Assembly (NCBI GenBank): GCA_049647085.1
Contig: JBARXA010000006.1
Location: 2,670 to 66,669 of the forward strand
Length of the DNA stretch: 64,000 nt
Origin: Candidatus Humimicrobiia bacterium
GTDB lineage: Bacteria; Actinomycetota; Humimicrobiia; JAHJRV01
Reading direction: 5' to 3'
The translations under genes and the position numbers were made by a program. Every line of letters begins with the position of its first letter. The first letter of the stretch is position 1. The notes under the pieces were generated by a model, which did not search any database, had not been told where the DNA came from, and saw only the letters and a list, made by a program, of their open reading frames with translations. Below are positions 1 through 64,000 of the stretch, piece after piece.

Positions 1-540
1 AATAACTGGGGAACATCAGATTATGATGATTTAATGAAATGGGTTGATTTTATTGAAAAGAAACCATACATAGATGCCAAAAGAATGGGTGTGACAGGTG
101 GAAGTTACGGTGGATACATGACTAACTGGATTATTGGACATACAGATCGCTTTAAAGCTGCTGTTACACAAAGAAGTGTAAGCAATCTTATAAGTATGTA
201 TGGTTCTAGTGACTATAATTGGGCATTTCAATATGAACTTGGTAATGAACCACCCTGGGAGAATATAGAAAATTATTGGCGTCAATCACCTATGAAATAC
301 ATAGGTAATGTTAAAACACCTACATTAATAATCCATAGTGAACAGGATCTTCGTTGTGTAATTGAGCAAGGTGAACAAATATTTGTTGCCTTAAAAAAAT
401 TAGGTGTAGATACCGAAATGGTAAGTTTTCCCGAAGAGCCTCATGGACTTTCACGTAGTGGTAGAACTGACAAGCGTATGGAAAGATTAAAACATATTGC
501 GGGTTGGTTTGATAGATATTTAAAAAAGAATAATAAATAA
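1..540 (+). CDS. S9-family serine peptidase (prolyl oligopeptidase / acylaminoacyl-peptidase-like), C-terminal part; 5' end lies outside the window
   Basis: GGSYGG nucleophile-elbow motif, downstream Asp and His (EEPHGL) of the catalytic triad. The frame is open from base 1. Confidence 0.75.
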   Translation, partial: NNWGTSDYDDLMKWVDFIEKKPYIDAKRMGVTGGSYGGYMTNWIIGHTDRFKAAVTQRSVSNLISMYGSSDYNWAFQYELGNEPPWENIENYWRQSPMKYIGNVKTPTLIIHSEQDLRCVIEQGEQIFVALKKLGVDTEMVSFPEEPHGLSRSGRTDKRMERLKHIAGWFDRYLKKNNK

Positions 541-561
541 AGACTAAAAAAGAAATTATAG

Positions 562-720
562 ATAAATCTCAATAAATTTCATCCCTCCGAAAGGAATAAA
601 GTAAAGGAACTATATCCTAAAACGCGTGTGCATACATTCAAAAGCAGTGGTCATCTAACCATGATTGTCAAAAGAGAAGAATACATTTCTGTTGTTAGAA
701 AATTTCTAAAAGGAAAATGA
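562..720 (+). pseudogene. alpha/beta-hydrolase C-terminal remnant (52 codons, no start codon)
   Basis: Open frame between TAG (559-561) and TGA (718-720) encodes ...TRVHTFKSSGHLTMIVKREEYISVVRKFL, typical of an alpha/beta-hydrolase C-terminus with the catalytic His. There is no ATG/GTG/TTG at its 5' end. Confidence 0.4.
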
Positions 721-891
721 GTTTTACTGTTATTATATATCTATTATCCCTACACATGAGAAATTTGAGGTTAATTTGATGATTCCAATAATGAGTATAT
801 CACTCAGATACATGGCTGATAAGATTCAAAAAAAATAGAGATTTACATAAAAGATTTTGATAAGTTTAAAGTCAATAAAGGAAGAGAAAAA

Positions 892-1062
892 ATGAGTAAA
901 TGGCTGAATAATCTAAAATGTAATCCTATCCCCACTCTGATTTCATCAGACAATGAAGCAATAATATTTTTTACAAAACACGATTTGTTAGGGGGAGAAG
1001 AAAAAAATATAGAAAATCTTTGGGAGTTACCTGAACCTTTAAAGTTAATAAAATTTATATAA
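892..1062 (+). CDS. small hypothetical protein (56 aa)
   Basis: ATG preceded by AAAGGAAGAG. Below the ORF-track length cutoff. Confidence 0.25.
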   Translation: MSKWLNNLKCNPIPTLISSDNEAIIFFTKHDLLGGEEKNIENLWELPEPLKLIKFI

Positions 1063-1082
1063 AATGATGAGAGGGATAAAAT

Positions 1083-1703
1083 ATGCTTCTTTTGACATTT
1101 CTTTTTGAAGCAGTGCTTATTTCCTTGTCTGGTGTTTTGGCACCTGGACCCATTACAGCTGTAACAGTAGAAAAAGGGAACAAGTCTCCCCATGCTGGAG
1201 CATTGGTTGCAATAGGTCATGGAATAGTTGAGCTTCCTCTTATTATATCTATATTTTATGGCTTTGGATATTTATTGAAGCTGAACTATGTGAAAGAAGT
1301 AATTGCTTTTGTGGGAGGATTATTTCTCTTATTTATGGGGATCAGCATGTTTCGTAGCATTAAACAAATTGATGTTAATTCTAAAAAATCCACTCACCTT
1401 CCTATAATAGATGGAATACTTCTAAGTTTGTGGAATCCTTATTTTCTTATTTGGTGGGCTACTGTGGGAGCTACACTAATTTTTCGATCTATTAGTTTTG
1501 GTATGTTAGGCTTTTTGTTTTTTATGTTATTTCATTGGTTGTGTGATTTTTTCTGGTGCTATTTTCTCTCAATCTTATCATTCAGGGGTGGACAGTACTT
1601 TGGAAAAAAATTCCAGAAGATTGTTTCTACCATATGTGGTACGTTTCTTTTATTTTTTGGTGGAAAATTTATTTATGATACTATAAAAGTGTTTTTTATA
1701 TAG
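1083..1703 (+). CDS. LysE/RhtB-family amino-acid exporter
   Basis: 206 aa, 6 TM segments, N-terminal APGPIT...KSPHAGAL motif shared with the degraded paralog at 61040-61412. Confidence 0.65.
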   Translation: MLLLTFLFEAVLISLSGVLAPGPITAVTVEKGNKSPHAGALVAIGHGIVELPLIISIFYGFGYLLKLNYVKEVIAFVGGLFLLFMGISMFRSIKQIDVNSKKSTHLPIIDGILLSLWNPYFLIWWATVGATLIFRSISFGMLGFLFFMLFHWLCDFFWCYFLSILSFRGGQYFGKKFQKIVSTICGTFLLFFGGKFIYDTIKVFFI

Positions 1704-1919
1704 TGAAAAGTTATTAAAAATTCCCCAGTTAATGGTAAGAAAAAACAATAAACACAAAAATACTTTTAATATAGATATTTAATAGAATATCACCACAAAC
1801 AAAAGACATTATACATTACTATATTTTTTAATTTCCTCAATTTTTAACTATTCTAAGACTTGACATATGCTGAGAAAATTAAATGAAATTAAAGTATCAA
1901 GAAGTAGGAGGAGGTAGAT

Positions 1920-2279
1920 ATGAAGTAAGACAAAAAGATAATTGCAGTTTGTGGACTTAAGTGCAGTGAATGTGAAATTTTTAAAGCAACAGACAATCCT
2001 GAGATAGCACAAAAAATTGCAGATTGGTTTAAAAAAGAAAGAAATAAAGAAGTAAGGATTGAGGACATCCGTTGCTTAGAATGTAAGGGTGATAGGAAGA
2101 AGCACTGGTCTGCGGACTGCTGGATACTTGAATGTTGTGTTGATAAAAAGAGATTGGATTTTTGTAATGAATGTAATGATTTTCCCTGCGATAGGTTAAG
2201 TAAATGGGCTAAAGGAAATAAAAGATACGGCGAAGCTTTAAACAGGCTCATAAAGATTAAGAAAGATGAAAAACAGTAA
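1920..2279 (+). pseudogene. DUF3795-family Cys-rich zinc-binding protein with an in-frame TAA at codon 3 (apparent pseudogene or recoding)
   Basis: Strong RBS AGGAGGAGG 5 nt upstream. Reads ATG AAG TAA GAC AAA AAG ATA ATT GCA GTT TGT GGA... = MK*DKKIIAVCGLKCSECEIF...CLECKG...CNECNDFPCD. The paralog at 17612 reads MKKENKIIAVCGLNCSKCDIF. Confidence 0.6.
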
Positions 2280-2549
2280 AAAACAGAATGTATCCTTTGC
2301 CAAACATGCGTTAGTATATGTGCCAAGGATGCACTGAAATTATCATTTGGATTTGATCTAGGAGATAATGAGTTATTAAGAGAAAGAAGTGATTTAACAT
2401 TTTGGAGGAGAATATAGAAACAACATTGAAAAAACTCCAATAATATTTCTGCATTTAGAAGAAATTGAAAACTTTAAAAAGCTAATTCTTCTAAAATAAG
2501 AATAGTAAAAAGAAAAAATATCATTAAAATTAAGAAAGCGAGGTCCAAA

Positions 2550-2963
2550 ATGAAAACAGCAGTTATTTACAAAAGTTTTTTAGGTACGACAGAAAAATAT
2601 GCCAAATGGTTAAGTGAAGAAATTGATGCAGCTTTATTTAGATTTGGTCAAATAAAAAGAGATCAATTTGATAATTATGATATCTTAATTATCTCTTCAG
2701 GAACTTATGCTAGTTGGATGCCTCTAACAGGATATTTAAAAAGGATTTGGCAATATATAAAAAACAAGAAGGTAGTTGTTGTAGCTATTGGAGCAGCACC
2801 AGAGGATGATGAATGGAGTAAAAAATCATATAAAAGAATATCAATTGACATTAGGTCTAAAATCAAATATTTTAAAATTCCAGGAAAACTTGGTAAACAA
2901 ACCGGTAAAGATATTAAAAAAGAAAATTTAGAGCCAATTATCAAATATATTAGAAGTTTATAA
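2550..2963 (+). CDS. flavodoxin-like protein
   Basis: 137 aa, MKTAVIYKSFLGTTEKYAKWL N-terminus and a Gly-rich FMN loop-like pattern. Confidence 0.4.
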   Translation: MKTAVIYKSFLGTTEKYAKWLSEEIDAALFRFGQIKRDQFDNYDILIISSGTYASWMPLTGYLKRIWQYIKNKKVVVVAIGAAPEDDEWSKKSYKRISIDIRSKIKYFKIPGKLGKQTGKDIKKENLEPIIKYIRSL

Positions 2964-3332
2964 AATGATTAATTCGTCAATCATTGAGTTTCAAATGTGA
3001 AGTTCTGGTTAACCATTCTAAAGATTCAATTAATATTAAGACGATTAGTAAAGCCAATGTTGACAAAAAAAGGTAATGAAATTGCAATATCTCATCAAAA
3101 GCGAAAGATGGAGATAGTTAAACAAACATTAAAACCACTATCACCAAAAGACCAGTAAAGTCTTATTCTAATCTTAGAAAAACTCTCAAATAAAATAAGA
3201 TAAAAGTATGAGTAATAAATACCAAAAAATTAAAAATATAAATAATGTTTCTTATTAATATTATTTTTAAAAGAGTAAAAATAAAAAGATGGGGGAAATT
3301 TACAATATTCTAAGAAGAGACAAAGACTTTAA

Positions 3333-4283
3333 ATGAAACAAAATAATAAAGAGAGATTCAATATTTTAAGGAAAGAAATGGATACACTAACTGCAATTAA
3401 AAAGCGTATAAGTGTACGTAGTTATAGTGGGAATATTGTAGATTCAGCCAAAATTGAGCAACTGATTAATTTTGCAAAAAGTACCAAACATTTAACAATA
3501 GTGCCACCGCGAATAGAACTGGTAAACGGTGTTGATAAGACAAATCACATTTTAACTTCAATAATTGGCTCATATGGTCTGGTGAGAAATCCACCCTACT
3601 TACTAATTGGAATAATGCCTGAAGAAAGTGACATTGCCAGAATTGATCTTGGATATGTGTTAGAACATGTGGTGATAGAAGCCACAAAGTTAGGGTTAAG
3701 CACTTGTTGGATAAGTGGTTCTTATGACCCTAAAATTGCTAGTGATGAAGTGAATTTAAAATCTGGGGAGATAGTAGAAGTAGTATGTGCTCTTGGTTAT
3801 CCAGCTGAGGAAATGTTAGAAAGTGTTCACAGCAAAATTGTGCGCAGGATGGCAGGTGGACATAGGCGAAAACAACTAAATGAAATAGTGTTTTCTAAGC
3901 GATGGGGGAAGGTCTGGAAGCCAGAGGAGGTAGATCAAACACTGATTACCATACTCGAACACGCTCGTTTGGCTCCATCAGGTTATAATCGACAGCCATG
4001 GCGTTTCATTATTAGACCGGGGAATATTGTTCTTACTCTAGTATTAACAAAGCCCTTAGGGACTGGTATTGCAAATAGACTATCTTCAATTGTTGGTGTT
4101 GTGAAAAGAAATGTACTTGCAAAAGCGCAATACATTGATGCTGGAATTGTGATGTCACACTTCACATTAGTATCTGAAGCAATTGGACAAAAAGGTCAGT
4201 GGGAATTGCGGTTGGGAGATAAAATCTTAGCTCGAGAATGTCAATTACTCAAAGGAGTCATCCCTGTAGCCATTTTTAAGTAA
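3333..4283 (+). CDS. nitroreductase-family protein (two nitroreductase-like halves)
   Basis: RISVRSY and APSGYNRQPWRFII motifs. Moderately GC-enriched relative to neighbours. Confidence 0.5.
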   Translation: MKQNNKERFNILRKEMDTLTAIKKRISVRSYSGNIVDSAKIEQLINFAKSTKHLTIVPPRIELVNGVDKTNHILTSIIGSYGLVRNPPYLLIGIMPEESDIARIDLGYVLEHVVIEATKLGLSTCWISGSYDPKIASDEVNLKSGEIVEVVCALGYPAEEMLESVHSKIVRRMAGGHRRKQLNEIVFSKRWGKVWKPEEVDQTLITILEHARLAPSGYNRQPWRFIIRPGNIVLTLVLTKPLGTGIANRLSSIVGVVKRNVLAKAQYIDAGIVMSHFTLVSEAIGQKGQWELRLGDKILARECQLLKGVIPVAIFK

Positions 4284-4380
4284 AAATCTTAATAACTTTG
4301 TGGGGATTTTTGTTAGCAATCCCTTCAGTATTTGCTTATTGGTATTTCGGATTTAAAAAGAGAGAAAGGCAAAGCTAATT

Positions 4381-4578
4381 ATGGCAAAGCAAGGATTTCA
4401 TAAATGGGCTTGGCTAATCATATTACTATTAGGTGGGTTGTTAATGCTCTATGGTGGAGCACAGGATGTTCTACTTTTCTTTGCACCTGATATGGTACCA
4501 GTACCATCTTGGTACTCAGTAACACCTGTTGTAGGACTGGTATATGGACTGATAGTGTTTTTTTCAGCGCAGGCTTGA
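4381..4578 (+). CDS. small membrane protein
   Basis: 65 aa with two hydrophobic segments. Confidence 0.3.
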   Translation: MAKQGFHKWAWLIILLLGGLLMLYGGAQDVLLFFAPDMVPVPSWYSVTPVVGLVYGLIVFFSAQA

Positions 4579-4667
4579 ATTTATTTTTGGGATTGCAACT
4601 ACACCATGCTATAGGTATCCAGGAGAAAAGGTTAGCGTCTTTAGTAGCTCAATAGATCTTCAATTAT

Positions 4668-5912
4668 TTATTGAGTAGGATCAAAAACTCTTCCCATAAA
4701 TAGAACATTACCAGTTTCTCTTTCTTGTATCATAAATATAAATGGGTGATCTGCATTAAAAACAGTTTTTTCAGAAATAGCTTCTTTCATAACTACAGCA
4801 GTTGCAGCTGCAGCTTCAGTTCCTTCTTCATTAACCTCAACAAAAGCTTGGTGAATTACATTACTAATGAAAAGAGTTTTTGTACCATTCATTCCTGAGA
4901 AATCTGCACCACCAAAAGCAGATGGCATTCCCATTTCAATTAATGTCTCTTTCATAAAATATTTAGTTTCAAATTTAAATTTAGGTATATAAACATCAAC
5001 TTCTTGTTTTGTTAGAGCATTTCTTAATTCATTAAGTTTTTCCAAACTGAGTAAATCTTCTACTGATTTTAAATTATCTTCTTTTGGAAGAATAATTAAC
5101 ATTGACAATTCTTCTCCATCATATGGCATCTCAAGAACCCGAAGCTCTTCGGTTTCAGCATAGTTAAATTCTTCATCAGTTAAACTCATCATATCAACTT
5201 TAACTGTTTTTTCGGAACTTACTTTAAAATCTTCTTCTCTAGTATCTTCTTTATTAAATTGAAGCAACCATGTTCCTTTAAAATATATTGCATTGGTGAG
5301 AACTAAGCGTGTATCTGGGTCAAGAACACCTTGTGGTATTAAGTCTTTTATTTTATTGTTTGTCCTTTCTTCTACCCAGCTGTTAATTGTTTTTCTTGAC
5401 TTTTCAGTTTCATTTACAAAATCTAAATTTGTAGCTTTTCCAGCATAATATTTTTCTACTACATCTAAATATTCATCTAAAAAAAGATAATCTATTTGTG
5501 TCCACAGTGCATTTGCTGTATGTAGTTTATATTTCTTATCTTTTTTATTTATCTGATTGTAAATTCTTGCAAAAGAGTATCTGCGAATATCATCATCTTG
5601 GGGTAAATAAAAAACAGACCTCATCTCTTCCGCTGTTTTTCCTCTTGCTCCTTCATAAGTCATTGCCAGTGCTGTAGAGATACTGTATGGAGAGAAAAAG
5701 ATATTGTCCTCACTATATTCCGGGGTATCTTTAAATTTTAAATACAAATCTAATGCAAATTGATTATTAGCATCTACAACAATACCAACCCCTTCATTGG
5801 TTGCTTTGCTATCAGCTGCTGTTGGTATTATTTCTTCTGGATTCTCCGGTGCTTTAACACAACCATTAATTAGAATAATTACTAAAAATAATAATAATAA
5901 AATGTGTTTCAT
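4668..5912 (-). CDS. serpin (serine protease inhibitor), lipoprotein
   Basis: 414 aa. Signal peptide with an LINGC lipobox. C-terminal serpin signature ...FNADHPFIFMIQERETGNVLFMGRV. Confidence 0.85.
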   Translation of the reverse strand: MKHILLLLFLVIILINGCVKAPENPEEIIPTAADSKATNEGVGIVVDANNQFALDLYLKFKDTPEYSEDNIFFSPYSISTALAMTYEGARGKTAEEMRSVFYLPQDDDIRRYSFARIYNQINKKDKKYKLHTANALWTQIDYLFLDEYLDVVEKYYAGKATNLDFVNETEKSRKTINSWVEERTNNKIKDLIPQGVLDPDTRLVLTNAIYFKGTWLLQFNKEDTREEDFKVSSEKTVKVDMMSLTDEEFNYAETEELRVLEMPYDGEELSMLIILPKEDNLKSVEDLLSLEKLNELRNALTKQEVDVYIPKFKFETKYFMKETLIEMGMPSAFGGADFSGMNGTKTLFISNVIHQAFVEVNEEGTEAAAATAVVMKEAISEKTVFNADHPFIFMIQERETGNVLFMGRVFDPTQ

Positions 5913-6109
5913 TTCCCCCTCACTTTAAAATAAAATATTTCATTGCAATTAGACATAGAAATTGTTAAAAATGTTCCGTATTCATTTCTATTAAAAAAGA
6001 TGATGACTAATATGATAACGAATATTTAATAAAGTAATAAAAAATCCTCAGTATAAAATTTGACATAAGCCACTCTTTTTATTACAATGTAATACAGGAG
6101 GTGTTGTAG

Positions 6110-6349
6110 ATGGTAAGAAAAGTTCTTAGTCTTTCATTACCCCCAAGTTTATATAAAGAATATGAGAAATTGGCAAAAAAAAGTGGCAAGAATAAGAGCC
6201 AGCTTTTCAGAGAAATGATATTTCTTTACGAACAAGAAAAGATGAAAGACGATTTTTATAAAATCCAAAGGAAAATTTCTAAAGTTGTGCGAAAAAAGGG
6301 TATTTATACTGAAGAAGATGTAAAAAAGATTGTCTTTGAGGAGCGCTAA
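6110..6349 (+). CDS. ribbon-helix-helix (CopG/Arc-like) antitoxin
   Basis: 79 aa with an N-terminal beta-strand and helix pattern (VLSLSLPPSLYKEYEKLAKKSGKNKSQLFREMI). Directly upstream of a PIN gene. Confidence 0.5.
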   Translation: MVRKVLSLSLPPSLYKEYEKLAKKSGKNKSQLFREMIFLYEQEKMKDDFYKIQRKISKVVRKKGIYTEEDVKKIVFEER

Positions 6350-6350
6350 A

Positions 6351-6764
6351 GTGCGCGTTGTTTTTGATACAAATGTCTATATTTCAACTTTTGGTATACC
6401 TGGAAGTAAGTCAGAAGATGCTTTCCTTCTCACATTAAAAGAAGAAACGAATCTCTTCATCTCAGTATCAATTCTTACTGAGATAGCTAATGTTCTTAAA
6501 AACAAGTTCAAGTTTTCTAATGAGATTATTCAAACTACACTCAAGTATATTAGCCAAATAGCCAGGTTTATCAAACCCCAGAGGTCAATTAAAGTTTTAA
6601 AAGATGAACCTGATAATCGTATTTTAGAATGTGCTATTGAAGCAAAAGCTGACTTTATTGTAACTGGTGATAAACATATCAAGCAACTTAACGAATATAA
6701 TGGTATAAAAATTGTCTCAGTTTCAGAATTCTTAGAACTTGCCAGCCAATATAAGATTAAATGA
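6351..6764 (+). CDS. PIN-domain toxin (VapC-like)
   Basis: VVFDTNVYIS ... IVTGDKH acidic PIN residues. GTG start with a GAGGAG RBS 7 nt upstream (TTG at 6330 is an alternative). Confidence 0.7.
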   Translation: MRVVFDTNVYISTFGIPGSKSEDAFLLTLKEETNLFISVSILTEIANVLKNKFKFSNEIIQTTLKYISQIARFIKPQRSIKVLKDEPDNRILECAIEAKADFIVTGDKHIKQLNEYNGIKIVSVSEFLELASQYKIK

Positions 6765-6794
6765 GATTGGAATTTATATTTATCTATTTCTGAT

Positions 6795-7043
6795 TTAAAA
6801 GCAGGTGTAAAATTCATGAGGATCATTTTCTAAATCTTTGTGAATTTGCTTAATTTTCTGCTCTATGCTCCTGTCCCATTTCCTCCTCTTACCCTTGGGC
6901 CAACCCCTGTCATCTTTACTGAAATTAAGATCTTTAGATTTACTCCATTTTATGACGAAATTTCTAGAGACACTTTTCTTTTTGGCAATTATTGTCTTTG
7001 TTAAATGGTTATTAAAAAATAGATCGTTCACCTGTTTCCTCAA
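6795..7043 (-). pseudogene. IS630/Tc1-family transposase N-terminal fragment
   Basis: 82-aa ORF with an HTH-like segment followed by DDRGWPKGKRRKW...ENDP. This resembles the GRPRK...EDP region of IS630 transposases. No catalytic DDE domain follows. Confidence 0.35.
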
Positions 7044-7245
7044 TTTGAATAGTTTTTTTTCACATTTACCTTACTTATTTTTATAATTATTGTTAATATT
7101 ATCATTAATAAATCTTAAAGTTCTGTCAAGATATTTCATTGAATTTAAGTAGTTTTTGACTACTCAAATTCATTTGGCATTCAACCTCTATTAAATAGTA
7201 GGTAAAATTAAAAGATTTATAATTCTTAAATATAATAGATTTATT

Positions 7246-7923
7246 ATGGAAGAGAAATACAGGAAAATAAAAGGAATTGTTAAAAAAGAATTATCATGCT
7301 CTGCTCATAACGTGGAGCATATAATGAGAGTTTATAATCTATGTTTACATTTAGCAGAAAATGAACCAGATATAGATATAGATATTCTAAAAACAGCTGC
7401 CTTACTTCATGATATTGGAAGGGTTAAAGAAGATGAAGATGATTCTGGAAGAATTGACCATGCAATTCTTGGTACCAAAATGGCTGAAAAAATCTTAAGA
7501 AATTTAGGTTATGAAGAAAGTAAAATAGAAAAAATTAAACATTGCATAATGACTCATAGATTCAGAAGTGAAAATGTTCCCAAAACAAAGGAAGCAAAGA
7601 TTCTCTTTGATGCTGATAAATTGGATGTTCTTGGTTCAATAGGAATTGCAAGAGCTTTTATTATAGCGGGACAATATGGAGAGAAAATTTATTCTGATAT
7701 TCCTATTGATAAATATACTAAAGATAATATTGTTGGTGAGAAGCAAAATGGTAGAATCAAAGATTTATCCAAACATGCTGTAAATCTTGAGTTTGAAATG
7801 AAATTCAAACATATTCCAGAAAAGCTCTACACTAAAAAAGCGAAAGAAATTGCAAAACAAAGATTTAAATTTATGAAACAGTTCTTTAAGAGATTAAAGA
7901 GGGAAATTAACGGAGAAATATAA
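7246..7923 (+). CDS. HD-domain phosphohydrolase
   Basis: H...HD motif (HNVEH ... LHDIGR) and downstream D. Confidence 0.7.
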   Translation: MEEKYRKIKGIVKKELSCSAHNVEHIMRVYNLCLHLAENEPDIDIDILKTAALLHDIGRVKEDEDDSGRIDHAILGTKMAEKILRNLGYEESKIEKIKHCIMTHRFRSENVPKTKEAKILFDADKLDVLGSIGIARAFIIAGQYGEKIYSDIPIDKYTKDNIVGEKQNGRIKDLSKHAVNLEFEMKFKHIPEKLYTKKAKEIAKQRFKFMKQFFKRLKREINGEI

Positions 7924-8016
7924 TCTTATGCTGTTATAATAATTTTTATAAGTTCGGAAGATTAAAAATTATATATACTAATAAATCTAAGTTTTCATAA
8001 TTATAAGGAGTCAAAA

Positions 8017-9279
8017 ATGGATTTTAAAAAAATTAAAAAATTTTGTAAGTCACTCTTAATTATATTATTTACAATTTTACTAATTTTTATAAGTTCTGGA
8101 TGTAAAGCTAAAGTTGAGGAGGAAGAGATTTATACTGTCAAAAAAGGTGATATGGAAGTGAAAATATCCACAGATGGAAAAGTAGTGCCAAGAGATTATT
8201 TAAGAATTTCTTTTAAAAGTATAGGTGAAATTTCATCTATAGCCGAGGAAGGTGAATTATTTAAAAAGGGTGAGGTAGTAGCAAAACTTGATGAGAAAGA
8301 CTTTAAAAATCAATTAGAACTTGCAAAAACAACTTTAGATTTAGCGGAGAAAGAGCTTGAAATGGCAGAACTGACTTTAAAATCAGCAAAAGATGCGCAT
8401 AAAAATACTGTTGAAATTGCAAATGCAAACTACTTACAAGCTCAAAAAGCAGTTGAACAAGCAGAAGTTGCATTAAGGGATGCTCATGTTTACTATGATA
8501 AGCTCAAAAATGAACCGATGGTAACAGAATCCATGAAAAAACAAGCAAACATGGCAATTCATCAAACAGAAGCAGGACTTGAGCAAGCAAAGGTAGCTTT
8601 ATCCCAGACATATTGGAATGGCGAAAGTATGAAACAAGGAGCTAAGTCTCAGATTGATTCAGCAGAAAAGGCAATAGAACTATCAGAAAAGAAGATAGCT
8701 TCTACTAATGCATCTCTTAATATGGCGCAAGAGGCTTATGAAAACGCAACACTAAAAGCTCCATTTGATGGAGAAGTTATAGGAGTTTATCAAAAAGTAG
8801 GTGAAATGATTTCACCAGGAATGCCAGTTATCTATTTTGGAACATCAGATGATTTAAAGATAGTTGCAGATGTAGACGAGGAAGACATTTCAATGATAAA
8901 TGAGGGTCAAGGAGTAGAAATAAGTTTTGATTCATACCCAGGTGTAACTGTAAAAGGAAAAGTAACAAAGATATCTTTGGGAGGAACTGAATTTCAAGGA
9001 GTGGTTACTTATGATGTTGATATAGATTTTGAAGCTTCTAAAGACATGAACATTTTACCAGCAATGACTTGTGATATAGAAATTGTTGCGGAAGAAATTA
9101 AAAATACTATATTTGTTCCATCTGATTATATATTTGAAGAAGAAGATAAATATTATATAAATCTATTATCAGAGAAGAACAAGAAGGTAAAAACTGAAAT
9201 AAGTATTGGTTATGAGAGTGAGAATTATACTCAAATACTATCAGGACTTGAAGAAGGTGACAAAATATCCAAAGAATAA
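8017..9279 (+). CDS. HlyD-family periplasmic adaptor / membrane-fusion lipoprotein
   Basis: Signal peptide ending SSGC, long coiled-coil region, C-terminal beta-barrel region. First gene of the ABC exporter set. Confidence 0.6.
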   Translation: MDFKKIKKFCKSLLIILFTILLIFISSGCKAKVEEEEIYTVKKGDMEVKISTDGKVVPRDYLRISFKSIGEISSIAEEGELFKKGEVVAKLDEKDFKNQLELAKTTLDLAEKELEMAELTLKSAKDAHKNTVEIANANYLQAQKAVEQAEVALRDAHVYYDKLKNEPMVTESMKKQANMAIHQTEAGLEQAKVALSQTYWNGESMKQGAKSQIDSAEKAIELSEKKIASTNASLNMAQEAYENATLKAPFDGEVIGVYQKVGEMISPGMPVIYFGTSDDLKIVADVDEEDISMINEGQGVEISFDSYPGVTVKGKVTKISLGGTEFQGVVTYDVDIDFEASKDMNILPAMTCDIEIVAEEIKNTIFVPSDYIFEEEDKYYINLLSEKNKKVKTEISIGYESENYTQILSGLEEGDKISKE

Positions 9280-9316
9280 CAAAATTGAAATATCCAATAA
9301 ATTTTAATTAAAGACT

Positions 9317-10252
9317 ATGAATTTAATAGAAGTTAAAAATTTAAGTAAAAAATATAATGAGCATCTGGCTGTTGATAACATAAGTTTTGATGTTAAAGAG
9401 GGAGAAATATTCGGACTTTTAGGACCTAATGGTGCAGGTAAATCAACAACAATATCAATGCCTTCCTGTCTTTTGGAACCAACATCAGGAGACGCTTTTA
9501 TTGATGAAAAGAGCATAAAAAAGGAGCCAATGGGTGTTAAAAAAGTTATAGGTCTTATACCACAAGAAATAGCACTATACCCAACTCTATCTGCAAAAGA
9601 GAATCTTTATTTCTGGGGAAAAATGTATGGACTTTCAGGAAGTTTAATAAAAAAGAGAGTAAAGGAAATTCTTGAAATTGTAGGTTTAACTGATAGAGCA
9701 AAAGAAAGAGTAGACACTTATTCGGGTGGAATGAAAAGGAGAATAAATATTGCAGCCGGTCTTATTCACAGACCAAAGGTAATAATGTTGGATGAGCCAA
9801 CCGTGGGAATTGATCCTCAAACAAGAATTAATATATTGGAAATGGTAACGAATCTAAATAAATTAGGGATGACCATAATATATACAAGTCACTATATGGA
9901 AGAGGTTGAGATGCTATGTAACCGGATAGCTATTATGGATGAGGGAAAAATTATTGCCAAGGGAACTCTAAATGAATTAAGACTGCTAGTGGGTGGAAAA
10001 GATACAATTAGAATGGATGTCAAAAACATCCATCCAAAAATTGCAGAATCGTTAAAAATGATAGATGATGTGGATAAAATTAAAATAAAAGAAAATCAGA
10101 TTGAAATATTAAGTTATTATGGTAGAAGGGTGCTCTCTTCAGTAATTTCTAAATTAAATGAATTAGATGTCAAAATAAATTCAGTAAAGGTTCAGGAGCC
10201 TGACTTAGAATCTGTATTTATTCACCTAACAGGCAAAAGTCTAAGAGAATAA
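9317..10252 (+). CDS. ABC transporter ATP-binding protein
   Basis: Walker A GPNGAGKST, signature YSGGMKRR, Walker B IMLDEP. Confidence 0.85.
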   Translation: MNLIEVKNLSKKYNEHLAVDNISFDVKEGEIFGLLGPNGAGKSTTISMPSCLLEPTSGDAFIDEKSIKKEPMGVKKVIGLIPQEIALYPTLSAKENLYFWGKMYGLSGSLIKKRVKEILEIVGLTDRAKERVDTYSGGMKRRINIAAGLIHRPKVIMLDEPTVGIDPQTRINILEMVTNLNKLGMTIIYTSHYMEEVEMLCNRIAIMDEGKIIAKGTLNELRLLVGGKDTIRMDVKNIHPKIAESLKMIDDVDKIKIKENQIEILSYYGRRVLSSVISKLNELDVKINSVKVQEPDLESVFIHLTGKSLRE

Positions 10253-10261
10253 TTATAACTT

Positions 10262-10296
10262 GTCATCCTGAGTCACCAAGGGTGGCGAAGGATCTC
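10262..10296 (+). repeat. REP-like palindromic repeat, family 1 (GTCATCCTGAGTCACCAAGGGTGGCGAAGGATCTC)
   Basis: Related copies at 11595-11616, 14831-14865 (reverse complement), 19442-19476 (reverse complement), 48656-48690 and 52854-52962. Confidence 0.7.
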
Positions 10297-10364
10297 ATTC
10301 AAAAGAAATTAAAGAAAAGAATCAGATACAGGAAAGAAAAAATTTATAACAGAGTGAGTAAGAT

Positions 10365-11576
10365 TTGAAGTTATTAAACATCGCTTTAAAAGAAGTAAAA
10401 ATTACTTTCAGAGATAGGATGGCACTACTTATTCTTTTAGCAATGCCATTTATCCTAATGACTATAATGAGTATGGCATTGGGCGGATTATTTTCAAAAG
10501 GTCCAGAGCTTTCAAAAATCGAAGTTGCAGTTGTAAATTATGATGATGGTAAACTCTCGGAGGATTTCATTGAAGAGATATTAAAAGGAGATGAGTTATC
10601 AAAACTTTTAGATGTTATAGAAATGGACAAGAAAAGAGCAATGCATTTAGTGAAAATTGGTGATATTTCATCGGTAATTATAATTCCTTCTGATTTCACA
10701 TCTCAAATAATGAAAAACAAATTCACCGAGATCAATATCTACGGTGATCCTGGTCAGGAGATAAGAGCATCAATAATAAGAAGTATTACTAATGCATATA
10801 CAAATAAAGTTTCTTCGATAATGGTTGGTGTTGGTACAGGATGGGAATCATTGACTAAATTAGGTAAAAATACAAATCAGACTGAAATTGCAATGTATAT
10901 ACCACTCATGATTAACGAGATGATTGACAAAGATGTGGAGAACCTGATAAAAATAGAGGAGGAAAATACCTCTCAGAAGGAAAGCATGAGCTCAATGCAG
11001 TATTATGCTGCAGGTATGTCGACAATGTTTGTTCTTTTCTCTTCAATGTTTGGTGCAGACTCAATTCTTAAAGAAAGAGATGACAAGACACTTGCAAGGC
11101 TGCTTTCTAGCCCATTAAAAAAACATTCAGTTTTAGGTGGAAAACTTCTTGGTATTTTTATAATAGGAATAATGCAATTTACTGCTTTTATATTTGCTAC
11201 TAAATTGATATTTAATGTAAATTGGGGTAGATCAATTATTGGATTAGTTCTTTTACCTAGCTCTACAGTACTTGCAACAACCGGGATGTCAATATTCTTT
11301 GCATCAATAGCAAAGACCAGAAATGCTGTTTCAGGTATAAGTCAGATATTTATTCAGAGTATGTCAGCTTTAGGTGGTTCTATGTTTCCACCAAGTTTGT
11401 TGCCACCCTGGCTAAGATTTTTTAGCAACTTTACAATAAACAAATGGTCAATGGAAGGGTTTCTATCTCTCATGAGTGGTGAAGGAGTTATATCCATATC
11501 AAAATCCATCTTTATATTATTGGCGATTGCCTTAATATTTTTTATATTTGGGATTTGGAGATTTTCATATGAGTAA
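10365..11576 (+). CDS. ABC-2 family permease
   Basis: 403 aa, N-terminal TM plus a large extracytoplasmic loop plus a C-terminal 5-TM bundle. Confidence 0.75.
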   Translation: MKLLNIALKEVKITFRDRMALLILLAMPFILMTIMSMALGGLFSKGPELSKIEVAVVNYDDGKLSEDFIEEILKGDELSKLLDVIEMDKKRAMHLVKIGDISSVIIIPSDFTSQIMKNKFTEINIYGDPGQEIRASIIRSITNAYTNKVSSIMVGVGTGWESLTKLGKNTNQTEIAMYIPLMINEMIDKDVENLIKIEEENTSQKESMSSMQYYAAGMSTMFVLFSSMFGADSILKERDDKTLARLLSSPLKKHSVLGGKLLGIFIIGIMQFTAFIFATKLIFNVNWGRSIIGLVLLPSSTVLATTGMSIFFASIAKTRNAVSGISQIFIQSMSALGGSMFPPSLLPPWLRFFSNFTINKWSMEGFLSLMSGEGVISISKSIFILLAIALIFFIFGIWRFSYE

Positions 11577-11594
11577 AACCATATAACATTAAAT

Positions 11595-11616
11595 TGTCAT
11601 TACGAGTCAGGATCTA
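11595..11616 (+). repeat. short variant of family-1 repeat (GTCATTACGAGTCAGGATCTATTC), central hairpin deleted
   Basis: Matches the outer arms of the 10262 copy. Confidence 0.5.
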
Positions 11617-11649
11617 TTCAGATTAACAAAAAGGAATGTAATTTTAAAA

Positions 11650-12855
11650 ATGAGAAAAGCATTTGAAATAGCACTGTTAAACTTAAAGCTCTTATTTAAG
11701 GATAAGATGTCTCTTATGATGATGTTTGTAATTCCATTATTTATGACAATGATTATGGGTCTTGTATGGGGAGGAATGGGTGAGAATAGACTAAAAGTAA
11801 TAATTGTTGATGAGGATAAATCAAATTACTCCTCTATGTTTACGGATATATTAAAAGAAGATGAACTTTTAAGTGTAATAAAAGATAATAAGAAAGACGC
11901 TATAGAAAAAGTAAGGAAGTCAAATGTTGAGTCAGCAATTGTAATTCCAAAAGATTTCGGAGATAAAATAAAAAGAGGTGGTGGAGCTAAATTAACAGTA
12001 ATAAAACTTGAGACATCAACGAGAGTATTTGTAGTTTTAGAAGTTGTGAGGGGTGCCATTAATAGGATAGCTACCAATTATTACACAGCAAATATGTCTA
12101 TAGATTATTTAAATAAGATTGGAACAACCGCTGAAAGTAATGAGGAAAATCTGTGGAAGAAAGTTTTCAAAGCTGCTCATGAGAATTGGAAACCAGCTTC
12201 ACCTGTTAGAGTTATTTTTGAAAATGTTGTTGCTTCAGAAGTAAGAGGTAAAAAAACTATAGCCAGTGGTTTTTCTCAGGGATCGTTGGGTTATGCAGTT
12301 ACATTTATAGGGTTTGTTTTAGTAGGTAATTCAGCAACAATAATGGAGGATAAGATTAAAAGAACTTTATTTAGGCTATTAAGTACACCAACTTACAAAA
12401 GCTCATATATTACTGGAAAAATATTAGGCTCAATTTTTGTGGGTATATTTCAGTTTACAATTCTAATTTTAGCGGGTAGATATTTATTTGGTGTTAGATG
12501 GGGAAGGGATCCATTAGGATTAATTCTGTTAATGGGTTCATATATAATATGCGGAACATCAATGGGAATCATGTTAGCATCGTTGGTAAAGACTATTGAC
12601 CAGGCCCATTCAATAGCTCCAGTTATTATGATGAGTATGGCTATGTTGGGTGGATGTTTCTGGCCAATAGAAGTTGTTCCCTCATATATGCAAACAGTTG
12701 CAAAATTTACCCCAACAGGTTTAACAATGAAAGGACTCACTGACCTTATAGTAAGAGGTTTAGGATTTCAAACTGTTATTACACCCAGCCTTACTCTACT
12801 TGGTATGTCATTAATATTCTTCACCCTTGGCATCTATTTCCTTCGCCTTAAATAG
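11650..12855 (+). CDS. ABC-2 family permease (paralog)
   Basis: Same architecture as 10365-11576. Confidence 0.75.
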   Translation: MRKAFEIALLNLKLLFKDKMSLMMMFVIPLFMTMIMGLVWGGMGENRLKVIIVDEDKSNYSSMFTDILKEDELLSVIKDNKKDAIEKVRKSNVESAIVIPKDFGDKIKRGGGAKLTVIKLETSTRVFVVLEVVRGAINRIATNYYTANMSIDYLNKIGTTAESNEENLWKKVFKAAHENWKPASPVRVIFENVVASEVRGKKTIASGFSQGSLGYAVTFIGFVLVGNSATIMEDKIKRTLFRLLSTPTYKSSYITGKILGSIFVGIFQFTILILAGRYLFGVRWGRDPLGLILLMGSYIICGTSMGIMLASLVKTIDQAHSIAPVIMMSMAMLGGCFWPIEVVPSYMQTVAKFTPTGLTMKGLTDLIVRGLGFQTVITPSLTLLGMSLIFFTLGIYFLRLK

Positions 12856-12904
12856 GTGTCAGATCTCGACATGTAGAATAGGTGTCAGGTCTTGACATGA
12901 GACA
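12850..12904 (+). repeat. tandem pair of hairpin units (AATAGGTGTCAGATCTCGACATG / AATAGGTGTCAGGTCTTGACATGAGACAT)
   Basis: Two adjacent near-identical units. A third copy is at 37511-37535. Contains TTGACA. Confidence 0.6.
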
Positions 12905-13010
12905 TATTAGAATTATTAAATAGAAATTTCTCTATCTCCTCAGCCTTTTTATTTGGGAACACATTTTGTGATAAATTGATATAATATTTATAAATAAGTG
13001 AAATAAACTT

Positions 13011-13101
13011 GGAGGAGTGCAGGAGTGGCCGATCTGGCGATACTGGAAATATCGTAGGCGGTGAAAGTCGCCTCGTGGGTTCGAATCCCACCTCCTCCGC
13101 C
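13011..13101 (+). tRNA. tRNA-Ser (anticodon GGA), class II with long variable arm, encoded CCA
   Basis: Acceptor stem GGAGGAG/CTCCTCC, U8, 3-bp D-stem with GG in the loop, anticodon stem CGATA/TATCG with loop CTGGAAA, variable stem GGCG/CGCC, T-arm GTGGG-TTCGAAT-CCCAC, then G-CCA. Confidence 0.85.
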
Positions 13102-13315
13102 AATTTTAAAATAAAGTGCTTTTCACCAAAATCCCCTCCATGCAATTTATACTTCAAAACTAAAAGAAAAATATTATAGAGTCGATTGTTTTCATGTTCC
13201 TATTTTATGTCTATTTCAATTGACTTTGAATATTTTAAATAATTCTCCAATCTGTTAAAATTAAAAAAGTCTATTTACAAGGTAATTTTCTACATTAATA
13301 TATAGGAGAATTGAT

Positions 13316-13606
13316 ATGGGAAAAACAGATCCGATCTGCGGGGAAAAAGGAACAATAGAAGCTTACAGTCATTATTTTTGTAGCAAAGAATGCATTAGTA
13401 TATATGAAGAAAAATATAATATTAAAAGAGAAAGAGATTATATTACTGGTGCTAAATCAGAAAAATGGTATAGGGAAAAAACTTTTTTAGTTATTCTTTG
13501 TTTAATCTGGGGTAATATAGGTAAGAAAGTTGCTATTTGGCTTCCGATTATAACAGTTCCTCAAATCCTTATCTTAGGATATCTATTCAATAATTTCTTT
13601 AAGTAA
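13316..13606 (+). CDS. YHS/TRASH-like zinc-finger domain fused to a C-terminal membrane segment
   Basis: DPICGEKGT...YFCSKEC pattern. Confidence 0.4.
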   Translation: MGKTDPICGEKGTIEAYSHYFCSKECISIYEEKYNIKRERDYITGAKSEKWYREKTFLVILCLIWGNIGKKVAIWLPIITVPQILILGYLFNNFFK

Positions 13607-13685
13607 TAATGGAGAAAAAAGTAATTTATTAGTTAATTTAAAATCGGATATTTCTAATTTGGTATTATATAGATTTTTATAAATA

Positions 13686-13715
13686 TTGACAAATAATAAA
13701 TTTTTGATTTAGAAT
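13686..13715 (+). promoter_or_regulatory. sigma70-like promoter (TTGACA - 18 nt - TAGAAT)
   Basis: Hexamers at 13686-13691 and 13710-13715. Confidence 0.45.
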
Positions 13716-13723
13716 TTTACCCA

Positions 13724-13905
13724 ACAATAGAAAATTTAATAATTTGCTGAATTCAAAAGAAGCGGAGGAACCATCTTTTTGGGGTGAATCTTGCAAAAGC
13801 AAGTAGGGTTAAAGTCTTTCGATCCAAACCCGTCAGCTAACTCCGTAAGCATTGAGAGATGTTCATCTGGTCACTGATGGTTTCTCCAGTGACTTTATTT
13901 TTTAA
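13724..13905 (+). ncRNA. candidate structured leader or small RNA ending in an intrinsic terminator, immediately 5' of the HEAT-repeat gene
   Basis: GC-richer than the flanks, with local hairpins such as CTTGC-AAAA-GCAAG. It is bounded by the 13686 promoter and the 13870 terminator. No known riboswitch consensus was recognised. Confidence 0.35.
13870..13905 (+). terminator. intrinsic terminator (GTCACTG-ATGGTTTCTC-CAGTGAC then TTTATTTTTT)
   Basis: 7-bp perfect stem plus a T-run, 5 nt before the ATG at 13911. Confidence 0.6.
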
Positions 13906-13910
13906 TAGAT

Positions 13911-14816
13911 ATGAACATGAAGACATTTAATTTATTTGAGCCAAATATAGAAGAAATGATAAAAAGAAAAGATGTTATAGGTTTGATAAAAAGCTTAAAA
14001 CATAAGGATTTTGTCGTACGGAGGCATGCAGTATGGGCTCTTGGAAATATAGGGGATACAAGAGGTGTGGAACCTCTAATTCAAGCTTTAAAAGATGAAC
14101 ATGTCTTTGTTCGAGGAGCAGCAGCATTAGCTCTTGGATTAATGAGAGATGTAAGGATATTAGAACCTCTTATTCAGGCTCTCAAAGATACAAATTTGTA
14201 TGTTAAATCAGCAGCAGCATTGGCTCTTGGGAATATAGGAGAACCAGCAGTAAAACCACTAATTAAGATTCTCAAAGATAAAAACTTACATGTTCAAGCA
14301 GCAGCAACAGAAGCCCTTGGAAGAATAGGGGAGCCTGCAGTAGATTCTCTAATTCAAGCTCTGAAAGATGAACATACCTTTGTTAAAGCAGCAGCAGCAT
14401 TAGCTCTTGGATTAATAAAAGATGTAAAAGCAGTAGAACCATTAATTAATGCCCTTAAAGATAAAGATAAAGATGTACGAATAAGTGTAGTAGAAGCTCT
14501 TGGAAAAATAGGGGATTTAAAAGCAGTAGAACCATTAATTCAGACCCTTAAAGATGAGGATGCGGTTGTTAAGAGATACACAGCAGAAGCTCTTGGAAGG
14601 ATAGAGAATGTAATAGCAATTGAACCTCTAATTCAAGTTCTTAAAGATAAAAATTTGTATGTTCAAGCAGCAGCAACAGCTGCTCTTGGAAAGATAGGAG
14701 AACCGGCAATAGAACCTTTAATTCAAGCTCTAAAAAACAAAGATGAGGATCTTCAGAGGGCAGCTAAAAGGATTTTAATTAGAATTAGAGCAAAGAAATC
14801 TAAGAATGATAGGTAA
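13911..14816 (+). CDS. HEAT-repeat protein (PBS-lyase HEAT-like repeats)
   Basis: About nine tandem 31-aa repeats (EPLIQALKD.. ..VR..AA.ALG.IG). Confidence 0.8.
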   Translation: MNMKTFNLFEPNIEEMIKRKDVIGLIKSLKHKDFVVRRHAVWALGNIGDTRGVEPLIQALKDEHVFVRGAAALALGLMRDVRILEPLIQALKDTNLYVKSAAALALGNIGEPAVKPLIKILKDKNLHVQAAATEALGRIGEPAVDSLIQALKDEHTFVKAAAALALGLIKDVKAVEPLINALKDKDKDVRISVVEALGKIGDLKAVEPLIQTLKDEDAVVKRYTAEALGRIENVIAIEPLIQVLKDKNLYVQAAATAALGKIGEPAIEPLIQALKNKDEDLQRAAKRILIRIRAKKSKNDR

Positions 14817-14830
14817 ATTTTTATAAAGAG

Positions 14831-14865
14831 ATTGCCACGCCACCCTCGGTGGCTCGCAACGACAA
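14831..14865 (-). repeat. family-1 REP-like repeat (ATTGCCACGCCACCCTCGGTGGCTCGCAACGACAA)
   Basis: GCCACC-CTC-GGTGGC perfect hairpin. Reverse complement of the 10262 type. Confidence 0.7.
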
Positions 14866-14925
14866 CTAAAGAAATCTAAAAATGATAAGTGAATTTTATA
14901 ACTTAAACAAAATAAGGTAAGAAAT

Positions 14926-16122
14926 ATGAAAAGAGAAGAAATATTACAGAATGCAAAGGGTTATTGTTTTTTCATTGGATTAAATGATAGTGGAGCAGAA
15001 TTATGTAGAGCTAATACTGTTTATGGCATTGCAGCAATTCATTACATTCAACATCAACTTGGTATGAGCCCAAATGCTACTTTTATTGCTTCACCAGATA
15101 TGACCATTACTAGAAACACAAATAGATGGAAAAGCGGGTTTGGATATGGAGGGAAGATAAGCTGGGGAGAAGGGGAAGATGAATTAATTATTCTTAACAC
15201 AAAGCCTAATGCATGTGGAATGCTTGTTGGCGGATTAGATAAATTACCCGATATTGAGGTTTTAATTAGAAAGCTACATAAGATGGAAACGAGTAAAATA
15301 CAGATGGATGGTGTTACATTGAAATGGGACTTTTACAAAGGAAATCACTTTATAGATATATTTGAAGTAGAACCCGTTGCAAAATTTGATATAAATCTAC
15401 CTCCATATGCTTTTGTAATACACGGATCTGCTGATGAATTTAGAGGGGATAATAAATCAGGTTTTGGAATATATTATGATAAGAGCAAACAATTGTATAA
15501 TATGGCAGAACGTATTAAGACACCTTTTGGAACTTTTAATATCCTAACAGGTAATGATGCTAAAAAGTATTTTGAAAAATATAATTATGTTGAGGATTTT
15601 GCAAAAAAGAAAAGGAGAATGGGTGCTGAACTCTTGTTTGAAGAATTCACAGAAATTTCTAATGAAATGCACCAAGGTCTTATAAATATAAATGAGATAA
15701 TTTTGGGTTGTCATTATTTAAGAAACTTAAATACACTTTTTTCAATAACACTAAGAGGAGATTTACCTGCCTATTTAGTAAAAGGTAACCCAAATTTGAG
15801 TCCCCAAAGTATAGAGTTATTAGGTTTTGAAAAAAGAGCAAAAAGATTGGGGGTTTATGATAGGCTTATAAATGCTAACATAATACCCCATGGTGGAGGA
15901 TATGTCTTTCCTGATATTTTAACTATAAATAAAGTGATAGAAGTTGAGAGGAAAAGATACTTTGAAGTTGAGATGCAAAACGATAGAGGTAAGAAAATCA
16001 TATCAGAAGTGCGGGAGTTAGCTTATGAATATAGAGGACGGAATGTAGTGCTGCGCGCTTTAGAAATTGGAATAATAGATATTGTAGCTAAGTTGATTCC
16101 ACAATATGTCTTAAAAATATAA
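14926..16122 (+). CDS. divergent RtcB-family RNA ligase-like protein
   Basis: 398 aa. NACGML resembles the RtcB GCGM Cys motif, KGNHFIDIFEV resembles RtcB GGGNHFIE, and IHGSADEFRG resembles RtcB HGAGR. It is shorter and divergent versus canonical RtcB. Confidence 0.45.
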   Translation: MKREEILQNAKGYCFFIGLNDSGAELCRANTVYGIAAIHYIQHQLGMSPNATFIASPDMTITRNTNRWKSGFGYGGKISWGEGEDELIILNTKPNACGMLVGGLDKLPDIEVLIRKLHKMETSKIQMDGVTLKWDFYKGNHFIDIFEVEPVAKFDINLPPYAFVIHGSADEFRGDNKSGFGIYYDKSKQLYNMAERIKTPFGTFNILTGNDAKKYFEKYNYVEDFAKKKRRMGAELLFEEFTEISNEMHQGLININEIILGCHYLRNLNTLFSITLRGDLPAYLVKGNPNLSPQSIELLGFEKRAKRLGVYDRLINANIIPHGGGYVFPDILTINKVIEVERKRYFEVEMQNDRGKKIISEVRELAYEYRGRNVVLRALEIGIIDIVAKLIPQYVLKI

Positions 16123-16144
16123 AGATTAAACAGTTGGCTATGTA

Positions 16145-16564
16145 TTATTGTCTTATATAGTAATTTACCTCTTTTACGAAATCTGTGTAAAGCTTTATTG
16201 CTTCTTTGATGCTACTGTAAACAATATCATCCTTTATCTCATCATATTCGTGAACTAATCTATTTCTCAAACCAGCCGAGGGAGCTAATTTTTCTCCCAA
16301 TTGCTTTGATATTAATCCAATTTCAATAGCTTTTATAAATGAGTCATAATAATCAGTTGGTGGATTTTTTCCAATCTCAACAATAACATATGAATTTATA
16401 TCAGTTGCTACTTCTGCAAGTAATAAAATTAATCTTTCAACTGCTCTTTTTTTGATAAAATCTCTTTTGTATTCTTCAAAAGTAATGTTAGAAAAAGTTT
16501 TTAATTCCTGTATATAATTTTTTATTTTTAGTAGCTTGCTTAATACAATATCTTTGTTTATCAA
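16145..16564 (-). CDS. hepT: HepT (DUF86) RNase toxin
   Basis: 139 aa with the Rx4HxY motif in RNRLVHEY. Confidence 0.8.
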   Translation of the reverse strand: MINKDIVLSKLLKIKNYIQELKTFSNITFEEYKRDFIKKRAVERLILLLAEVATDINSYVIVEIGKNPPTDYYDSFIKAIEIGLISKQLGEKLAPSAGLRNRLVHEYDEIKDDIVYSSIKEAIKLYTDFVKEVNYYIRQ

Positions 16565-16630
16565 TTAATCCTCTTTATTTAACATAAGTAAACTGCTCTG
16601 TCTTGTGTAAGACGCTTCCCAGTAAAAAAT

Positions 16631-17287
16631 TCAAATTTTATTTTCCAATAAAAAGTTTTTAATACTTTTTTGATATAAATTACGAAATTTTTTTGTATCC
16701 ATATAGTACTTTAATGACTTTATTTTAAAATTATCCAGTATTTCCTTCTCTCTCTCAAATATTGCCGTTCCTTTAGTGGCTACCTCATATTTGAGTATTG
16801 GATTTGCTCGATTAAGAATTACTAAGTCAATATTATCCATCTTTAATAGTCTAACAAGGTCAGAGGAAATATCTAAAAGTAATTCTGAATATTTGTCTTT
16901 ACCTGTATCAGTTTTAAGAAGAATTCCAATATCCAGATCACTTAAAATTGTTGCATTATCAGTAGAGTAGGAACCAAATATAAAGGACGCAATTACCTCA
17001 GGACTGTTTTTAAAATAAATTCTAATTATTGAAAAAAGCTCAGCTTTCTTTTCTTTAGATATTTTTTTAATTTTTTCTACCGTGATTGTTTCTTTAGCTT
17101 CTGAATAAATGAGACCTTTTTTTTGTTCAACTGCCATATCTTTATCTCTTCTACCCATGTATTCTCTTAATGACTCTCTGATTAACTCACTTCTTTTTCT
17201 ATGTTCTTTTTTTGAGAATTCGTCAACCCTTGATAGAAAATCTTTTGGGATGGTTATATTAATTCTCTTAGCCATATTTATCACCAA
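16631..17287 (-). CDS. MNT (minimal nucleotidyltransferase) antitoxin with an N-terminal RHH DNA-binding domain
   Basis: N-terminus MAKRINITIPKDFLSRVDEF...SELIRESLREYM (RHH). GS-x10-DLD NTase motif (GSYSTDNATILSDLDIG). Immediately upstream of hepT. Confidence 0.75.
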   Translation of the reverse strand: MVINMAKRINITIPKDFLSRVDEFSKKEHRKRSELIRESLREYMGRRDKDMAVEQKKGLIYSEAKETITVEKIKKISKEKKAELFSIIRIYFKNSPEVIASFIFGSYSTDNATILSDLDIGILLKTDTGKDKYSELLLDISSDLVRLLKMDNIDLVILNRANPILKYEVATKGTAIFEREKEILDNFKIKSLKYYMDTKKFRNLYQKSIKNFLLENKI

Positions 17288-17611
17288 AATCTATTTTTAG
17301 TTTATTTAAATCAATACTACTATAATTTTATAAAAAAATCAATATAAAATACACATAAAGTGTGTATTTATTAATTTTAATGAAGTATCTATATCTAAAT
17401 TGGTATTTTCTATTTTAATGATTTAAATTACTTTTAATAAGAAATTTTTAAACTTCAAAAATGTATTTCGCTTAATATATACTTATAATTAACAAAAATC
17501 GTGTAGTTAGAAAAAATAGTGCAATATTGAAAATTTCAAATTGACTAACTTAGAATGTTAAATATTAAGATGTTAAATCACTTATACCATCTTAAGTGAA
17601 GGGAGATTAAT

Positions 17612-17770
17612 ATGAAAAAAGAAAACAAGATAATTGCAGTTTGTGGTTTAAACTGTAGCAAATGTGACATTTTTGAAGCAACAAATAATTCAAAGGTAGC
17701 ACAGCAAATTTCAGATTGGTTTAAAGAAGAAAAAGATACACTAAAGCTTTGGAGCAACTTAGCAAGATGA
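17612..17770 (+). CDS. DUF3795-family fragment (52 aa), truncated paralog of 1920-2279
   Basis: GGGAG RBS. MKKENKIIAVCGLNCSKCDIFEATNN... then stops after the first CxxC pair. Confidence 0.45.
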   Translation: MKKENKIIAVCGLNCSKCDIFEATNNSKVAQQISDWFKEEKDTLKLWSNLAR

Positions 17771-17814
17771 AATCTAAATAATAACCGGAATTTCAAATTT
17801 AAAGGGGAGTTTTA

Positions 17815-18174
17815 ATGTTAGACATGAACAGAATGATAGAAATCATAAAAAAAAATCAAGATTTTAAAAAAGTAGGAATGATTCTTTGTCATAACGGAGT
17901 AGTTAGAGGATATTCCAAGGACGGAAAAAAAGTAAAAGGATTAAAAGTAAAATTAGATAAGGTTAAACTAAAAGATTTAATTAATAGAATTAAAAAGAAA
18001 CCAGGAATAATTGATGTCTTAGTAAATATAAGAGAGGGAGAACTATCAATTGGAGAAGATATCATGTATGTAGTAATTGCAGGTGATATCAGAGAGAATG
18101 TTTTCCCAGCTCTTGAAGAAGCAGTAAACAGTATAAAAAGTTATGTAATAAAAAAAGAAGAAGAAATCTTCTAA
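17815..18174 (+). CDS. MoaE-like (molybdopterin synthase large-subunit family) protein
   Basis: GMILCHNGVVRG ... VLVNIREGELSIGEDIMYVVIAGDIRENVF ... IKKEE parallels MoaE VTFTGKVR ... VIHRIGEL.PGDEIVFVGVTSAHR ... FWKRE. Confidence 0.45.
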   Translation: MLDMNRMIEIIKKNQDFKKVGMILCHNGVVRGYSKDGKKVKGLKVKLDKVKLKDLINRIKKKPGIIDVLVNIREGELSIGEDIMYVVIAGDIRENVFPALEEAVNSIKSYVIKKEEEIF

Positions 18175-18289
18175 TATTAGTATAAATAAAAGAGGATTAA
18201 ACTAAAATGAACATTCGAAAAATCCTTTTTTAAATAAATGAAATAATATATATTTTTAATAGAAATATTAAATTTTGAGGAAAGATTCA

Positions 18290-19420
18290 ATGTAATATAG
18301 AAAATTAGGAAACACAGGTTTGGATGTTAGTGTAATAGGATTGGGAGCAGAATATCTGTTTTACCAAGATAAAAATACAGTTGTATCTGTAATAAATAAA
18401 GCTATTGATAATGGCATCAACTATATTGATATAGTTTTTAATATTACAAATTTCCTTGATAATATATCTGCTGGAATCAAGGGTAAAAGAGAGAAGATAA
18501 TCCTAACCGGACATTTAGGTTCTGGTGAAAAGAATGGAAAATATTACAAGACTTATAAGGTTAAGCAATGTGAAGAAATATTTAATAAACTGCTTTCTAA
18601 ATTAAACATTGATTATATTGATATAGTCAATTTACATAATGTAAGAAATGAAAATCAGTATAAGAAAGTAATATCCTCAGGTGGTTTATTAGATTTTGCT
18701 CTTCAGTTGAAAGAAGAAGGTTTAGCACGTTTCATTAGTATTAGTACACACGATATTTCAGTCGCAAAAAAGGTAGCAAGAAGTGGAAAAATAGATGTGA
18801 TAATGATTCAGGTAAATTTAGCAAACAATGCAATGGTGGGAAGAAATGAGATGTTAGCTACGTGTGCAAGGAAGGCAATTGGTCTTGTTGCTATGAAGGT
18901 TTTTGCTGGAGGAAAGTTGCTTCAGAGAAATAGAACAGTTAATATTGCTGCCTGGCGAACAGGGGGAATGAGACTTAAGAAAAAGATTTCTCCATCTATA
19001 ACTCCTATTAAATGTATAAGTTATACCCTTTCACAAGTAGGTGTTTGTACAGTTGTACCAGGGGTTAAAAACGTTGATGAGCTAAATGATGCTATTGATT
19101 ATTTAAATGCAACTGATGAAGAAAAAGATTTTTCTGAACTGTTAACTGATTTTAATGAATATATTACAGGAGAATGTGTTTATTGCAATCATTGTCTTCC
19201 ATGCCCATCAGATATAGATATAGGTCAAATGATACGATTATTTGAAGTTGCTAAACAAGAGTTAACTAAAGAAATTCAGAATGAATATAACAAGCTTCCA
19301 GCAAAAGCATCAGATTGTAATGAATGCGGAGTGTGTATAGAAAGATGTCCATTTGAAGTGGATGTCATTTCAAAAATGAAACAAATTAGAAAACTATTTG
19401 AATTAAATAATCAGATATAA
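18290..19420 (+). CDS. aldo/keto reductase fused to a C-terminal 2x[4Fe-4S] ferredoxin domain; ATG at 18290 is followed by an in-frame TAA (alternative TTG start at 18320)
   Basis: GAGGAAAG RBS then ATG TAA TAT AGA AAA TTA GGA AAC ACA GGT TTG = M*YRKLGNTGLDVSVIGLG, the canonical AKR N-terminus. CVYCNHCLPCP and CNECGVCIERCP cluster motifs. Confidence 0.8.
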
Positions 19421-19530
19421 GTCGGTATATTATAATAGGGGATTGCCACGCCACCTTCAGTGGCTCGCAATGACAAACAGGAGCTGTTCAGAATGTCAAG
19501 AATTAAATAATCAGATATAAGTCAGTATAA
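19399..19530 (+). repeat. 30-bp direct duplication (GAATTAAATAATCAGATATAAGTC[G/A]GTATA) flanking an inserted family-1 repeat at 19442-19476
   Basis: Copy 1 at 19399-19430 is the last codons and stop of the AKR gene. Copy 2 is at 19499-19530. There is one mismatch. Confidence 0.7.
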
Positions 19531-19557
19531 TAAAAGATATAAAAGTAAGGAGTAAAA

Positions 19558-19842
19558 ATGGATATAAAGAAATTAATGAAACAAGCAAAGGATTTAAAGA
19601 AATTACAGAAAGAGATATCTAATACTATCTTAGAGAGTGAAGTAAATGGAGCTAAACTATCAATAAGTGGAACTGGTGAAGTTAAAAGTTTTATAATGTC
19701 AGAAGAACTTTATAATAAAGGAAAAAAAGAAATTGAAAAGGCAATATTCAAAGTTATTACTTCATGCCTTAGAAAGCAACTTGATCTGCAAAAAGAGAAA
19801 GCCAAACAAGCATTAAAAGGAATTAATCTTCCAAAAATTTGA
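19558..19842 (+). CDS. ybaB: YbaB/EbfC nucleoid-associated protein
   Basis: 94 aa, MKQAKDLKKLQKEI...GAKLSISGTGEV pattern. Confidence 0.65.
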   Translation: MDIKKLMKQAKDLKKLQKEISNTILESEVNGAKLSISGTGEVKSFIMSEELYNKGKKEIEKAIFKVITSCLRKQLDLQKEKAKQALKGINLPKI

Positions 19843-20156
19843 AATACAACATTTTCAAATCGATTAATAAATTTATAAATAGCTCCCCACTTCTTTTTAG
19901 AATAGAAAAAATGTTAAAGCAAAGGAAAAATATACAAATTAATAGAAATCATTTACATTGGTAAATGGAGATTGAGACAGATGTTTCACCTTCTTCGCAC
20001 AACAAAATTATTCTTCTTCAATAAAATAATTACACTAAACAGACAGGGATTGAGACTTTTAAATAATACTTACTTTTACTTTATAAAATTTTAAGTAATA
20101 AATATTTAATATCATTAATAGCATATTTATAAGTAATATTTATTATATTAAAAAGA

Positions 20157-20360
20157 TTGATTATGAAAGTATCCAACATACTAAAGGTTTTAATTATTAT
20201 AGCTGTTGTGCTATTCATTCTTCACTATTTTGTTGGATTGGATAATTTGATTTCAAAATTAAGTGATATTAACCTGGATTTTTTAACCACAAAATTAAAA
20301 GAATTTATAAATATATTAAAAAATTCATTAACCTGGATAAAGGAATTCTTAAGTGGTTGA
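20157..20360 (+). CDS. small TM-anchored protein, paralog of the N-terminal 90 aa of the thermonuclease at 25985
   Basis: TM helix then LDFLTTKLKEFINILKNSLTWIKEFLSG versus FDFLTNKLNELLTNFKKELSRIKELMTG. Confidence 0.4.
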   Translation: MIMKVSNILKVLIIIAVVLFILHYFVGLDNLISKLSDINLDFLTTKLKEFINILKNSLTWIKEFLSG

Positions 20361-20635
20361 AAGATATTATCAGTAAATAATTATGAAATAGAGTCATTCT
20401 AAAACTAACCACTATAATATTTGAATTTAGAATGAGTTAAAAAAGAAAAGTAATTATTAATTATCGTTACCTTTAATAAGCATATAATTTTAAAATGAAA
20501 ATTACCATAATAATTTGTTAATAATTTACTTTACTCAACAGTATCTTTAATTTGATAGCCAACTTTCACTATTTTCAATTCAAGTATTATAATTTAAGTT
20601 ACAAATTTATATTGATAAAGAGAGAAGTTGAAGTG

Positions 20636-20992
20636 ATGAAGGTAAAACAATTAACAAAATATAACATTATTGACCTTTATAAAATCTGTTGTCCTTATGA
20701 AGAACCTTATTTGGGTGCTATGAAGGAGAGTGCAGAACATTTTGTTAATAAAATGAATAAAAGATGGAAAGGTTTTGTAGCATATAAAGATGATGAAGTA
20801 GTAGGTAGAGCAGAAATTGCTCCAATAGAAGAATGTTTAGTTGCCATTGAAGGCGAAGATGTATATTTTCTTTATTGTCTTTGGGTTAAAAAGGAAGCTA
20901 AAGGTAAGGGTTATGGCAGAAAACTAATGGAGAAGATAGTTGAAGTATCTAAAAATAAAAATGGACTTGCAACTATTATGGTAGAAGGATGA
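20636..20992 (+). CDS. GNAT N-acetyltransferase, N-terminal two-thirds (ends at in-frame TGA)
   Basis: Motif A KGKGYGRKLMEK. The ORF stops ...ATIMVEG*. Confidence 0.6.
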   Translation: MKVKQLTKYNIIDLYKICCPYEEPYLGAMKESAEHFVNKMNKRWKGFVAYKDDEVVGRAEIAPIEECLVAIEGEDVYFLYCLWVKKEAKGKGYGRKLMEKIVEVSKNKNGLATIMVEG

Positions 20993-21397
20993 ATGCCAAG
21001 GAAATTTTTTGAACATTTTGGTTTTGAATTAGTGCAATCAAAAGGAATATCAGATTTGATGTTAAAAAGATTCGATCCTAAAGCTGAAGTAGAATTTAAA
21101 GATGTTAAATTTAATCCAAAAATAATTGATAATAAGGTTAATGTAACTGTGGTTCATTCAAAAAGATGTCCATTTATGACTATAAGCTACAATAAAGCTA
21201 TAGAGGTTGCAAAGAATATATCTGATAGGGTTATAATTACAGAACACATTTTAAAAACGCAGGAAGATATTTTGCGTTATGGTGATGAAAATTTTTATGT
21301 TGATGATGAAGCACCATTTATAGGACCAATAAAGATAGAAAAATTAAAGGATATAATTAAAGAAAAATTAAAAGAGAAATTTAAAAATATAAAATAA
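20993..21397 (+). CDS. continuation ORF carrying the GNAT C-terminal motif (MPRKFFEHFGFEL) plus a 120-aa extension; same frame as 20636-20992
   Basis: ATG directly abuts TGA (GGA TGA ATG). FFEHFGFEL matches the GNAT beta6/alpha4 motif FYEKLGF. Confidence 0.5.
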   Translation: MPRKFFEHFGFELVQSKGISDLMLKRFDPKAEVEFKDVKFNPKIIDNKVNVTVVHSKRCPFMTISYNKAIEVAKNISDRVIITEHILKTQEDILRYGDENFYVDDEAPFIGPIKIEKLKDIIKEKLKEKFKNIK

Positions 21398-22024
21398 ATT
21401 AAAAAAGAAATATAGAGGAAAGTTTAAGAATGCTTTTTCACGCTGGTAGTGATAAAGACGATACCAGCCAAAAAAGCTATTGTTTTCATTAATGTCTTTT
21501 ATCCTTGGGATCCTAAAATTAAAAATATAATATAGAATATCAGGCTTAATGTTTATGATAGTCAATACAAAATTTACTATAAAAAGTTTATAAATGCTAT
21601 TCTGATTAGACTATTTAATATTATTTATAAATTGATTGGAAGAAAAATGAAAAGGAAAAAATTATATTATTTATTTTAAATTTTGGACTCTTTTATAGAG
21701 GGATCTTTAATGTAGATATTGGGAAATAATGGACAAAAAATGATATACAAAATAATTGATATAACCAAGAAAAAAGAATATGAAAAATATCTTTACTAAT
21801 GTGGTTACCTATTAAAAAAAATGCAGGAATGCCTATTTGGGATACTGAGGTGTTATTGCAAGGAGTAGATTTTTGCTTAGCACATCCCCTTTATCATCCT
21901 CAAAGTATTAAATTTGATCGTATCTTTGAAAAGATATGAAATTGAAATTCCTACAAGTTTGGCCATCAGGTTTGACCAATCCTTCTTTAGTGTTTGAGAA
22001 ACTTAGGATTCAAGGAGATTAAAT

Positions 22025-22249
22025 ATGGGCATCAATATTTTTCCAATTCGTCTGTGGGTTGACCATTGCTATATAATCCAGGACAAAGGGGTGATTATGA
22101 TTGATTGTGGGTCACCCAAGAAAGCAAAAGCCTTTAAAAAAGCCATTGAAAGAATCCATATTAAACCTGATGAAATTCAGCTAATCGTTATAACACATGG
22201 GCATATGGATCATATAAGATCAGCTAATGACATCAAAGGGTTGACGTAG
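22025..22249 (+). pseudogene. MBL-fold metallo-hydrolase, truncated after 74 codons at a repeat boundary
   Basis: HGHMDH (HxHxDH) motif then stop. The TAG stop is the first bases of the family-2 repeat GTAGAAATAATTGACC. Confidence 0.55.
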
Positions 22250-22283
22250 AAATAATTGACCCAAATAAAAAGATATTGAAACT
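22247..22283 (+). repeat. family-2 CRISPR-repeat-like unit (GTAGAAATAATTGACCCAAATAAAAAGATATTGAAAC)
   Basis: Consensus GTAGAAATAATTGACCTGAATAAAAAGGGATTGAAAT. Copies at 23941, 29474, 31277, 32599 and 32675, all in the same orientation. Confidence 0.65.
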
Positions 22284-22383
22284 ATAATAGAGACTAAGAT
22301 GCTAAAGTGCCAAATTTATTTAAGTTAGCACCTTGGCTTTGTCCAAGATAAACTCCGATAACAGCAAACATGACATTATACAA

Positions 22384-23013
22384 CTATTTGCCTAGCTTGA
22401 ATGCTAATGTAGCTGCAGTTCTGGTACACAAGAATTGTATGAAACTAAGAGCCAAGCACCCTATGGTGACTAAGCTCACCCAATTCAGACCAGTTGTGGC
22501 AAATTGGTTTAAGTCCCAAAGTGCTTGAAGAATCTCTACGATGATTGGCTCACCTCGAGCGAGAATTCCTATAAGTAGTGCCTCTGAACCAGTTACGAAG
22601 GTCGTAAATATACTCACATTTCTGATACTTCTCGCAAATATTTCTGTACTCGCCCTTGCATGGTATTGTTTCCTACCTACATACAGCCCAGCAAGTGTCC
22701 CTAAAGCAATATTGCCAAACGGTAATCCCATAAATAAAGTAACTGCCATAATAGACCAGAGGAGATAAGTAAATAACATCAACTTCCTATTTGCATTATA
22801 GAACCTGATTATCCATTTCTTCAAATGAAACACATCAAAGATAATTCCAATAATTAAACCTGTGAATGCTGCAATTGTTATGCCACTTTCTGAGATCAGC
22901 AAGATATGATAAATAGTAAGTGCTGCAGTAGTCCACCAAAAGAGAACAAATAGAGATACAGGACACATAATTCCTATGAAAAGGCCAATTATTCTTGATT
23001 CCAACCTACTCAT
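22384..23013 (-). CDS. hypothetical polytopic membrane protein, GC-enriched
   Basis: 209 aa with 6 hydrophobic segments. Visibly higher GC than background. Confidence 0.45.
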   Translation of the reverse strand: MSRLESRIIGLFIGIMCPVSLFVLFWWTTAALTIYHILLISESGITIAAFTGLIIGIIFDVFHLKKWIIRFYNANRKLMLFTYLLWSIMAVTLFMGLPFGNIALGTLAGLYVGRKQYHARASTEIFARSIRNVSIFTTFVTGSEALLIGILARGEPIIVEILQALWDLNQFATTGLNWVSLVTIGCLALSFIQFLCTRTAATLAFKLGK

Positions 23014-23386
23014 GGTCTCCCTATCAGTCTTTCAGTGTTAAGAATATCACTTAGTTTTTTTATAACAAAGGAATTTTTGTTTAAAAACATATCCTTATAT
23101 ATTTTAAGAAATATAAATAAATTACCTCGCGACTCTAACTTTTAAATTTTAACATATCATGGAAATTATTTAAAATTATGTAAAATAATTAAAAATTGTA
23201 GAAATTTTAAATAGTCATTATTTTTCATTTAGCATTTTTATATGAATAAAAATTCAAAAATCTAATAATTTTATAAAATTAGATGGTCTCACACATCGGA
23301 AGTACGGGAACAATTTCCAAATTTGCTTCGTCTAAAATGTAATTATTATTAGTAACCCAATACTCAACTCATAAGGAGGTTCAGAA

Positions 23387-23791
23387 ATGTCGAAAAAGCT
23401 TAAAACCCGCAGGAACACAATAGCTGTGTTGCTGGCAGTTTTGGTTCTACTAGCTAACTGCAGACCTTCTAAAGAGGTCAAGCTGGACGCTGGTAACAAT
23501 GGCAGCCAGATCGAGATCGAGCAAGGTCAAATCCTGGTCATTACATTGGAGGCTAATCCCACTACTGGTTATACGTGGGAAATGATCGAAAATGAGGAAC
23601 AAATCCTGCAGCAAGTAGGAGAAATTGAGTTTCAACCGGATTCTAAGTTAATAGGCGCTCCAGGTATACAGACCCTGCGTTTAGAGGCTGTTAATGTAGG
23701 AAAGATAACTCTCAAATTGATATACCACCGACCCTGGGAAGAGAATGTGGACCCACTAGAAACCTTCTCTGTCCAAGTGGTAGTACACTGA
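23387..23791 (+). CDS. chagasin-family (I42) cysteine-peptidase inhibitor, lipoprotein
   Basis: LLANC lipobox and the NPTTGYTWE signature. GC-enriched. Confidence 0.75.
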   Translation: MSKKLKTRRNTIAVLLAVLVLLANCRPSKEVKLDAGNNGSQIEIEQGQILVITLEANPTTGYTWEMIENEEQILQQVGEIEFQPDSKLIGAPGIQTLRLEAVNVGKITLKLIYHRPWEENVDPLETFSVQVVVH

Positions 23792-23826
23792 TCTGGTAGG
23801 AACACTACAACGATTCTCAGCGATCC

Positions 23827-24020
23827 TCTCTTTGGTGGAGTGGAGGCTTGGGAGTACACTATTTGTGTATGTGTCTGTATTCGGAAGAAGCAAGAGAGAA
23901 ACGGTACACCCTGTCTCACCACAGATGTAGCTGTATTATACATAGAAATAATTTACCTGAATAAAAAGGGATTGAAGAACCCCCACTCTAATTGCTTCCA
24001 GGCAGGTAGAAATATTGAAA
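23827..24020 (+). repeat. composite repeat: G-rich hairpin unit (23827-23858) + family-2 unit (23941-23977) + partial family-2 unit (24006-24020)
   Basis: CTTTGGTGGAGTGGAGGCTTGGGAGTACAC; CATAGAAATAATTTACCTGAATAAAAAGGGATTGAAG; GTAGAAATATTGAAA. Confidence 0.6.
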
Positions 24021-24165
24021 CTTATATGATAAGCTAATCGTCGTAAGTAACATAAATTTCTCAGTAAGGATACTTAAATTAATTAAAAATTGATTGAAAC
24101 TATAAAAATGAGTTAGGTAAAACTTATTACCATTTCTCAAATAAAGAATAAATAGGATTGTTAAT

Positions 24166-25644
24166 ATGAAAATACTTCTTGTCTATCCAGAGTATCCAGA
24201 CACCTTCTGGAGTTTTAAGTACGCCTTAAAATTTATCTCTAGAAAAGCAACCTTCCCACCTTTAGGGTTGTTGACTATAGCTGCAATGCTTCCCAAAGAG
24301 TGGGAGAAAAAACTTGTGGATATGACAGTAACAACATTAAGTGATAGTGACATTGAGTGGGCTGATTATGTATTTATTAGTGCTATGTCTATTCAAAAGG
24401 AATCTGTGAAAAGGGTAATTGTTAAATGCAAAAGGTTGGGAGCTAAGATTGTTGCTGGTGGTTCTCTCTTTACGAGCGGATATGAAGATTTCGAGGACGT
24501 AGATTATCTTGTACTTAATGAGGCTGAAATTACATTACCATCCTTTTTAAAAGATTTAAAAGAGGGGTCTCCTAAACATATCTACACATCAGATCAGTGG
24601 GCAGATATAAAAAAGACACCAATCCCACTTTGGGAACTAGCTAATATGAAGAAATATGCCTCTATGTGTATCCAATATTCACGAGGTTGTCCATTTAATT
24701 GTGAATTCTGCGATGTCACCTTACTTTTTGGGCACAAGGTGCGAATAAAAACTAAAGACCAGATATTAGCAGAATTAGATAGCCTATATTCACAGGGCTG
24801 GAGGAGTGGAGTATTTATTGTTGACGACAACTTTATTGGAAATAAGAGAGAGTTAAAAAAGGAAGTTCTACCAGCTATGATTGACTGGATGAAGAAAAGA
24901 AAACATCCTTTCTCCTTTACCACACAGACCTCAATAAATCTCTCCGATGATGAAGAACTTATGCAGTTGATGGTTCAGGCAGGGTTTAACGCAGTATTTG
25001 TTGGTATTGAGACTCCCAATGAAGAGAGCTTAGCCGAATGTGGAAAGGTTCAAAACCAAAATCGTGATCTAATAGCTTGTGTTAAGAAAATTCAAAGGTT
25101 TGGTTTGCAAGTTCAAGGAGGATTTATTGTTGGTTTCGATAGTGATCCACTCTCAATTTTTGAAAGGTTAATTGAATTTATTCAAAAAAGTGGAATTGTC
25201 ACTGCCATGGTTGGGTTATTAAATGCTCCTCGTGGTACCAAACTCTACCATCGACTTGTAAAGGAGGATAGATTATTGAAGGATGTTTCGGGTGATAACA
25301 CAGACCTTTCAATCAACTTTATCCCCAAAATGAACTACGAAGCGCTTATAAGCGGCTATAAAAGAGTTCTCCGTACAATCTATTCCCATAAGCATTACTA
25401 TGAACGGATCCAGACTCTTTTGAGAAACTTTAAGCCTTTACAAAAAAAGAAATATCAATTTCATCTCTGCTATCTTAAGGCATTCGTTAAATCTATATGG
25501 CTTCTAGGAATAAGAGGAAAAGGAAGGATTTATTATTGGAAACTCCTTTTCTGGTCTTTGTTTAAGCGTCCACAACTTTTTCCACTGGCAGTAACCTTTG
25601 CCATTTACGGATTCCATTTTCGTAAGATTTTTAAAAATTATTAA
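24166..25644 (+). CDS. B12-binding-domain radical SAM protein (class B)
   Basis: N-terminal B12-binding region (LLVYPEYPD...PPLGLLTIAAML) and CxxxCxxC (CPFNCEFC). Confidence 0.85.
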   Translation: MKILLVYPEYPDTFWSFKYALKFISRKATFPPLGLLTIAAMLPKEWEKKLVDMTVTTLSDSDIEWADYVFISAMSIQKESVKRVIVKCKRLGAKIVAGGSLFTSGYEDFEDVDYLVLNEAEITLPSFLKDLKEGSPKHIYTSDQWADIKKTPIPLWELANMKKYASMCIQYSRGCPFNCEFCDVTLLFGHKVRIKTKDQILAELDSLYSQGWRSGVFIVDDNFIGNKRELKKEVLPAMIDWMKKRKHPFSFTTQTSINLSDDEELMQLMVQAGFNAVFVGIETPNEESLAECGKVQNQNRDLIACVKKIQRFGLQVQGGFIVGFDSDPLSIFERLIEFIQKSGIVTAMVGLLNAPRGTKLYHRLVKEDRLLKDVSGDNTDLSINFIPKMNYEALISGYKRVLRTIYSHKHYYERIQTLLRNFKPLQKKKYQFHLCYLKAFVKSIWLLGIRGKGRIYYWKLLFWSLFKRPQLFPLAVTFAIYGFHFRKIFKNY

Positions 25645-25649
25645 AATTC

Positions 25650-25864
25650 TCCTCCATTCCACTCCCACTTCCCTTTCCCATAAGGGGAGAAGGGGTATGA
25701 TTAAGTTTTTAGTTTGATGAAATTTTAGCTTCATATTGATAAAAAATAAACTTCTACTTTAATGGAACTTTTTTATTTAATTCCTCCCTTGATGGCAGGT
25801 AGTTTAATAATAAGCATTTTTCTTTAGTCCCCCATCCTTGATGGGAGGGGGTAGGGAGAGGGTG
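25650..25864 (+). repeat. cluster of family-3 G-rich hairpin units
   Basis: CCCTTTCCCATAAGGGGAGAAGGGG (25650-25698), CCTCCCTTGATGGCAGG (25783-25800), CCCCCATCCTTGATGGGAGGGGGTAGGGAGAGGGTG (25829-25864). Related to 28025-28052 and 32641-32675. Confidence 0.6.
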
Positions 25865-25984
25865 TAGATTGAAATAAATATATATTATAATTGATGATAT
25901 TAAATTAATGATAGGATAAATTATAATTACTAAAAAAGAGAGCTTTAAGTACAATTAAGACATTTTTAACAGAAAGCATTATTT

Positions 25985-26680
25985 ATGAAATTATCTACTA
26001 TATTTAAATTTTTAATTATTATAGCTATTTTAATATTTGTCCTTTACTATTTTACTGGATTTGAATTTTTGCCTTCTAAATTTAACCTCAGTGGCTTTGA
26101 CTTTTTGACTAATAAATTGAATGAGTTACTAACAAACTTTAAAAAAGAGTTATCCAGAATAAAAGAGTTGATGACTGGGTTAGTAGAAACATTAAAGCAA
26201 GAGTTATTTGGAATAAAGAAGTTGTATGATTTGGTGAAAGACATTATTACTCCCCATTCAGAAGAATCTAATTCTGATTTTATTAGTGCTCGTATTTTAA
26301 GAGTAATTGATGGTGACAGCATAGTTGTAGAAATTAAGGGAAAGAGTTATGAGGTTAGATATATTGGAATAGATGCTCCTGAAATAAGTGATTTAGACAA
26401 ACCTGCTGAATTTATGGCAGAGGAAGCTTTAGAGAAGAATAAAGAGTTAGTTAGTGGAAAGATTGTTAAGTTAGAAAAAGATGTATCAGAAACTGACAAA
26501 TATGATAGATTACTTCGTTATGTATATATGGAAGACGTGATGATTAATGCTGAATTAGTCAGACTTGGCTATGCTTATGCAAAACCCTACCCCCCAGATG
26601 TGAAATATGATGACCTTTTATTAAAGTGTCAGAGAGAAGCAAAAGAGAATAAGCTTGGGCTCTGGAGTCAAAATCAATAA
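25985..26680 (+). CDS. thermonuclease (SNase-like), N-terminal TM anchor
   Basis: SNase core (RLLRYVYMEDVMINAELVRLGYAYA, DGDS, Arg/Glu catalytic residues). Confidence 0.8.
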   Translation: MKLSTIFKFLIIIAILIFVLYYFTGFEFLPSKFNLSGFDFLTNKLNELLTNFKKELSRIKELMTGLVETLKQELFGIKKLYDLVKDIITPHSEESNSDFISARILRVIDGDSIVVEIKGKSYEVRYIGIDAPEISDLDKPAEFMAEEALEKNKELVSGKIVKLEKDVSETDKYDRLLRYVYMEDVMINAELVRLGYAYAKPYPPDVKYDDLLLKCQREAKENKLGLWSQNQ

Positions 26681-26774
26681 TCCTGTTATCCTTCCAATAG
26701 TACTTCGTATAACTTTAATCAAAAATTGTATAGTTTATACGATTTCTCAGATATGAATGACTATTAAAAAAAGC

Positions 26775-27803
26775 TTATTTAGAAACTTGTATACGCCTTC
26801 TTAGACGTCCTGTTCCTAACCCAACACCTATAAGGAGTACTCCTGTAATGAAGAGTGCAATTGGCATTCCGATTTTATCAGCGAAGTGTTCAAAATTAAC
26901 ATAGGTGATTATAAAAAGTAGGAAAGCTGCTCCACAATATAGAAAGATTCGGGACTGCTTTTTAACACTAATAACTATGAAAGCAATACTGGCTAAAAAG
27001 GCTATACCCACCATTATTATTTCCTGCCACCAGGTAAAACCGTATGTATCTGTAGCCAAAAGCCCGGTGAAACTCAGGATTGTCAAAGCTCCAAATATTT
27101 GAGATACCCATACCAAACTTTTTTTCTCCCTCATCCGTAGCCACTCTGACAATACTAACCATAAACCACCAGCAATAAGACCAATCAATAGTAATGACAG
27201 GTTTTCGTAGAAATGGTTAAAGCGTGGAATAATGTTACCTAACCAACCAATGAACGATGATAGCAAGATACTGCCCCAGAGATGGAAAGTGATGCTCTGA
27301 GTAATGCTTGGGAGAAATATAAAAGCAGCTCCAGCTAGTACTGTTGCCAAAAGACAGCCCAAAAGCACCCAGGGGTCACTAGGCCCTAACTCCTGTAAAT
27401 TCATGAGGTCTAACTCATAAAAGATCACCCAAAAAGTTAGTCCACTCAGCAAACAACCACCTAACCACAAAGCCTGTGCTCCTCGCTTAAGATAAATACT
27501 ATCAGAACTACGTAACAACCAACCCAGAACCAACATAATAATTGTAGGAATAAGTATAGAGAGTATTCTACCCACACTTCCCAATGCTTTCCAGTTCAGA
27601 CTTACCAAGAAAGCTAATGATAGAAAGATAACCAAGCTACCCAGGTAAACAAAAATCTCATTAATCCCTACTCGATGAGCTGGCACAAATTCCATTGTGC
27701 TCTTTATTTCCCTCTGCTTCAAAGCTTCTGCCTGTTCATGCGAGATTAACCCCTCTCCAACCCACTCTTTAATCTTGTTTAACAAAGATTCTGACTTAAC
27801 CAT
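26775..27803 (-). CDS. DUF2157-like membrane protein, GC-enriched
   Basis: 342 aa with a soluble N-terminal helix (LISHEQAEALKQ) then about 9 TM segments. Confidence 0.45.
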   Translation of the reverse strand: MVKSESLLNKIKEWVGEGLISHEQAEALKQREIKSTMEFVPAHRVGINEIFVYLGSLVIFLSLAFLVSLNWKALGSVGRILSILIPTIIMLVLGWLLRSSDSIYLKRGAQALWLGGCLLSGLTFWVIFYELDLMNLQELGPSDPWVLLGCLLATVLAGAAFIFLPSITQSITFHLWGSILLSSFIGWLGNIIPRFNHFYENLSLLLIGLIAGGLWLVLSEWLRMREKKSLVWVSQIFGALTILSFTGLLATDTYGFTWWQEIIMVGIAFLASIAFIVISVKKQSRIFLYCGAAFLLFIITYVNFEHFADKIGMPIALFITGVLLIGVGLGTGRLRRRIQVSK

Positions 27804-28024
27804 AACATGTCTCCTTTCTTATAAAATTAAACTTTTACACTTTATTAAAAAATAATAAAAAATCCTCACCTAATTGTTCATCTTTTGTATATGTGTTTTA
27901 GTCAATTGTATATAAATTGTATACAAATTAAATTATATACGAATAAAAAAAAGATTTGTAATTTTCTATAAAAATCTAATTCACTTTAATTATCAATCAC
28001 ACTGAAACTTGTAGTTTGAATTAG

Positions 28025-28052
28025 CTTCCTTGATGGGAGTGGCTTGGGAGTG
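28025..28052 (+). repeat. family-3 G-rich hairpin unit (CTTCCTTGATGGGAGTGGCTTGGGAGTG)
   Basis: Shares the CCTTGATGGGAG core. Confidence 0.55.
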
Positions 28053-28194
28053 TTTTTACTTTAATTATCTATCATACTAAATTTGTTACTTTTTTTAGAA
28101 TTTATAAAAATTTTAAAAAAGTTATATAATTGTAGATCAATTAATAAAAAAATTTTCTAAGTTTTAATATTTAATTAAAGTAAAGGAAAATATT

Positions 28195-29424
28195 ATGGAA
28201 AATAAAAATGCAATAGAATTGATTGAGATAAAAGGTCATATCATTGACTCTTTAATTTTACCCCAGATATTTGATGAAATTGTAGAAGCTGGTGGTGAGT
28301 TTGAAGTAGTGGAATTTGTAATAGGAAAAACAAACATTGATGAAAGTCTGGCTAAAATAAAAATTTCCGCAATTTCTCATGAAGTTTTAGACATAATTTT
28401 ATATAGATTACAAAGATTAGGAGTAGTTCCAGTTAAGGTAAAGAATGCATCTACGGCTCCAGCTCCAAAGGATGGAATTTTGCCTGATGATTTTTACTCA
28501 ACTACAAACATTGCCACTAAAATTAGAATCTCTAGAAACTGGATAGATGTTCAAAATCAGGAGATGGATTGTGCAGTGGTAATTAATAAAAACCAAATCC
28601 CTGAATGTGTTCGTATGTCTAAAGTTAAGAAAGGAGATCATATAGTAATTGGTAGAAATGGGATAAGGGTAATGCCCACCGAGAGACCGAGAGAGGGCAC
28701 TTTTTTCGAATTTATGACATCCTCTGTATCCAGTGAGAAGCCTAAGAGGTTATTAATAAAAGAGATAGCAAAAAGAATGAGATTAATAAAGGAAAGTGAT
28801 GGCAAGATACTGTTTGTTTGTGGACCTGCAGTAGTTCATACTGGTGCTAAGAAATATTTAGTTAGATTAATTAACAATGGATATATAGATGTTCTATTTT
28901 CTGGAAATGCATTAGCAGTTCATGATTTAGAGTCAGAAATTTTTGGAACATCATTAGGCATAAGCTTGAAAAGTGGAGCTGTTACTGATGAAGGTCATGG
29001 TAATCATTTAAGAGCAATAAATATCATAAAAAATTATGGATCAATTAAAAATGCTATAGATGCTGGTGTAATAAAAGATGGGATAATGCATGCTCTTATA
29101 AAAAATAAAAAGGAATATGTTTTAGCTGGTTCAATAAGGGATGATGGACCCTTGCCAGAAGTTATAACAGATGTAGTGGAGGCTCAGGATGCAATGAGGA
29201 GTAAATTAAAAGATATCAAAATGGCTTTGATGTTAGCCACAATGCTTCACTCAATAGCAGTTGGAAATCTATTACCAGCAACAGTTGAGACCTATTGTAT
29301 AGATATAAATCCAGCTGTTGTTACTAAATTAACTGATAGGGGAAGCTTTCAAACAAGGGGTATGGTAACAGATATAGGTCTATTCTTAAGAGATTTAACA
29401 AATGAATTAATTAATGTTTGGTAA
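28195..29424 (+). CDS. conserved hypothetical protein, LOR/SDH-like (TIGR00300-type) family
   Basis: 409 aa. GSIRDDGPLP and CGPAVVHTGA segments resemble the LOR/SDH conserved region. Assignment is from memory only. Confidence 0.35.
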   Translation: MENKNAIELIEIKGHIIDSLILPQIFDEIVEAGGEFEVVEFVIGKTNIDESLAKIKISAISHEVLDIILYRLQRLGVVPVKVKNASTAPAPKDGILPDDFYSTTNIATKIRISRNWIDVQNQEMDCAVVINKNQIPECVRMSKVKKGDHIVIGRNGIRVMPTERPREGTFFEFMTSSVSSEKPKRLLIKEIAKRMRLIKESDGKILFVCGPAVVHTGAKKYLVRLINNGYIDVLFSGNALAVHDLESEIFGTSLGISLKSGAVTDEGHGNHLRAINIIKNYGSIKNAIDAGVIKDGIMHALIKNKKEYVLAGSIRDDGPLPEVITDVVEAQDAMRSKLKDIKMALMLATMLHSIAVGNLLPATVETYCIDINPAVVTKLTDRGSFQTRGMVTDIGLFLRDLTNELINVW

Positions 29425-29473
29425 AATAAACTTAAATATTAAAGCTTCTCTAAATAGTATTAATTTACCATTT

Positions 29474-29528
29474 AATTAATTGACCTGAATAAAAAGGGAT
29501 TGAAATATTAAAAAATCAGAAAAAAATT
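29474..29528 (+). repeat. family-2 unit (AATTAATTGACCTGAATAAAAAGGGATTGAAAT) followed by the ATTAAAAAATCAGAAAAAAATT tail
   Basis: The same tail recurs at 32795-32816. Confidence 0.65.
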
Positions 29529-29626
29529 AATTAATGCCACTAATTTATAAAATACCAACCCTACCCATTGACAAAGTTTTACTAAGTATATATAATTAAC
29601 AAAAATGTTAATTATATATATTTAAT

Positions 29627-30214
29627 ATGAAGTACTTAAAACTTAGAAGACTAAAGAAAAACCTATATTTTACAGTTGAAGATGTAGCAAGTGTTTTAAA
29701 CATAAAACAATCTTCAGCACGTGTAATGTGCAGCCGCTATGCAAAAAACGGTTTTTTTATAAGATTAAAGAATAATTTTTATGTACTGTCTGAAAATTGG
29801 GATAAATTTTCCCGAGAAGATTTTTTAAGAATTTCAAATTATATTCAGGTTCCTTCTTATATCTCTTACATGACAGCTCTTATGAAATATGGTGTTACAA
29901 CGCAGGTGCAGCAGAATTTCTTTGAGTCTTGTTCTTTAAAGAGAACAAAGGTATTCGATGTCGGAGGAATAGAGTTTAGATATTATAAGATTAAGAAAGA
30001 TTATTATTTTGGATTTGAAAGAAAAAACAATATATTTTTAGCCACAAAAGAAAAAGCATTTATTGATACTACATATCTTTATTCTTTTGGAAAATACAGA
30101 ATTGATTTCAGTTCTCTCGATCTTAATAAATTAGATAAAGAAAAAATTATAGAAATCATTAATATATTTCCAGCAAAGACGAAAAAATTGGTGGGGAAAT
30201 TATGCGAGATCTAA
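29627..30214 (+). CDS. abiEi: AbiEi-family antitoxin / transcriptional regulator
   Basis: N-terminal wHTH (FTVEDVASVLNIKQSSARVMCSRYAKNGFFIRL). The gene overlaps the downstream AbiEii start. Confidence 0.65.
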   Translation: MKYLKLRRLKKNLYFTVEDVASVLNIKQSSARVMCSRYAKNGFFIRLKNNFYVLSENWDKFSREDFLRISNYIQVPSYISYMTALMKYGVTTQVQQNFFESCSLKRTKVFDVGGIEFRYYKIKKDYYFGFERKNNIFLATKEKAFIDTTYLYSFGKYRIDFSSLDLNKLDKEKIIEIINIFPAKTKKLVGKLCEI

Positions 30215-30873
30215 TTGAACAAGAAAAGTTTGAATTGGGCGTTTTAGACAGGTTAAATAGCAAGAGAATTCTTGAAAAACTTATATTTGTAGACGGAACC
30301 ATGTTACGGTTATGTCATGGACTTAACAGATTTTCAATTGATATAGATTTTTGGCTAACAAAAAAAGTTAATAAAAATAAATTATTTATAGAAATAAATA
30401 AATATTTTTCTCAGTTCTATAAGATAAGTGACAGTGCCAATAAATTGAATACACTACTTTTTGAATTTAAGTCTTCTAAATACCCAATGAACTTAAAATT
30501 AGAGATAAGAAAGGAGATCAAAAATATTGAAACTGAGCAGGTTATTGCTTATAGCAAATACTCTAATATACAGGTACTTCTAAGAGTTCCAACCCTTGAT
30601 GCAATGATGAGTGAAAAAATTGACGCTTTTCTTGAAAGAAAGGAGATAAGAGATATATTTGATATTGAGTTTTTATATAAAAAGGGAATTGAGCTCAAAG
30701 AATCTCCAGAAAAATTAATAAAAATACTTGATGGAATAAAATTATTTAAGAAAAATGATTATAAAGTAAAACTTGGGTCTTTGCTTGAGAAAGAGCAAAG
30801 GAAGTATTATATTAACGAGAATTTCAAAATCCTTAAAGCAGCTATAAAAGAGAAAAAGTTAGTGATATCTTAG
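30202..30873 (+). CDS. abiEii: AbiEii/AbiGii-family nucleotidyltransferase toxin (DUF1814)
   Basis: GTMLRLCHGLNRFSIDIDF NTase motif. Confidence 0.75.
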   Translation: MRDLIEQEKFELGVLDRLNSKRILEKLIFVDGTMLRLCHGLNRFSIDIDFWLTKKVNKNKLFIEINKYFSQFYKISDSANKLNTLLFEFKSSKYPMNLKLEIRKEIKNIETEQVIAYSKYSNIQVLLRVPTLDAMMSEKIDAFLERKEIRDIFDIEFLYKKGIELKESPEKLIKILDGIKLFKKNDYKVKLGSLLEKEQRKYYINENFKILKAAIKEKKLVIS

Positions 30874-31276
30874 AAAATTATGGAATTAGAGTTCAATATA
30901 GTCTGTTTGAATGTAAATTAAAACTTGATGACCTATTAAAATTAAAATTCTATTTAAAGAATTTAATAAATAAAGAAGAAGACAGAATCCATTTTTACAG
31001 ATTATGTCCAGGATGTTATGGTAAAATTGAGAAGATTGGAACTGACAAACCAATTATAGATAAAGAAACAATAGTGATATAAATAATTCGAGCATTAATG
31101 GTGTGCAAAATTACTGAGAGATGATAGCAAAATTTAAAAAACCTGCAAAAATATATTTTGATATTCTAAAAATGAAAAATTTTAAATCATAAAATATTAA
31201 ATTTAATATAATATTAGAAGACACTCGATTTTTAGGTATAAATGACCTGATAATTAATACAAAAAAGTATGCAGAA

Positions 31277-31314
31277 GTAGAAATAATTGACCTGAAGAAA
31301 AAGGGATTAAAAAG
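31277..31314 (+). repeat. family-2 unit (GTAGAAATAATTGACCTGAAGAAAAAGGGATTAAAAAG)
   Basis: Immediately precedes the GC-rich pfkA leader. Confidence 0.65.
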
Positions 31315-31572
31315 CGACTATCAGTAACCCTGCAATGCCAGAATCTGGGCGGTTTAGAGGGATGATATTCTCATCCTTCAAAGTTTCCTACAAAAACCTT
31401 CCAAATTGTTATCTCGCTCCCGTGATGTCAATGCGCATTTATCTCACTTAGCTCATTTACGGACCATCGGATATTATAATAGCTTTCACTGAAAAGGGGA
31501 ATTCATTCCTTTGTCGTTTTGGTATATAATTCTGGTAATAGGTAATGAACAATAATTAATGAGGACAGTTTT

Positions 31573-32538
31573 ATGAAGCGTATTGGGGTGTTGACCAGTG
31601 GCGGAGATAGCCCTGGGATGAACGCTTGTATAAGGGTGGTAGTGAGGACAGGTATTAGTCTTGAACTGAAGGTCATAGGCATTAAACGTGGCTATACTGG
31701 ACTAATAGATGGGGAGATAGAGCAAATGGGTGCACGCTCCGTGGGCGGCATAATCCAAAGAGCGGGCACCATCTTACAAACAGCGAGATGTGAGGAATTT
31801 AAAACAATACATGGGAGATGCAAGGCGCTGCGAAAGCTAAACGAGTACGGCATCGAGGGATTGGTGGTAATTGGTGGTTGTGGCTCCCTGAAGGGTGCTT
31901 TGGAGCTTCACAAGATGGGCTTTCCTGTAGTTGGCGTGCCAGCCAGCATTGACAACGACATCTGTGGAACCGACATGTCCATCGGCACTGACACAGCCCT
32001 CAACACTGCGCTTGATGCTATTGACAAAATAAAAGAGACCGGCTCCTCGCACGGACGGGCTTTCCTAGTAGAAGTGATGGGGCGGAATTGTGGATATCTT
32101 GCTTTGATGGCTGCGATAGCCGGTGGGGCCGAGGTCGTCCTTATCCCAGAGAAAGAGATTGCTCTGGAGGAGGTTGCTGAGATCTTAGAACAAGCTTACA
32201 TCAAGGGTAAAGCCCACGCTCTCGTCGTCATAGCAGAGGGAGCTAAGTGTAAAACCTCGGAGGTAGTTGCTTACCTTCAGAAAGAGGAGATAGGCTTTGA
32301 GGTGCGCACCACCATACTTGGTCATGTCCAAAGGGGAGGGTCACCGAGTGCATTCGACAGGCTCCTAGCAACACGCTTAGGCGCATCAGCTGTACAGAAG
32401 CTTGCTAAGGGGGTCAGAGGTATGATGGTTGGGTTGATAGGTAACAAAATAAAGACCACAAGCTTGGAGCAGGTAACTGAGCGACGCAAGGAGTTGGACA
32501 TAACCTTATATGATATGGCTGAGGTACTGGCAAAGTAA
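31573..32538 (+). CDS. pfkA: ATP-dependent 6-phosphofructokinase
   Basis: GGDSPGMNA, GGCGSLKGA and MGR motifs. First 100 nt is 50% GC versus about 30% background. Confidence 0.9.
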   Translation: MKRIGVLTSGGDSPGMNACIRVVVRTGISLELKVIGIKRGYTGLIDGEIEQMGARSVGGIIQRAGTILQTARCEEFKTIHGRCKALRKLNEYGIEGLVVIGGCGSLKGALELHKMGFPVVGVPASIDNDICGTDMSIGTDTALNTALDAIDKIKETGSSHGRAFLVEVMGRNCGYLALMAAIAGGAEVVLIPEKEIALEEVAEILEQAYIKGKAHALVVIAEGAKCKTSEVVAYLQKEEIGFEVRTTILGHVQRGGSPSAFDRLLATRLGASAVQKLAKGVRGMMVGLIGNKIKTTSLEQVTERRKELDITLYDMAEVLAK

Positions 32539-32598
32539 AGGAGAGTATCAAGATTACATCCATACCCATGTCATCCTTTTCATGGTCTATCCTCCTTT

Positions 32599-32816
32599 CA
32601 TAGAAATAATTGACCTGAATAAAAAGGGATTTAGAATCACCCTCCCCCTACCCCCTCCCATCAAGGGAGGGGAAGTAGAAATAATTAACCTTAGTAAAAG
32701 ATTCCTCTCCACTTCATCTCTGATTTTTGAGGATGATATTTTTATAAAGATAAGATGCCTATTTATCTTGAAATCTTTACAATAAAAATATAATATTAAA
32801 AAATCAGAAAAAGATT
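32599..32816 (+). repeat. composite: family-2 unit (32599-32636) + perfect G-rich hairpin CCCCTCCC-ATCAA-GGGAGGGG (32641-32675) + degenerate family-2 unit (32675-32705) + ATTAAAAAATCAGAAAAAGATT tail (32795-32816)
   Basis: Two family-2 units separated by about 40 bp, mimicking a repeat-spacer-repeat arrangement. Confidence 0.65.
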
Positions 32817-32859
32817 AAATTACCAAATTAATGAAAAAGTTTATTAAAAGTGGTTTTAA

Positions 32860-33000
32860 ATGAAATGTAAAAATCACCCTGGTAGGAAGGCTATTCATAT
32901 CTGTCAGAAATTTAATTATGGATATTGTGATGATTGCTGTCAGTGTACAATGCCTGATGAATTTTGTCGTTTTCGAGCAAATCATCTCTGTTCAATTTAG
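32860..33000 (+). CDS. small Cys-rich ORF (46 aa, 8 Cys)
   Basis: MKCKNHPGRKAIHICQKFNYGYCDDCCQCTMPDEFCRFRANHLCSI. Weak RBS. Below the ORF-track cutoff. Confidence 0.3.
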   Translation: MKCKNHPGRKAIHICQKFNYGYCDDCCQCTMPDEFCRFRANHLCSI

Positions 33001-33236
33001 GAAATATGTCTACCGGAAAGAAGATATAAAAAAAAGAAAGAAAAGGCAAAAAATAGAATCTTATAATATATAATTAATGTAAAATCTTTAAAGGTGTATT
33101 AAAAATGATGTTATTTAATAATAAATGTATAGCATTTTTATAGAAGGGGGTGATTTACAAAAAATAAAAAAAAGTTTAAATTTAAAAGGATGTTTAAAAG
33201 GATGTTTTTGATTGAAGAAAGAAGGTGAGATTAAGA

Positions 33237-34385
33237 ATGATAGAAAAGGTAGCTATAGTTGGCGTAGGTTGTACAAACTTCAGGTCAACCACACCAGATC
33301 TATCTTATCGAGAGTTGACTTATGAAGCAGCCACAAAAGCTTATAAGGAAGCAGGAGTTGAGCCAAAAGATATAGATAGTTTTGTGAGTACAGCAGAAGA
33401 TTTCTTTGAGGGATATTCTATTGCTGATGAATACTGTCCAGATCAATTGGGAGCAGTCTTAAAACCAGTTAATACTATAGCCGGAGATTTTTTACAATCA
33501 CTAATTACTGCCTATATGCAAATACTCACTGGAAGACTTAATATTGTTGCTGTTCAAGCAATGAGTAAAGCTTCTAACATGACCACATTAAAAGAATTAG
33601 AATTATTTGCCTTTGATCCAGTTTTTAATCGCCCATTAGCAGAAAATCCACATTTTGTTGCAGGTCTTGAGATGAACAGATATCTTTATGACACAAAAAT
33701 TACAAGGGAGCAATGTGCAAAGGTTGTAGTTAAAAACAAATTAAATGCTCTAAATAATCCCTATGCAGGACATGGAGCTAAAATAACTGTTGAAGATGTT
33801 TTAAATTCTGAGATGATATCATATCCATTAACCCGTTTAGATATTAGTCCTTCTTCTGATGGAGCAGTAGTAATGGTCTTAGCTTCAGAAGAGACCGCTA
33901 AAAAATTGTCTGATAAGCCAATATGGATTAGAGGAGTTGGTTGGTGCTCAGATACATTCAGTTTAGAAAGTAGAGATTGGGCACAACCAATATCTACAAA
34001 AATAGCTGCTGAGATGGCTTATAAAATGGCTAAGATAAATGATCCAAAGAGAGAAATTGATTTAGTTGAATTAAGCGATCTATTTTCCTATAAGGAGCTT
34101 CAGCACTTGGAAGCTTTAAAGTTCTGCAGTAAAGGTGAAGCAGGTAAAATGGTAGATGATGGGGTAACAGAGATTGGAGGAGAACTTCCAGTGAATCCTT
34201 CAGGGGGAAGTTTAGGAGTTGGTAACCTGTATGAATGCTCAGGTGCTCAAAAAGCATTAGAAATTATTCTTCAGTTAAGAGGAGAAGCAGGAAAAAGGCA
34301 AATAAAAAATGCAAATATTGGCTTGGCACATGCTTGGAGGGGTGTTCCTACCACAACCAGTGTCATTGCCATTTTAAGTAATTAA
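33237..34385 (+). CDS. thiolase-fold protein lacking thiolase catalytic Cys/His (Ltp2/SCP-x-like)
   Basis: N-terminal VAIVGVG...; NPSGG present. The nucleophile position reads AGDF (no Cys) and GHP is replaced by GVGN. No C-terminal CxG. Confidence 0.65.
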   Translation: MIEKVAIVGVGCTNFRSTTPDLSYRELTYEAATKAYKEAGVEPKDIDSFVSTAEDFFEGYSIADEYCPDQLGAVLKPVNTIAGDFLQSLITAYMQILTGRLNIVAVQAMSKASNMTTLKELELFAFDPVFNRPLAENPHFVAGLEMNRYLYDTKITREQCAKVVVKNKLNALNNPYAGHGAKITVEDVLNSEMISYPLTRLDISPSSDGAVVMVLASEETAKKLSDKPIWIRGVGWCSDTFSLESRDWAQPISTKIAAEMAYKMAKINDPKREIDLVELSDLFSYKELQHLEALKFCSKGEAGKMVDDGVTEIGGELPVNPSGGSLGVGNLYECSGAQKALEIILQLRGEAGKRQIKNANIGLAHAWRGVPTTTSVIAILSN

Positions 34386-34483
34386 GGGGAGGAATTGGAT
34401 AATTTTAATGAATTTTATCTTAGATCCTCAAAATAATTGCATATATATTTTAAGTAATTGATGGGAGGTGTAAAAAAGTGGGA

Positions 34484-35641
34484 ATGAGAAGAGTAGCGAT
34501 AGTGGGAGCAGGGATGACAAAGTTTGTCAGAAGAGCTCAAGAAACTGGAAAGGAATTAGCTTACGAAGCTGCTAAAATGGCTTTAGATTCTTGTGAATTA
34601 ACATTAGAAGATGTAGGTTGTGTTTCTTTAGGAACTGCTCCTGATGCATTTGATGGTGTTCATATGAAGGGAGAGTATTTAAGTGATGGTGCTGGTGGAT
34701 GGAGGAAACCAGTTATGAGACCATATGTTGGTGGTGGTACGGGAGTATTCAATGCAATCCATGGATGGTTTCATGTAGCTTCTGGATTATTTGATATTTG
34801 TTTGGTTGTCGCCGAAGAGAAGATGTCAAGTTGTTATCCTCATCCAGCGGGAGCTTTCTTGACCATATTTGACCATACAACAGAACAACCACTAAAACCA
34901 AATCTAATCTGGATATTTGCTCTTGAGATGAGAAGATATATGGAAACTTATGGAATTAGTCATAGAGACATTGCCTTGGTTTCAGTGAAGAATAAAAAGA
35001 ATGCAATGGACCATCCTTGCGCACAGATACCACAAGAGATAACTGTAGATGATGTTCTAAACTCAGAAGTATTGGCTGATCCAGTACATAGGTTAGATAT
35101 TAGCCCAACAAGTGATGGAGCAGCAGCTTTAGTACTTGTAGCAGAACATATAGCTAAAAAAATAACAGATAAACCTGTCTGGATAGACGGTGTTGGTTGG
35201 AATGTTGATACAGCTTATTGGGCTACAAGAGACCTTTGTTATCCAAGATATGTTGAGAAGGCTGCAAGAATGGCTTACGATATGGCTGGAATTAAGGAGC
35301 CCCATAAAGAAATTCAAGTAGCTGAACCATATGACCCATTTGATTACAAAGAACTTCACCATATGGAAGGTCTTCTCTTATGCGGTAAAGGAGAAGCCCC
35401 CAGACTTACTGCTGAAGGAGTTACAGCAAGAGATGGTAATATGCCTATATGTCCATCAGGTGGACTATTGGGTGTTGGTAATCCGATAGCTGCATCTGGA
35501 GTAATGAAAATTTGTGAGATCTTCTGGCAACTAAGAGGAGAAGCAGGAAAAAGACAGGTTCCAGGAAAGCCAAAAGTAGGCCTCGCTCAGGCCTGGGGAG
35601 ACCTAATGCAAGTCGGAACCGTCATAGTAATGAAGGTATAA
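34484..35641 (+). CDS. thiolase-fold protein (paralog), also lacking the catalytic Cys/His
   Basis: VAIVGAGMTKF...; CPSGG; GVGNPIAASG instead of GHPxGATG. Confidence 0.65.
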   Translation: MRRVAIVGAGMTKFVRRAQETGKELAYEAAKMALDSCELTLEDVGCVSLGTAPDAFDGVHMKGEYLSDGAGGWRKPVMRPYVGGGTGVFNAIHGWFHVASGLFDICLVVAEEKMSSCYPHPAGAFLTIFDHTTEQPLKPNLIWIFALEMRRYMETYGISHRDIALVSVKNKKNAMDHPCAQIPQEITVDDVLNSEVLADPVHRLDISPTSDGAAALVLVAEHIAKKITDKPVWIDGVGWNVDTAYWATRDLCYPRYVEKAARMAYDMAGIKEPHKEIQVAEPYDPFDYKELHHMEGLLLCGKGEAPRLTAEGVTARDGNMPICPSGGLLGVGNPIAASGVMKICEIFWQLRGEAGKRQVPGKPKVGLAQAWGDLMQVGTVIVMKV

Positions 35642-35653
35642 GGGGGTATTTAA

Positions 35654-36169
35654 ATGAATAATAAAAAATATGATTTTAAAGGAACACCACTTAGGGGGAG
35701 CGATATAAAGGAGAAGAAAGTTTTAACTACTTCGTGGAAGCCAAATCTTCAATATGCCTGGGATGATGGAGTAGCAATTGGCAGATATTTAAAAGAGTTA
35801 AAAAATGGGAAGATAATTGCTAGAAAATGTAATAAGTGTGAACGAATAATGATTCCTCCAAGGATGTTCTGTGAGTTATGTTTTAGAGCAACGGATGAGT
35901 GGGTATATGTAGAAGATACAGGGAGTATAAACACATTTTCGATAAGTTATGTTCATTGGGATGCAAGAAGGATTAAGGAAGGAGAGAAACCATTTATTCC
36001 AGCAGTAATAGAAATTGATGGAGCTTCTGAAGGAATGGGAATACTCCATGTATTAGGAGAGGTTGATCCAGAAGATGTTAAAAGTGGAATGAGAGTTAAA
36101 GCTGTATGGAAACCTTCAGAAGAACGAACAGGTGCAATAACTGATATTAAATATTTCAAACCTATATAG
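35654..36169 (+). CDS. DUF35 OB-fold / rubredoxin-like Zn-ribbon protein
   Basis: CNKCERIMIPPRMFCELC zinc ribbon followed by an OB-fold region. Confidence 0.8.
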   Translation: MNNKKYDFKGTPLRGSDIKEKKVLTTSWKPNLQYAWDDGVAIGRYLKELKNGKIIARKCNKCERIMIPPRMFCELCFRATDEWVYVEDTGSINTFSISYVHWDARRIKEGEKPFIPAVIEIDGASEGMGILHVLGEVDPEDVKSGMRVKAVWKPSEERTGAITDIKYFKPI

Positions 36170-36183
36170 GAGGTAGAGTTAAT

Positions 36184-36657
36184 ATGGGAATAACTGAGAA
36201 AATTAATAGAAATATTGATATGACTTCTTGGAAAGGAAAAATACCTGTTGATTATATATATACTGCTGGTATTGCTGGAGAGAAATTTTTTAGAGAGATT
36301 AAAGATAATGGAAAAATTGTGGGTACAAAATGTGATAAATGTAATGTTATTTATGTTCCTCCAAAGATATATTGTGAGAGATGTTTTGCCAGGTTAGAAA
36401 ATTACATAGATGTAGGCACTAAAGGAACTGTTCACACTTTTACAATACTTCATAAGAATTTAGATGGTACAAAAAAAGAAGAACCAACAATTATTGCTAT
36501 GGTAAAAATTGATGGGACAGATGGAGGTCTTATTCACTGGTTAGGTGAAATACATCCAAAAGAAGTAAAGATTGGAATGACTGTTGAAGCTATCTTTAAA
36601 GCAAAAGAAGAACGCGAAGGCTCAATACTAGATATAAAATATTTCAAACCAATATAA
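36184..36657 (+). CDS. DUF35 OB-fold / Zn-ribbon protein (paralog)
   Basis: CDKCNVIYVPPKIYCERC. Confidence 0.8.
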   Translation: MGITEKINRNIDMTSWKGKIPVDYIYTAGIAGEKFFREIKDNGKIVGTKCDKCNVIYVPPKIYCERCFARLENYIDVGTKGTVHTFTILHKNLDGTKKEEPTIIAMVKIDGTDGGLIHWLGEIHPKEVKIGMTVEAIFKAKEEREGSILDIKYFKPI

Positions 36658-36676
36658 ATTAATGGCTAATTAGAAT

Positions 36677-37504
36677 ATGATACAAAAGATTTTTCTTGAA
36701 ACATTAAAGATAGTAGGAATAGTTACTGTTTTGATGATAGTTATAGAATGGTTTCAAATAAGATATGAAGAAAAAATAAAGAAAATTCTTACTAAAAATC
36801 CACATAATCAAATAATTGGTTCTTCATTACTTGGTGCAATACCAGGTTGTATAGATGCATTTTTAGTTGTTTCACTTTATTCTCATGGACTTGTAGGTTT
36901 TGGAGCTTTAGTGGCAGTTATGCTTTCTACAGCTGGTGATGAGGCTTTTTTTATGTTGGCAATGGCACCAAAGACTGCACTCCAGATTTTTGCTGTTTGT
37001 GCCACACTTGGAATTATCGGTGGTTTTATAACTGAGAAGATTGCCAGTAAAATAAATCTAAAAAGAGCAGAACCCTGTTATATAGATATACATAAAGAGG
37101 AATTTGATATAAAGCATTTTCTTGAAGAACATGTATATAATCATATTTTAAAAAAGCATATCCCCCAACTATTTTTATGGATTTTCTTTACATTACTAAT
37201 TATTCAATTTTTGATGCAGCGTTTTGATTTAGAAAGTATATTACCTCAAAATAAATTATTGTTAATTCTATTAGCAGCATTAATTGGAATAATTCCGGAA
37301 TCTGGCCCACATCTGGTATTCCTTACGCTATATTCAAGGGGTTTAATTCCATTTTCAGTTCTTCTTGTTTCAACTTTAAGCCAAGATGGACATGGGTTAC
37401 TACCACTTTTATCTTACTCTGTAAAAGATACGATTAAGGTTCAAATATTTACCACACTATTCTCTTTATTAATAGGATTGGTGTTGTATTTAATCGGAGT
37501 TTAA
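36677..37504 (+). CDS. membrane protein with an internal two-fold repeat
   Basis: LGAIPGCIDAFLVVSLYSHGL...STAGDEAFF versus IGIIPESGPHLVFLTLYSRGL...SQDGHGLL. Confidence 0.4.
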   Translation: MIQKIFLETLKIVGIVTVLMIVIEWFQIRYEEKIKKILTKNPHNQIIGSSLLGAIPGCIDAFLVVSLYSHGLVGFGALVAVMLSTAGDEAFFMLAMAPKTALQIFAVCATLGIIGGFITEKIASKINLKRAEPCYIDIHKEEFDIKHFLEEHVYNHILKKHIPQLFLWIFFTLLIIQFLMQRFDLESILPQNKLLLILLAALIGIIPESGPHLVFLTLYSRGLIPFSVLLVSTLSQDGHGLLPLLSYSVKDTIKVQIFTTLFSLLIGLVLYLIGV

Positions 37505-37510
37505 TATAGT

Positions 37511-37535
37511 ACCAGGTCTTGACATAAGACATATG
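37511..37535 (+). repeat. hairpin unit ACCAGGTCTTGACATAAGACATATG (same family as 12850-12904)
   Basis: GTCTT-GACAT-AAGAC palindrome between convergent genes. Confidence 0.55.
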
Positions 37536-37540
37536 CATTT

Positions 37541-38008
37541 TTATTCATTTTCTATATTTAACTCCTCAAGTAATCCTAATTCTTCTAAAATATCTAATGC
37601 TTCCTTGTATTTAGGATATATATCTATTGCTTTTTTTAATTCATCGATTGCTTTATCCATCTTCTTTTCATAAAAAAGTTTAGTAGCATTATTAAAATGT
37701 TCAATTGCTTGCATTATAAAATCATTAGCTTTCTCGATCATTTCTTTAGATACTTTATTATCTGGATCCATTTTTAATACTTCTTTAAGAAGTTTCTTTG
37801 CTTCTCCAAAGTCACCTTCTTCATATAGTTTAATTGCTTCATCCAGAATCTCTTTCCACTGAGGAGTCTCCTCCTCGGTCTTTTCCTCAGTCTCTGTTGC
37901 TTCTTTTAAGATGTTAGATTGTTCTTTTTTAGAACAACTTATAGAGAATAAAAATGAAACTAAAAATAAAATTAAAATACAAACATCTAATATCTTTCTG
38001 AATTTCAA
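37541..38008 (-). CDS. TPR-like lipoprotein
   Basis: Signal peptide with SISCS lipobox, then a helical repeat region. Confidence 0.5.
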   Translation of the reverse strand: MKFRKILDVCILILFLVSFLFSISCSKKEQSNILKEATETEEKTEEETPQWKEILDEAIKLYEEGDFGEAKKLLKEVLKMDPDNKVSKEMIEKANDFIMQAIEHFNNATKLFYEKKMDKAIDELKKAIDIYPKYKEALDILEELGLLEELNIENE

Positions 38009-38222
38009 TTTATGCTACCTCCAAAAATTATTTAAGTATAAAGATGCTACCCAAATAAATAAATTAAAAACTATCGTAAATTGTCGTTATATAGTACCCC
38101 TTTTGAGCATTTAGTTACATAAAGTTTTAGTAACTGTAAATAGTATAAGGAAATATAACTATGTTTACAACAATTAAATTTATAAAATAAAAAATTTTTA
38201 AACAAGTTCAATATTTAAATGT

Positions 38223-40058
38223 TTAAATCAAAGCCTTTATAAAAGATTGGATTTTTTCACTGAAAATAGTAGTTGCTAGGTAAAAGGATATTGGAAATAT
38301 ATGAAGCAGATATCTTTCCAAGGAAGTTAAAAAGTCAGGTACTAAAGATGAACCTATAAGATAGATAATTAATGAAAATATAATGATAGATAAAATTACT
38401 CTATTTTCTTTGCCAAAAACTTTTTTTGGAAATATAAAAAAAGTAAGAATTATTATAATCCAATATATTGAGTAACTGGATTTGAAGAAACCAGTAGTTG
38501 AGTCATATTTAGAGAACAAAAATTCATTAAATAATCCAGAGATAGATTTAATAAAATTTTCTTTATAAAAAGTAATGGAATTTTTAAAACCACCCCAATC
38601 AACACTTAATATACCTAAATTTAATTTGGATTTTAATAATAGCCAGGGTGCTATAAAGATCAACATAACTATTAACACCAAAATCAATATAACAAACTTT
38701 TTATAATACTTTTCAAAAAATTTATATTCATAGAGATTCTTACTTATTTTATTATTCTCTTTTAAAGGTAGTGTTTCATCTCTTATTACTAAATCAAACT
38801 TATCTTTATGATTCCAATTTATTTTATTATCTTCTTTTAATAGTAGAGATTTATTCTCATACTTATTAGATTTAAATATATGGTCTTTTGATTTAAATAA
38901 AAAAAAGGCAAATAAAATAAAGATAAATCCTAAAAAAAGGATTCCCTCAGACCTTAATAGAGGAAGCTGTGAAGCGAAAATAGCTGATAATATTATTAAT
39001 CTATTAGTCTTTAATCCATCATTTTTAAATCTTATCCATAGAATCATAAACATAACTGACAGGTAAAGATAAAAAGCAAAAGCGAGGTTAGTATACTCAA
39101 TATATGAATGATCGAAAATAATTGGGACAGTAGAGAGTATAAAAGTAAAAAACAAAGAGGTTATTTTTGGATAGTTTTTCCCTAAAATTCTATTATCTTT
39201 TTTAATTTTTGCTGAATTGTTGTTTACTTTAGGATTTATTTCTGAATATTTTATTCTTAAAAAGCCATAATTGACAATAAGTAATGATACGTAAAATAAT
39301 GGAAATATTAGTTTCATCAGGTTTTCATTTAAAGTCCCCATAGAGAAATATGAATATGTTTGAAGAAGTGGAAGAAGTATTGGATAAGAAGGATGAGAAA
39401 ATTTGTATGAATGTTTACTGTAAAAATCATAAATTGTTTTATCCAAAAAGAAAGCTTTCGCCTTAAAACTCCAGCAGGTTATTGCATCCCAGAATCTAAC
39501 TGGAAAAATTGTAGTAATAAATATTGAGGTTAAGACTTGAAATAAGATCAAGACAATTAGGACGATTTCAATAATTTTGAATAGTTTTTGTTTGTTAAGA
39601 ACCTCAGAGTAATTTTTATAATTTAATATTTTTATTTTTTTTATTCTTGTTTCTGAACCTAGATTTTTATAAGCATTGATGTTATTTTTAACATTCTCTG
39701 TTCCATTATTTTTATTTGAAGTTTCATCTATGTTTATATTTCTATTTAAAGAATCTTTATTGTTTTTGACCACCTTTTCTAGAAGTTTAAGATTTATTTT
39801 CTGGTAAATTAAAATTAAAAAGCCTATTAAAACAATAATTGTCAAAAATAATAATATAGTTTGTAAAGCAAAATTAATCTCTAATAAAGATATTAATATC
39901 ATTACTAAAGAAACATTTCCAACTCCAATAGCGTATGAAATAGTTATAAAAAAAAGAAGATTTTGTTTTAATTTTGGAGGAAGTAAAATAAATGAAAAAG
40001 GCAGTCCACTTAATATAACTAATAATAATCTTAAAAATAATCTTATTATTGTAATCAT
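38223..40058 (-). CDS. large polytopic membrane protein (GT-C-like glycosyltransferase?)
   Basis: 611 aa with more than 12 TM segments, very AT-rich with an Asn/Lys-rich loop. Confidence 0.35.
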   Translation of the reverse strand: MITIIRLFLRLLLVILSGLPFSFILLPPKLKQNLLFFITISYAIGVGNVSLVMILISLLEINFALQTILLFLTIIVLIGFLILIYQKINLKLLEKVVKNNKDSLNRNINIDETSNKNNGTENVKNNINAYKNLGSETRIKKIKILNYKNYSEVLNKQKLFKIIEIVLIVLILFQVLTSIFITTIFPVRFWDAITCWSFKAKAFFLDKTIYDFYSKHSYKFSHPSYPILLPLLQTYSYFSMGTLNENLMKLIFPLFYVSLLIVNYGFLRIKYSEINPKVNNNSAKIKKDNRILGKNYPKITSLFFTFILSTVPIIFDHSYIEYTNLAFAFYLYLSVMFMILWIRFKNDGLKTNRLIILSAIFASQLPLLRSEGILFLGFIFILFAFFLFKSKDHIFKSNKYENKSLLLKEDNKINWNHKDKFDLVIRDETLPLKENNKISKNLYEYKFFEKYYKKFVILILVLIVMLIFIAPWLLLKSKLNLGILSVDWGGFKNSITFYKENFIKSISGLFNEFLFSKYDSTTGFFKSSYSIYWIIIILTFFIFPKKVFGKENRVILSIIIFSLIIYLIGSSLVPDFLTSLERYLLHIFPISFYLATTIFSEKIQSFIKALI

Positions 40059-40129
40059 ATTAATTTTTTAAAATCCAATTTTAATCCTAAGTTATAAAAA
40101 CAAGTAAATGTATGAAAAACTAGACATTT

Positions 40130-40762
40130 TTATTTTACATTAACAGGTTGTCGCAACAGCCAGACAAGTGCTCCTCCTGTTACTGCCCCCATAATAATCA
40201 CGAAAAATAACCCTATTGCGTTTAAAATTCCCAAGAATCTAAACCAGCTGCTAAACCAAACCACTGCGCCCAAGCTCCAACCCACTGCGCTAGCTAACAC
40301 CCACCAGCCAGCTCGGGAGATTTGCCTTCGCAGAAAAAACCACTGAAATACACCGGCTAGTGTCCCACCTAAGGACAAGAGAATAATCATGCCTAGAGCG
40401 AAGAAGTTCTCAGAGTCTAAGAAGTATTTCCTGGCTATGGATAAAGCTAAAAGCAGGACGGATGCTAAAACCATGCCTGCTACGATAGATGGTGCCCACC
40501 AACCGACTCGGGAAACTCTTCTTCTTAGAATAAGCCATTGCATAATGCCAACTCCTACTCCTGCACAGATTGTATAAAAGAACCCAGCCAACAGGGGGAT
40601 AAAGGGGAAGATAAAGGAATTATCAAGCTTAGAACCGATCATTTCACCCACGTTATGGCTCACGACTCGTGAAACGATAACGCAGATGCTAAAGCCTACG
40701 GTTGTGGCTAATACCCACTTTAGCCAAAAACCCCATCCGATCTTAGTTTGTTCAATTGTCAT
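40130..40762 (-). CDS. GC-enriched membrane protein with an internal duplication
   Basis: Two copies of G.G.GIMQW.ILRRRVSR.GWW / GTLAGVFQWFFLRRQISRAGWW. About 50% GC by eye. Confidence 0.45.
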   Translation of the reverse strand: MTIEQTKIGWGFWLKWVLATTVGFSICVIVSRVVSHNVGEMIGSKLDNSFIFPFIPLLAGFFYTICAGVGVGIMQWLILRRRVSRVGWWAPSIVAGMVLASVLLLALSIARKYFLDSENFFALGMIILLSLGGTLAGVFQWFFLRRQISRAGWWVLASAVGWSLGAVVWFSSWFRFLGILNAIGLFFVIIMGAVTGGALVWLLRQPVNVK

Positions 40763-41098
40763 AATAAGTCTCCTTTTGTTTATTTACTTTTACCTTTTTC
40801 TTTTAGTCATGTTTTAACCTCTTGTATGAAAAGACTATTCAAATGACTTTGAATTGAATATACTTCATTTTATTTCTTTAAATGCTATTTTTAGCACGTA
40901 TACAATATAATAAAAGATACCTTTAAAAAAAACAATTACAGAATCTATTATTTCCTAAAAACCTCGAGAGGTTGTTTATAAAATAAAGAAACCCTAAAGC
41001 TATTCCTTTTTAAAAGTAAAAAAGAAAAGATTAAAAAAGAAAAGATATTTAACTCTTGTCTTTTTTGTCTTATTATATAGTGGTAAAAAGGAGTTGAG

Positions 41099-42145
41099 AT
41101 GTTTAAACCAAAATTTACAATTACCAACAAAATAAACAAAGCTCTGCTTGAAATTGAAAGAGCGAGAGGGTTTCTCGAAGCAACTAAATTGAAAGAGGAG
41201 TGGATAAGAGAGATGCAAAGTGAGGCGCTCATACTCGAATCACATTATTCTACTCATATTGAGGGAACTAAATTAACTTTAGCACAATCAAAAAAAATTC
41301 TTACTGGAAAAACTGTAACAGGGATAAATAAAGATGACCGCCAAGAACTTTTAAACTATAAGGAAGCAATGGATTTTGTTTCAGAATATCTTGGAAAAAA
41401 ATCTGACATAACGGAGAATTTGGTAAAACAAATACATGAAATTTTGATTAAAGATGTAAGGGGAGGAACTCTTGAACCAGGAAAGTATAGAAAGGTTCAG
41501 AACTATGTAGTGAACTTACTTACTGGAGAGGTTGTTTATACCCCTCCACCACCTTCAGATGTTTCTCAGCTTATGAAGGAATTTGTTGATTGGTTAAATA
41601 ATAAATCCAATATTTCCCCAGTCCTAGCTGCAGGAATTAGCCAATATAAGCTTGTTGATATACATCCTTTCTTAGATGGAAATGGTAGGACAGCACGCGT
41701 TTTATGCACTCTTATTCTTTATCAAAATGGCTATGATTTTAAGAAACTTTTTTCATTATCTGAATACTATGATAAAGATAGAGCAGGATATTATGAAGCT
41801 ATTCAATCTGTTAGAGAAAATGAGATGTATATGACTTATTGGCTAGAATATTTTACAGAAGGTTTAAAAAATCAATTGATAGAAGTGAGGGCAAAAGGAG
41901 AAAAAGCTATTAAGAAAGAGATTATCATCGAAAAAGCAAAAAAATTTAATTTGAATGAGAGACAACAAAAAATTTTATTGCTTTTATTAAAAAAAGAGCG
42001 AGTTTCAGTTGAAGAAATGCGGAATATATTAAATTTGGTTAGAAGAACTGTTCAGCGGGATCTATCAAAACTATGTGATTTAAATTTAGTTAAAGAAATT
42101 TCCAAAAGCAAGACAGATCCCACAAAATATTATAAGTTACTGTGA
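41099..42145 (+). CDS. Fic-family protein with C-terminal winged-HTH
   Basis: HPFLDGNGRTARVL Fic motif. C-terminal DeoR-like HTH. Confidence 0.85.
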   Translation: MFKPKFTITNKINKALLEIERARGFLEATKLKEEWIREMQSEALILESHYSTHIEGTKLTLAQSKKILTGKTVTGINKDDRQELLNYKEAMDFVSEYLGKKSDITENLVKQIHEILIKDVRGGTLEPGKYRKVQNYVVNLLTGEVVYTPPPPSDVSQLMKEFVDWLNNKSNISPVLAAGISQYKLVDIHPFLDGNGRTARVLCTLILYQNGYDFKKLFSLSEYYDKDRAGYYEAIQSVRENEMYMTYWLEYFTEGLKNQLIEVRAKGEKAIKKEIIIEKAKKFNLNERQQKILLLLLKKERVSVEEMRNILNLVRRTVQRDLSKLCDLNLVKEISKSKTDPTKYYKLL

Positions 42146-42182
42146 CGATTTACTGTGACAATACTGTGACATCTACTGTGAC
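42138..42182 (+). repeat. four direct repeats of TACTGTGAC (period 11-13 nt) overlapping the fic stop codon
   Basis: Units at 42138, 42151, 42162 and 42174. A second tandem pair GGTTGGCGATTA x2 is at 42257-42280. Confidence 0.7.
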
Positions 42183-42330
42183 AAAAGAAGCTAATAAAAT
42201 TAGGAGTTATTAAAAGGAGGGCTAAAGGAAGATCCACAAATTGCATACATAAATAAGGTTGGCGATTAGGTTGGCGATTAAGATAATTCTTTTATTCTTT
42301 AATTTATCTAAACTATGAAATTTCTTAAAA

Positions 42331-42837
42331 TTAATCTGAAATTTTGTAAATAAAACCAGCCTGCTCTTTATATTTATCAATTATTTGAAAATTTTTAAAA
42401 CTATCTTCTAAGTTTTTTAGATTCTCTGATGGTTTAAGTACAATTAAATAATTAACTGAGTTATCGGTTATTTCTTCATAGATTTCATCTAAACTCTTTT
42501 CCTCTGTTTTTATGGTAATTACATTTCTTGGATAAAGAACATATGCAGTTCTTGGATATATGTATTGTGTTTCCCTTGGATATAAAATTGCAACATTTTT
42601 ATAAGCTGGAATTTTTTCATCACACCACCACAGGAAATAATCAAAATTTTCAAATCCTGCATAAGTCTTATCCAGATCTCCTTGCAAGATTTTTTTTCCA
42701 TGACTTTTCCAAAGAGAAGAGATTGTAAAGACCTCGTTTTTTATTTGACTCAGAGAGAACATCATAATTAATATTAGAAAGGAAATTATCAGGAAGTTTC
42801 TTAGATTAGCAATTTTAAAATGTTGCAATTTCTTCAT
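42331..42837 (-). CDS. hypothetical TM-anchored or exported protein
   Basis: 168 aa with an N-terminal TM segment. Confidence 0.4.
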   Translation of the reverse strand: MKKLQHFKIANLRNFLIISFLILIMMFSLSQIKNEVFTISSLWKSHGKKILQGDLDKTYAGFENFDYFLWWCDEKIPAYKNVAILYPRETQYIYPRTAYVLYPRNVITIKTEEKSLDEIYEEITDNSVNYLIVLKPSENLKNLEDSFKNFQIIDKYKEQAGFIYKISD

Positions 42838-43335
42838 ATTACTATTAACAACTTTTTAAGATCACCTATATTATAGTTTAATTGTAGTATAGCAGTTTGT
42901 AATTTCAATATTTTTAAAAATAAAATTTATTTTAAGCTTCATGAATTATTATTCATATCTTATTTTCAATAACTAAATATTAAAGATAATTACTTAATTT
43001 AAGATTTAAATTTTTATTGGTAAGTTATTTCTGCAAGTATACTATATTTGTATACTATGAGAAACAAATCTAACCTAAATTAAGTTGGAACAAAAGAAAG
43101 TTTTTGTTTTGTTATTGTGTTAAAATTAAAAAGTTAAAAAATATAAAAATTTATAAGGGTGAAAATTGATTTTATAAAAATTAATGAAATAAAAAATTAT
43201 TAAAAAAATATTTTTGGACTTTTTATATTATCAACTTTATATTATAAATACATATAAATTTTATTATAATGTTATTATAATATTTCTATTAATAAATTTT
43301 TTATTAATAACCCCTTTAAGCGAAAGGCAATATTT

Positions 43336-45135
43336 GTGAGTTATCAGGCATTATATAATAAATATCGTCCTCAGACCTTTGAAGAAGTTGTTGGTCAAAA
43401 ACATATACTAAAAACATTAAAAAACGCTATTAGCCAGGATAGGGTTTCTCATGCCTATCTTTTTTGTGGACCTCATGGGATTGGAAAAACTACAATTGCA
43501 AGAGTATTAGCCAAAGCCTTAGATTGTAAAAAAGGCATGACCACTAATCCATGTAATAAATGCAATATTTGCAGTAGTATTTCAAATGGAAGTTGTATTG
43601 ATGTACTTGAAATAGATGCTGCATCAAATAGGGGAATAGATGAGATAAGGGATTTGAGAGAGAAAGTTAATTATCTTCCAATTCAAGCTAGAAAAAAGAT
43701 TTATATTATAGATGAAGTTCATATGCTTACAACAGAAGCTTTTAATGCACTTTTAAAGACGTTAGAAGAACCACCAGCTCATGTGATTTTTATGATGGCA
43801 ACGACTGAACCTAATAAAATACTTCCTACCATATTATCCAGGTGTCAGAGATTTGATCTACATTTAATTTCTCCTGAAGATATAGTAAAACGCTTAGAAT
43901 ACATAGCCAAGAAGGAGAAAATAAAGGTTTTATCATCAGCTCTTTCATTAATTGCAGGACATTCAAAGGGGAGTCAGAGAGATGCTATTGGAATACTGGA
44001 TCAACTTCATTCATTTACTGATAAAAAGATAACAGAAGAGGATGTGGCATCCTTACTTGGAGTTTTAGATTATAAAAATCTTTTTAAAATTATTAATCTT
44101 ATTATAAAGAGGGACACCGGGGGCTTAATTTATCTAATAGATGAATTATCTCAGTTAGGAATAGATTTAAGGCAATTAGTAGGAGATATAGTTGAGTATC
44201 TCAGGGGAATGTTAATAACTAAAAATATTAAAAAAACAACAATGGATTTAGTTTATATTCCAAAAGATTTAAAAGCTGCTTTTACCAGACAATCAAAGCA
44301 ACTTGAATTAGAAGAAATACAGAGACTTTTAGATCTATTCGGTCAAACATATAAGGATATGAGATGGGCACCTGATAATAAATTACTGCTTGAGATAAGT
44401 TTAATAAAAGCAACAAGACTCTCATTAGATGATACTTTGTCTGGGCTTTTATCCAGGGTAAAGGAGTTAGAAGATCATTTAGAATTGAAAGTAAAGGAAG
44501 AAGTTATAGTTACTGATTCGCATTTAGAAAGGGAAAAGAAGGTTGAAGTAGAAAAGAGGGAAAAATTGGTTAAAGAAGATGATTTGGAAAAAGAGATTTT
44601 AGAAACTGGAGAAAAATTTGAGGAAGAAGTACAGGAAATTTTTGAAGAGGAGGAGAAGGAGGCATTAGAACCAGAAAGAGTTGAGGAGATTGAATATAAA
44701 CCAGAGAAATTAGAAATAAAAGAAGAAGTTAAGGTAAAGAAAAAAGTAAAAGAGAAAGCAGCTGATTTTAATTTTGAATCTATACAAAAATTGTGGCCTT
44801 TAGTTCTTGAGGAATTAAAAGAAAAAAGCAAACCCACACATGCATTTTTGCTTTATGCAATGCCAGTTAAAGTAACAGATAATTTAATAGAAATTCAGTT
44901 TGAACCAGAAGCAAAGTTCCAAATGGAGATATTAGAAAGGGAGGATCATTTTAAAAAAATTCAAGACACCTTGTCAAAAATATTAGGTAGAAAAGTGAAC
45001 ATTCATCTTACTATTAGAGAGGAGGAGAAAGAAGAAATCACACCAAAAAAAAAGGTTGTAAAGAAAGAAAAGATAAGTGAAAATGAGGTTGCAGAGTTAT
45101 TAAAAGCTGAATTTGATGCTGAATCAATGGATTAA
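43336..45135 (+). CDS. dnaX: DNA polymerase III subunit gamma/tau
   Basis: N-terminus YRPQTFEEVVGQ, Walker A GPHGIGKTT, zinc module CNKCNIC, long KE-rich C-terminal region. Confidence 0.9.
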   Translation: MSYQALYNKYRPQTFEEVVGQKHILKTLKNAISQDRVSHAYLFCGPHGIGKTTIARVLAKALDCKKGMTTNPCNKCNICSSISNGSCIDVLEIDAASNRGIDEIRDLREKVNYLPIQARKKIYIIDEVHMLTTEAFNALLKTLEEPPAHVIFMMATTEPNKILPTILSRCQRFDLHLISPEDIVKRLEYIAKKEKIKVLSSALSLIAGHSKGSQRDAIGILDQLHSFTDKKITEEDVASLLGVLDYKNLFKIINLIIKRDTGGLIYLIDELSQLGIDLRQLVGDIVEYLRGMLITKNIKKTTMDLVYIPKDLKAAFTRQSKQLELEEIQRLLDLFGQTYKDMRWAPDNKLLLEISLIKATRLSLDDTLSGLLSRVKELEDHLELKVKEEVIVTDSHLEREKKVEVEKREKLVKEDDLEKEILETGEKFEEEVQEIFEEEEKEALEPERVEEIEYKPEKLEIKEEVKVKKKVKEKAADFNFESIQKLWPLVLEELKEKSKPTHAFLLYAMPVKVTDNLIEIQFEPEAKFQMEILEREDHFKKIQDTLSKILGRKVNIHLTIREEEKEEITPKKKVVKKEKISENEVAELLKAEFDAESMD

Positions 45136-45196
45136 TTCCAAAAGATATATTAACTTTATAATAATTTTTAAATAAGAATATTCAAAGGAGAATGTT

Positions 45197-45799
45197 TTGA
45201 ATTACCACTCAACAACAATTGAAAACCTTATAAATGAATTAAAAAAATTACCAGGGATTGGTCAGAAAACTGCCCAGAGATTAACTTTTTTTATATTATC
45301 AGTTCCGAAAAAGGAAGCAATTAGTCTTGCACGAGCAATAGTTGATTTAAAAGAAAAAACAAAGCAATGCAGGATTTGTTTTAATGTATCAGATAAGGAA
45401 ATCTGCAATATTTGTAAGGATGAAAGAAGGGATGAAACTGTTATTTGTGTTGTAGAAAATTCCTGGGATGTGATAGCCTTAGAAAGGTCAGGGCAGTTCA
45501 AAGGATTATATCATGTTTTAGGTGGAGCCCTTTCACCAATAAATAATATTGGACCTGGTGATATTAGAGTTAAAGAACTACTTAACCGGATTAAAGAAGA
45601 TAAAATTAAAGAAGTAATAGTTGCTACTAACCCCAACATTCAAGGTGACATAACTGCATTATATATAGCCAAACTGTTAAATCCCTTGGGGGTAAAGGTT
45701 ACCAGAATAGCAAGAGGGCTTCCAGTTGGTGGAGATTTAGAATATGCGGATGAGGTTACATTGGGGAAAGCCATTCAGGGTAGAACAGAAATAATATAA
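45197..45799 (+). CDS. recR: recombination protein RecR
   Basis: HhH (LPGIGQKTAQRL), C4 zinc finger (CRIC...CNIC), Toprim domain. Confidence 0.9.
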   Translation: MNYHSTTIENLINELKKLPGIGQKTAQRLTFFILSVPKKEAISLARAIVDLKEKTKQCRICFNVSDKEICNICKDERRDETVICVVENSWDVIALERSGQFKGLYHVLGGALSPINNIGPGDIRVKELLNRIKEDKIKEVIVATNPNIQGDITALYIAKLLNPLGVKVTRIARGLPVGGDLEYADEVTLGKAIQGRTEII

Positions 45800-46058
45800 T
45801 TTTATGAATTAGAGTTACCTATTTTAAGGTGTTTAAAGCACAGTTTTTAAACATTTATTGAGAATGTTGGGACACATTTTTTTAAGATCTGTTAATAGTG
45901 TTATTACTACAACAATATGTTAAAGATATAAACAATATTATATATTGGTAATAAACAATAAATATTAGTTGATTTTTAAAGAAAAACTCTAATAATTAGT
46001 TTAAACTATACTGGAATTTTCAATAGTTCAGTATAAAAATAAAGGAAGGTCAACTACC

Positions 46059-46916
46059 ATGAGCATGCATAGTAATCTCAAAAACTCGATTCACACACTG
46101 TATCTTCAAATGGGTCGTGCTGACATGATTGAACAATTACCGGAGGTCGAGAGTCAGGACCAAGCGTACGAGCGCTGGCTTGAAAAAGTTAAAAATAAGG
46201 AGATAATGGAGCACGTTACAATACAGTACGAGAAAGGCATCGATTTGGAGAATCGCCGCAAATTCAAAAAGGCTAGGAAGTTATACGAGTCGCTACTGGC
46301 GGAGTACCCTGATTTCACTAACGCCCATTGCCGCTTGGGCTATGTCCTCGATTCGACTAAAAAGTTTGCTGATGCAATTGATGTGTTTATTAGAGCCTTG
46401 GAAATCGACCCTGAGTTCGATCTAGTATATTTCCGGACTGGTCAACTAATGAAAATGGTTGGGCGAGTGGATGAAGCTGAAACAATATATCGCAAGGTGA
46501 TCGAATTGAATCCGCGCGTTGCTGCAGCGCGTAATAACCTAGGTCTAATTCTCATTGACAAAAAGGATTGGGAAGGAGCTAAGGAACAGTTTCGTGCTAT
46601 TCTTGAGGATTTCCCCAACGCCCAAAACGCAAAGAAGAATCTTCGTGCAGCAGAGAAGAAAAGAGGACGAGGAGGTTGTTTTATTGCAACTGCTGCGATA
46701 GGAAGCGATGCTGCCTTTGAAGTAGATGTACTAAGAGAGTTTCGCGACACATACCTTTTCAAGTCTACGATTGGACAAGCAATTGTTAAAATTTACTATA
46801 CAATATCACCGCAACCAGCCAAATGGATTGCGCGACATAATTCTGTGCGTGTAGTAGTGAGAAGGCTGATTATATACCCAGCGATCAAATTGATCTGCTT
46901 GTTTCAGAAAAAGTAG
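46059..46916 (+). CDS. TPR-repeat protein with conserved C-terminal GGCFIATAA...LREFRD region; GC-enriched
   Basis: TPR helices in the middle. The C-terminal motif GRGGCFIATAAIGSDAAFEVDVLREFRDTYL is a recurring C-terminal domain in some surface-associated proteins (assignment from memory). Confidence 0.5.
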   Translation: MSMHSNLKNSIHTLYLQMGRADMIEQLPEVESQDQAYERWLEKVKNKEIMEHVTIQYEKGIDLENRRKFKKARKLYESLLAEYPDFTNAHCRLGYVLDSTKKFADAIDVFIRALEIDPEFDLVYFRTGQLMKMVGRVDEAETIYRKVIELNPRVAAARNNLGLILIDKKDWEGAKEQFRAILEDFPNAQNAKKNLRAAEKKRGRGGCFIATAAIGSDAAFEVDVLREFRDTYLFKSTIGQAIVKIYYTISPQPAKWIARHNSVRVVVRRLIIYPAIKLICLFQKK

Positions 46917-47613
46917 CCATGTTTGCCCACGTAGGGTAATCTCAAGGGCATCATCGGTAGAAATTTATATATGTATATATCAAAGCGTCTTAGCCTTTCT
47001 TCTGTACTATTCTACCAAGCTCAAAGTGCAATTAGTTACCTATGAACTGGCAAAGAGTGTTATATTTAACAGGTGCTCGAAAAAGTAAAATGATTCAGAA
47101 TGAACAATAAAATTTATTACTTGTCATAATAAGCTATTTTGAGGGGAACAAGGATAATCTGGACTTAACCACAAAGGCAGATTGACATTAGTCACTTGTT
47201 CTCTTTATTGGTCTTTGTTATATTAAAATAGAATATCTGAGAGGTGACGAGGAATCTCTTCTTTTTATGTAGTGAGATTCTTCAGTCGCTATTCCTTCTT
47301 CAAACTTATCTCTTCATTAGATTAAGTGTAAACTATGAGTGAAATCAGAGATTAATACCAGAGAAAATACTTTTAATTTACCTTGGTTAATAGTAGGGGT
47401 TAGACGAGGATATTATTACTAATCTAATCCAGTATTTTTCTAAATGTTGATAATATTTATATGATAGTGTTTTTTAAAGAATTGTTTTTAAAATTATAAT
47501 TATTAAGAAAAATTGATAAAAATAGTTATATAATTAAAGCCTGTCAATTTTTATTAATGATAAGTTAAAACTGTTAAACTTTAGATGGTGAAAAATAAAT
47601 CAGGAGAAAAAAA

Positions 47614-47949
47614 ATGGCATTTAAAATTTATGGGAAAATTTTAGAAAAGGAAACAGGGAAAGGAATACCAAACTTAATAGTCAAAGCTGTTGATAAGGAT
47701 TTATTATATGATGACATATTGGGTGAAGTAACCACTGATGAGAATGGCAATTTTGAAATTAAATATAACAAGGAAGATTTCATGGGACTTTTACTTGATA
47801 AAGAACCAGATATTTATCTAAATATTAGAAATGCAAATGGAGATGTGATTTATACAACTGAGACAAAAGTAGTGTATGACGCTCTTGAGGAAGAAGAATT
47901 TATTATAAGAATTTCTAAAAGTTTAATTAAAGGAAAAAAAGAAGATTGA
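47614..47949 (+). CDS. small beta-sandwich (carboxypeptidase-regulatory / transthyretin-like) domain protein
   Basis: G.I....GKGIPNLIVKAVDKD......TTDENGNFEIKY pattern. Confidence 0.35.
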   Translation: MAFKIYGKILEKETGKGIPNLIVKAVDKDLLYDDILGEVTTDENGNFEIKYNKEDFMGLLLDKEPDIYLNIRNANGDVIYTTETKVVYDALEEEEFIIRISKSLIKGKKED

Positions 47950-48043
47950 TCTATACTAAGAGAAGTAAACCAACCAATAAAGCAAATAATATATTTTAAA
48001 TAATATATTAAGAATAAATTTAATAATTTATATAGGAGGAAAT

Positions 48044-48616
48044 TTGAAAGACTTAATTGAAGTGAGATGGCATGGCAGGGGAGGTCAAGGGGCAGTTACT
48101 GTTTCAAAAATGTTAGCTGAATCAGCTTTGAGTGAAGGTTATCATGTTCAAGCATTTCCAGAATATGGAGCAGAAAGAATGGGGGCTCCAGTTCAGGCTT
48201 TTACCAGGATAAGCAAAGAACCAATAATAATTCATTCACATGTTGAAAATCCAAAAATTGTATTGGTGTTAGATCCTTCATTAATTGTAAGTATTGACAT
48301 TTTAGAGGGGCTTGATCCAGACGGAACTATTATTATAAATTCAACACAATCTCCAAAAGAAATAAGAAAGACATTGGATGTTGGAAAAAGAAAGGTTTTC
48401 ACTATAGATGCAAATACTATTTCTTTGGAAGAGTTGGGTAGAGTTATTCCCAATACACCTTTACTTGGAGCCTTTTCTAAGACATCTGGACTTGTTAGTC
48501 TTAAAAATATGGAAAAGGCAGTAAAAAAGCAGCTTTCAAAAAAATTCCCCGTCTCTATTGTAGATGCTAATATAAAAGCCCTAAGAAGGGGATACGAAGA
48601 AGTAATGGGAAATTAA
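48044..48616 (+). CDS. porG: pyruvate/2-oxoacid:ferredoxin oxidoreductase gamma subunit
   Basis: TTG start with AGGAGG RBS. RWHGRGGQGAVT motif. Confidence 0.85.
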   Translation: MKDLIEVRWHGRGGQGAVTVSKMLAESALSEGYHVQAFPEYGAERMGAPVQAFTRISKEPIIIHSHVENPKIVLVLDPSLIVSIDILEGLDPDGTIIINSTQSPKEIRKTLDVGKRKVFTIDANTISLEELGRVIPNTPLLGAFSKTSGLVSLKNMEKAVKKQLSKKFPVSIVDANIKALRRGYEEVMGN

Positions 48617-48655
48617 CTCCTACTAATTATCACTTTTGTATTTCAATATAAATTT

Positions 48656-48690
48656 GTTATTCTGAGCTACCAAAGGTGGCGAAGAACCTT
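48656..48690 (+). repeat. family-1 REP-like repeat (GTTATTCTGAGCTACCAAAGGTGGCGAAGAACCTT)
   Basis: Directly after the porG stop. Confidence 0.65.
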
Positions 48691-48849
48691 ATAACGAATA
48701 GTTATAGAAAGAACAAGATCAAAATTATAAAAGCAATCTTTAAAGGTTGCTTTATTTTTTTAATAATAATAAAAAAATTCTTGCAATTTTAATAATTTAT
48801 GTTATAATTAACTGAAAATGAAAACCGTTATCATTTAGGAGACTGTATT

Positions 48850-49299
48850 TTGGGAAGAGGACCAAGATGGTGTCATGCAAGATTTAGAAATTTTGGCTAT
48901 AAGATGACACAACCAAGAGAGATTATATTAGATGTTTTTAGTAAAGCTAAAGAACATTTAAGTGCTGAAGACATATATATGGAAGTATATAAAATATATC
49001 CAGGGATTGGTTTAACAACAATTTATCGCACTCTTGATATTTTAATTAATATGGGGATGATCAGTAGACATGATTTTGGTGATGGACGAAGCAGATATGA
49101 GCTAATTGGTGATCTAAAAAGTGAACACCATCATCATTTAGTTTGTTTGAGTTGTGGAAAAATAATTGATTATAGTGATTTCATAGATGAAGAAATAAAA
49201 CTATTCGATAAGCTTGAAAAGGTTTTATCAGAAAAACACAATTTTGAGATTAAATACCATCAGGTAGGTTTTTATGGTCTATGTGATAAATGCAAGTAA
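48850..49299 (+). CDS. Fur-family metalloregulator (Fur/Zur/PerR-like)
   Basis: TTG start with AGGAG RBS. HHHHLVCLSCGK and CDKC Zn-site motifs, wHTH. Confidence 0.8.
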   Translation: MGRGPRWCHARFRNFGYKMTQPREIILDVFSKAKEHLSAEDIYMEVYKIYPGIGLTTIYRTLDILINMGMISRHDFGDGRSRYELIGDLKSEHHHHLVCLSCGKIIDYSDFIDEEIKLFDKLEKVLSEKHNFEIKYHQVGFYGLCDKCK

Positions 49300-49368
49300 G
49301 CTACAACATCTTAAATATTAATGATTTAAATAGAAAACTTATTTTATATTAAAAAAGGAGGTGAAATT

Positions 49369-49779
49369 ATGCCAAGAGGAGATAGAACAGGACCTATGGG
49401 GTTTGGACCAATGACAGGCAGAGCTATGGGTTATTGTGCTGGATATTCTGTACCAGGATATGCTAATCCAATAGGTGGAGGTTATGGTTTTGGAAGAGGA
49501 TTCGGTATGGGTAGAGGATATGGAGGTCGGGGCGGAGGATTTGGATTCAGGCACAGGTACTATGCTACAGGATTACCATACTGGGCAAGTTCCAGACCAG
49601 GATGGGAGTATCCCCCAGTACCTTACCCACAAGAACTTTATCCCTATGAAGGTGCATTGAACCCTGAGCAGGAAATGGGTATGTTAAAAGAACAGGCTAA
49701 ATCTTTAACCAATACACTTAAGGATATAGAAAAAAGAGTAGAATCCCTAAAATCCAAACTTGAAAAGGAAAAAAAGTAG
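49369..49779 (+). CDS. DUF5320-like Gly-rich protein with C-terminal coiled coil
   Basis: MPRGDRTGPMGFGPMTGRAMGYCAGY..., GRG repeats, C-terminal LKEQAKSLTNTLKDIEKRVESLKSKLE. Confidence 0.55.
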   Translation: MPRGDRTGPMGFGPMTGRAMGYCAGYSVPGYANPIGGGYGFGRGFGMGRGYGGRGGGFGFRHRYYATGLPYWASSRPGWEYPPVPYPQELYPYEGALNPEQEMGMLKEQAKSLTNTLKDIEKRVESLKSKLEKEKK

Positions 49780-49846
49780 ATATATAGAATGATGGGTAAA
49801 CAGATTATTTTCTGTTTACCCTAAAATCTTTATAAAGGAGAAAGAT

Positions 49847-50257
49847 TTGAAAATAGCTATTTCGACAGATGAGGGCAATTTTGTATCCCCTCATTTTGGA
49901 AGATGTCCCTATTTTACAATTATTGAAATTGAGGATGAAAAAATTCTAAGTAAAGAGGTAATAAAAAATCCAGGTCATCAACCAGCATTTCTTCCTCAGT
50001 TTTTATCGGAAATAGGAGTGAGTTGTATTATGGCTGGAGGTATGGGGCGTAGAGCTCAAGGATTGTTTGCAGAAAAAGACATAGAAATAATGATTGGAGT
50101 AACTGGTGAAATAGACGAGGTGGTTTCAAGGTTTGTTAGTGGTAGACTCAAAGCTGGAGAAAGTCTATGTGTTCCAGGCTCTGGTAGAGGATATGGGATT
50201 GAAAAATCTATATGTGACCATGATGAACATAATCATGAAAATAATCACAAGAAATAA
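49847..50257 (+). CDS. NifX/NafY/NifB-C-like dinitrogenase FeMo-cofactor-binding domain protein
   Basis: HFGRCPYFTI...GVSCIMAGGMGRRA pattern. His-rich tail. Confidence 0.7.
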   Translation: MKIAISTDEGNFVSPHFGRCPYFTIIEIEDEKILSKEVIKNPGHQPAFLPQFLSEIGVSCIMAGGMGRRAQGLFAEKDIEIMIGVTGEIDEVVSRFVSGRLKAGESLCVPGSGRGYGIEKSICDHDEHNHENNHKK

Positions 50258-50397
50258 TATACACCATACTTCAGATAAGCATGGATTTTCTTTTAGAAAG
50301 TTAGATTATGAAGATGCTTATCATAAATAATAGAGTCCCTTAGACTTATAAATATAATAATAGGAAATAATTAAGAATTTTATAGAAAGGAATCGTT

Positions 50398-50760
50398 ATG
50401 AAAATATGTATTACTTCTCAAGGTTCAGATCTGAAGTCAGAAGTCGATTCAAGATTTGGAAGATGTGCTTACTTCATGATCATTGATCCAGAAACGATGG
50501 ATTTTGAAGCTATAGAAAATCCAAACATTCATGCAACAGGAGGCGCAGGAATACAATCAGCCCAACTTGTTGTTAATAAAGGAGTTAATGTTGTTATAAC
50601 TGGTAATTGTGGTCCTAATGCTTTTCATACACTTAAGTCTGCAAATATTGATGTAATAACAGGTGTGAAGGGAACAATTAGGGAGATATTGGAAAAATAT
50701 AAAGATGGTTCTCTTAAATCCGATTCTGGACCGAGTGTTTCACCAAAATTTGGATTTTAA
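50398..50760 (+). CDS. NifX/NafY-like FeMo-co-binding domain protein (paralog)
   Basis: RFGRCAYFMI...GVNVVITGNCGPNA. Confidence 0.7.
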   Translation: MKICITSQGSDLKSEVDSRFGRCAYFMIIDPETMDFEAIENPNIHATGGAGIQSAQLVVNKGVNVVITGNCGPNAFHTLKSANIDVITGVKGTIREILEKYKDGSLKSDSGPSVSPKFGF

Positions 50761-50803
50761 TAAATTTTAATTAAATTTTAAAAAATGGATGGAGGTTTTA
50801 ATT

Positions 50804-51058
50804 TTGACAAATAGAAGAAACCCATTAAATAGAGGAAAAGGAGCAGGAAAAGGAGCAGGAAGTGGAGCAGGATTAGGTGGAGGAGGGGGTTCAGGTAGAG
50901 GTGGAGGTAGGGGTCGTATGGGAGGAACAAGACCAGGCGCAGGACCAGCGGGATTCTGTGTTTGTCCAAGTTGCGGGCATAAGGTTTCTCATACTGTAGG
51001 AACTCCTTGCTATTCAATTAAATGTCCAAAATGCGGGATAAATATGGTAAGGCAATAA
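50804..51058 (+). CDS. Gly-rich protein with C-terminal C4 zinc ribbon
   Basis: TTG start 7 nt after GGAGGT (ATG at 50789 is an alternative). GKGAGKGAGSGAGLGGGGGSGRGGGRGR then CVCPSCGH...CPKCG. Confidence 0.5.
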   Translation: MTNRRNPLNRGKGAGKGAGSGAGLGGGGGSGRGGGRGRMGGTRPGAGPAGFCVCPSCGHKVSHTVGTPCYSIKCPKCGINMVRQ

Positions 51059-51133
51059 TTGATAATATCAATAGCAAGGTAAAGAATAGGATATAAGGTA
51101 CTTATTAATTTATATAGAGAAGTGAGGCGATAG

Positions 51134-51967
51134 TTGATAATAGCAGTCGCTAGTGGAAAAGGTGGAACGGGTAAAACCACTGTTGCTACAAATTTAGCTT
51201 TATCAATCGATAATGTACAATTTATTGATTGTGACGTAGAAGAACCCAATGCTCATATTTTTTTAAAGCCAAAAATTGAAGAAAGAATAGAAGTTAATAT
51301 TCCCATACCAAAAGTTGATGAGGGCAAATGTAATTATTGTGGAAAATGTGCTGAAATTTGCGCCTTTAATGCCATAGCGGTTTTAAAAGAGAAAGTGTTA
51401 GTATTTCCTGAACTGTGTCATGGTTGTGGTGGATGTAGTTTACTATGCCCGGAAGACGCAATAGCTGAAACTGGAAATAAGATAGGAATAGCGGAGATTG
51501 GTAAGTCTGATAATATTTTATTTGTAGATGGAAAGCTTGATATTGGAGAACCCATGTCACCTCCCTTGATCAGGGAGGTTAAAAAATATATAAATACTGA
51601 TAAAACTGTTATAATTGATGTTCCCCCGGGAACTTCCTGTCCTGTGATTGAAGCAGTTAAAGGGTCAGATTTTTGTATATTAGTTACTGAACCCACTCCT
51701 TTTGGACTGTATGATTTAAAATTAGCAGTTGAACTTATTGAGAAAATGGAAATACCCTTTGGTATTGTAATCAATCAATCTGATATTGGTGATAAGAAAG
51801 TAGAGCAATATTGTCTTAATTTAAATATACCAATTTTAATGAAAATACCTTTTGACAAAGATATTGCATTTGAATATTCAAAAGGTATCCCTATAGTTGT
51901 AAAAAAGATTGAGAAAAAGCAGAATTTCAAAAATCTTTATCAACAGATTAAGGAGTTAGTTAAATGA
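51134..51967 (+). CDS. MinD/ParA-superfamily P-loop ATPase with inserted 2x[4Fe-4S] ferredoxin domain
   Basis: GKGGTGKTT. CNYCGKCAEIC and CHGCGGCSLLCP. Confidence 0.8.
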   Translation: MIIAVASGKGGTGKTTVATNLALSIDNVQFIDCDVEEPNAHIFLKPKIEERIEVNIPIPKVDEGKCNYCGKCAEICAFNAIAVLKEKVLVFPELCHGCGGCSLLCPEDAIAETGNKIGIAEIGKSDNILFVDGKLDIGEPMSPPLIREVKKYINTDKTVIIDVPPGTSCPVIEAVKGSDFCILVTEPTPFGLYDLKLAVELIEKMEIPFGIVINQSDIGDKKVEQYCLNLNIPILMKIPFDKDIAFEYSKGIPIVVKKIEKKQNFKNLYQQIKELVK

Positions 51968-52848
51968 AGCAAATAGTTGTTATAAGTGGAAAGGGAGGAA
52001 CGGGAAAAACAACTATAGTCGCAAGCTTTGCCGCTCTATCCAATGCTAAAGTTATAGCAGACTGTGATGTGGATGCTCCGGATCTTCATCTTCTATTAAA
52101 ACCAAAAGTCAAACAAACTTTTGATTTTAAAAGTGGTAAGAAAGCATTTATTAATGAAGAAGAATGTATAAATTGTGGGGAATGTGTAGAAGTATGTCGA
52201 TTTGAAGCTATAGAAAAGATTATAGAAAATGATGTAATAAATAAAATGATAATAGTTCCTATTTCATGTGAGGGCTGTGGAGTTTGCTTTCATATCTGTC
52301 CAGTTAATGCAATTGAGATGAGGGAGAATTTAACAGGAGAATTATTTATTTCTGAATCAAAATATGGAACTTTAATACATGCAAAACTAAATGTTGCAGA
52401 AGAAAATTCAGGAAAACTTGTAAGTATGGTCAGAAATTATGCGAAACATATGGCAGAAAAGGAGAATAAAGAATTAATTATTATTGATGGTCCTCCAGGA
52501 ATCGCATGTCCTATAATTGCCTCTATAACAGGAGTAGATTTAGCTTTAATTGTTACTGAACCAACTTTATCTGCAATGCATGATTTAGATAGAGTTTATA
52601 AGGTAGCTAAGCATTTTAAAGTAAGGTCAATTGTATGTATAAATAAGTATGATTTAAATCTTGAGAATACTGAAAAAATAAAAAAATATTGTAAAGAGAA
52701 TAACATTGATATAGCAGGGAACATATCTTTTGATCCCATAGTTACTGAAGCTTTGGTTAATAGTATTCCAGTTGTTGAGCATATAGATAATAAGGTATCT
52801 AATGAGATTAGAGATTTATATAATAAAACAATTAATTTGTTGTGTTAA
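51964..52848 (+). CDS. MinD/ParA-superfamily P-loop ATPase with 2x[4Fe-4S] domain (paralog)
   Basis: GKGGTGKTT. CINCGECVEVC and CEGCGVCFHICP. ATGA overlap with the upstream gene. Confidence 0.8.
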   Translation: MKQIVVISGKGGTGKTTIVASFAALSNAKVIADCDVDAPDLHLLLKPKVKQTFDFKSGKKAFINEEECINCGECVEVCRFEAIEKIIENDVINKMIIVPISCEGCGVCFHICPVNAIEMRENLTGELFISESKYGTLIHAKLNVAEENSGKLVSMVRNYAKHMAEKENKELIIIDGPPGIACPIIASITGVDLALIVTEPTLSAMHDLDRVYKVAKHFKVRSIVCINKYDLNLENTEKIKKYCKENNIDIAGNISFDPIVTEALVNSIPVVEHIDNKVSNEIRDLYNKTINLLC

Positions 52849-52853
52849 AGCTT

Positions 52854-52962
52854 GTTATCCTGAAGAAGATCATAAAAAATAAATTTTAATAATGTTTCAT
52901 TGTGAAGAGCGAGATTCCGGTTGTCATTGCGAGGAGCATTAGCGACGAAGCAATCTCATTGC
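52854..52962 (+). repeat. three tandem partial family-1 repeat copies (GTTATCCTGAAGAAGATC / TGTGAAGAGCGAGATTCCGG / TTGTCATTGCGAGGAGCATTAGCGACGAAGCAATCTCATTGC)
   Basis: Lies between convergent genes. Confidence 0.55.
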
Positions 52963-52977
52963 ATTATTACATTATAC

Positions 52978-53784
52978 TTAATCAGATGGTCGTCTTCTTC
53001 TAGTTTCTCTCTCATTTAATGTCAAAACTTTTGGTCTTACCGCTTTATATACATTTAATGTATTTAATCCTTTAAACTCTTTTTCGATATGATCCATCTC
53101 TTCTACACTAAGAGGTGAAATAGGACTAGGTCTTAAAGGAGTGTTAAGTTGAACACGATAGGGTCTTATTTCCTTAGTAATGTCTGCTAACTCCTTAGCA
53201 AAATACTTGTTATCATCAATAAACATCATCTGTAATTCTAATCTACCCTTAAAATTCTCTGAAAAAATTTTAATTTGTTCTATAATTTTATCTATACCAT
53301 AATTTACAAAAGGTCTGTTTATTTTTTGAAATAATAATTCATTGGGTGCATCTATTTTAGCTACTACAACATCAAACAATGATAAATCTCTTAAGATCTC
53401 TTCCTTAAGCATTAGTGAGGAATTAGTAAGAATGGCAATTGGTTGAGGCATATTTTGATGAATTACTTTAACTAATTCACTTAAATTTCCAGCCAATGTA
53501 GGCTCAGCTAATCCTGAAAAAGTGATGTAATCTATAGGTAATTCTTTTTCATTTAATTCTTTTTCTAATGATGATTCTCTAAGTAGTTTTTTTGCAAGTA
53601 TTAATTCCTTAACTAAATCATTAGCTTTTATGAATACTTTTCGCTTAATTACTGGATTTATAGTACGACCAAGTTGACAGTAAACACAATCAAATGAGCA
53701 TGTCTTTTTTTCAGTTGATACCGGGTCTACTCCCAAAGATCTACCAAGTCTCCATGAAGGAACAGGTCCATAGATATATTTCAT
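52978..53784 (-). CDS. radical SAM protein (small, COG0731-like)
   Basis: N-terminus [23 protein letters not shown] cluster motif. Confidence 0.75.
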
Positions 53785-54593
53785 TTGAATCTTTCAATTT
53801 TTTTAATAATTTCATTAAATGCTTTTGATGCTTCCGAATCAGAATTTAAAACAAAGGGATTTCCAGAATCACCTGAGTTTACAATTTCAGGATCAACAGG
53901 TATTCTTCCAAGAAATGGTACATTTAATTCCCTAGAAGCTTTCTCACCTCCACCAATTTTAAATAAATCAATCTCTTCTCCGCAATAAGGACATTTAAAT
54001 CCTGACATGTTTTCAACTATACCAATTATTGGAACATTAACCTTTTTTGCAAAATCTACAGCTTTTCTTGAATCAAGTAGTGCAACATCTTGTGGAGTTG
54101 TAACTATTATAGCTCCATATGGTTGCATTAACTGTACAATGCTTAAAGGCTCATCCCCCGTGCCGGGAGGTAGATCTACTATCAGATAATCAAGATTACC
54201 CCACTGAACATCCTCTGTAAACTGTTTTAATAAATGCATTTTCAAAGGTCCTCTCCAGATAACTGCCGAATCTTTATCTGGAAGAAACATGCTTATAGAA
54301 ATGAATTTTAATTTATTAATAATTGTTGGAGGAATTATTTTTTTATCTATTACTTTTGGTTTTGTTTTTTCAGCATTCAACATCTTTGTAACATCTGGTC
54401 CATGAATATCAGCATCAAGCAATCCAACATTATTACCATTTAATGCTAATTTAAAAGCCAAATTTACTGCAACTGTTGTTTTCCCAACACCACCTTTACC
54501 ACTAAACACCATAATTCTTTTTTTAATATTATCTAGTTTACCAATCTTATTTACTTTCTCATTTACATTTTTATTAGCATCCATTAATAACAC
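53781..54593 (-). CDS. Mrp/NBP35/ApbC-family Fe-S cluster carrier ATPase
   Basis: [15 protein letters not shown] and CPYCG. ATGA overlap with the downstream radical SAM gene. Confidence 0.85.
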
Positions 54594-54878
54594 CCAATTC
54601 TAATTATTTTTTATTTAAATCTATAAATAATAACTCTATTATTTTTTTAATTCAAATATTTTTAGTAATTTTTGCTATGTATATAAGATAAGTTTAATTT
54701 TTCCTTAAAAATTAAGAGCATAAAAATTTTCTAAAATAGAACTAAGTTTTAAATTAGAAAAGAATAAATATATAATATAAAGTTGTTTAAAACTTAATAA
54801 AGTAATTCTTTACTTAAAAATTCTTTCAGATTAATTATAAAAAATACATTTTAATAAAAGTTTTAAAAAAGATATGAT

Positions 54879-55544
54879 ATGAGGATTACTATTTTATATG
54901 ATTCATATAAGTATAAAAAACTGCCAGAACTTAGAACTGGTTGGGGTTTCTCCTGTTTAATTGAAACAGATGAAAAAAACATACTATTTGATACCGGATG
55001 GGATGGAAATATTCTTCTTAATAATATGAAATATTTAGGCATTGATCCTGAAAAGATAGATATTGTAGTAATTTCACACTTTCATTGGGATCATTGTGGT
55101 GGTCTTCCTCAAATATTGAGAATTGATAAGAAAATTGATGTATATGTGCCAAAATATTTCTCAACTCATCTTAAGAAGGAAATCAAATATAGAGCAAATC
55201 TTTTCGAGGTATTAAAATCAGAAGAGATTTGTGAAGATGTTTATACCACTGGAGAATTAGGAAAGGATATAAAAGAACAATCAATAATACTTAAAACAGA
55301 GAAGGGATTAATTGTCGTAACTGGATGTGCTCACCCTGGTATAGGAACTATATTAAAAGTGGCTTCAAATTATGGGAAAGTTTATGGTTTAATTGGAGGA
55401 TTTCATGGATTTAAAGAATTTCATCTAATTAGTGATATCTCATTTATAATGCCTTGTCATTGTACAAGATACAAAAAAGACTTAGCTAAATTATTTCCTC
55501 AAAAATATATTGAAAATGGCATAGGCAAGGAAATAAAATTTTAG
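54879..55544 (+). CDS. MBL-fold metallo-hydrolase
   Basis: ISHFHWDHCGG motif. Confidence 0.7.
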   Translation: MRITILYDSYKYKKLPELRTGWGFSCLIETDEKNILFDTGWDGNILLNNMKYLGIDPEKIDIVVISHFHWDHCGGLPQILRIDKKIDVYVPKYFSTHLKKEIKYRANLFEVLKSEEICEDVYTTGELGKDIKEQSIILKTEKGLIVVTGCAHPGIGTILKVASNYGKVYGLIGGFHGFKEFHLISDISFIMPCHCTRYKKDLAKLFPQKYIENGIGKEIKF

Positions 55545-55670
55545 AAAATTAATTAAATAGTTTAATATAAAATAATCATAATTTAGAAAATAATGCAGTA
55601 TAATAATCAAGTTATTATTTTGAAGCTTTTAATTATTTAAAATTAATATGCAAAAGAAAGGTTAGATATT

Positions 55671-55997
55671 ATGAAAATTGTGAAGAAGGGGTGGAAGGAA
55701 ATTCCAATTGGTGGTGTGATTTTGGAAGCGGGAAATGCATCTAATTACAATACTGGGGATTGGAGAAGCCAAAGACCAATATGGGATGAGGAAAAATGCA
55801 TTCACTGTCTGCTATGCTATGTGTATTGTCCAGATTCTTCAATAGAAGTTGAAGATAAAAAAATGACTGGAATCAACTATTTTTATTGCAAGGGATGTGG
55901 AATTTGTGCTGATATTTGTCCAAAAGACGCAATCGAACTAATTCCTGAAACAAAAGCAAGTGAAGCGGAAACAAAAATAAGTGAGAGGAGTGGATAG
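55671..55997 (+). CDS. porD: pyruvate/2-oxoacid:ferredoxin oxidoreductase delta subunit (2x[4Fe-4S])
   Basis: CIHCLLCYVYCP and CKGCGICADICP. Confidence 0.85.
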   Translation: MKIVKKGWKEIPIGGVILEAGNASNYNTGDWRSQRPIWDEEKCIHCLLCYVYCPDSSIEVEDKKMTGINYFYCKGCGICADICPKDAIELIPETKASEAETKISERSG

Positions 55998-55999
55998 AT

Positions 56000-57181
56000 A
56001 TGGCAAAAAAACATGTTGAAGTAGGAACAACAGCAGTAGCAATGGCAATGCGCCAGATTAATCCAGATGTATTAGCAGCATATCCTATTACACCACAAAC
56101 GGCAATTGTTCAAACATTCTCACAATATTTTGCTGATGGGAAAGTAGATACTGAATTTATTACAGTTGAAAGTGAGCATTCTGCTATGAGTGCTTGTGTT
56201 GGAGCTGCTGCTGCCGGAGCTAGGGTCATGACTGCCACAGCTTCTGCTGGATTAGCTTTAATGTGGGAGATATTATCTGTCGCTTCAGGGTTAAGAATGC
56301 CAATTACTATGATAAATGTAAATAGAGCTCTTTCGGCACCTATAAATATCCATTGTGATCATTCTGATAGTATGGGAGCAAGGGATAGTGGGTGGATACA
56401 GATATATTCAGAAAATTCTCAGGAAGCATATGATAATGTTATTCAAGCAGTAAGAATAGCAGAGTCAGAGGAGGTAAGACTTCCAGTAATGGTTATGCTG
56501 GATGGTTTCATTATAAGTCATGGAATTGAGGAATTTGAGACATTAGAAGATGACGAGGTAAGAAACTTTATTGGTGAAAATAAACCAAAATATTCTCTTT
56601 TAAATATAAATGAGCCAATCAGTCATGGCCCACTACAATTATTTGATTACTACTTTGAAACAAAGAGACAACAGGCTGATGCAATTTATAAAGCAAGATC
56701 TGTAATAGAAGAAGTTAGTCGTCAATATGAGAAATTATCTGGTAGAAGCCAACCTATAATTGAAAAATATTTTGCAGATGATGCTGAATATATAATTGTA
56801 GTTCTATCCTCAACAGCTGGAACTGCAAAAAGTGTAGTGAATGAGTTAAGGAAAGATGGACTAAAGGTAGGGCTTATAAAACCAAGAGTATTTAGACCCT
56901 TCCCATATTTTGAATTAGCTGAAGTTCTTAAAAATATGAAAGCTGTAGCTGTATTAGATAGATCGTGTTCATTTGGAGCTCAGGGTGGACCTTTATATAT
57001 CGAAATTAGAAGTGCATTATATGAGTTAGTACAAAAACCACTTATAAAAAATTATATCTTTGGATTGGGGGGAAGGGACATAAGCTTAGAAAATATAAGG
57101 TCTGTTTATTCTGATTTAGAAAAAATAGCTGAAATTGGTGGAGTTGAAAAACCAGTTAGCTATCTTGGAGTAAGAAAGTAG
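56000..57181 (+). CDS. porA: pyruvate/2-oxoacid:ferredoxin oxidoreductase alpha subunit
   Basis: 393 aa, typical alpha-subunit N-terminus (GTTAVAMAMRQINPDV...YPITPQT). Confidence 0.85.
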   Translation: MAKKHVEVGTTAVAMAMRQINPDVLAAYPITPQTAIVQTFSQYFADGKVDTEFITVESEHSAMSACVGAAAAGARVMTATASAGLALMWEILSVASGLRMPITMINVNRALSAPINIHCDHSDSMGARDSGWIQIYSENSQEAYDNVIQAVRIAESEEVRLPVMVMLDGFIISHGIEEFETLEDDEVRNFIGENKPKYSLLNINEPISHGPLQLFDYYFETKRQQADAIYKARSVIEEVSRQYEKLSGRSQPIIEKYFADDAEYIIVVLSSTAGTAKSVVNELRKDGLKVGLIKPRVFRPFPYFELAEVLKNMKAVAVLDRSCSFGAQGGPLYIEIRSALYELVQKPLIKNYIFGLGGRDISLENIRSVYSDLEKIAEIGGVEKPVSYLGVRK

Positions 57182-57190
57182 AGGTGTATT

Positions 57191-58117
57191 TTGGTAAGTC
57201 TAAAGGAAATAATAAAGAAGGAAAAAAGATTATCACCAGGTCATAGACTTTGTCCTGGTTGTGGTGCATCAGTTGTAGTAAATATGATTCTATGGGCAAC
57301 AGATGACCCAGTAGTTATATGTGTTGCTACAGGATGTTTAGAAGTTTCAACTACTGTATATCCACAGACAGCATGGAGAATTCCTTATATTCATAGTGCT
57401 TTTGAAAATGCTGCGTCAACTATTAGTGGTGTAGAAACTGCATATAGAGCCCTAAAGAAAAAAGGCAAAATAAAGGAAGATATAAAGTTTGTGGCTTTTG
57501 GAGGAGATGGTGGAACATATGATATAGGTTTACAAGCTCTTTCTGGAGCTATGGAGAGAGGTCATAACATGGTTTATGTCTGTTATGATAATGAAGCATA
57601 TATGAATACTGGGATCCAGCGTTCAAGTGCAACTCCTTTTGGAGCAAGTACAACAACAAGTCCTGCTGGAAGTGTGATTCCTGGAAAGCTACAACAAAGA
57701 AAAGATCTTACATATATAATGGCTGCTCACAAAATTCCTTATGTCGCACAAGCGTCAATCAGTCACTGGAAGGATTTGGTAAAAAAGTCTAGGAAGGCTT
57801 TTGAGGTTGATGGACCTGCATTCTTAAATGTTTTATCACCATGTCCAAGAGGATGGAGATATGATTCTAAGCTAACCATCAATATTGCCAAAGAGGCAGT
57901 AACTAGCAATTTCTGGCCATTATATGAAATTGAAAATGAAGAGTGGAAATTAACATATAAACCTAAAGAAAAAACTTCAATTGAAGAATGGCTTAAAAAA
58001 CAGGGTAGATTTAAACATCTATTCAAACCAGAAAACACTCATATTATAGGTGAAATACAGAACTATATTGATAAAGAGTGGCAAAACCTTCTTAAGAAAT
58101 GCGGACTACAATCTTAA
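57191..58117 (+). CDS. porB: pyruvate/2-oxoacid:ferredoxin oxidoreductase beta subunit (TPP-binding)
   Basis: CPGCG, GGDG TPP motif. Confidence 0.85.
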   Translation: MVSLKEIIKKEKRLSPGHRLCPGCGASVVVNMILWATDDPVVICVATGCLEVSTTVYPQTAWRIPYIHSAFENAASTISGVETAYRALKKKGKIKEDIKFVAFGGDGGTYDIGLQALSGAMERGHNMVYVCYDNEAYMNTGIQRSSATPFGASTTTSPAGSVIPGKLQQRKDLTYIMAAHKIPYVAQASISHWKDLVKKSRKAFEVDGPAFLNVLSPCPRGWRYDSKLTINIAKEAVTSNFWPLYEIENEEWKLTYKPKEKTSIEEWLKKQGRFKHLFKPENTHIIGEIQNYIDKEWQNLLKKCGLQS

Positions 58118-58220
58118 GTAAAAGCCAATTAATTATTATTGATTGTCTTTTATTTAATGTATTTGGACTAATCTAATGTTCTATCTAAGAGACTAGAAAT
58201 TATCAATAAGGGGTGTACTG

Positions 58221-59234
58221 ATGAAAAAATATAATGTTGCTATTTGTGGTGCAACTGGTGCTGTTGGCGAAACAATACTAAAGGTTTTACAGGAGAGAAA
58301 TTTTCCTGTAGAAAAATTAAAACTTCTTGCATCATATAGATCAGTTGGTAAGAAATATAAATTTTTAAATCAGGATATTATGGTTGAAGAATTGACTAAA
58401 GATGCATTTAAAGACACAGAAATTGTTCTCTTCTCTATAGGGGCAGAACTTAGTAAGGAATTTGCACCAATAGCAGTTGAAAATGGAGCAACAGTTATTG
58501 ATAATTCTAGTGCATTTAGAATGGATAAAGATGTATCACTTGTTGTGCCTGAAGTGAATCCCCAGGATGTTTTGGGACACAAAGGTATAATTGCAAACCC
58601 AAATTGCTCTACAATTGTAATGGTAGTAGCAATTAATCCAATTCACAAAATCTCGAAAATTAAAAGGATAGTTGCATCAACATATCAGGCTGTATCTGGA
58701 ACTGGGAGGAAAGCAATTGAAGAATTAAAAAAACAATCAAGAGCAGTTCTTAATAGCAAAGAGGTAAAATCGGAGGTTTACCCAGTTCAGATAGCATTTA
58801 ATATCTTGCCACATATTGATGATTTTTATGAAGATGGCTACACAAAAGAAGAAATGAAAATGGTTCATGAGACTCATAAAATAATAGGTGACAATTCTAT
58901 AAAAATAACTACCACTTCAGTTAGAGTTCCAGTGTTTACATCTCACTCTCTGTCTGTAAATTTAGAATTAGAATCTAAACTTACAAGAGAAGATGTGCGA
59001 GAAATTTTAAGTAAAGCACCTGGAGTTAAAGTAATGGATGATCCAGAAAATCTAATTTATCCTACAACTCTTGACTCTTCGGGTAATGATTTGGTCTATG
59101 TTGGTCGAATTAGGGAAGATAACTCTGTTGAAAATGGTATAAATTTATGGATAGTGTCTGATCAACTCAGAAAAGGTGCAGCTACAAATGCTATACAGAT
59201 TGCAGAAATTTTAATAGAGAAAAATCCTGTTTAA
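58221..59234 (+). CDS. asd: aspartate-semialdehyde dehydrogenase
   Basis: VAICGATGAVG NAD-binding motif. Active-site IANPNCSTI. Confidence 0.9.
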   Translation: MKKYNVAICGATGAVGETILKVLQERNFPVEKLKLLASYRSVGKKYKFLNQDIMVEELTKDAFKDTEIVLFSIGAELSKEFAPIAVENGATVIDNSSAFRMDKDVSLVVPEVNPQDVLGHKGIIANPNCSTIVMVVAINPIHKISKIKRIVASTYQAVSGTGRKAIEELKKQSRAVLNSKEVKSEVYPVQIAFNILPHIDDFYEDGYTKEEMKMVHETHKIIGDNSIKITTTSVRVPVFTSHSLSVNLELESKLTREDVREILSKAPGVKVMDDPENLIYPTTLDSSGNDLVYVGRIREDNSVENGINLWIVSDQLRKGAATNAIQIAEILIEKNPV

Positions 59235-59254
59235 ATTTTTAATATTATGCGAAG

Positions 59255-60178
59255 ATGAATGAAAACAAATCAAATTTTACCAATTTTTCAAAATTGAAAT
59301 TTGTGATAACAATTACAATTTTAGTAGTAGTCTGGGCTTTTGCTTTTCTATTTATAAAAATTGGTTTAGAAGAACTTTCATTTGTTAATCTTACAATAAT
59401 GAGATTTCTTATTGCATGCCTTGTTTTGATTTTAATTCTTTTTTTTCAAAAAAAAAGATTTTCAAAACTACATAAAAAAGATATAGTTCCAATATTTCTT
59501 TTAGGGTTCTTTGGAGTAATAGTCTATCATCTTGGACTAAACTACGGAGAACAATTCATTTCACCCGCTGCAGCAAGTTTAATAATCGCAACAGTTCCAG
59601 TTGAGATCATAATATTATCAACAATATTTCTTAAAGAAAAAATAGGGCTTAAAAAATTGATAGGGGTTATTATTGCATTATGCGGTGTAGTTGTAATTTC
59701 AATTTGGGGAAAAGCAGGTGCTTCTATTCATATTGAATATATTTCTGCAGTTCTAGCAGTATTAATTGCAGCAATAATGTCAGCATTATACACAATAGCG
59801 GGTAAAAAACTTCTAACTCGATATTCTGCATTATCATTGACAACTTACGCAATGCTTTTGGGAAGCCTTGGATTAACCCCATTTATTAGAGGTTCACTTT
59901 TGGATCAAATTTTAAAAATGTCGATGACTGGATGGTTCGCAGTTATATTCCTTGGCGTTTTCTCAACTGTTGTAGGATATGGATTATGGTATATTGTTTT
60001 GAAAATAAAAAGTGCAAGTGAAATTAGCATTTATCTTTATGCAATCCCAGTTTTATCAACAATTATCAGTTATTTCATGTTTAAAGAAAAAATTACCTTG
60101 ATGTTTATTTTAGGTGGTTTTCTCGTTATAGCAGGATTGATTATAGTAAATATAAGAGCAAAAATTAATTTTAAATAA
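59255..60178 (+). CDS. DMT-superfamily (EamA) transporter
   Basis: 307 aa, 10 TM, two EamA-like halves. Confidence 0.75.
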   Translation: MNENKSNFTNFSKLKFVITITILVVVWAFAFLFIKIGLEELSFVNLTIMRFLIACLVLILILFFQKKRFSKLHKKDIVPIFLLGFFGVIVYHLGLNYGEQFISPAAASLIIATVPVEIIILSTIFLKEKIGLKKLIGVIIALCGVVVISIWGKAGASIHIEYISAVLAVLIAAIMSALYTIAGKKLLTRYSALSLTTYAMLLGSLGLTPFIRGSLLDQILKMSMTGWFAVIFLGVFSTVVGYGLWYIVLKIKSASEISIYLYAIPVLSTIISYFMFKEKITLMFILGGFLVIAGLIIVNIRAKINFK

Positions 60179-60207
60179 TAATTAAAATTTTTTAGAAAAA
60201 TTTAGGG

Positions 60208-60993
60208 ATGATTTTTAAAGATAGAACAGAAGCAGGAAAGATTTTAGCCAAGAAACTCTTTCAAACTTTAAATATTCTTAGGGAAGAGAAAGCAATTAAA
60301 CCTAAAGAAGTATTTACAAAAAGGAAGAAAAAAGTAGTAAAACACATTTTAGAAGAAAAGGTAAAAGAAGAAACTGAAGAGGAATTAGAAAATAGGTTAG
60401 GGAAAGAAGAAGAAGCAGAGAAGATTAGAAAAAGTATAATTGTTTTAGCAATACCTAATGGGGGAGTAGCTGTTGGACATGAGGTTTCAAAATCATTAAA
60501 TATAGATTTTGATGTCATTGTTTGTAGAAAAGTTCAGATTCCATGGAATCCTGAAGCTGGATATGGATCAGTAGCACCGGATGGAAGTTGTTTTTTAAAT
60601 AAAAAATTGGTTTTAGCATTGGGACTTTCAGATAGAATTATCAAGCAAAATATCCAAAAAACAATGGATCAAATTAAAAAGAGGATAGAGAAATATCGAG
60701 GTAAAAAACCATTTCCTGAATTAAAAGAAAAAATTGTAATTTTAGTTGATGACGGTCTTGCAAGTGGATTTACAATGTTGGCATCAATTGAATTTGTTAA
60801 AAAAAAGAAACCCAAGAAAATTATAGTTGCAGTTCCCACTGCATCAGGAAGTGCTTATCAATTAGTAAAATCTGAAATAGATAAACTTATAGCTCTTGAT
60901 GTAAGGTATGCATATCCATTCGCTGTGGCTGATGCTTATGAAAACTGGTATGATGTTTCAGATGAAGAAGTTTTAAAATATTTAAAAAAGTAA
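60208..60993 (+). CDS. type-I phosphoribosyltransferase-domain protein
   Basis: N-terminus MIFKDRTEAGKILAKKL. PRPP-binding VILVDDGLASGFTM. KE-rich insert. Confidence 0.6.
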   Translation: MIFKDRTEAGKILAKKLFQTLNILREEKAIKPKEVFTKRKKKVVKHILEEKVKEETEEELENRLGKEEEAEKIRKSIIVLAIPNGGVAVGHEVSKSLNIDFDVIVCRKVQIPWNPEAGYGSVAPDGSCFLNKKLVLALGLSDRIIKQNIQKTMDQIKKRIEKYRGKKPFPELKEKIVILVDDGLASGFTMLASIEFVKKKKPKKIIVAVPTASGSAYQLVKSEIDKLIALDVRYAYPFAVADAYENWYDVSDEEVLKYLKK

Positions 60994-61039
60994 TCAAATT
61001 TTAAAAATGGCTTTATTAAGTAGACTTCTTATAATTTAG

Positions 61040-61412
61040 TTATATTAATAATCTTACAGCATCGGTAATAAATTTAATGCTGAAAAATAATAGAAACAAA
61101 CCACATATTGTAAAAATAATCTTTTGGAATCTTCTTCCAAAGAATTTTCCACCCCTAAATGAAAGAAATAATCCTCCAATAATACCAATTAATGCTTTTA
61201 TATAAATTAGATTTAATAAATATCCAAAGCCATAGAATAAAGCTATCATAAGCGGAAACTCTACTACTCCGTGACCTATAGCAATTAATGCCCCAGCATG
61301 AGGAGATTCATTACCTTTTCCTATTGATAGATACAGCTGTGATGGGACCAGGTGCCATAACACCAGACAAAGAAATGAGTACTGCCTCAAAAATAAATGT
61401 TAAAAGATTCAT
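61040..61412 (-). pseudogene. degraded LysE-family paralog (frameshift plus internal deletion)
   Basis: ATG at 61412 gives MNLLTFIFEAVLISLSGVMAPGPITAVSINRKR*. A 116-aa ORF in another frame continues LSIGKGNESPHAGALIAIGHG.... Compared with 1083-1703 about 85 aa are missing between GGLFL and SFRGG. Confidence 0.55.
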
Positions 61413-61605
61413 ATTCCTTGTTTTTTTTATTATTATTAATTATTATTAGAATTACACCCTCTTAGGACTGAACCCCTATCATTAAACACATTGTATACTA
61501 AAATCAATTTTAGATATAATTGTTAAAAATTTAGCTATTGAAATACTTCTTTTGTATACAATTTTTAATTAACATATTAAATTATTTGGAAATGAGGTTT
61601 TGACT

Positions 61606-62328
61606 ATGAAAATAACTGTGTTTAATGGAAGCCCTCGTGGCAAAAGGGGTAACACCCATATTATGGTTAAAGAATTTTCGAAAGGAGTAAAAGAGGCTGG
61701 TGGTGTAATTGAGAATATATTTCTTATAAAAAAAGAAATAAAACCATGCTTGGGTTGTTTTGATTGTTGGTTTAAAAGACCAGGTAAATGCATTATAGAA
61801 GATGATATGGATGAATTATTGTCAAAATTTTTATCGTCGGATATTGTTGTTTTTGCAACTCCTATTTATATAGATAATTTAACTGGAATTATGAAAAACT
61901 TCATGGATAGGCTAATTTCTATTATAGATCCTCATTTTGAGAGGGATGAAACTGGTGAGTGTAGACATACAAAAAGATTTAAAAAATACCCTAAATTTGT
62001 TGTGATTTCAAACTGTGGATATCCTGAACAGAGCCATTTTCAAGTTTTAAATATGTTATTTAAAAGAGCTGCTAGAAACATGCATTCTGAAGTTATTGCT
62101 GAAATATATAGAGGAGGTGGCTGGCTTCTTAAAACATCCTTATTAACAGAATCGTTTATACTAAAGTATAAGAAATTATTAAGAGAAGCAGGGAAGGAAA
62201 TAGTTAAAAATTTAAGTCTTTCAAAAAAGACAATATCTGAATTAAAAAAACCTATTATTTCAGTTGATGATTTTATAGAATTTGCAAATAAAAATTGTGA
62301 CAAATTATTATCAAGAATTAAAATATAA
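61606..62328 (+). CDS. NADPH-dependent FMN reductase / iron-sulfur flavoprotein-like (flavodoxin fold)
   Basis: MKITVFNGSPRGKRGNT...PCLGCFDCW. Confidence 0.6.
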   Translation: MKITVFNGSPRGKRGNTHIMVKEFSKGVKEAGGVIENIFLIKKEIKPCLGCFDCWFKRPGKCIIEDDMDELLSKFLSSDIVVFATPIYIDNLTGIMKNFMDRLISIIDPHFERDETGECRHTKRFKKYPKFVVISNCGYPEQSHFQVLNMLFKRAARNMHSEVIAEIYRGGGWLLKTSLLTESFILKYKKLLREAGKEIVKNLSLSKKTISELKKPIISVDDFIEFANKNCDKLLSRIKI

Positions 62329-62534
62329 TCAAGAAAATATATCTAATTGATTGATTTTTCATGGTTTAAATTAAATATAATAAAGAGGAATAGTATGAAA
62401 AAGCAAGATTGGTGGGAGATTTTTTTTGATAAGGACATGTGTGAAATTTTATTTGGTGGCACAGATGAGATGATGAAAAGAAGAAGAGAAAATTTCAACA
62501 TTAATAGCAATACATATTGGAAGGAGGAAAAATC

Positions 62535-63236
62535 ATGGTCAAGCATATTGGAATAGTTGCATGTAGTGCAGAGGGAGCAGCGCTCTGTTATAAAACAATC
62601 TGCATAGAAGGTGAAAACTTTATGGGAAGATATGGTCATCCAGAGGTTACTATGCACACCCACTCACTTAGTGAGTATATAAGATATATAGAAACTGGGG
62701 ATTGGGAGAGTATTGCTAATTTAATGTTATCCTCAGTGAATAAGTTAACAAAGATTGGAGTAGATTTTGCAATATGTCCTGATAACACAATCCATCAAGC
62801 ATTTGACTTAGTTATTAAGAAATCACCAATTCCATGGATTCATATTGCAGATTCAGTTATTGATGAAGCAAAAAACAAGAATTATAAGTGCCTTGGTGTT
62901 TTAGGAACACGATTTTTAATGGAAGGTTCTGTTTATTCAACTAAATTTGCTACTGCTGGTATTGATTACAAGACACCCAAAATGAAGGACAAAAACAAAA
63001 TCAATAACATTATTTTTAACGAGTTAGTTTATGGTAATTTTGTAGCAGATTCTCGCAATTATTTTAAAAAGGTTATTGATAAGTTGAAAAATGAGGGATG
63101 CGATGCTGTTGTTCTTGGTTGTACAGAAATACCATTATTAATAAACAAAAAAGACTCTTCGTTACCAACATTAGATTCTACAAGACTTTTAGCAAGGGCT
63201 GCATTGAGAAGAGCAATAAGTACAACATCATATTAA
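62535..63236 (+). CDS. Asp/Glu racemase-family protein (aspartate racemase-like)
   Basis: HIGIVACSAEGAALCY; GVLGTRFLMEG; VLGCTEIPLL with two catalytic Cys. Confidence 0.7.
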   Translation: MVKHIGIVACSAEGAALCYKTICIEGENFMGRYGHPEVTMHTHSLSEYIRYIETGDWESIANLMLSSVNKLTKIGVDFAICPDNTIHQAFDLVIKKSPIPWIHIADSVIDEAKNKNYKCLGVLGTRFLMEGSVYSTKFATAGIDYKTPKMKDKNKINNIIFNELVYGNFVADSRNYFKKVIDKLKNEGCDAVVLGCTEIPLLINKKDSSLPTLDSTRLLARAALRRAISTTSY

Positions 63237-63373
63237 GAGAAATTACATTACTTAAAACCATTTTTCACTATTAATTATTCAACTAATAACTTTAATAATT
63301 TTAAATACATTGAAAACTATATTAAATATTAAATCTACAATGAGTATAATAATTAAATATGTTAGTTTAAAGA

Positions 63374-64000
63374 GTAGCAATATGTTCCAGCAAACAGTAA
63401 ATAAGAAATGGAAAACATCACAATTTCTGATTATTTGGTTATTGATTTTTTTGCTACCTTTGTTAATCATCAATTGTAAGGGCTTAAAGGAATCGAATAA
63501 GAGTGTAGCAGAAATTGAAGAAATTCCTACTATAGCTATCTATTCTGACAAAGGTACATGGGAGGACTCTGTCAAAGCTACTAAAAAAATGTTTCAATGG
63601 ATGGGTTATGAATCTAAATTAATAAATGCAGATTCTATTAATAAGAAGGAGCTTGATAATTTCAAAATTCTTTGCATTCCTGGTGGTGACATGTACCAAT
63701 ATGCTCAGGATATTTCTTCAAAAGGTAAGAACCATATAAGAAATTTTATTAGAAATGGTGGAGGTTACTTAGGGATTTGCGGTGGAGCTTACTTTGCAAG
63801 TGAAGAAGTTATATGGCAAGGACAAAAACTTCCTATGAAACCGTTAGGATTATTTTCTGGTACAGCCGAAGGTCCTATAGATGAAATTGTTAATTATCCT
63901 GATTATACTATGTGTAAAGTAAATATTATGGATTCAATACATCCAGTAACTATATCTGAACCAGATTCTATATCAGTGCTTTATTACTGGGGACCAATGT
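63374..64000 (+). CDS. BPL_N / class-I glutamine-amidotransferase-like domain protein with N-terminal TM; 3' end outside the window
   Basis: ILCIPGGDMYQY...GGGYLGICGGAYFAS pattern. The frame is open to the window end. Confidence 0.45.

What the first reader, a model, noticed from the sequence alone, without database searches (positions are those of the whole stretch)
22025..33000. Cassette-like mosaic: same-orientation CRISPR-repeat-like units and G-rich hairpins partition 11 kb into GC-anomalous gene cassettes
Seven copies of a 35-37 nt unit (GTAGAAATAATTGACCTGAATAAAAAGGGATTGAAAT) occur at 22247, 23941, 24006, 29474, 31277, 32599 and 32675, all on the same strand. Its reverse complement resembles CRISPR direct repeats. 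G-rich palindromes of the CCTTGATGGGAGGGGG type are interleaved at 23827, 25650-25864, 28025 and 32641. Together they separate single or paired genes: a membrane protein plus chagasin; a B12 radical SAM enzyme; the thermonuclease plus DUF2157; a LOR/SDH-like gene; AbiEi/AbiEii; and pfkA. Several cassettes are far more GC-rich than the host (pfkA first 100 nt is 50% GC; background genes are about 29%). The first unit supplies the stop codon that truncates an MBL-fold gene at codon 74. At 32599-32705 two units flank a 40-bp hairpin, like a one-spacer mini-array. Overall this is integron- or cassette-array-like, but no integrase or cas gene is in the window.
Basis: seen in the sequence. Interest (0 to 1): 0.8.

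Follow-up and report, generated by a model that had tools for sequence, protein, structure and literature searches.

The report
Decayed CRISPR locus turned cassette mosaic
The repeated 37-nt units are genuine CRISPR repeats left over from a dead type III-A CRISPR-Cas locus, now scattered among one- or two-gene segments that related strains carry in different combinations, with the rearrangement breakpoints falling on the repeats.

Summary
The window has ten co-oriented copies of a 37-nt CRISPR repeat (consensus GTAGAAATAATTGACCTGAATAAAAAGGGATTGAAAC), all within 19.9-32.7 kb: three decayed mini-arrays and four solo units. Relatives carry the same repeat in regular arrays next to cas6-csm1-6 (type III-A). 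The host is a low-GC, deep-branching Actinomycetota from marine sediment. Across 53 related contigs, intervals between repeats are bimodal (45 at ≤60 bp, 44 at ≥577 bp). The long segments hold toxin-antitoxin, nuclease, defence-type and metabolic genes, some clearly foreign (pfkA GC3 0.53 vs 0.22, Chloroflexota-like). Relatives show these segments gained, lost and reordered. Ten of 34 unique synteny breakpoints fall on units (3.8% expected, P≈3e-7). No integrase, transposase or intact cas gene is present, and the units are decaying. Best reading: repeats, and to a lesser extent G-rich hairpins, act as short patches of homology for recombination in a hypervariable island. A dedicated cassette-capture mechanism is not excluded but has no support.

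The parts
19942..20056 (+). Decayed mini-array A: two degenerate units (19942-19978 at 26/37; 20020-20056 at 25/37), both ending GATTGAGAC, with a 41-nt spacer. This is the left edge of the island.
   Evidence: Consensus scan against shuffles; sequence read.
20157..21397 (+). Segment 1 genes: N-terminal fragment of an SNase paralog (20157-20360), a GNAT acetyltransferase (20552-20992) and an unknown ORF (20993-21397). GC3 is host-like.
   Evidence: This segment is absent in relative L139.
22025..22249 (+). Metallo-beta-lactamase-fold gene truncated at codon 74. Its stop codon is the TAG of the next unit.
   Evidence: Pfam PF00753, profile 7-64 of 196; sequence.
22246..22282 (+). Solo CRISPR unit (33/37).
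   Evidence: Synteny breakpoints in L108 and L139 fall here.
22384..23791 (.). Segment 2: a membrane protein (22384-23013, - strand, GC3 0.35) and a chagasin-family inhibitor (23387-23791, + strand, GC3 0.47).
   Evidence: 95.5% identical in L070 and L155, where core flanks are only 80-91% in L155.
23825..23857 (-). G-rich hairpin family copy, 34 nt after the chagasin stop.
23942..24100 (+). Decayed mini-array B: unit 23942-23978 (33/37), unit 24006-24022 with an internal 21-nt deletion, and degenerate unit 24064-24100 (26/37). Spacers are 26-27 and 41 nt.
   Evidence: The homologous units are better preserved in L123, L155 and L048.
24166..25644 (+). Segment 3a: B12-binding radical SAM enzyme with DUF4070 (GC3 0.33).
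   Evidence: In L012 and L123 a unit follows its stop codon directly.
25650..25877 (.). Cluster of G-rich hairpin copies (25650-25700, 25783-25800, 25828-25864), followed by GATTGAAAT, a possible unit 3' relic. This is a recurrent synteny breakpoint.
25985..29424 (.). Segments 3b-d: SNase-family nuclease (25985-26680, +), DUF2157 membrane protein (26775-27803, -, GC3 0.37), hairpin copy (28021-28052) and a LOR/SDH ArgZ-like enzyme (28195-29424, +, host-like GC3).
   Evidence: In L078, LOR/SDH is followed by a nadA/nadC operon instead of the next unit.
29470..29509 (+). Solo unit that lost its 5' 12-16 nt by slippage between two AATT motifs. It is full length in L135 and L148.
29568..30873 (+). 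AbiEi/AbiEii toxin-antitoxin module with its own consensus promoter (29568-29596). It abuts and truncates cas2.
   Evidence: Pfam PF08843; promoter scan. The module sits at a different place in L003 and L074.
30852..31083 (+). cas2 pseudogene remnant: C-terminal 76 codons, with the N-terminus and start codon missing.
   Evidence: PF09827, E=1e-15, profile 17-74 of 74. The same truncation occurs in L001, L056 and L120; L133 retains a shorter part.
31084..31276 (+). AT-rich CRISPR leader.
   Evidence: It lies between cas2 and the first unit. It is 80-86% conserved with the leaders of L133 (which has a 5-repeat array), L087, L117 and L098.
31277..31313 (+). Leader-proximal unit (34/37), directly followed by the pfkA segment.
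   Evidence: Rfam CRISPR-DR32 at 27 bits, below the gathering score. Five independent breakpoints fall here.
31314..32600 (+). pfkA segment: ATP-dependent 6-phosphofructokinase (31573-32538), GC 0.505, GC3 0.525, of foreign origin.
   Evidence: The nearest named homologs are Chloroflexota/Anaerolineae, and GC-rich loci match only the CDS. It is a pseudogene in L064 and L092.
32600..32705 (+). Mini-array C: a unit with an altered 3' end (…GGGATTTAGAATC), a 38-nt G-rich hairpin in the spacer position, and a degenerate terminal unit. In L079 the unit+hairpin part lies downstream of csm6.

Best explanation
Window 19.9-32.7 kb is the wreck of a type III-A CRISPR-Cas locus inside a hypervariable accessory/defence island of a low-GC, deep-branching Actinomycetota.

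The ancestral layout survives in pieces in relatives: cas2 - leader - array - cas6 - csm1 to csm6 - a terminal unit+hairpin. In the window's lineage the adaptation and effector genes were lost; only a cas2 stub truncated by an AbiE module remains. The arrays shrank to three mini-arrays and four solo repeats. DNA segments of 0.6-8 kb, some host-like and some horizontally acquired, now lie between the repeats.

The surviving 37-nt repeats are all in direct orientation. Together with a family of G-rich hairpins, they act as short patches of homology. General (RecA-type) and illegitimate recombination delete, duplicate, swap and import segments at these patches among co-existing strains. This produces a cassette-like mosaic without any dedicated recombinase.

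Shown: repeat identity, the cas2 stub and leader, the type III-A ancestry, segment-level variation, breakpoint enrichment at the repeats, the foreign origin of pfkA, and decay of the units. Inferred: that homologous recombination at the repeats is the mechanism, and that the units no longer function in immunity.
For: - Ten co-oriented units occur only in the island.
- A Cas2 remnant and a leader lie immediately upstream of unit 31277.
- The same repeat forms regular 74-77-bp arrays in relatives (L066, L079, L146). In L079 the array is followed by cas6, cas10/csm1 and csm2-6, then the same unit+hairpin as window 32600. L133 has cas2'-leader-5 repeats-solo repeat-cas6.
- All relatives at this locus share a truncated cas2, so adaptation was already dead.
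- Each junction at a unit in the window is reproduced in at least one independent assembly (L001, L056, L070, L078, L120, L123, L140, L148, L155).
- Segment content differs between relatives. M1 is absent in L139. AbiE is relocated and pfkA, cas2' and the leader are absent in L003/L074. A nad operon replaces AbiE-cas2'-leader in L078. L155 has a compact version.
- 20 of 62 breakpoints lie within 10 bp of a unit. After collapsing duplicates this is 10 of 34, against 3.8% expected (P=3e-7).
- Intervals between repeats are bimodal: 45 at <=60 bp, 1 of 87 bp and 44 at >=577 bp.
- Identity is mosaic, which argues for lateral exchange. L140 is 97.7% identical at pfkA-end/units but 85-87% in the thiolase flank. 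L155 is 95.5% at membrane/chagasin but 80-91% in core flanks. L135 is 94.5% at AbiEii but 85.6% at AbiEi/LOR.
- Units carry 3-14 mismatches or deletions, against 0-1 in active arrays.
- pfkA is a pseudogene in L064 and L092.
- No integrase, transposase or other cas gene is in the window or in 30 segment gene families of relatives.
Against: - Homologous recombination at 37-bp repeats was not observed directly. About two thirds of unique breakpoints are not at units, so illegitimate events and other homologies also contribute.
- How foreign DNA first came to abut a repeat is unexplained. The pfkA segment starts exactly at the 3' end of a unit in every context, and no spacer halves or target-site duplications were seen.
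- Some unrelated segments in relatives share a conserved motif, GTTAnrTGAAAT, 11-31 nt after the unit. This hints at something more specific than random recombination.
- At least 25 different long-segment families carry this one repeat family in these metagenomes. That is more than simple decay of one locus would predict.
- Whether an intact type III-A system elsewhere in the same genome still uses these units could not be tested.
Confidence: 0.6

Rival explanations
1. A dedicated cassette-capture system. [repeat-gene] units are inserted and excised site-specifically at the CRISPR repeat, either by Cas1-Cas2 (supplied in trans) integrating kb-long DNA as giant 'spacers', or by an unknown recombinase. 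This would be a functional analogue of an integron.
For: - Interval sizes are bimodal, with nothing between 87 and 577 bp.
- Segment 5' ends coincide exactly with the unit's 3' end in many contexts. For example, unit+pfkA follows a leader, a nad operon, a TrmO segment or a TA-like segment.
- pfkA occupies the leader-proximal position in the window, where Cas1-Cas2 integrates.
- There are at least 25 segment families.
- A shared motif occurs just after the unit in several unrelated segments.
Against: - cas2 is truncated and cas1 is absent at this locus in the window and in the relatives that retain this part of the locus.
- No integrase or transposase was found in the window or in 30 segment gene families.
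- Segment 3' ends are not bounded by a unit in several relatives (L012, L064, L088, L155).
- Several junctions cut through genes or through the unit itself: MBL codon 74, truncated units in L012, L123 and L088, and 22053 joined to a 5'-truncated unit in L123. This is typical of illegitimate events.
- Active arrays with this repeat have normal 37-41-nt spacers.
- Some long segments are native host genes (LOR/SDH next to nad genes in L078).
Confidence: 0.12
2. The solo units are retained because they still function as RNA elements. They could be Cas6 cleavage sites that cut read-through transcripts into separate mRNAs or crRNA-like regulators. The 32600-32705 mini-array with its hairpin spacer would be the main candidate. 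Alternatively they could be promoter parts for the downstream gene.
For: - Most units lie 66-260 bp upstream of a co-oriented gene.
- The unit+hairpin of mini-array C is conserved in many relatives, and in L079 it sits immediately after csm6.
- The hairpin 'spacer' has reverse-complement copies in neighbouring transcribed regions (25828, 28021, 23825).
- Conserved standalone repeats and mini-arrays with regulatory roles are known in other CRISPR types (10.1101/2023.03.03.530964).
- With the motif 11 nt after the unit, the unit's TTGAAA, a 17-nt gap and TGAAAT/TACAAT would form a sigma-70-like promoter.
Against: - Units are decaying at roughly the rate of the surrounding DNA. Orthologous units differ at 1-5 of 37 positions between the window and L155, and several carry deletions, including in the Cas6-tag region.
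- The co-orientation of ORFs with units (69 of 82) equals the background strand bias of the window, about 78%.
- Promoter-like and terminator-like sites are not enriched and do not track the units.
- No cas6 or csm gene is in the window.
- Regulatory mini-arrays have not been reported for type III systems in the paper read.
Confidence: 0.13
3. The long segments are remnants of mobile elements that specifically target CRISPR arrays (array-targeting Tn7-like transposons, prophages using the repeat as attB, or plasmids/viruses carrying solitary repeat units that recombined into the array). They have since been stripped of their mobility genes.
For: - There are precedents: Tn7-like elements that insert into CRISPR arrays, and phage ΦAP1.1, which integrates into repeats (PMC11837452).
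- SRU-mediated recombination into arrays has been proposed (PMC8616872).
- Segment cargo is rich in defence/TA genes typical of mobile-element cargo (AbiE, SAVED, Mrr, HNH, DUF4238, helicase+nuclease).
Against: - No tnsA/B/C/D, integrase, phage structural or plasmid replication genes appear in any segment examined.
- The viral-contig scan found no relevant element carrying this repeat.
- No terminal inverted repeats or target-site duplications flank the segments.
- Segments are mostly single genes of 0.6-2 kb, and some are native host genes.
Confidence: 0.1
4. Assembly artefact: metagenomic assemblers joined unrelated strains or loci at the shared 37-nt repeat, creating a chimeric mosaic.
For: - The Logan contig L001 ends inside unit 32600 and starts about 100 bp after unit 29470.
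- Two BART01 contigs (L056, L072) show rearrangements or inversions at 97-100% identity that look chimeric.
Against: - Every junction at a unit in the window is reproduced in at least one independent assembly from other projects, including a 551-kb contig (L155) and k141 MEGAHIT contigs whose k-mer exceeds the repeat length.
- Alternative arrangements are themselves reproduced independently (L003=L074=L050; L070=L073; L088=L092; L155=L156=L157).
Confidence: 0.03

Closest known systems
Degenerate or orphan CRISPR arrays and relic CRISPR-Cas loci (cas loss, array erosion by repeat-repeat recombination)
   Same: Genuine CRISPR repeats; a cas2 pseudogene plus leader; degenerate terminal repeats; mini-arrays; loss of the effector and adaptation genes; intact homologous type III-A loci in relatives.
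   Different: Ordinary relics keep spacer-sized intervals or vanish. Here about half of all intervals between repeats in the lineage are gene-sized (0.6-8 kb), and the repeats mark the boundaries at which segments are exchanged between strains.
Integron gene-cassette arrays
   Same: Co-oriented short repeats separate one- or two-gene segments. Segments are present, absent or reordered between relatives. Cargo is accessory, including toxin-antitoxin and foreign-GC genes.
   Different: There is no IntI, attI or Pc. The repeat is an unstructured CRISPR repeat, not a hairpin-forming attC. The repeat marks the 5' side of a segment and the 3' side is variable. Many junctions are illegitimate, cutting genes or units.
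Mobile elements inserted in CRISPR arrays: array-targeting Tn7-like transposons (PMC11837452) and prophage ΦAP1.1, which uses the repeat as its attachment site
   Same: Kilobase-long DNA lies between CRISPR repeats and arrays are split into pieces.
   Different: No transposition or integration genes, element ends or target duplications are present. There are many small independent segments rather than one element.
Solitary repeat units, RNA anti-CRISPRs and crRNA-like regulatory mini-arrays (Faure 2019 via PMC8616872; PMC10651486; 10.1101/2023.03.03.530964)
   Same: Standalone repeats and two-repeat mini-arrays outside regular arrays. The unit+hairpin of mini-array 32600-32705 is conserved across related loci and lies next to csm6 in L079.
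   Different: The units are chromosomal rather than viral, are decaying, belong to a type III context, and no target complementarity to a cas or toxin promoter was shown. Faure's proposed repeat-repeat recombination is the nearest mechanistic idea, but no SRU-bearing donor element was found.
Defence islands and hypervariable genomic hotspots flanked by conserved core genes
   Same: The island is bounded by conserved genes (aldo/keto reductase and YbaB upstream, thiolase/DUF35 downstream). Its content is dominated by TA, nuclease and defence-type genes and varies between strains.
   Different: The internal recombination landmarks are CRISPR repeats and a G-rich hairpin family, rather than integrase att sites or tRNA genes.

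Membership tests
CRISPR array | Direct repeats of 23-55 nt with a conserved sequence, all in one orientation | tested here: met
   Ten 37-nt units, all on the + strand.
CRISPR array | Regular spacing by unique spacers of about 25-60 nt | tested here: not met
   Only four intervals are spacer-sized (41, 26-27, 41 and 38 nt). The others are 1.3-5.4 kb.
CRISPR array | AT-rich leader and cas genes adjacent | tested here: met
   A cas2 remnant (PF09827, E=1e-15) and a 193-bp leader lie directly upstream of unit 31277. The leader is homologous to that of the L133 array.
CRISPR array | The same repeat forms bona fide arrays next to cas operons in related genomes | tested here: met
   L066, L079, L146 and L133 have arrays. 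In L079 the array is followed by cas6-csm1-6.
CRISPR array | Match to a curated CRISPR-DR RNA family | tested here: inconclusive
   Rfam CRISPR-DR32 matches 31277-31313 on the + strand over model 1-37 of 37, at 27.1 bits against a gathering score of 48 (E=0.3). Nothing reaches gathering.
[quoted passage not shown] | cas10/csm1, csm2-5 and cas6 present and intact | tested here: not met
   tblastn with the L079 Cas6/Csm1-6 proteins finds nothing in the window. Pfam annotation of the window's ORFs of 100 aa or more (and of the island's ORFs) shows no cas gene other than the cas2 stub.
[quoted passage not shown] | Intact adaptation module (cas1-cas2) | tested here: not met
   cas2 lacks its N-terminus and start codon and no cas1 is present. 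The same truncation is found in relatives.
Integron | intI tyrosine recombinase adjacent to the array | tested here: not met
   No integrase-family hit in the annotated window ORFs.
Integron | attC sites: imperfect palindromes that fold as single-stranded hairpins at cassette 3' ends | tested here: not met
   The unit is unstructured on both strands (deltaG -0.5 and 0 kcal/mol, no better than shuffles). Units sit 5' of segments.
Integron | Cassettes individually present or absent between relatives | tested here: met
   Segment-level variation with breakpoints at the units.
Array-targeting Tn7-like transposon / repeat-targeting prophage | Element-encoded TnsA/B/C/D or integrase, defined ends, target-site duplication | tested here: not met
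   None among the window ORFs or 30 segment gene families of relatives. No conserved termini or duplications were seen.
Viral solitary repeat units / RNA anti-CRISPRs | Solitary host-like repeat carried by a phage or other mobile element | tested here: not met
   The viral-contig scan gave 3 hits, none low-GC or a full-length match. The window is chromosomal, with DnaX, RecR and POR genes.
crRNA-like regulatory mini-array (CreA/CreR-type) | Two repeat-like sequences flanking a spacer, conserved in related loci | tested here: met
   The 32600-32705 region is conserved at 88-99% in L003, L050, L074, L079, L103, L140 and L148.
crRNA-like regulatory mini-array (CreA/CreR-type) | Spacer partially complementary to a cas or cargo-gene promoter, with repression by the effector | tested here: inconclusive
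   The spacer is a member of the hairpin family, with reverse-complement copies at 23825, 25828 and 28021. No specific promoter target was shown, and expression cannot be tested with these tools.
MITE / REP-like dispersed element | Genome-wide dispersal in both orientations, terminal inverted repeats and/or target duplication | tested here: not met
   Units are confined to a 13-kb island, all on one strand, with no inverted-repeat ends. Whole-genome dispersal cannot be tested.

The most novel reading that the evidence does not exclude
In this sediment Actinomycetota lineage, one CRISPR repeat family has been co-opted as the recombination site of an integron-like gene-cassette platform. [repeat-gene] units (at least 25 segment families, many of them defence or toxin-antitoxin genes, some captured from other phyla) are inserted, excised and exchanged at the repeat. 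The agent would be host recombination or a trans-acting Cas1-Cas2-type integrase able to take kb-long DNA. The conserved GTTAnrTGAAAT motif downstream of the repeat would be part of the cassette's recombination or expression signal.
Probability: 0.15. Interest if true: 0.85.

Novelty: new variant of a known kind. Interest (0 to 1): 0.58.

Why it matters
Eroded CRISPR arrays are usually regarded as dead ends. Here the leftover repeats of a dead type III-A locus mark the seams of a strain-variable island that collects toxin-antitoxin, nuclease, defence-type and even foreign central-metabolism genes. If recombination at the repeats is what moves these segments, CRISPR arrays can become scaffolds for gene gain, loss and exchange after they stop working as immune memory. 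That would be an integrase-free route to integron-like plasticity. It would also be a warning for CRISPR finders and metagenome binning in such lineages. The many independent contigs make the idea directly testable with long reads.

Tried and rejected
1. I tested whether the GC-rich segments arrived together with the CRISPR locus from the Nitrospirota lineages that share the 20-nt repeat core. No island protein has a homolog in those loci, so this is rejected.
2. I looked for a fragment of the donor's neighbouring gene upstream of pfkA. None was detectable: tblastn with the DUF6391 protein found nothing and nucleotide homology is limited to the CDS.
3. I looked for viruses carrying this repeat. 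IMG/VR gave only 3 irrelevant hits.
4. I tested whether units act as promoters or segment ends as terminators. The scan shows no enrichment and no association.
5. Gene orientation relative to the units (84% co-oriented) matches the background strand bias, so it is not informative.
6. I looked for spacer halves or target duplications flanking long segments. None were seen.
7. I looked for csm remnants in the window. None were found.
8. An exact-protein look-up of the window's pfkA found only one 3-kb contig, so the source contig itself is not in that index.
9. The motif GTTAnrTGAAAT after units in relatives could not be explained.
10. I did not use the third protein-database search, structure prediction or covariance models, because none would have decided between the explanations.

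Full report

Yes. A profile built from the clear copies finds units at 22247, 23943, 29473, 31278 and 32601 (E 1e-8 to 1e-10), plus a partial copy at 32676. All are on the + strand and there are none elsewhere in the 64 kb.

Relatives give the 37-nt consensus GTAGAAATAATTGACCTGAATAAAAAGGGATTGAAAC. Against it, eight sites match at ≥25/37: 19942, 20020, 22246, 23942, 24064, 29470, 31277 and 32600. Shuffled windows give 0.13 such sites. Unit 24006 has an internal 21-nt deletion, and unit 32675 is a degenerate terminal copy (23/37).

So the window has ten units: mini-array A (19942, 20020), solo 22246, mini-array B (23942, 24006, 24064), solo 29470, solo 31277 and mini-array C (32600, 32675).

- The G-rich hairpin family is real and confined to the island.
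- The MBL-fold gene is truncated at codon 74 by the TAG inside unit 22246.
- GC3 is strongly deviant for pfkA (0.525) and chagasin (0.467) against a background of 0.219 ± 0.058. It is moderately raised for DUF2157, the membrane protein and rSAM. It is host-like for SNase, LOR/SDH, AbiE and GNAT.

**2.

The frame at 30852-31083 encodes the C-terminal 76 residues of Cas2 (PF09827, E=1e-15, profile 17-74 of 74). Its N-terminus is replaced by the end of AbiEii. A 193-bp AT-rich stretch follows, and then unit 31277. This is the standard cas2-leader-first repeat arrangement.

The strand as written is therefore the crRNA-sense strand. It ends in ATTGAAAC, the tag typical of Cas6-processed type I/III repeats (my own knowledge). 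The only Rfam hit is a sub-threshold CRISPR-DR32 match on the + strand.

**3. Relatives**

Scanning public genomes and metagenomes for the 20-nt core found two kinds of loci:
- regular arrays in GC-rich Nitrospirota MAGs, which share only the core;
- about 50 low-GC (28-37%) contigs carrying the full-length unit.

Among the low-GC contigs there are true arrays with 74-77-bp period (L066, L079, L146, L014/L020).
- L079 reads: 9-repeat array - cas6 - cas10/csm1 (with HD domain) - csm2 - csm3 - csm4 - csm5 - csm6 - then the same altered unit + G-rich hairpin as window 32600. The ancestral system was type III-A.
- L133 has cas2'-leader-5 repeats-solo repeat-cas6.
- L087, L098 and L117 show a second decayed locus: hut/accA genes - internally deleted cas2 - leader - one repeat - HAMP-GAF-HD gene.
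- All relatives at the window's locus share a truncated cas2.
- The window contains no csm remnant and no integrase, transposase or other cas gene.

The host is a deep-branching Actinomycetota. RecR is 60-63% identical to Ca. Hakubella, Anoxymicrobiaceae and Geothermincolia, and a 99% partial match is labelled 'marine sediment metagenome'. The closest MAGs are labelled 'Actinomycetes bacterium'.

**4. Cassette-level variation**

Contigs 85-99% identical to the window carry the same modules in other combinations.

| Locus | Arrangement |
|---|---|
| L139 | Lacks 20058-22246 and has one unit where the window has three. |
| L070/L073 | Membrane/chagasin segment, then a methyltransferase segment, a TrmO-like segment and unit+pfkA. 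|
| L003/L074/L050 | Unit-hairpin-unit (32598-32818) joined to the AbiE module and then to 33025 onward, with no pfkA, cas2' or leader. |
| L078 | LOR/SDH followed by nadA, an aspartate-dehydrogenase-like gene, nadC and a lipoprotein gene, then unit 31277+pfkA. Both breakpoints lie at unit 5' edges. |
| L120 | cas2'-leader-unit-41-nt spacer-unit-helicase+nuclease. |
| L155 (551-kb contig) | CysS-DUF2157-GNAT-unit-membrane-chagasin-3 units-rSAM-TrmO-unit-pfkA-thiolases. |

Each junction at a unit in the window is reproduced in at least one independent assembly, so the mosaic is not an assembly artefact. Two BART01 contigs (L056, L072) do look partly chimeric.

Of 62 ends of high-identity alignments inside 19.0-33.5 kb, 20 lie within 10 bp of a unit, against 3.4% expected. 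After collapsing near-duplicate loci, 10 of 34 unique breakpoints are at units, against 3.8% expected (P=3e-7). One further recurrent breakpoint is at the hairpin after rSAM. Others lie at gene ends (26.64-26.71 kb, 30855, 32548).

Intervals between repeats over all low-GC loci are bimodal: 45 at ≤60 bp, one of 87 bp and 44 at ≥577 bp. The long ones fall into 25 sequence families.

**5. What the segments carry**

- In the window: GNAT, an MBL fragment, membrane protein + chagasin, B12-rSAM, SNase, DUF2157, an ArgZ-like LOR/SDH enzyme, AbiEi/AbiEii and pfkA.
- In relatives: AAA_14/DUF4143 ATPase, SAVED, Mrr, HNH, DUF4238, two RNase_T exonucleases, HTH+DUF6036 nucleotidyltransferase, MrcB/NucS-like nuclease, PIF1-like helicase, methyltransferase, TrmO-like protein, DNA-alkylation repair protein, FTR1 and others. 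None encodes a recombinase.

pfkA is foreign. The nearest named homologs are Chloroflexota/Anaerolineae. GC-rich loci with 81-82% identical proteins match only the CDS (76% nt), carry no units and show ordinary chromosomal contexts. pfkA is dispensable, since L064 has an internal deletion and L092 a frameshift.

Identity is mosaic, which indicates lateral exchange of island pieces:
- L140 is 97.7% identical at pfkA-end/units but 85-87% in the thiolase flank.
- L155 is 95.5% at membrane/chagasin but 80-91% in core flanks.
- L135 is 94.5% at AbiEii but 85.6% at AbiEi/LOR.

**6. Mechanism**

The best-supported reading is a relic type III-A locus whose remaining direct repeats, and secondarily the G-rich hairpins, serve as short homologies for general and illegitimate recombination within a hypervariable island.

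For this reading:
- breakpoints are enriched at the units;
- one unit stands where relatives have several;
- units are decaying (3-14 mismatches or deletions against 0-1 in active arrays);
- many junctions are illegitimate, cutting genes or units;
- no dedicated enzyme is present.

Points that remain open:
- how foreign DNA first came to abut a repeat so exactly;
- the large number of segment families;
- a motif (GTTAnrTGAAAT) 11-31 nt after the unit in several unrelated segments of relatives. Ten of its 15 occurrences in 574 kb (both strands) are in that position.

Rivals, in order of weight:
- **RNA-level function of the solo units or mini-array C.** Argued against by unit decay, background-level strand bias and no promoter or terminator association.
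- **A dedicated capture mechanism.** Argued against by the dead adaptation module, variable 3' ends and native genes between units.
- **Stripped array-targeting mobile elements.** There are precedents (PMC11837452; ΦAP1.1), but no mobility genes, element ends or viral carriers were found.
- **Assembly artefact.** Argued against by independent reproduction of the junctions.

**7. Comparison with known systems**

This is not an integron: there is no IntI and the unit is unstructured. It is not a working CRISPR-Cas system either. It is a member of the class 'degenerate CRISPR locus', but an unusual one.

Recombination between repeats, insertion of mobile elements into arrays, and the idea that repeat-bearing elements could recombine into arrays (Faure 2019, cited in PMC8616872) are all known. 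A multi-segment, strain-variable gene mosaic seamed by CRISPR repeats did not turn up in my literature searches. Those searches cover open-access papers only.

**Verdict.** The finding is real and statistically solid. It is best explained as a new variant of a known kind. It is of moderate to good interest, with a minority possibility of a true cassette-capture system.

Noticed in passing
L070 8107-8136, L073 387-416, L136 6139-6180, L047 126-165, L146 198-260, L064 335-380, L012 2691-2725 (coordinates in repeat-oriented copies): Several unrelated long segments in relatives share the motif GTTAnrTGAAAT(T/C)CC..GAAC 11-31 nt downstream of the CRISPR unit. Ten of 15 occurrences in 574 kb (both strands) are in that position. 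It is absent from the window's island. It could be a promoter -10 paired with the unit's TTGAAA, a regulator or recombination site, or a relic of a second repeat.
   Followed up: partly
L047 962, L109 3281 and 4170, L136 6769, L118 2593 (repeat-oriented copies): A recurrent variant of the unit has its 3' end replaced by ...AAAAGGGGCTGAGA. It occurs in at least five different contexts, which suggests a second conserved junction type.
   Followed up: no
window 19400-19529: A 30-nt direct duplication (gaattaaataatcagatataagtc[g/a]gtata, the 3' end of the aldo/keto reductase gene) flanks a 70-nt insert containing a GC-rich hairpin (ttgccacgccaccttcagtggctcgcaa). Relative L017 lacks the 100-bp insert, and breakpoints at 19435/19464 recur in L139, L017 and L070. 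A similar ~75-bp insertion with a ~40-bp duplication occurs at 25611-25651 in L056 and L148.
   Followed up: partly
window 37700-43300 and 45800-47600: Two further strain-specific segments are absent from relative L155. They contain the only other GC3-anomalous genes in the window (40130-40762 on the - strand, GC3 0.455, no Pfam hit; TPR protein 46059-46916, GC3 0.437) and a Fic/DOC gene (41099-42145). They are not associated with CRISPR units or hairpins.
   Followed up: partly
window 13735-13865: A c-di-AMP (ydaO-type) riboswitch (104 bits) lies upstream of a HEAT/PBS-lyase-repeat protein (13911-14816). This is an unusual downstream gene for this riboswitch class.
   Followed up: no
window 16145-17287 (- strand): A HepT-like RNase plus an RHH/MNT nucleotidyltransferase toxin-antitoxin pair lies about 2.7 kb upstream of the island, and a PIN_3 gene sits at 6330-6764. 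The region is generally rich in TA modules.
   Followed up: no
L014/L020 (JAHLWE010000463.1, labelled Promethearchaeota archaeon 2R3_4): This 8.4-kb, 29-33% GC contig in an Asgard-archaeon MAG carries an array of the same repeat. Its cas6 is 84% identical (aa) to that of L079, but it is followed by a different type III effector set (cas10 31% identical). This is either mis-binning or cross-domain transfer, with effector-module swapping.
   Followed up: partly
L087 4800-5200; also L098, L117: A second, independent relic locus: histidine-utilisation and accA genes, a cas2 pseudogene with an internal deletion (N-terminal about 20 aa fused to the C-terminus), a leader, a single repeat, then an HAMP-GAF-HD-domain signalling gene.
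   Followed up: partly
L056 6814-7511 and L072 (BART01 contigs): These contigs are 97-100% identical to the window but have inversions or jumps (for example 31265 joined to 26709; 30774-30394 inverted next to 28748-29583). They are probably chimeric assemblies of the same population, or real rearrangements.
   Followed up: no
window 20157-20360 vs 25985-26680; window 22025-22249 vs 54879-55544: The island contains fragments of paralogs of intact genes. One is an SNase N-terminal fragment (46% aa to the intact SNase in L017/L070 comparisons, about 75% nt locally). The other is an MBL fragment; a full-length MBL-fold gene lies at 54879-55544.
   Followed up: partly
window 4668-5912 (- strand) and 23387-23791: The window encodes two different protease-inhibitor families, a serpin and a chagasin (I42). 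The chagasin lies on a GC-anomalous island segment.
   Followed up: no

Follow-up and report, generated by a model that had tools for sequence, protein, structure and literature searches.

A cassette of four co-directional genes at positions 33237-36657 of the 64,000-nucleotide stretch of DNA analysed here (the window) probably encodes one complex acting on acyl-CoA, assembled from two thiolase-fold proteins without the catalytic residues of thiolases, A and A', and two DUF35 proteins, B and B'. The reading we favour, tentatively and with slightly less than even confidence, is a single A/A'/B/B' hetero-complex carrying out non-covalent enolate chemistry on acyl-CoA, most likely reversible aldol-type cleavage or formation, which would most likely make the complex an aldol-type lyase on short acyl-CoAs. 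The genes run in the order A-A'-B-B' and not in the tandem A-B / A'-B' arrangement described in the initial annotation:

33237..34385, + strand: gene A, 382-aa thiolase-fold protein, partner type
34478..35641, + strand: gene A', 387-aa thiolase-fold protein
35654..36169, + strand: gene B, 171-aa DUF35 protein with Cys4 zinc ribbon and OB fold
36184..36657, + strand: gene B', 157-aa second DUF35 protein with Cys4 zinc ribbon and OB fold

The ATG start of gene A at 33237 lies 7 nt downstream of AAGGTGAG, while a 386-aa version of A results from an upstream GTG start at 33225. For gene A', GGGAGGTG is located 7 nt 5' of the start; the ATG at 34484 is chosen as start by some gene callers, yielding 385 aa.

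Pfam searches detected Thiolase_N plus Thiolase_C_1 in both A and A' with E-values of 1e-31 to 1e-36 (Thiolase_C_1 on A: 9.5e-37), and an AF2 model of A' (pLDDT 95) gave a TM of 0.94 to 6ET9/6ESQ. By fold, and by fold only, both proteins belong to the SCP2/archaeal (DUF35-partnered) subtype of the thiolase superfamily. HMMER alignments were carried out against the solved structures 6ESQ, 7YVY, BbsB (7PXP), zebrafish SCP2-thiolase (6HSJ) and Ltp2 (6OK1), together with a MAFFT alignment including four canonical bathyarchaeal thiolases that adjoin the same cassette (ACASS / HDCF / KGHP). The nucleophilic Cys position is occupied by Ala82 in A and Gly86 in A', the HDCF motif is replaced by SDLF in A and YDPF in A', the GHP His by Asn330 and Asn335, respectively, and the C-terminal loop reads AWRGVP in A and AWGDLMQ in A'. 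All three hallmarks of a competent thiolase (EC 2.3.1.9 / 2.3.1.16), namely the Cys nucleophile, the GHP His and the acid/base Cys, are therefore missing. No Cys was found in the nucleophile loop of any A (n = 82) or A' (n = 72) ortholog. A relocated invariant Cys was likewise searched for in A' and not found, as Cys119 is a Cys in only 39 of the 72 orthologs; Cys39 and Cys108 are located on a surface helix and a core strand.

These independent alignments are in agreement with the initial annotation, which had concluded by eye that both proteins lack the Cys/His catalysts, and the motifs quoted there were all recovered (VAIVGVGCTNF / VAIVGAGMTKF, NPSGG / CPSGG, AGDF, GGGTGV, and GVGN in both). 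Its view that these are not biosynthetic thiolases also holds, since catalyst loss bars a canonical thiolase role for A and A'. The missing C-terminal CxG, which it had taken as a further sign, is not diagnostic because SCP2/archaeal-type thiolases also lack CxG (HNVGGSG); their second catalytic Cys is located in HDCF (PMC12329534). Many homologs carry the JGI name 'acetyl-CoA C-acetyltransferase', but that A and A' are ordinary enzymes of this kind and their catalyst loss an alignment error is scarcely credible and refuted at the sequence level, given that the HMMER and MAFFT alignments agree, that the nucleophile loop is Cys-free throughout both ortholog sets, and that the NCBI families concerned, NF004721 and NF004722, bear only the name 'thiolase domain-containing protein'. 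A' is a member of NF004721/PRK06065 (653.6 bits over the full length, cut-off 455). The full-length score of A against NF004722/PRK06066 is 484.5 bits, just below the cut-off of 516; no other family comes close, the second best reaching 343 bits.

Both B and B' matched Pfam PF12172 (zf-ChsH2) and PF01796 (OB_ChsH2_C) above the curated cut-offs. Their zinc ribbons share the pattern C-x2-C-x10-C-x2-C, with all four Cys invariant in B (C59, C62, C73 and C76; 65 orthologs) and in B' (C50, C53, C64 and C67; 62 orthologs).

The same four genes were found in the same order in nearly all of the 80 genome loci examined, drawn from 523 species-level hits, which bears out the earlier description of the DUF35 proteins as obligate companions. 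The cassette is spread over Thermodesulfobacteriota, Chloroflexota, Actinomycetota, Planctomycetota and Bathyarchaeia, with all orthologs seen coming from MAGs. The arrangement had been called unusual for a low-GC anaerobe; with an identical cassette in 523 species-level genomes, it is instead shared by hundreds of uncultured anaerobes, bacterial and archaeal alike, and no local oddity. Further, A'-B-B' also occurs naturally as a single-chain fusion in two proteins (P0242 and P0255, sharing 65% identity), in which B is joined C-terminally to A' (50% identity) and B' forms the third module, with an A-type gene directly upstream.

The large subunits differ markedly in their conservation. Across 72 orthologs, 175 of the 387 positions of A' are at least 97% conserved, with the conserved stretches G85-G89, E283-P-Y285-D-P-F288, N335 and W373-G-D375, and thus including all loops that line the former active site (G85-G89, YDPF, GVGN and WGD). 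Y285, D286, P287, F288, N335 and G85-G89 are invariant, the nucleophile loop reads VGGGTGV, and identity among A' proteins amounts to 71-81% across phyla, from Actinomycetota to Bathyarchaeia. In A, on the other hand, positions 280, 282 and 330 are variable (N/D/S; E/T/L/A; H/N/Y/C; 82 orthologs), and the nucleophile loop (TIAGDF) is shortened by three residues and contains a conserved acidic residue, Asp84. A' is likely the catalytic subunit and A, which varies where A' is invariant, is probably a degenerate partner, judging from these alignments. A may not be inert, however, because it has conserved residues of its own, D/E84, R368 and S110-K111, the first two belonging to the D/E84 and W367-R368-G369-x-P371 positions conserved in the 82 orthologs. 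Mean distances are 0.27 for A', 0.47 for A, 0.52 for B and 0.72 for B', the fastest-evolving subunit. B' distances co-vary most strongly with A distances (mirror-tree, partial r 0.80), a weak indication of subunit pairing. The 41% identity between A and A' and the 42% between B and B' suggest that an ancestral pair, already devoid of Cys, was duplicated.

This conservation pattern also bears on the idea that the cassette encodes a non-catalytic scaffold or an acyl-CoA-binding, channelling module, with A and A' as pseudo-enzymes organising, for example, an ACAD. Both have lost all canonical catalytic residues, DUF35 proteins are documented scaffolds (e.g. bridging thiolase and HMG-CoA synthase), and PhlA offers the example of a catalytically silent thiolase-fold subunit that serves PhlC together with PhlB. 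We nonetheless regard such a role as improbable, as the conservation of A' is concentrated on active-site positions and goes far beyond what scaffolding would need, and as the cassette is often found by itself, without genes for client enzymes in its vicinity.

In the arrangement we favour, the four proteins would form a hetero-oligomer, most simply B'-A-A'-B, with an A/A' thiolase-fold heterodimer at the centre and one DUF35 protein flanking each side. This layout would mirror that of Sal-Shy(DUF35), Ltp2-ChsH2(DUF35) and BbsAB, which are likewise dimers flanked by DUF35. A' would retain a remodelled invariant active site, with A as a degenerate structural partner. In this site, Gly86 stands in place of the nucleophile and Pro287 in place of the acid/base Cys, while Tyr285 and Asn335 occupy the two positions that polarise the thioester carbonyl in thiolases. 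From the loss of the covalent machinery in both large subunits and the remodelled A' site, we infer binding of an acyl-CoA and non-covalent enolate chemistry. The reaction would most likely be the reversible aldol-type C-C cleavage or formation of a short (ca. C4-C6) 3-hydroxyacyl-CoA with Tyr285 as base, and the complex would work downstream of a butyryl-CoA-dehydrogenase-like ACAD.

The nearest mechanistic precedents, Cys-less and DUF35-partnered, are indeed Ltp2 and Sal, and to this extent the Ltp2-type assignment of the initial annotation stands. The complex belongs, however, to none of the Ltp2, Sal and BbsAB families: in both sequence and structure, A and A' group with archaeal/SCP2-type thiolases and ST0096 and not with Ltp2/Sal, which rank only 42nd (Ltp2) and 36th (Sal) in Foldseek, and the bit scores of A' in a PDB search are 167 for 7YVY, 81 for Sal and 74 for Ltp2. 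Ltp2-ChsH2(DUF35) from Thermomonospora curvata (6OK1) shares with the cassette an SCP2-type thiolase fold lacking the Cys nucleophile and the obligate partnership with a DUF35 protein. Its base Tyr294 (Y-D-x-F) aligns with the invariant Tyr285 of A' without gaps over 84 residues and is absent from A, where Ser280 is found (N/D/S among orthologs). The second catalytic residue is missing, with the catalytic-acid Tyr344 replaced by Asn335 and the oxyanion His296 by Pro287 in A'. Ltp2 is also a homodimer, in contrast to the two different large subunits encoded here, its DUF35 is carried as a domain at the C-terminal end of the MaoC hydratase ChsH2 whereas B and B' are free-standing, and it acts as a steroid side-chain aldolase, while no steroid genes were found among the neighbours in the window and 90 related loci. 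The Sal-Shy(DUF35) bile-acid aldolase from Comamonas testosteroni (9MYR) resembles A' in having Gly at the nucleophile position and a Tyr base (Y-D-C-Y; Tyr302 at the position of Tyr285), carries the Gln352 amide where A' has Asn335, and is an alpha-beta-beta-alpha DUF35-flanked dimer. Unlike the cassette, it is homodimeric and its DUF35 comes from a hydratase fusion; its essential Cys304 corresponds to the invariant Pro287 of A', leaving the Tyr302/Cys304 dyad incomplete. At the HDCF position, known systems form the motif series YDHF (Ltp2), YDCY (Sal), YDCF (SLP) and HDCF (thiolase). The lack of a general acid at the known sites of Ltp2 (Tyr344, His296) and Sal (Cys304), where A' has Asn335 and Pro287, counts against an aldolase.

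Genome neighbours provide further information about the substrate. One orthologous ACAD (54-93% identity among orthologs), most similar to butyryl-CoA dehydrogenase and SCAD, lies next to the cassette in 27 loci of three phyla, and a B12 mutase with an ICM-like Phe/Gln signature (no substrate carboxylate), not that of MCM, is encoded directly upstream in 21 loci. In the window, as in many other loci, the cassette has only unrelated genes around it, and the proposed substrate is therefore drawn from some of the lineages only. Few loci have a hydratase next to the cassette, which also counts against an aldolase; a crotonase was found only in L036, L088 and L070. Sister alpha/alpha'/DUF35 modules adjoin MaoC or crotonase hydratases, ACAD, and CoA ligases or transferases, with hydroxyacyl-CoA dehydrogenase absent beside them, and this combination follows the gene logic of an aldolase route.

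The same hetero-complex could possibly carry out other enolate chemistry, such as malonyl-/methylmalonyl-type CoA decarboxylation, enoyl-CoA hydration/isomerisation or 2-methylacyl-CoA epimerisation, although we consider this unlikely. Tyr285 and Asn335 are located where thiolases stabilise the thioester enolate and would be usable by any enolate reaction, the general-acid residues of Ltp2 and Sal are absent from A', and the product of the neighbouring ACAD needs a hydratase that is usually not encoded nearby. To our knowledge, though, no thiolase-fold hydratase or epimerase exists, and the location of sister modules beside dedicated hydratases suggests that hydration precedes the step of the thiolase-like module. 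As for decarboxylation, KS-Q domains are a precedent, and MeaB, methylmalonyl-CoA mutase and MmdA-type carboxyltransferase genes are found in some Syntrophaceae loci. These MmdA and MCM neighbours are limited to 5-10 loci of one clade, however, and the adjacent mutase is ICM-like. TbSLP (YDCF, no nucleophile Cys) slowly decarboxylates malonyl-CoA (PMC12329534).

Canonical Cys-bearing thiolases adjoin the cassette in several loci, which argues that it is not simply the local thiolase. This also weakens the proposal of a Claisen enzyme (thiolase or condensing) that works without an acyl-enzyme, via a ternary complex with two CoA esters across the A/A' interface, in which the two DUF35 CoA-binding units would assist. 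We know of no precedent for such a mechanism in the thiolase superfamily and, with no invariant relocated Cys in the 72 A' orthologs, judge it very improbable. In its favour, a complex with large subunits of two kinds and DUF35 proteins of two kinds would fit two different substrates, and the gene contexts resemble those of real thiolases (ACAD, SDR/KR, crotonase, ETF). An archaeal DUF35 protein contributes to a shared CoA site (PMC6392133).

The archaeal thiolase/HMGCS/DUF35 complex, also DUF35-partnered and of the SCP2/archaeal thiolase subtype, comes closest to A' in both structure and sequence (TM 0.94; 7YVY, 167 bits). Its thiolases keep Cys85, HDCF or HDAF, and GHP, unlike A and A', and are partnered with HMG-CoA synthase, for which no gene was found within the cassette in any locus examined. 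Against the archaeal thiolase equivalog NF053570 (AcCoTHIOL_METTL), A and A' reach 214-215 bits with a cut-off of 600. ST0096 from Sulfolobus tokodaii (4YZO), which A matches best in the PDB (E 4e-42, ca. 30% identical), likewise has a nucleophile loop without Cys (SGSGG) but keeps the His in HDM and KGHP, and falls among clusters grouped separately as 'no Cys but His'. TbSLP from Trypanosoma brucei (PDB 5AB4-7) is Cys-less like A' and reads Y-D-C-F, and an aldolase role has been proposed for it; it differs in being homomeric, lacking a DUF35 partner, keeping the HDCF-type Cys and being only 22-23% identical.

The benzoylsuccinyl-CoA thiolase BbsAB (7PXP) resembles the cassette as a heterotetramer of thiolase-fold and DUF35 subunits. 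Catalyst loss had been cited as a hallmark of BbsAB-like enzymes, but BbsB retains Cys and His (SACSAG, YGHP) and the analogy fails. A and A' score 135-136 bits against the BbsB NCBIfam (cut-off 750), and B' 18.7 bits against that of BbsA (cut-off 250). The PhlABC Friedel-Crafts acylase and MucABC also combine two different thiolase-superfamily subunits, one of them silent, with DUF35. Their silent subunit is HMGCS/KAS III-like and not paralogous to the active subunit, they have a single DUF35 type, and the active subunit PhlC uses Cys88. By description, the cassette can further be likened to two systems of aerobic actinobacterial steroid catabolism. Atf1-ChsH4 of Mycolicibacterium neoaurum is an aldolase with a free-standing 138-aa DUF35 protein (PMC10398937), while Ltp3 and Ltp4 of Rhodococcus and mycobacteria, termed aldol-lyases, are encoded by adjacent thiolase-like genes and are both required for C24-branched sterol side chains (PMC6273163).

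The cassette consists of four genes that run in the same direction, each with a good Shine-Dalgarno sequence ahead of it, in a host of ca. 31% GC that belongs to a deep-branching class of Actinomycetota (Candidatus Humimicrobiia):

33237-34385, + strand: gene A, 382 aa, Thiolase_N and Thiolase_C_1
34478-35641, + strand: gene A', 387 aa (or 385 aa from the ATG at 34484), Thiolase_N and Thiolase_C_1
35654-36169, + strand: gene B, 171 aa, ChsH2-type zinc ribbon and OB fold (DUF35)
36184-36657, + strand: gene B', 157 aa, ChsH2-type zinc ribbon and OB fold (DUF35)

The order is A-A'-B-B' and not the A-B/A'-B' arrangement assumed in the initial annotation. A' is a full-length member of NCBIfam NF004721/PRK06065 (654 bits, cut-off 455) and A falls just under the cut-off of NF004722/PRK06066 (484 bits, cut-off 516). 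NCBI names both families merely 'thiolase domain-containing protein', which leaves the cassette unnamed, and the JGI label found on homologs, 'acetyl-CoA C-acetyltransferase', is a mislabel.

To locate the catalytic positions, both large proteins were aligned using HMMER with solved thiolases (M. thermolithotrophicus 6ESQ, P. furiosus 7YVY, BbsB 7PXP and zebrafish SCP2-thiolase 6HSJ, the last over 84 residues without a gap) and using MAFFT with four canonical bathyarchaeal thiolases that adjoin the same cassette and read ACASS, HDCF, KGHP and HNVGGSG. The same registers were obtained by both methods.

Catalytic loops of the two large proteins
Nucleophile loop: A, TIAGDF; A', VGGGTGV
HDCF loop: A, SDLF; A', YDPF
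GHP loop: A, GVGN; A', GVGN

The nucleophile cysteine position is occupied by Ala82 in A and Gly86 in A' and the GHP histidine position by Asn330 and Asn335, respectively, in the MAFFT and HMMER alignments, while Leu282 and Pro287 take the acid/base cysteine position in the MAFFT alignment. Agreement between solved thiolases and canonical neighbours confirmed that the thiolase Cys/His catalysts are lost from both proteins, as had been read from the sequence by eye. An ordinary thiolase is refuted at this level, and we regard that reading as barely credible. A C-terminal CxG is indeed missing as well, but SCP2/archaeal-type thiolases have none either, so that its absence carries no information. 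BbsAB, which had been cited as a precedent for catalyst loss, had to be dropped since BbsB retains both Cys and His in the alignment to 7PXP. A relocated nucleophile in A' (C-x-P-H-P after EKMS) was rejected, since just 39 of the 72 orthologs have a cysteine at position 119. Cys39 and Cys108 of A' hardly vary, but the AF2 model puts them in a surface helix and a core strand, respectively.

When one genome per GTDB species was scanned by pattern, 523 species had a relative of A. Among the best 80 loci from these 523 species, every one that was long enough carried A-A'-B-B' in the same order and orientation. These 80 loci come from Thermodesulfobacteriota (Syntrophaceae, Desulfobacterales), Syntrophorhabdus, Actinomycetota (Humimicrobiia, Geothermincolia), Chloroflexota, Planctomycetota, Bathyarchaeia and Geothermarchaeales, and Krumholzibacteria homologs turned up in a protein search. 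All cassette genomes are metagenome-assembled and originate from anoxic habitats. Identity to the window proteins in the best 80 loci was 71-81% for A', 58-70% for A, 56-74% for B and 41-65% for B', and few gene sets seen in these uncultured anaerobes are as well conserved as the cassette, A' being about 80% identical from one phylum or domain to another. The identities of 41% between A and A' and 42% between B and B' point to duplication of an ancestral thiolase-like/DUF35 pair, whose thiolase-like copy was probably already Cys-less because A and A' share GVGN and both lack the cysteine.

The two large subunits have evolved differently. Across 72 orthologs of A', conservation reaches 97% or more at 175 of the 387 positions, and these cover every former active-site loop (G85-G-G-T-G89, E283-P-Y-D-P-F288, L331-G-V-G-N335 and W373-G-D375). 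This conservation, centred on the active site, makes a non-catalytic scaffold, the role one might assign to proteins stripped of their catalysts, quite unlikely. In 82 orthologs of A, the catalytic-equivalent positions drift (280, N/D/S; 282, E/T/L/A; 330, H/N/Y/C); fixed in A are the old nucleophile loop's 3-residue deletion and acidic residue, as well as W-R-G-x-P in the C-terminal loop. Mean pairwise distances were 0.27 for A', 0.47 for A, 0.52 for B and 0.72 for B', and the distances of B' co-vary most with those of A (partial r 0.80). From these patterns, we infer that A' would be the catalytic subunit and A a degenerate partner, with A' possibly paired with B and A with B'. Two diverged protein clusters, P0242 (731 aa) and P0255, which share 65% identity, are natural single-polypeptide fusions; P0242 comprises A' (residues 1-384, 62% identical to window A'), B (401-566, 50%) and B'-like (587-716, 34%) modules, and on its contig an A-type gene stops 3 nt before the fusion gene. 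Invariant gene order and these fusions argue for one predicted complex. In Sal-Shy DUF35, Ltp2-ChsH2 DUF35 and BbsAB, a thiolase-fold dimer carries a DUF35 unit on each flank (PMC12329534), and a B'-A-A'-B heterotetramer would be the simplest analogue of these solved structures.

The AF2 model of A' reached a pLDDT of 95 with 105 diverse sequences; with 26 close orthologs alone, the pLDDT was 52 and the model unusable. The former superposed best on the archaeal DUF35-partnered thiolases 6ET9/6ESQ (TM 0.94), followed by 7YVY, ST0096 (4YZO), SCP2 thiolases, BbsB, PhlC and the Trypanosoma brucei SCP2-thiolase-like protein TbSLP. The DUF35-partnered aldolases Sal (9MYR) and Ltp2 (6OK1) ranked 36th and 42nd, and sequence scores rank the relatives in the same order. 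The motif corresponding to HDCF in thiolases is YDCF in SLP, YDCY in Sal and YDHF in Ltp2, with its tyrosine acting as catalytic base and Cys304 (Sal) or Tyr344 (Ltp2) as the acid (PMC12329534). A' 280-342 aligned without a gap to Ltp2 289-351, placing Tyr285 on Tyr294 and Asn335 on Tyr344. A' thus has the base tyrosine in common with Ltp2 and Sal and, like Sal, a glycine at the nucleophile position, but both known acids are absent and Pro287 and Asn335 stand in their place. Judged by these shared and missing residues, A' would act like the Ltp2/Sal aldolases at most in part, and it falls outside their families. Of the initial assignment to Ltp2/ChsH2-type aldolases, the base tyrosine and the loss of the catalytic cysteine therefore hold, whereas the known acids and family membership do not. 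Fold, partner domain and likely reaction class all have precedents. To our knowledge, however, thiolase-fold/DUF35 assemblies (thiolases, aldolases, acyl-transferases) are known only as homodimers or with one DUF35 type, and the cassette would stand apart from them as an obligate heteromer of 2+2 subunits in which neither covalent site survives. Both large subunits lack the covalent machinery and only one has kept an invariant remodelled pocket. Possible precedents for parts of this architecture, likened by description only, are ChsH4, a DUF35 protein that stands alone and works with the aldolase Atf1 (PMC10398937), and the paired 'aldol-lyases' Ltp3/Ltp4 (PMC6273163). A literature search found no published account of the cassette.

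Gene neighbourhoods were compared across the 80 loci. One orthologous acyl-CoA dehydrogenase (ACAD), 54-93% identical between loci, recurs in 27 of them in Thermodesulfobacteriota, Chloroflexota and Actinomycetota, either directly downstream of the cassette or divergently upstream, and among solved structures it comes closest to butyryl-CoA dehydrogenases and SCAD. In 21 Syntrophaceae-type loci, a split B12 acyl-CoA mutase directly precedes the cassette, accompanied by an adenosyltransferase, MeaB and two HdrA-like flavoproteins. This mutase reads MRMF and IAQK, compared with MRQY and VARG in canonical methylmalonyl-CoA mutase (MCM) copies at the same loci, and falls below the NCBIfam MCM cut-off (665 vs 876 bits). 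We take the Tyr-to-Phe and Arg-to-Gln pair to be an isobutyryl-CoA mutase (ICM) signature. A link to the methylmalonyl-CoA pathway was rejected given the ICM-like Phe/Gln instead of the MCM Tyr/Arg signature and the presence of MmdA in 5 loci only. Some loci also have canonical thiolase, crotonase, SDR and ETF genes next to the cassette, and since canonical thiolases are among them, the cassette is not merely the local thiolase. Together, the neighbours point to C4-C5 acyl-CoA metabolism. FabD, FabG, L32 and YceD lie upstream of the cassette in a Chloroflexi locus; this synteny is restricted to one clade and was treated as lineage-specific, and a link to fatty-acid synthesis was rejected. Aldehyde:ferredoxin oxidoreductase and KAS neighbours (L077) were likewise set aside, occurring in only one and two loci.

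In Syntrophaceae and Syntrophorhabdus (loci L009-L033, L048 and L054; e.g. L028 43-6800), the cassette sits inside a long co-directional operon of two HdrA-like flavoproteins, cob(I)alamin adenosyltransferase, split ICM-like Phe/Gln mutase, A-A'-B-B', ACAD, MeaB and, in some of these operons, an MmdA-type carboxyltransferase. We know of no earlier description of this operon. In Bathyarchaeia (L064, L076, L083, L084), a canonical Cys/His thiolase and DUF35 pair, probably the mevalonate-pathway thiolase, lies divergently and directly upstream of the cassette.

An exhaustive HMMER search against 1.84 billion cluster representatives placed the cassette in a larger class. Motif typing of the full-length matches within the 150 best yielded ca. 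20 A'-type clusters (no Cys, Tyr285, Asn335, Gly-rich loop), ca. 30 A-type clusters (3-residue deletion and D/E), 32 clusters of canonical Cys+His thiolases and 13 ST0096-like clusters without Cys but with His. The class is now recognisable by a Gly-rich loop, YDPF and GVGN (A'-type) and by the 3-residue deletion and acidic residue (A-type). L070 (2780-5973) carries a second, paralogous Cys-less 2+2 cassette whose two DUF35 proteins lack the zinc-binding cysteines. L093 has the order CoA-transferase, alpha, alpha', DUF35, crotonase, with a divergent MaoC hydratase, and L095 (3075-9155) has two back-to-back alpha/alpha'/DUF35 modules with MaoC hydratase, ACAD, CoA ligase and a BKACE-family gene. 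None of these paralogous clusters contains a hydroxyacyl-CoA dehydrogenase gene, which gives them the gene logic of an ACAD-hydratase-aldolase route rather than beta-oxidation.

The thioester enolate of thiolases is stabilised in an oxyanion hole built from two residues, the GHP histidine and the one at the N/H position of NEAF/HDCF. A' has hydrogen-bond donors at both positions (Asn335 and Tyr285) while both cysteines are gone, which would suit it to non-covalent enolate chemistry on a CoA thioester. Such chemistry could also serve a different enolate reaction, e.g. decarboxylation, hydration or epimerisation, which we consider somewhat unlikely, or a non-covalent Claisen mechanism, which seems very unlikely. 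The reaction we favour is a reversible aldol-type lyase acting on short 3-hydroxyacyl-CoA, given the tyrosine precedent, the hydratase and ACAD genes around the sister modules and the ACAD next to the cassette itself. We hold this overall reading of the cassette, as a non-covalent, reversible aldol-type lyase, tentatively and with slightly less than even confidence.

Much more doubtful is the broader proposal that the cassette represents an unrecognised, very widespread Cys-independent C-C lyase/synthase of anaerobic short-chain acyl-CoA metabolism. If true, e.g. 3-hydroxybutyryl-CoA or branched C5 3-hydroxyacyl-CoA would be interconverted with an aldehyde or ketone and acetyl- or propionyl-CoA. 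This would allow chain elongation or breakdown without thiolase or dehydrogenase in uncultured Desulfobacterota, Chloroflexota, deep-branching Actinomycetota and Bathyarchaeia, and it would define a large, diversified class of heteromeric enzymes each with an A-type and an A'-type subunit. As databases name it acetyl-CoA acetyltransferase or not at all, metabolic reconstructions of Bathyarchaeia, Dehalococcoidia, Syntrophaceae and similar groups probably miscount this highly conserved, widespread predicted enzyme system of major uncultured anaerobe lineages as a thiolase. Identifying its reaction would fix metabolic models and could yield a new C-C bond enzyme for biocatalysis.

None of the cassette's neighbours within the window is related to acyl-CoA metabolism; phosphofructokinase (pfk) and an AbiE toxin-antitoxin pair lie upstream and an ArsP-like permease downstream. 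The latter (36677-37504) is an ArsP_2/arsenic-efflux-like 10-TM protein (Pfam 1e-43; NCBIfam NF037962, 155 bits) that starts 20 nt past the B' stop without an obvious Shine-Dalgarno sequence and follows the cassette in its closest relatives only (L086), not in other phyla. Further upstream, 28195-29424 and 29627-30873 hold a nickel-pincer-nucleotide-dependent ornithine cyclodeaminase (TIGR00300, 524 bits) and then the AbiEi/AbiEii-type pair, AbiEii being identified by a Pfam match in the near-identical locus L086. The A-A' spacer (34386-34477) measures 92 nt, compared with 5-20 nt in most other genomes, and includes a near copy of the junction sequence, TTTAAGTAATTAAGGGGAGG ... TTTTAAGTAATTGATGGGAGG, suggesting that the stop/RBS region was duplicated locally on a small scale. 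An exact tandem repeat of TTTAAAAGGATG (x2.2, 33181-33207) lies ca. 30 nt 5' of the ribosome-binding site of gene A and could serve as an operator or promoter element. An Rfam scan of 30800-38200 gave no relevant RNA or regulatory match, and promoter and terminator scans gave signals no higher than shuffled expectation.

A dispersed element of ca. 37 nt, GTAGAAATAATTGACCTGAAGAAAAAGGGATTAAAAAG (31277-31314), resembles a CRISPR direct repeat, with an Rfam CRISPR-DR32 score of 27 bits that does not reach the gathering score of 48. There are 6 copies of its 17-nt core with at most 3 mismatches (0.72 expected), two of them in the pfk-to-gene-A spacer:

22249, + strand: GTAGAAATAATTGACCTGAAGAAAAAGGGATTAAAAAG core copy
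23945, + strand: GTAGAAATAATTGACCTGAAGAAAAAGGGATTAAAAAG core copy
29473, + strand: GTAGAAATAATTGACCTGAAGAAAAAGGGATTAAAAAG core copy
31280, + strand: GTAGAAATAATTGACCTGAAGAAAAAGGGATTAAAAAG core copy
32603, + strand: GTAGAAATAATTGACCTGAAGAAAAAGGGATTAAAAAG core copy
32678, + strand: GTAGAAATAATTGACCTGAAGAAAAAGGGATTAAAAAG core copy

Irregular spacing of the copies, kilobases apart, spoke against a CRISPR array. Near the solo CRISPR-like repeat lies a short ORF remnant ending ...RIHFYRLCPGCYGKIEKIG... (ca. 30960-31080), which presumably resembles the C-terminal part of Cas2, and the two may represent a decayed CRISPR locus. Lastly, the interval from pfk to gene A holds a small ORF rich in Cys (MKCKNHPGRKAIHICQKFNYGYCDDCCQCTMPDEFCRFRANHLCSI, 32860-33000), which may encode a zinc-finger or B-box-like peptide.
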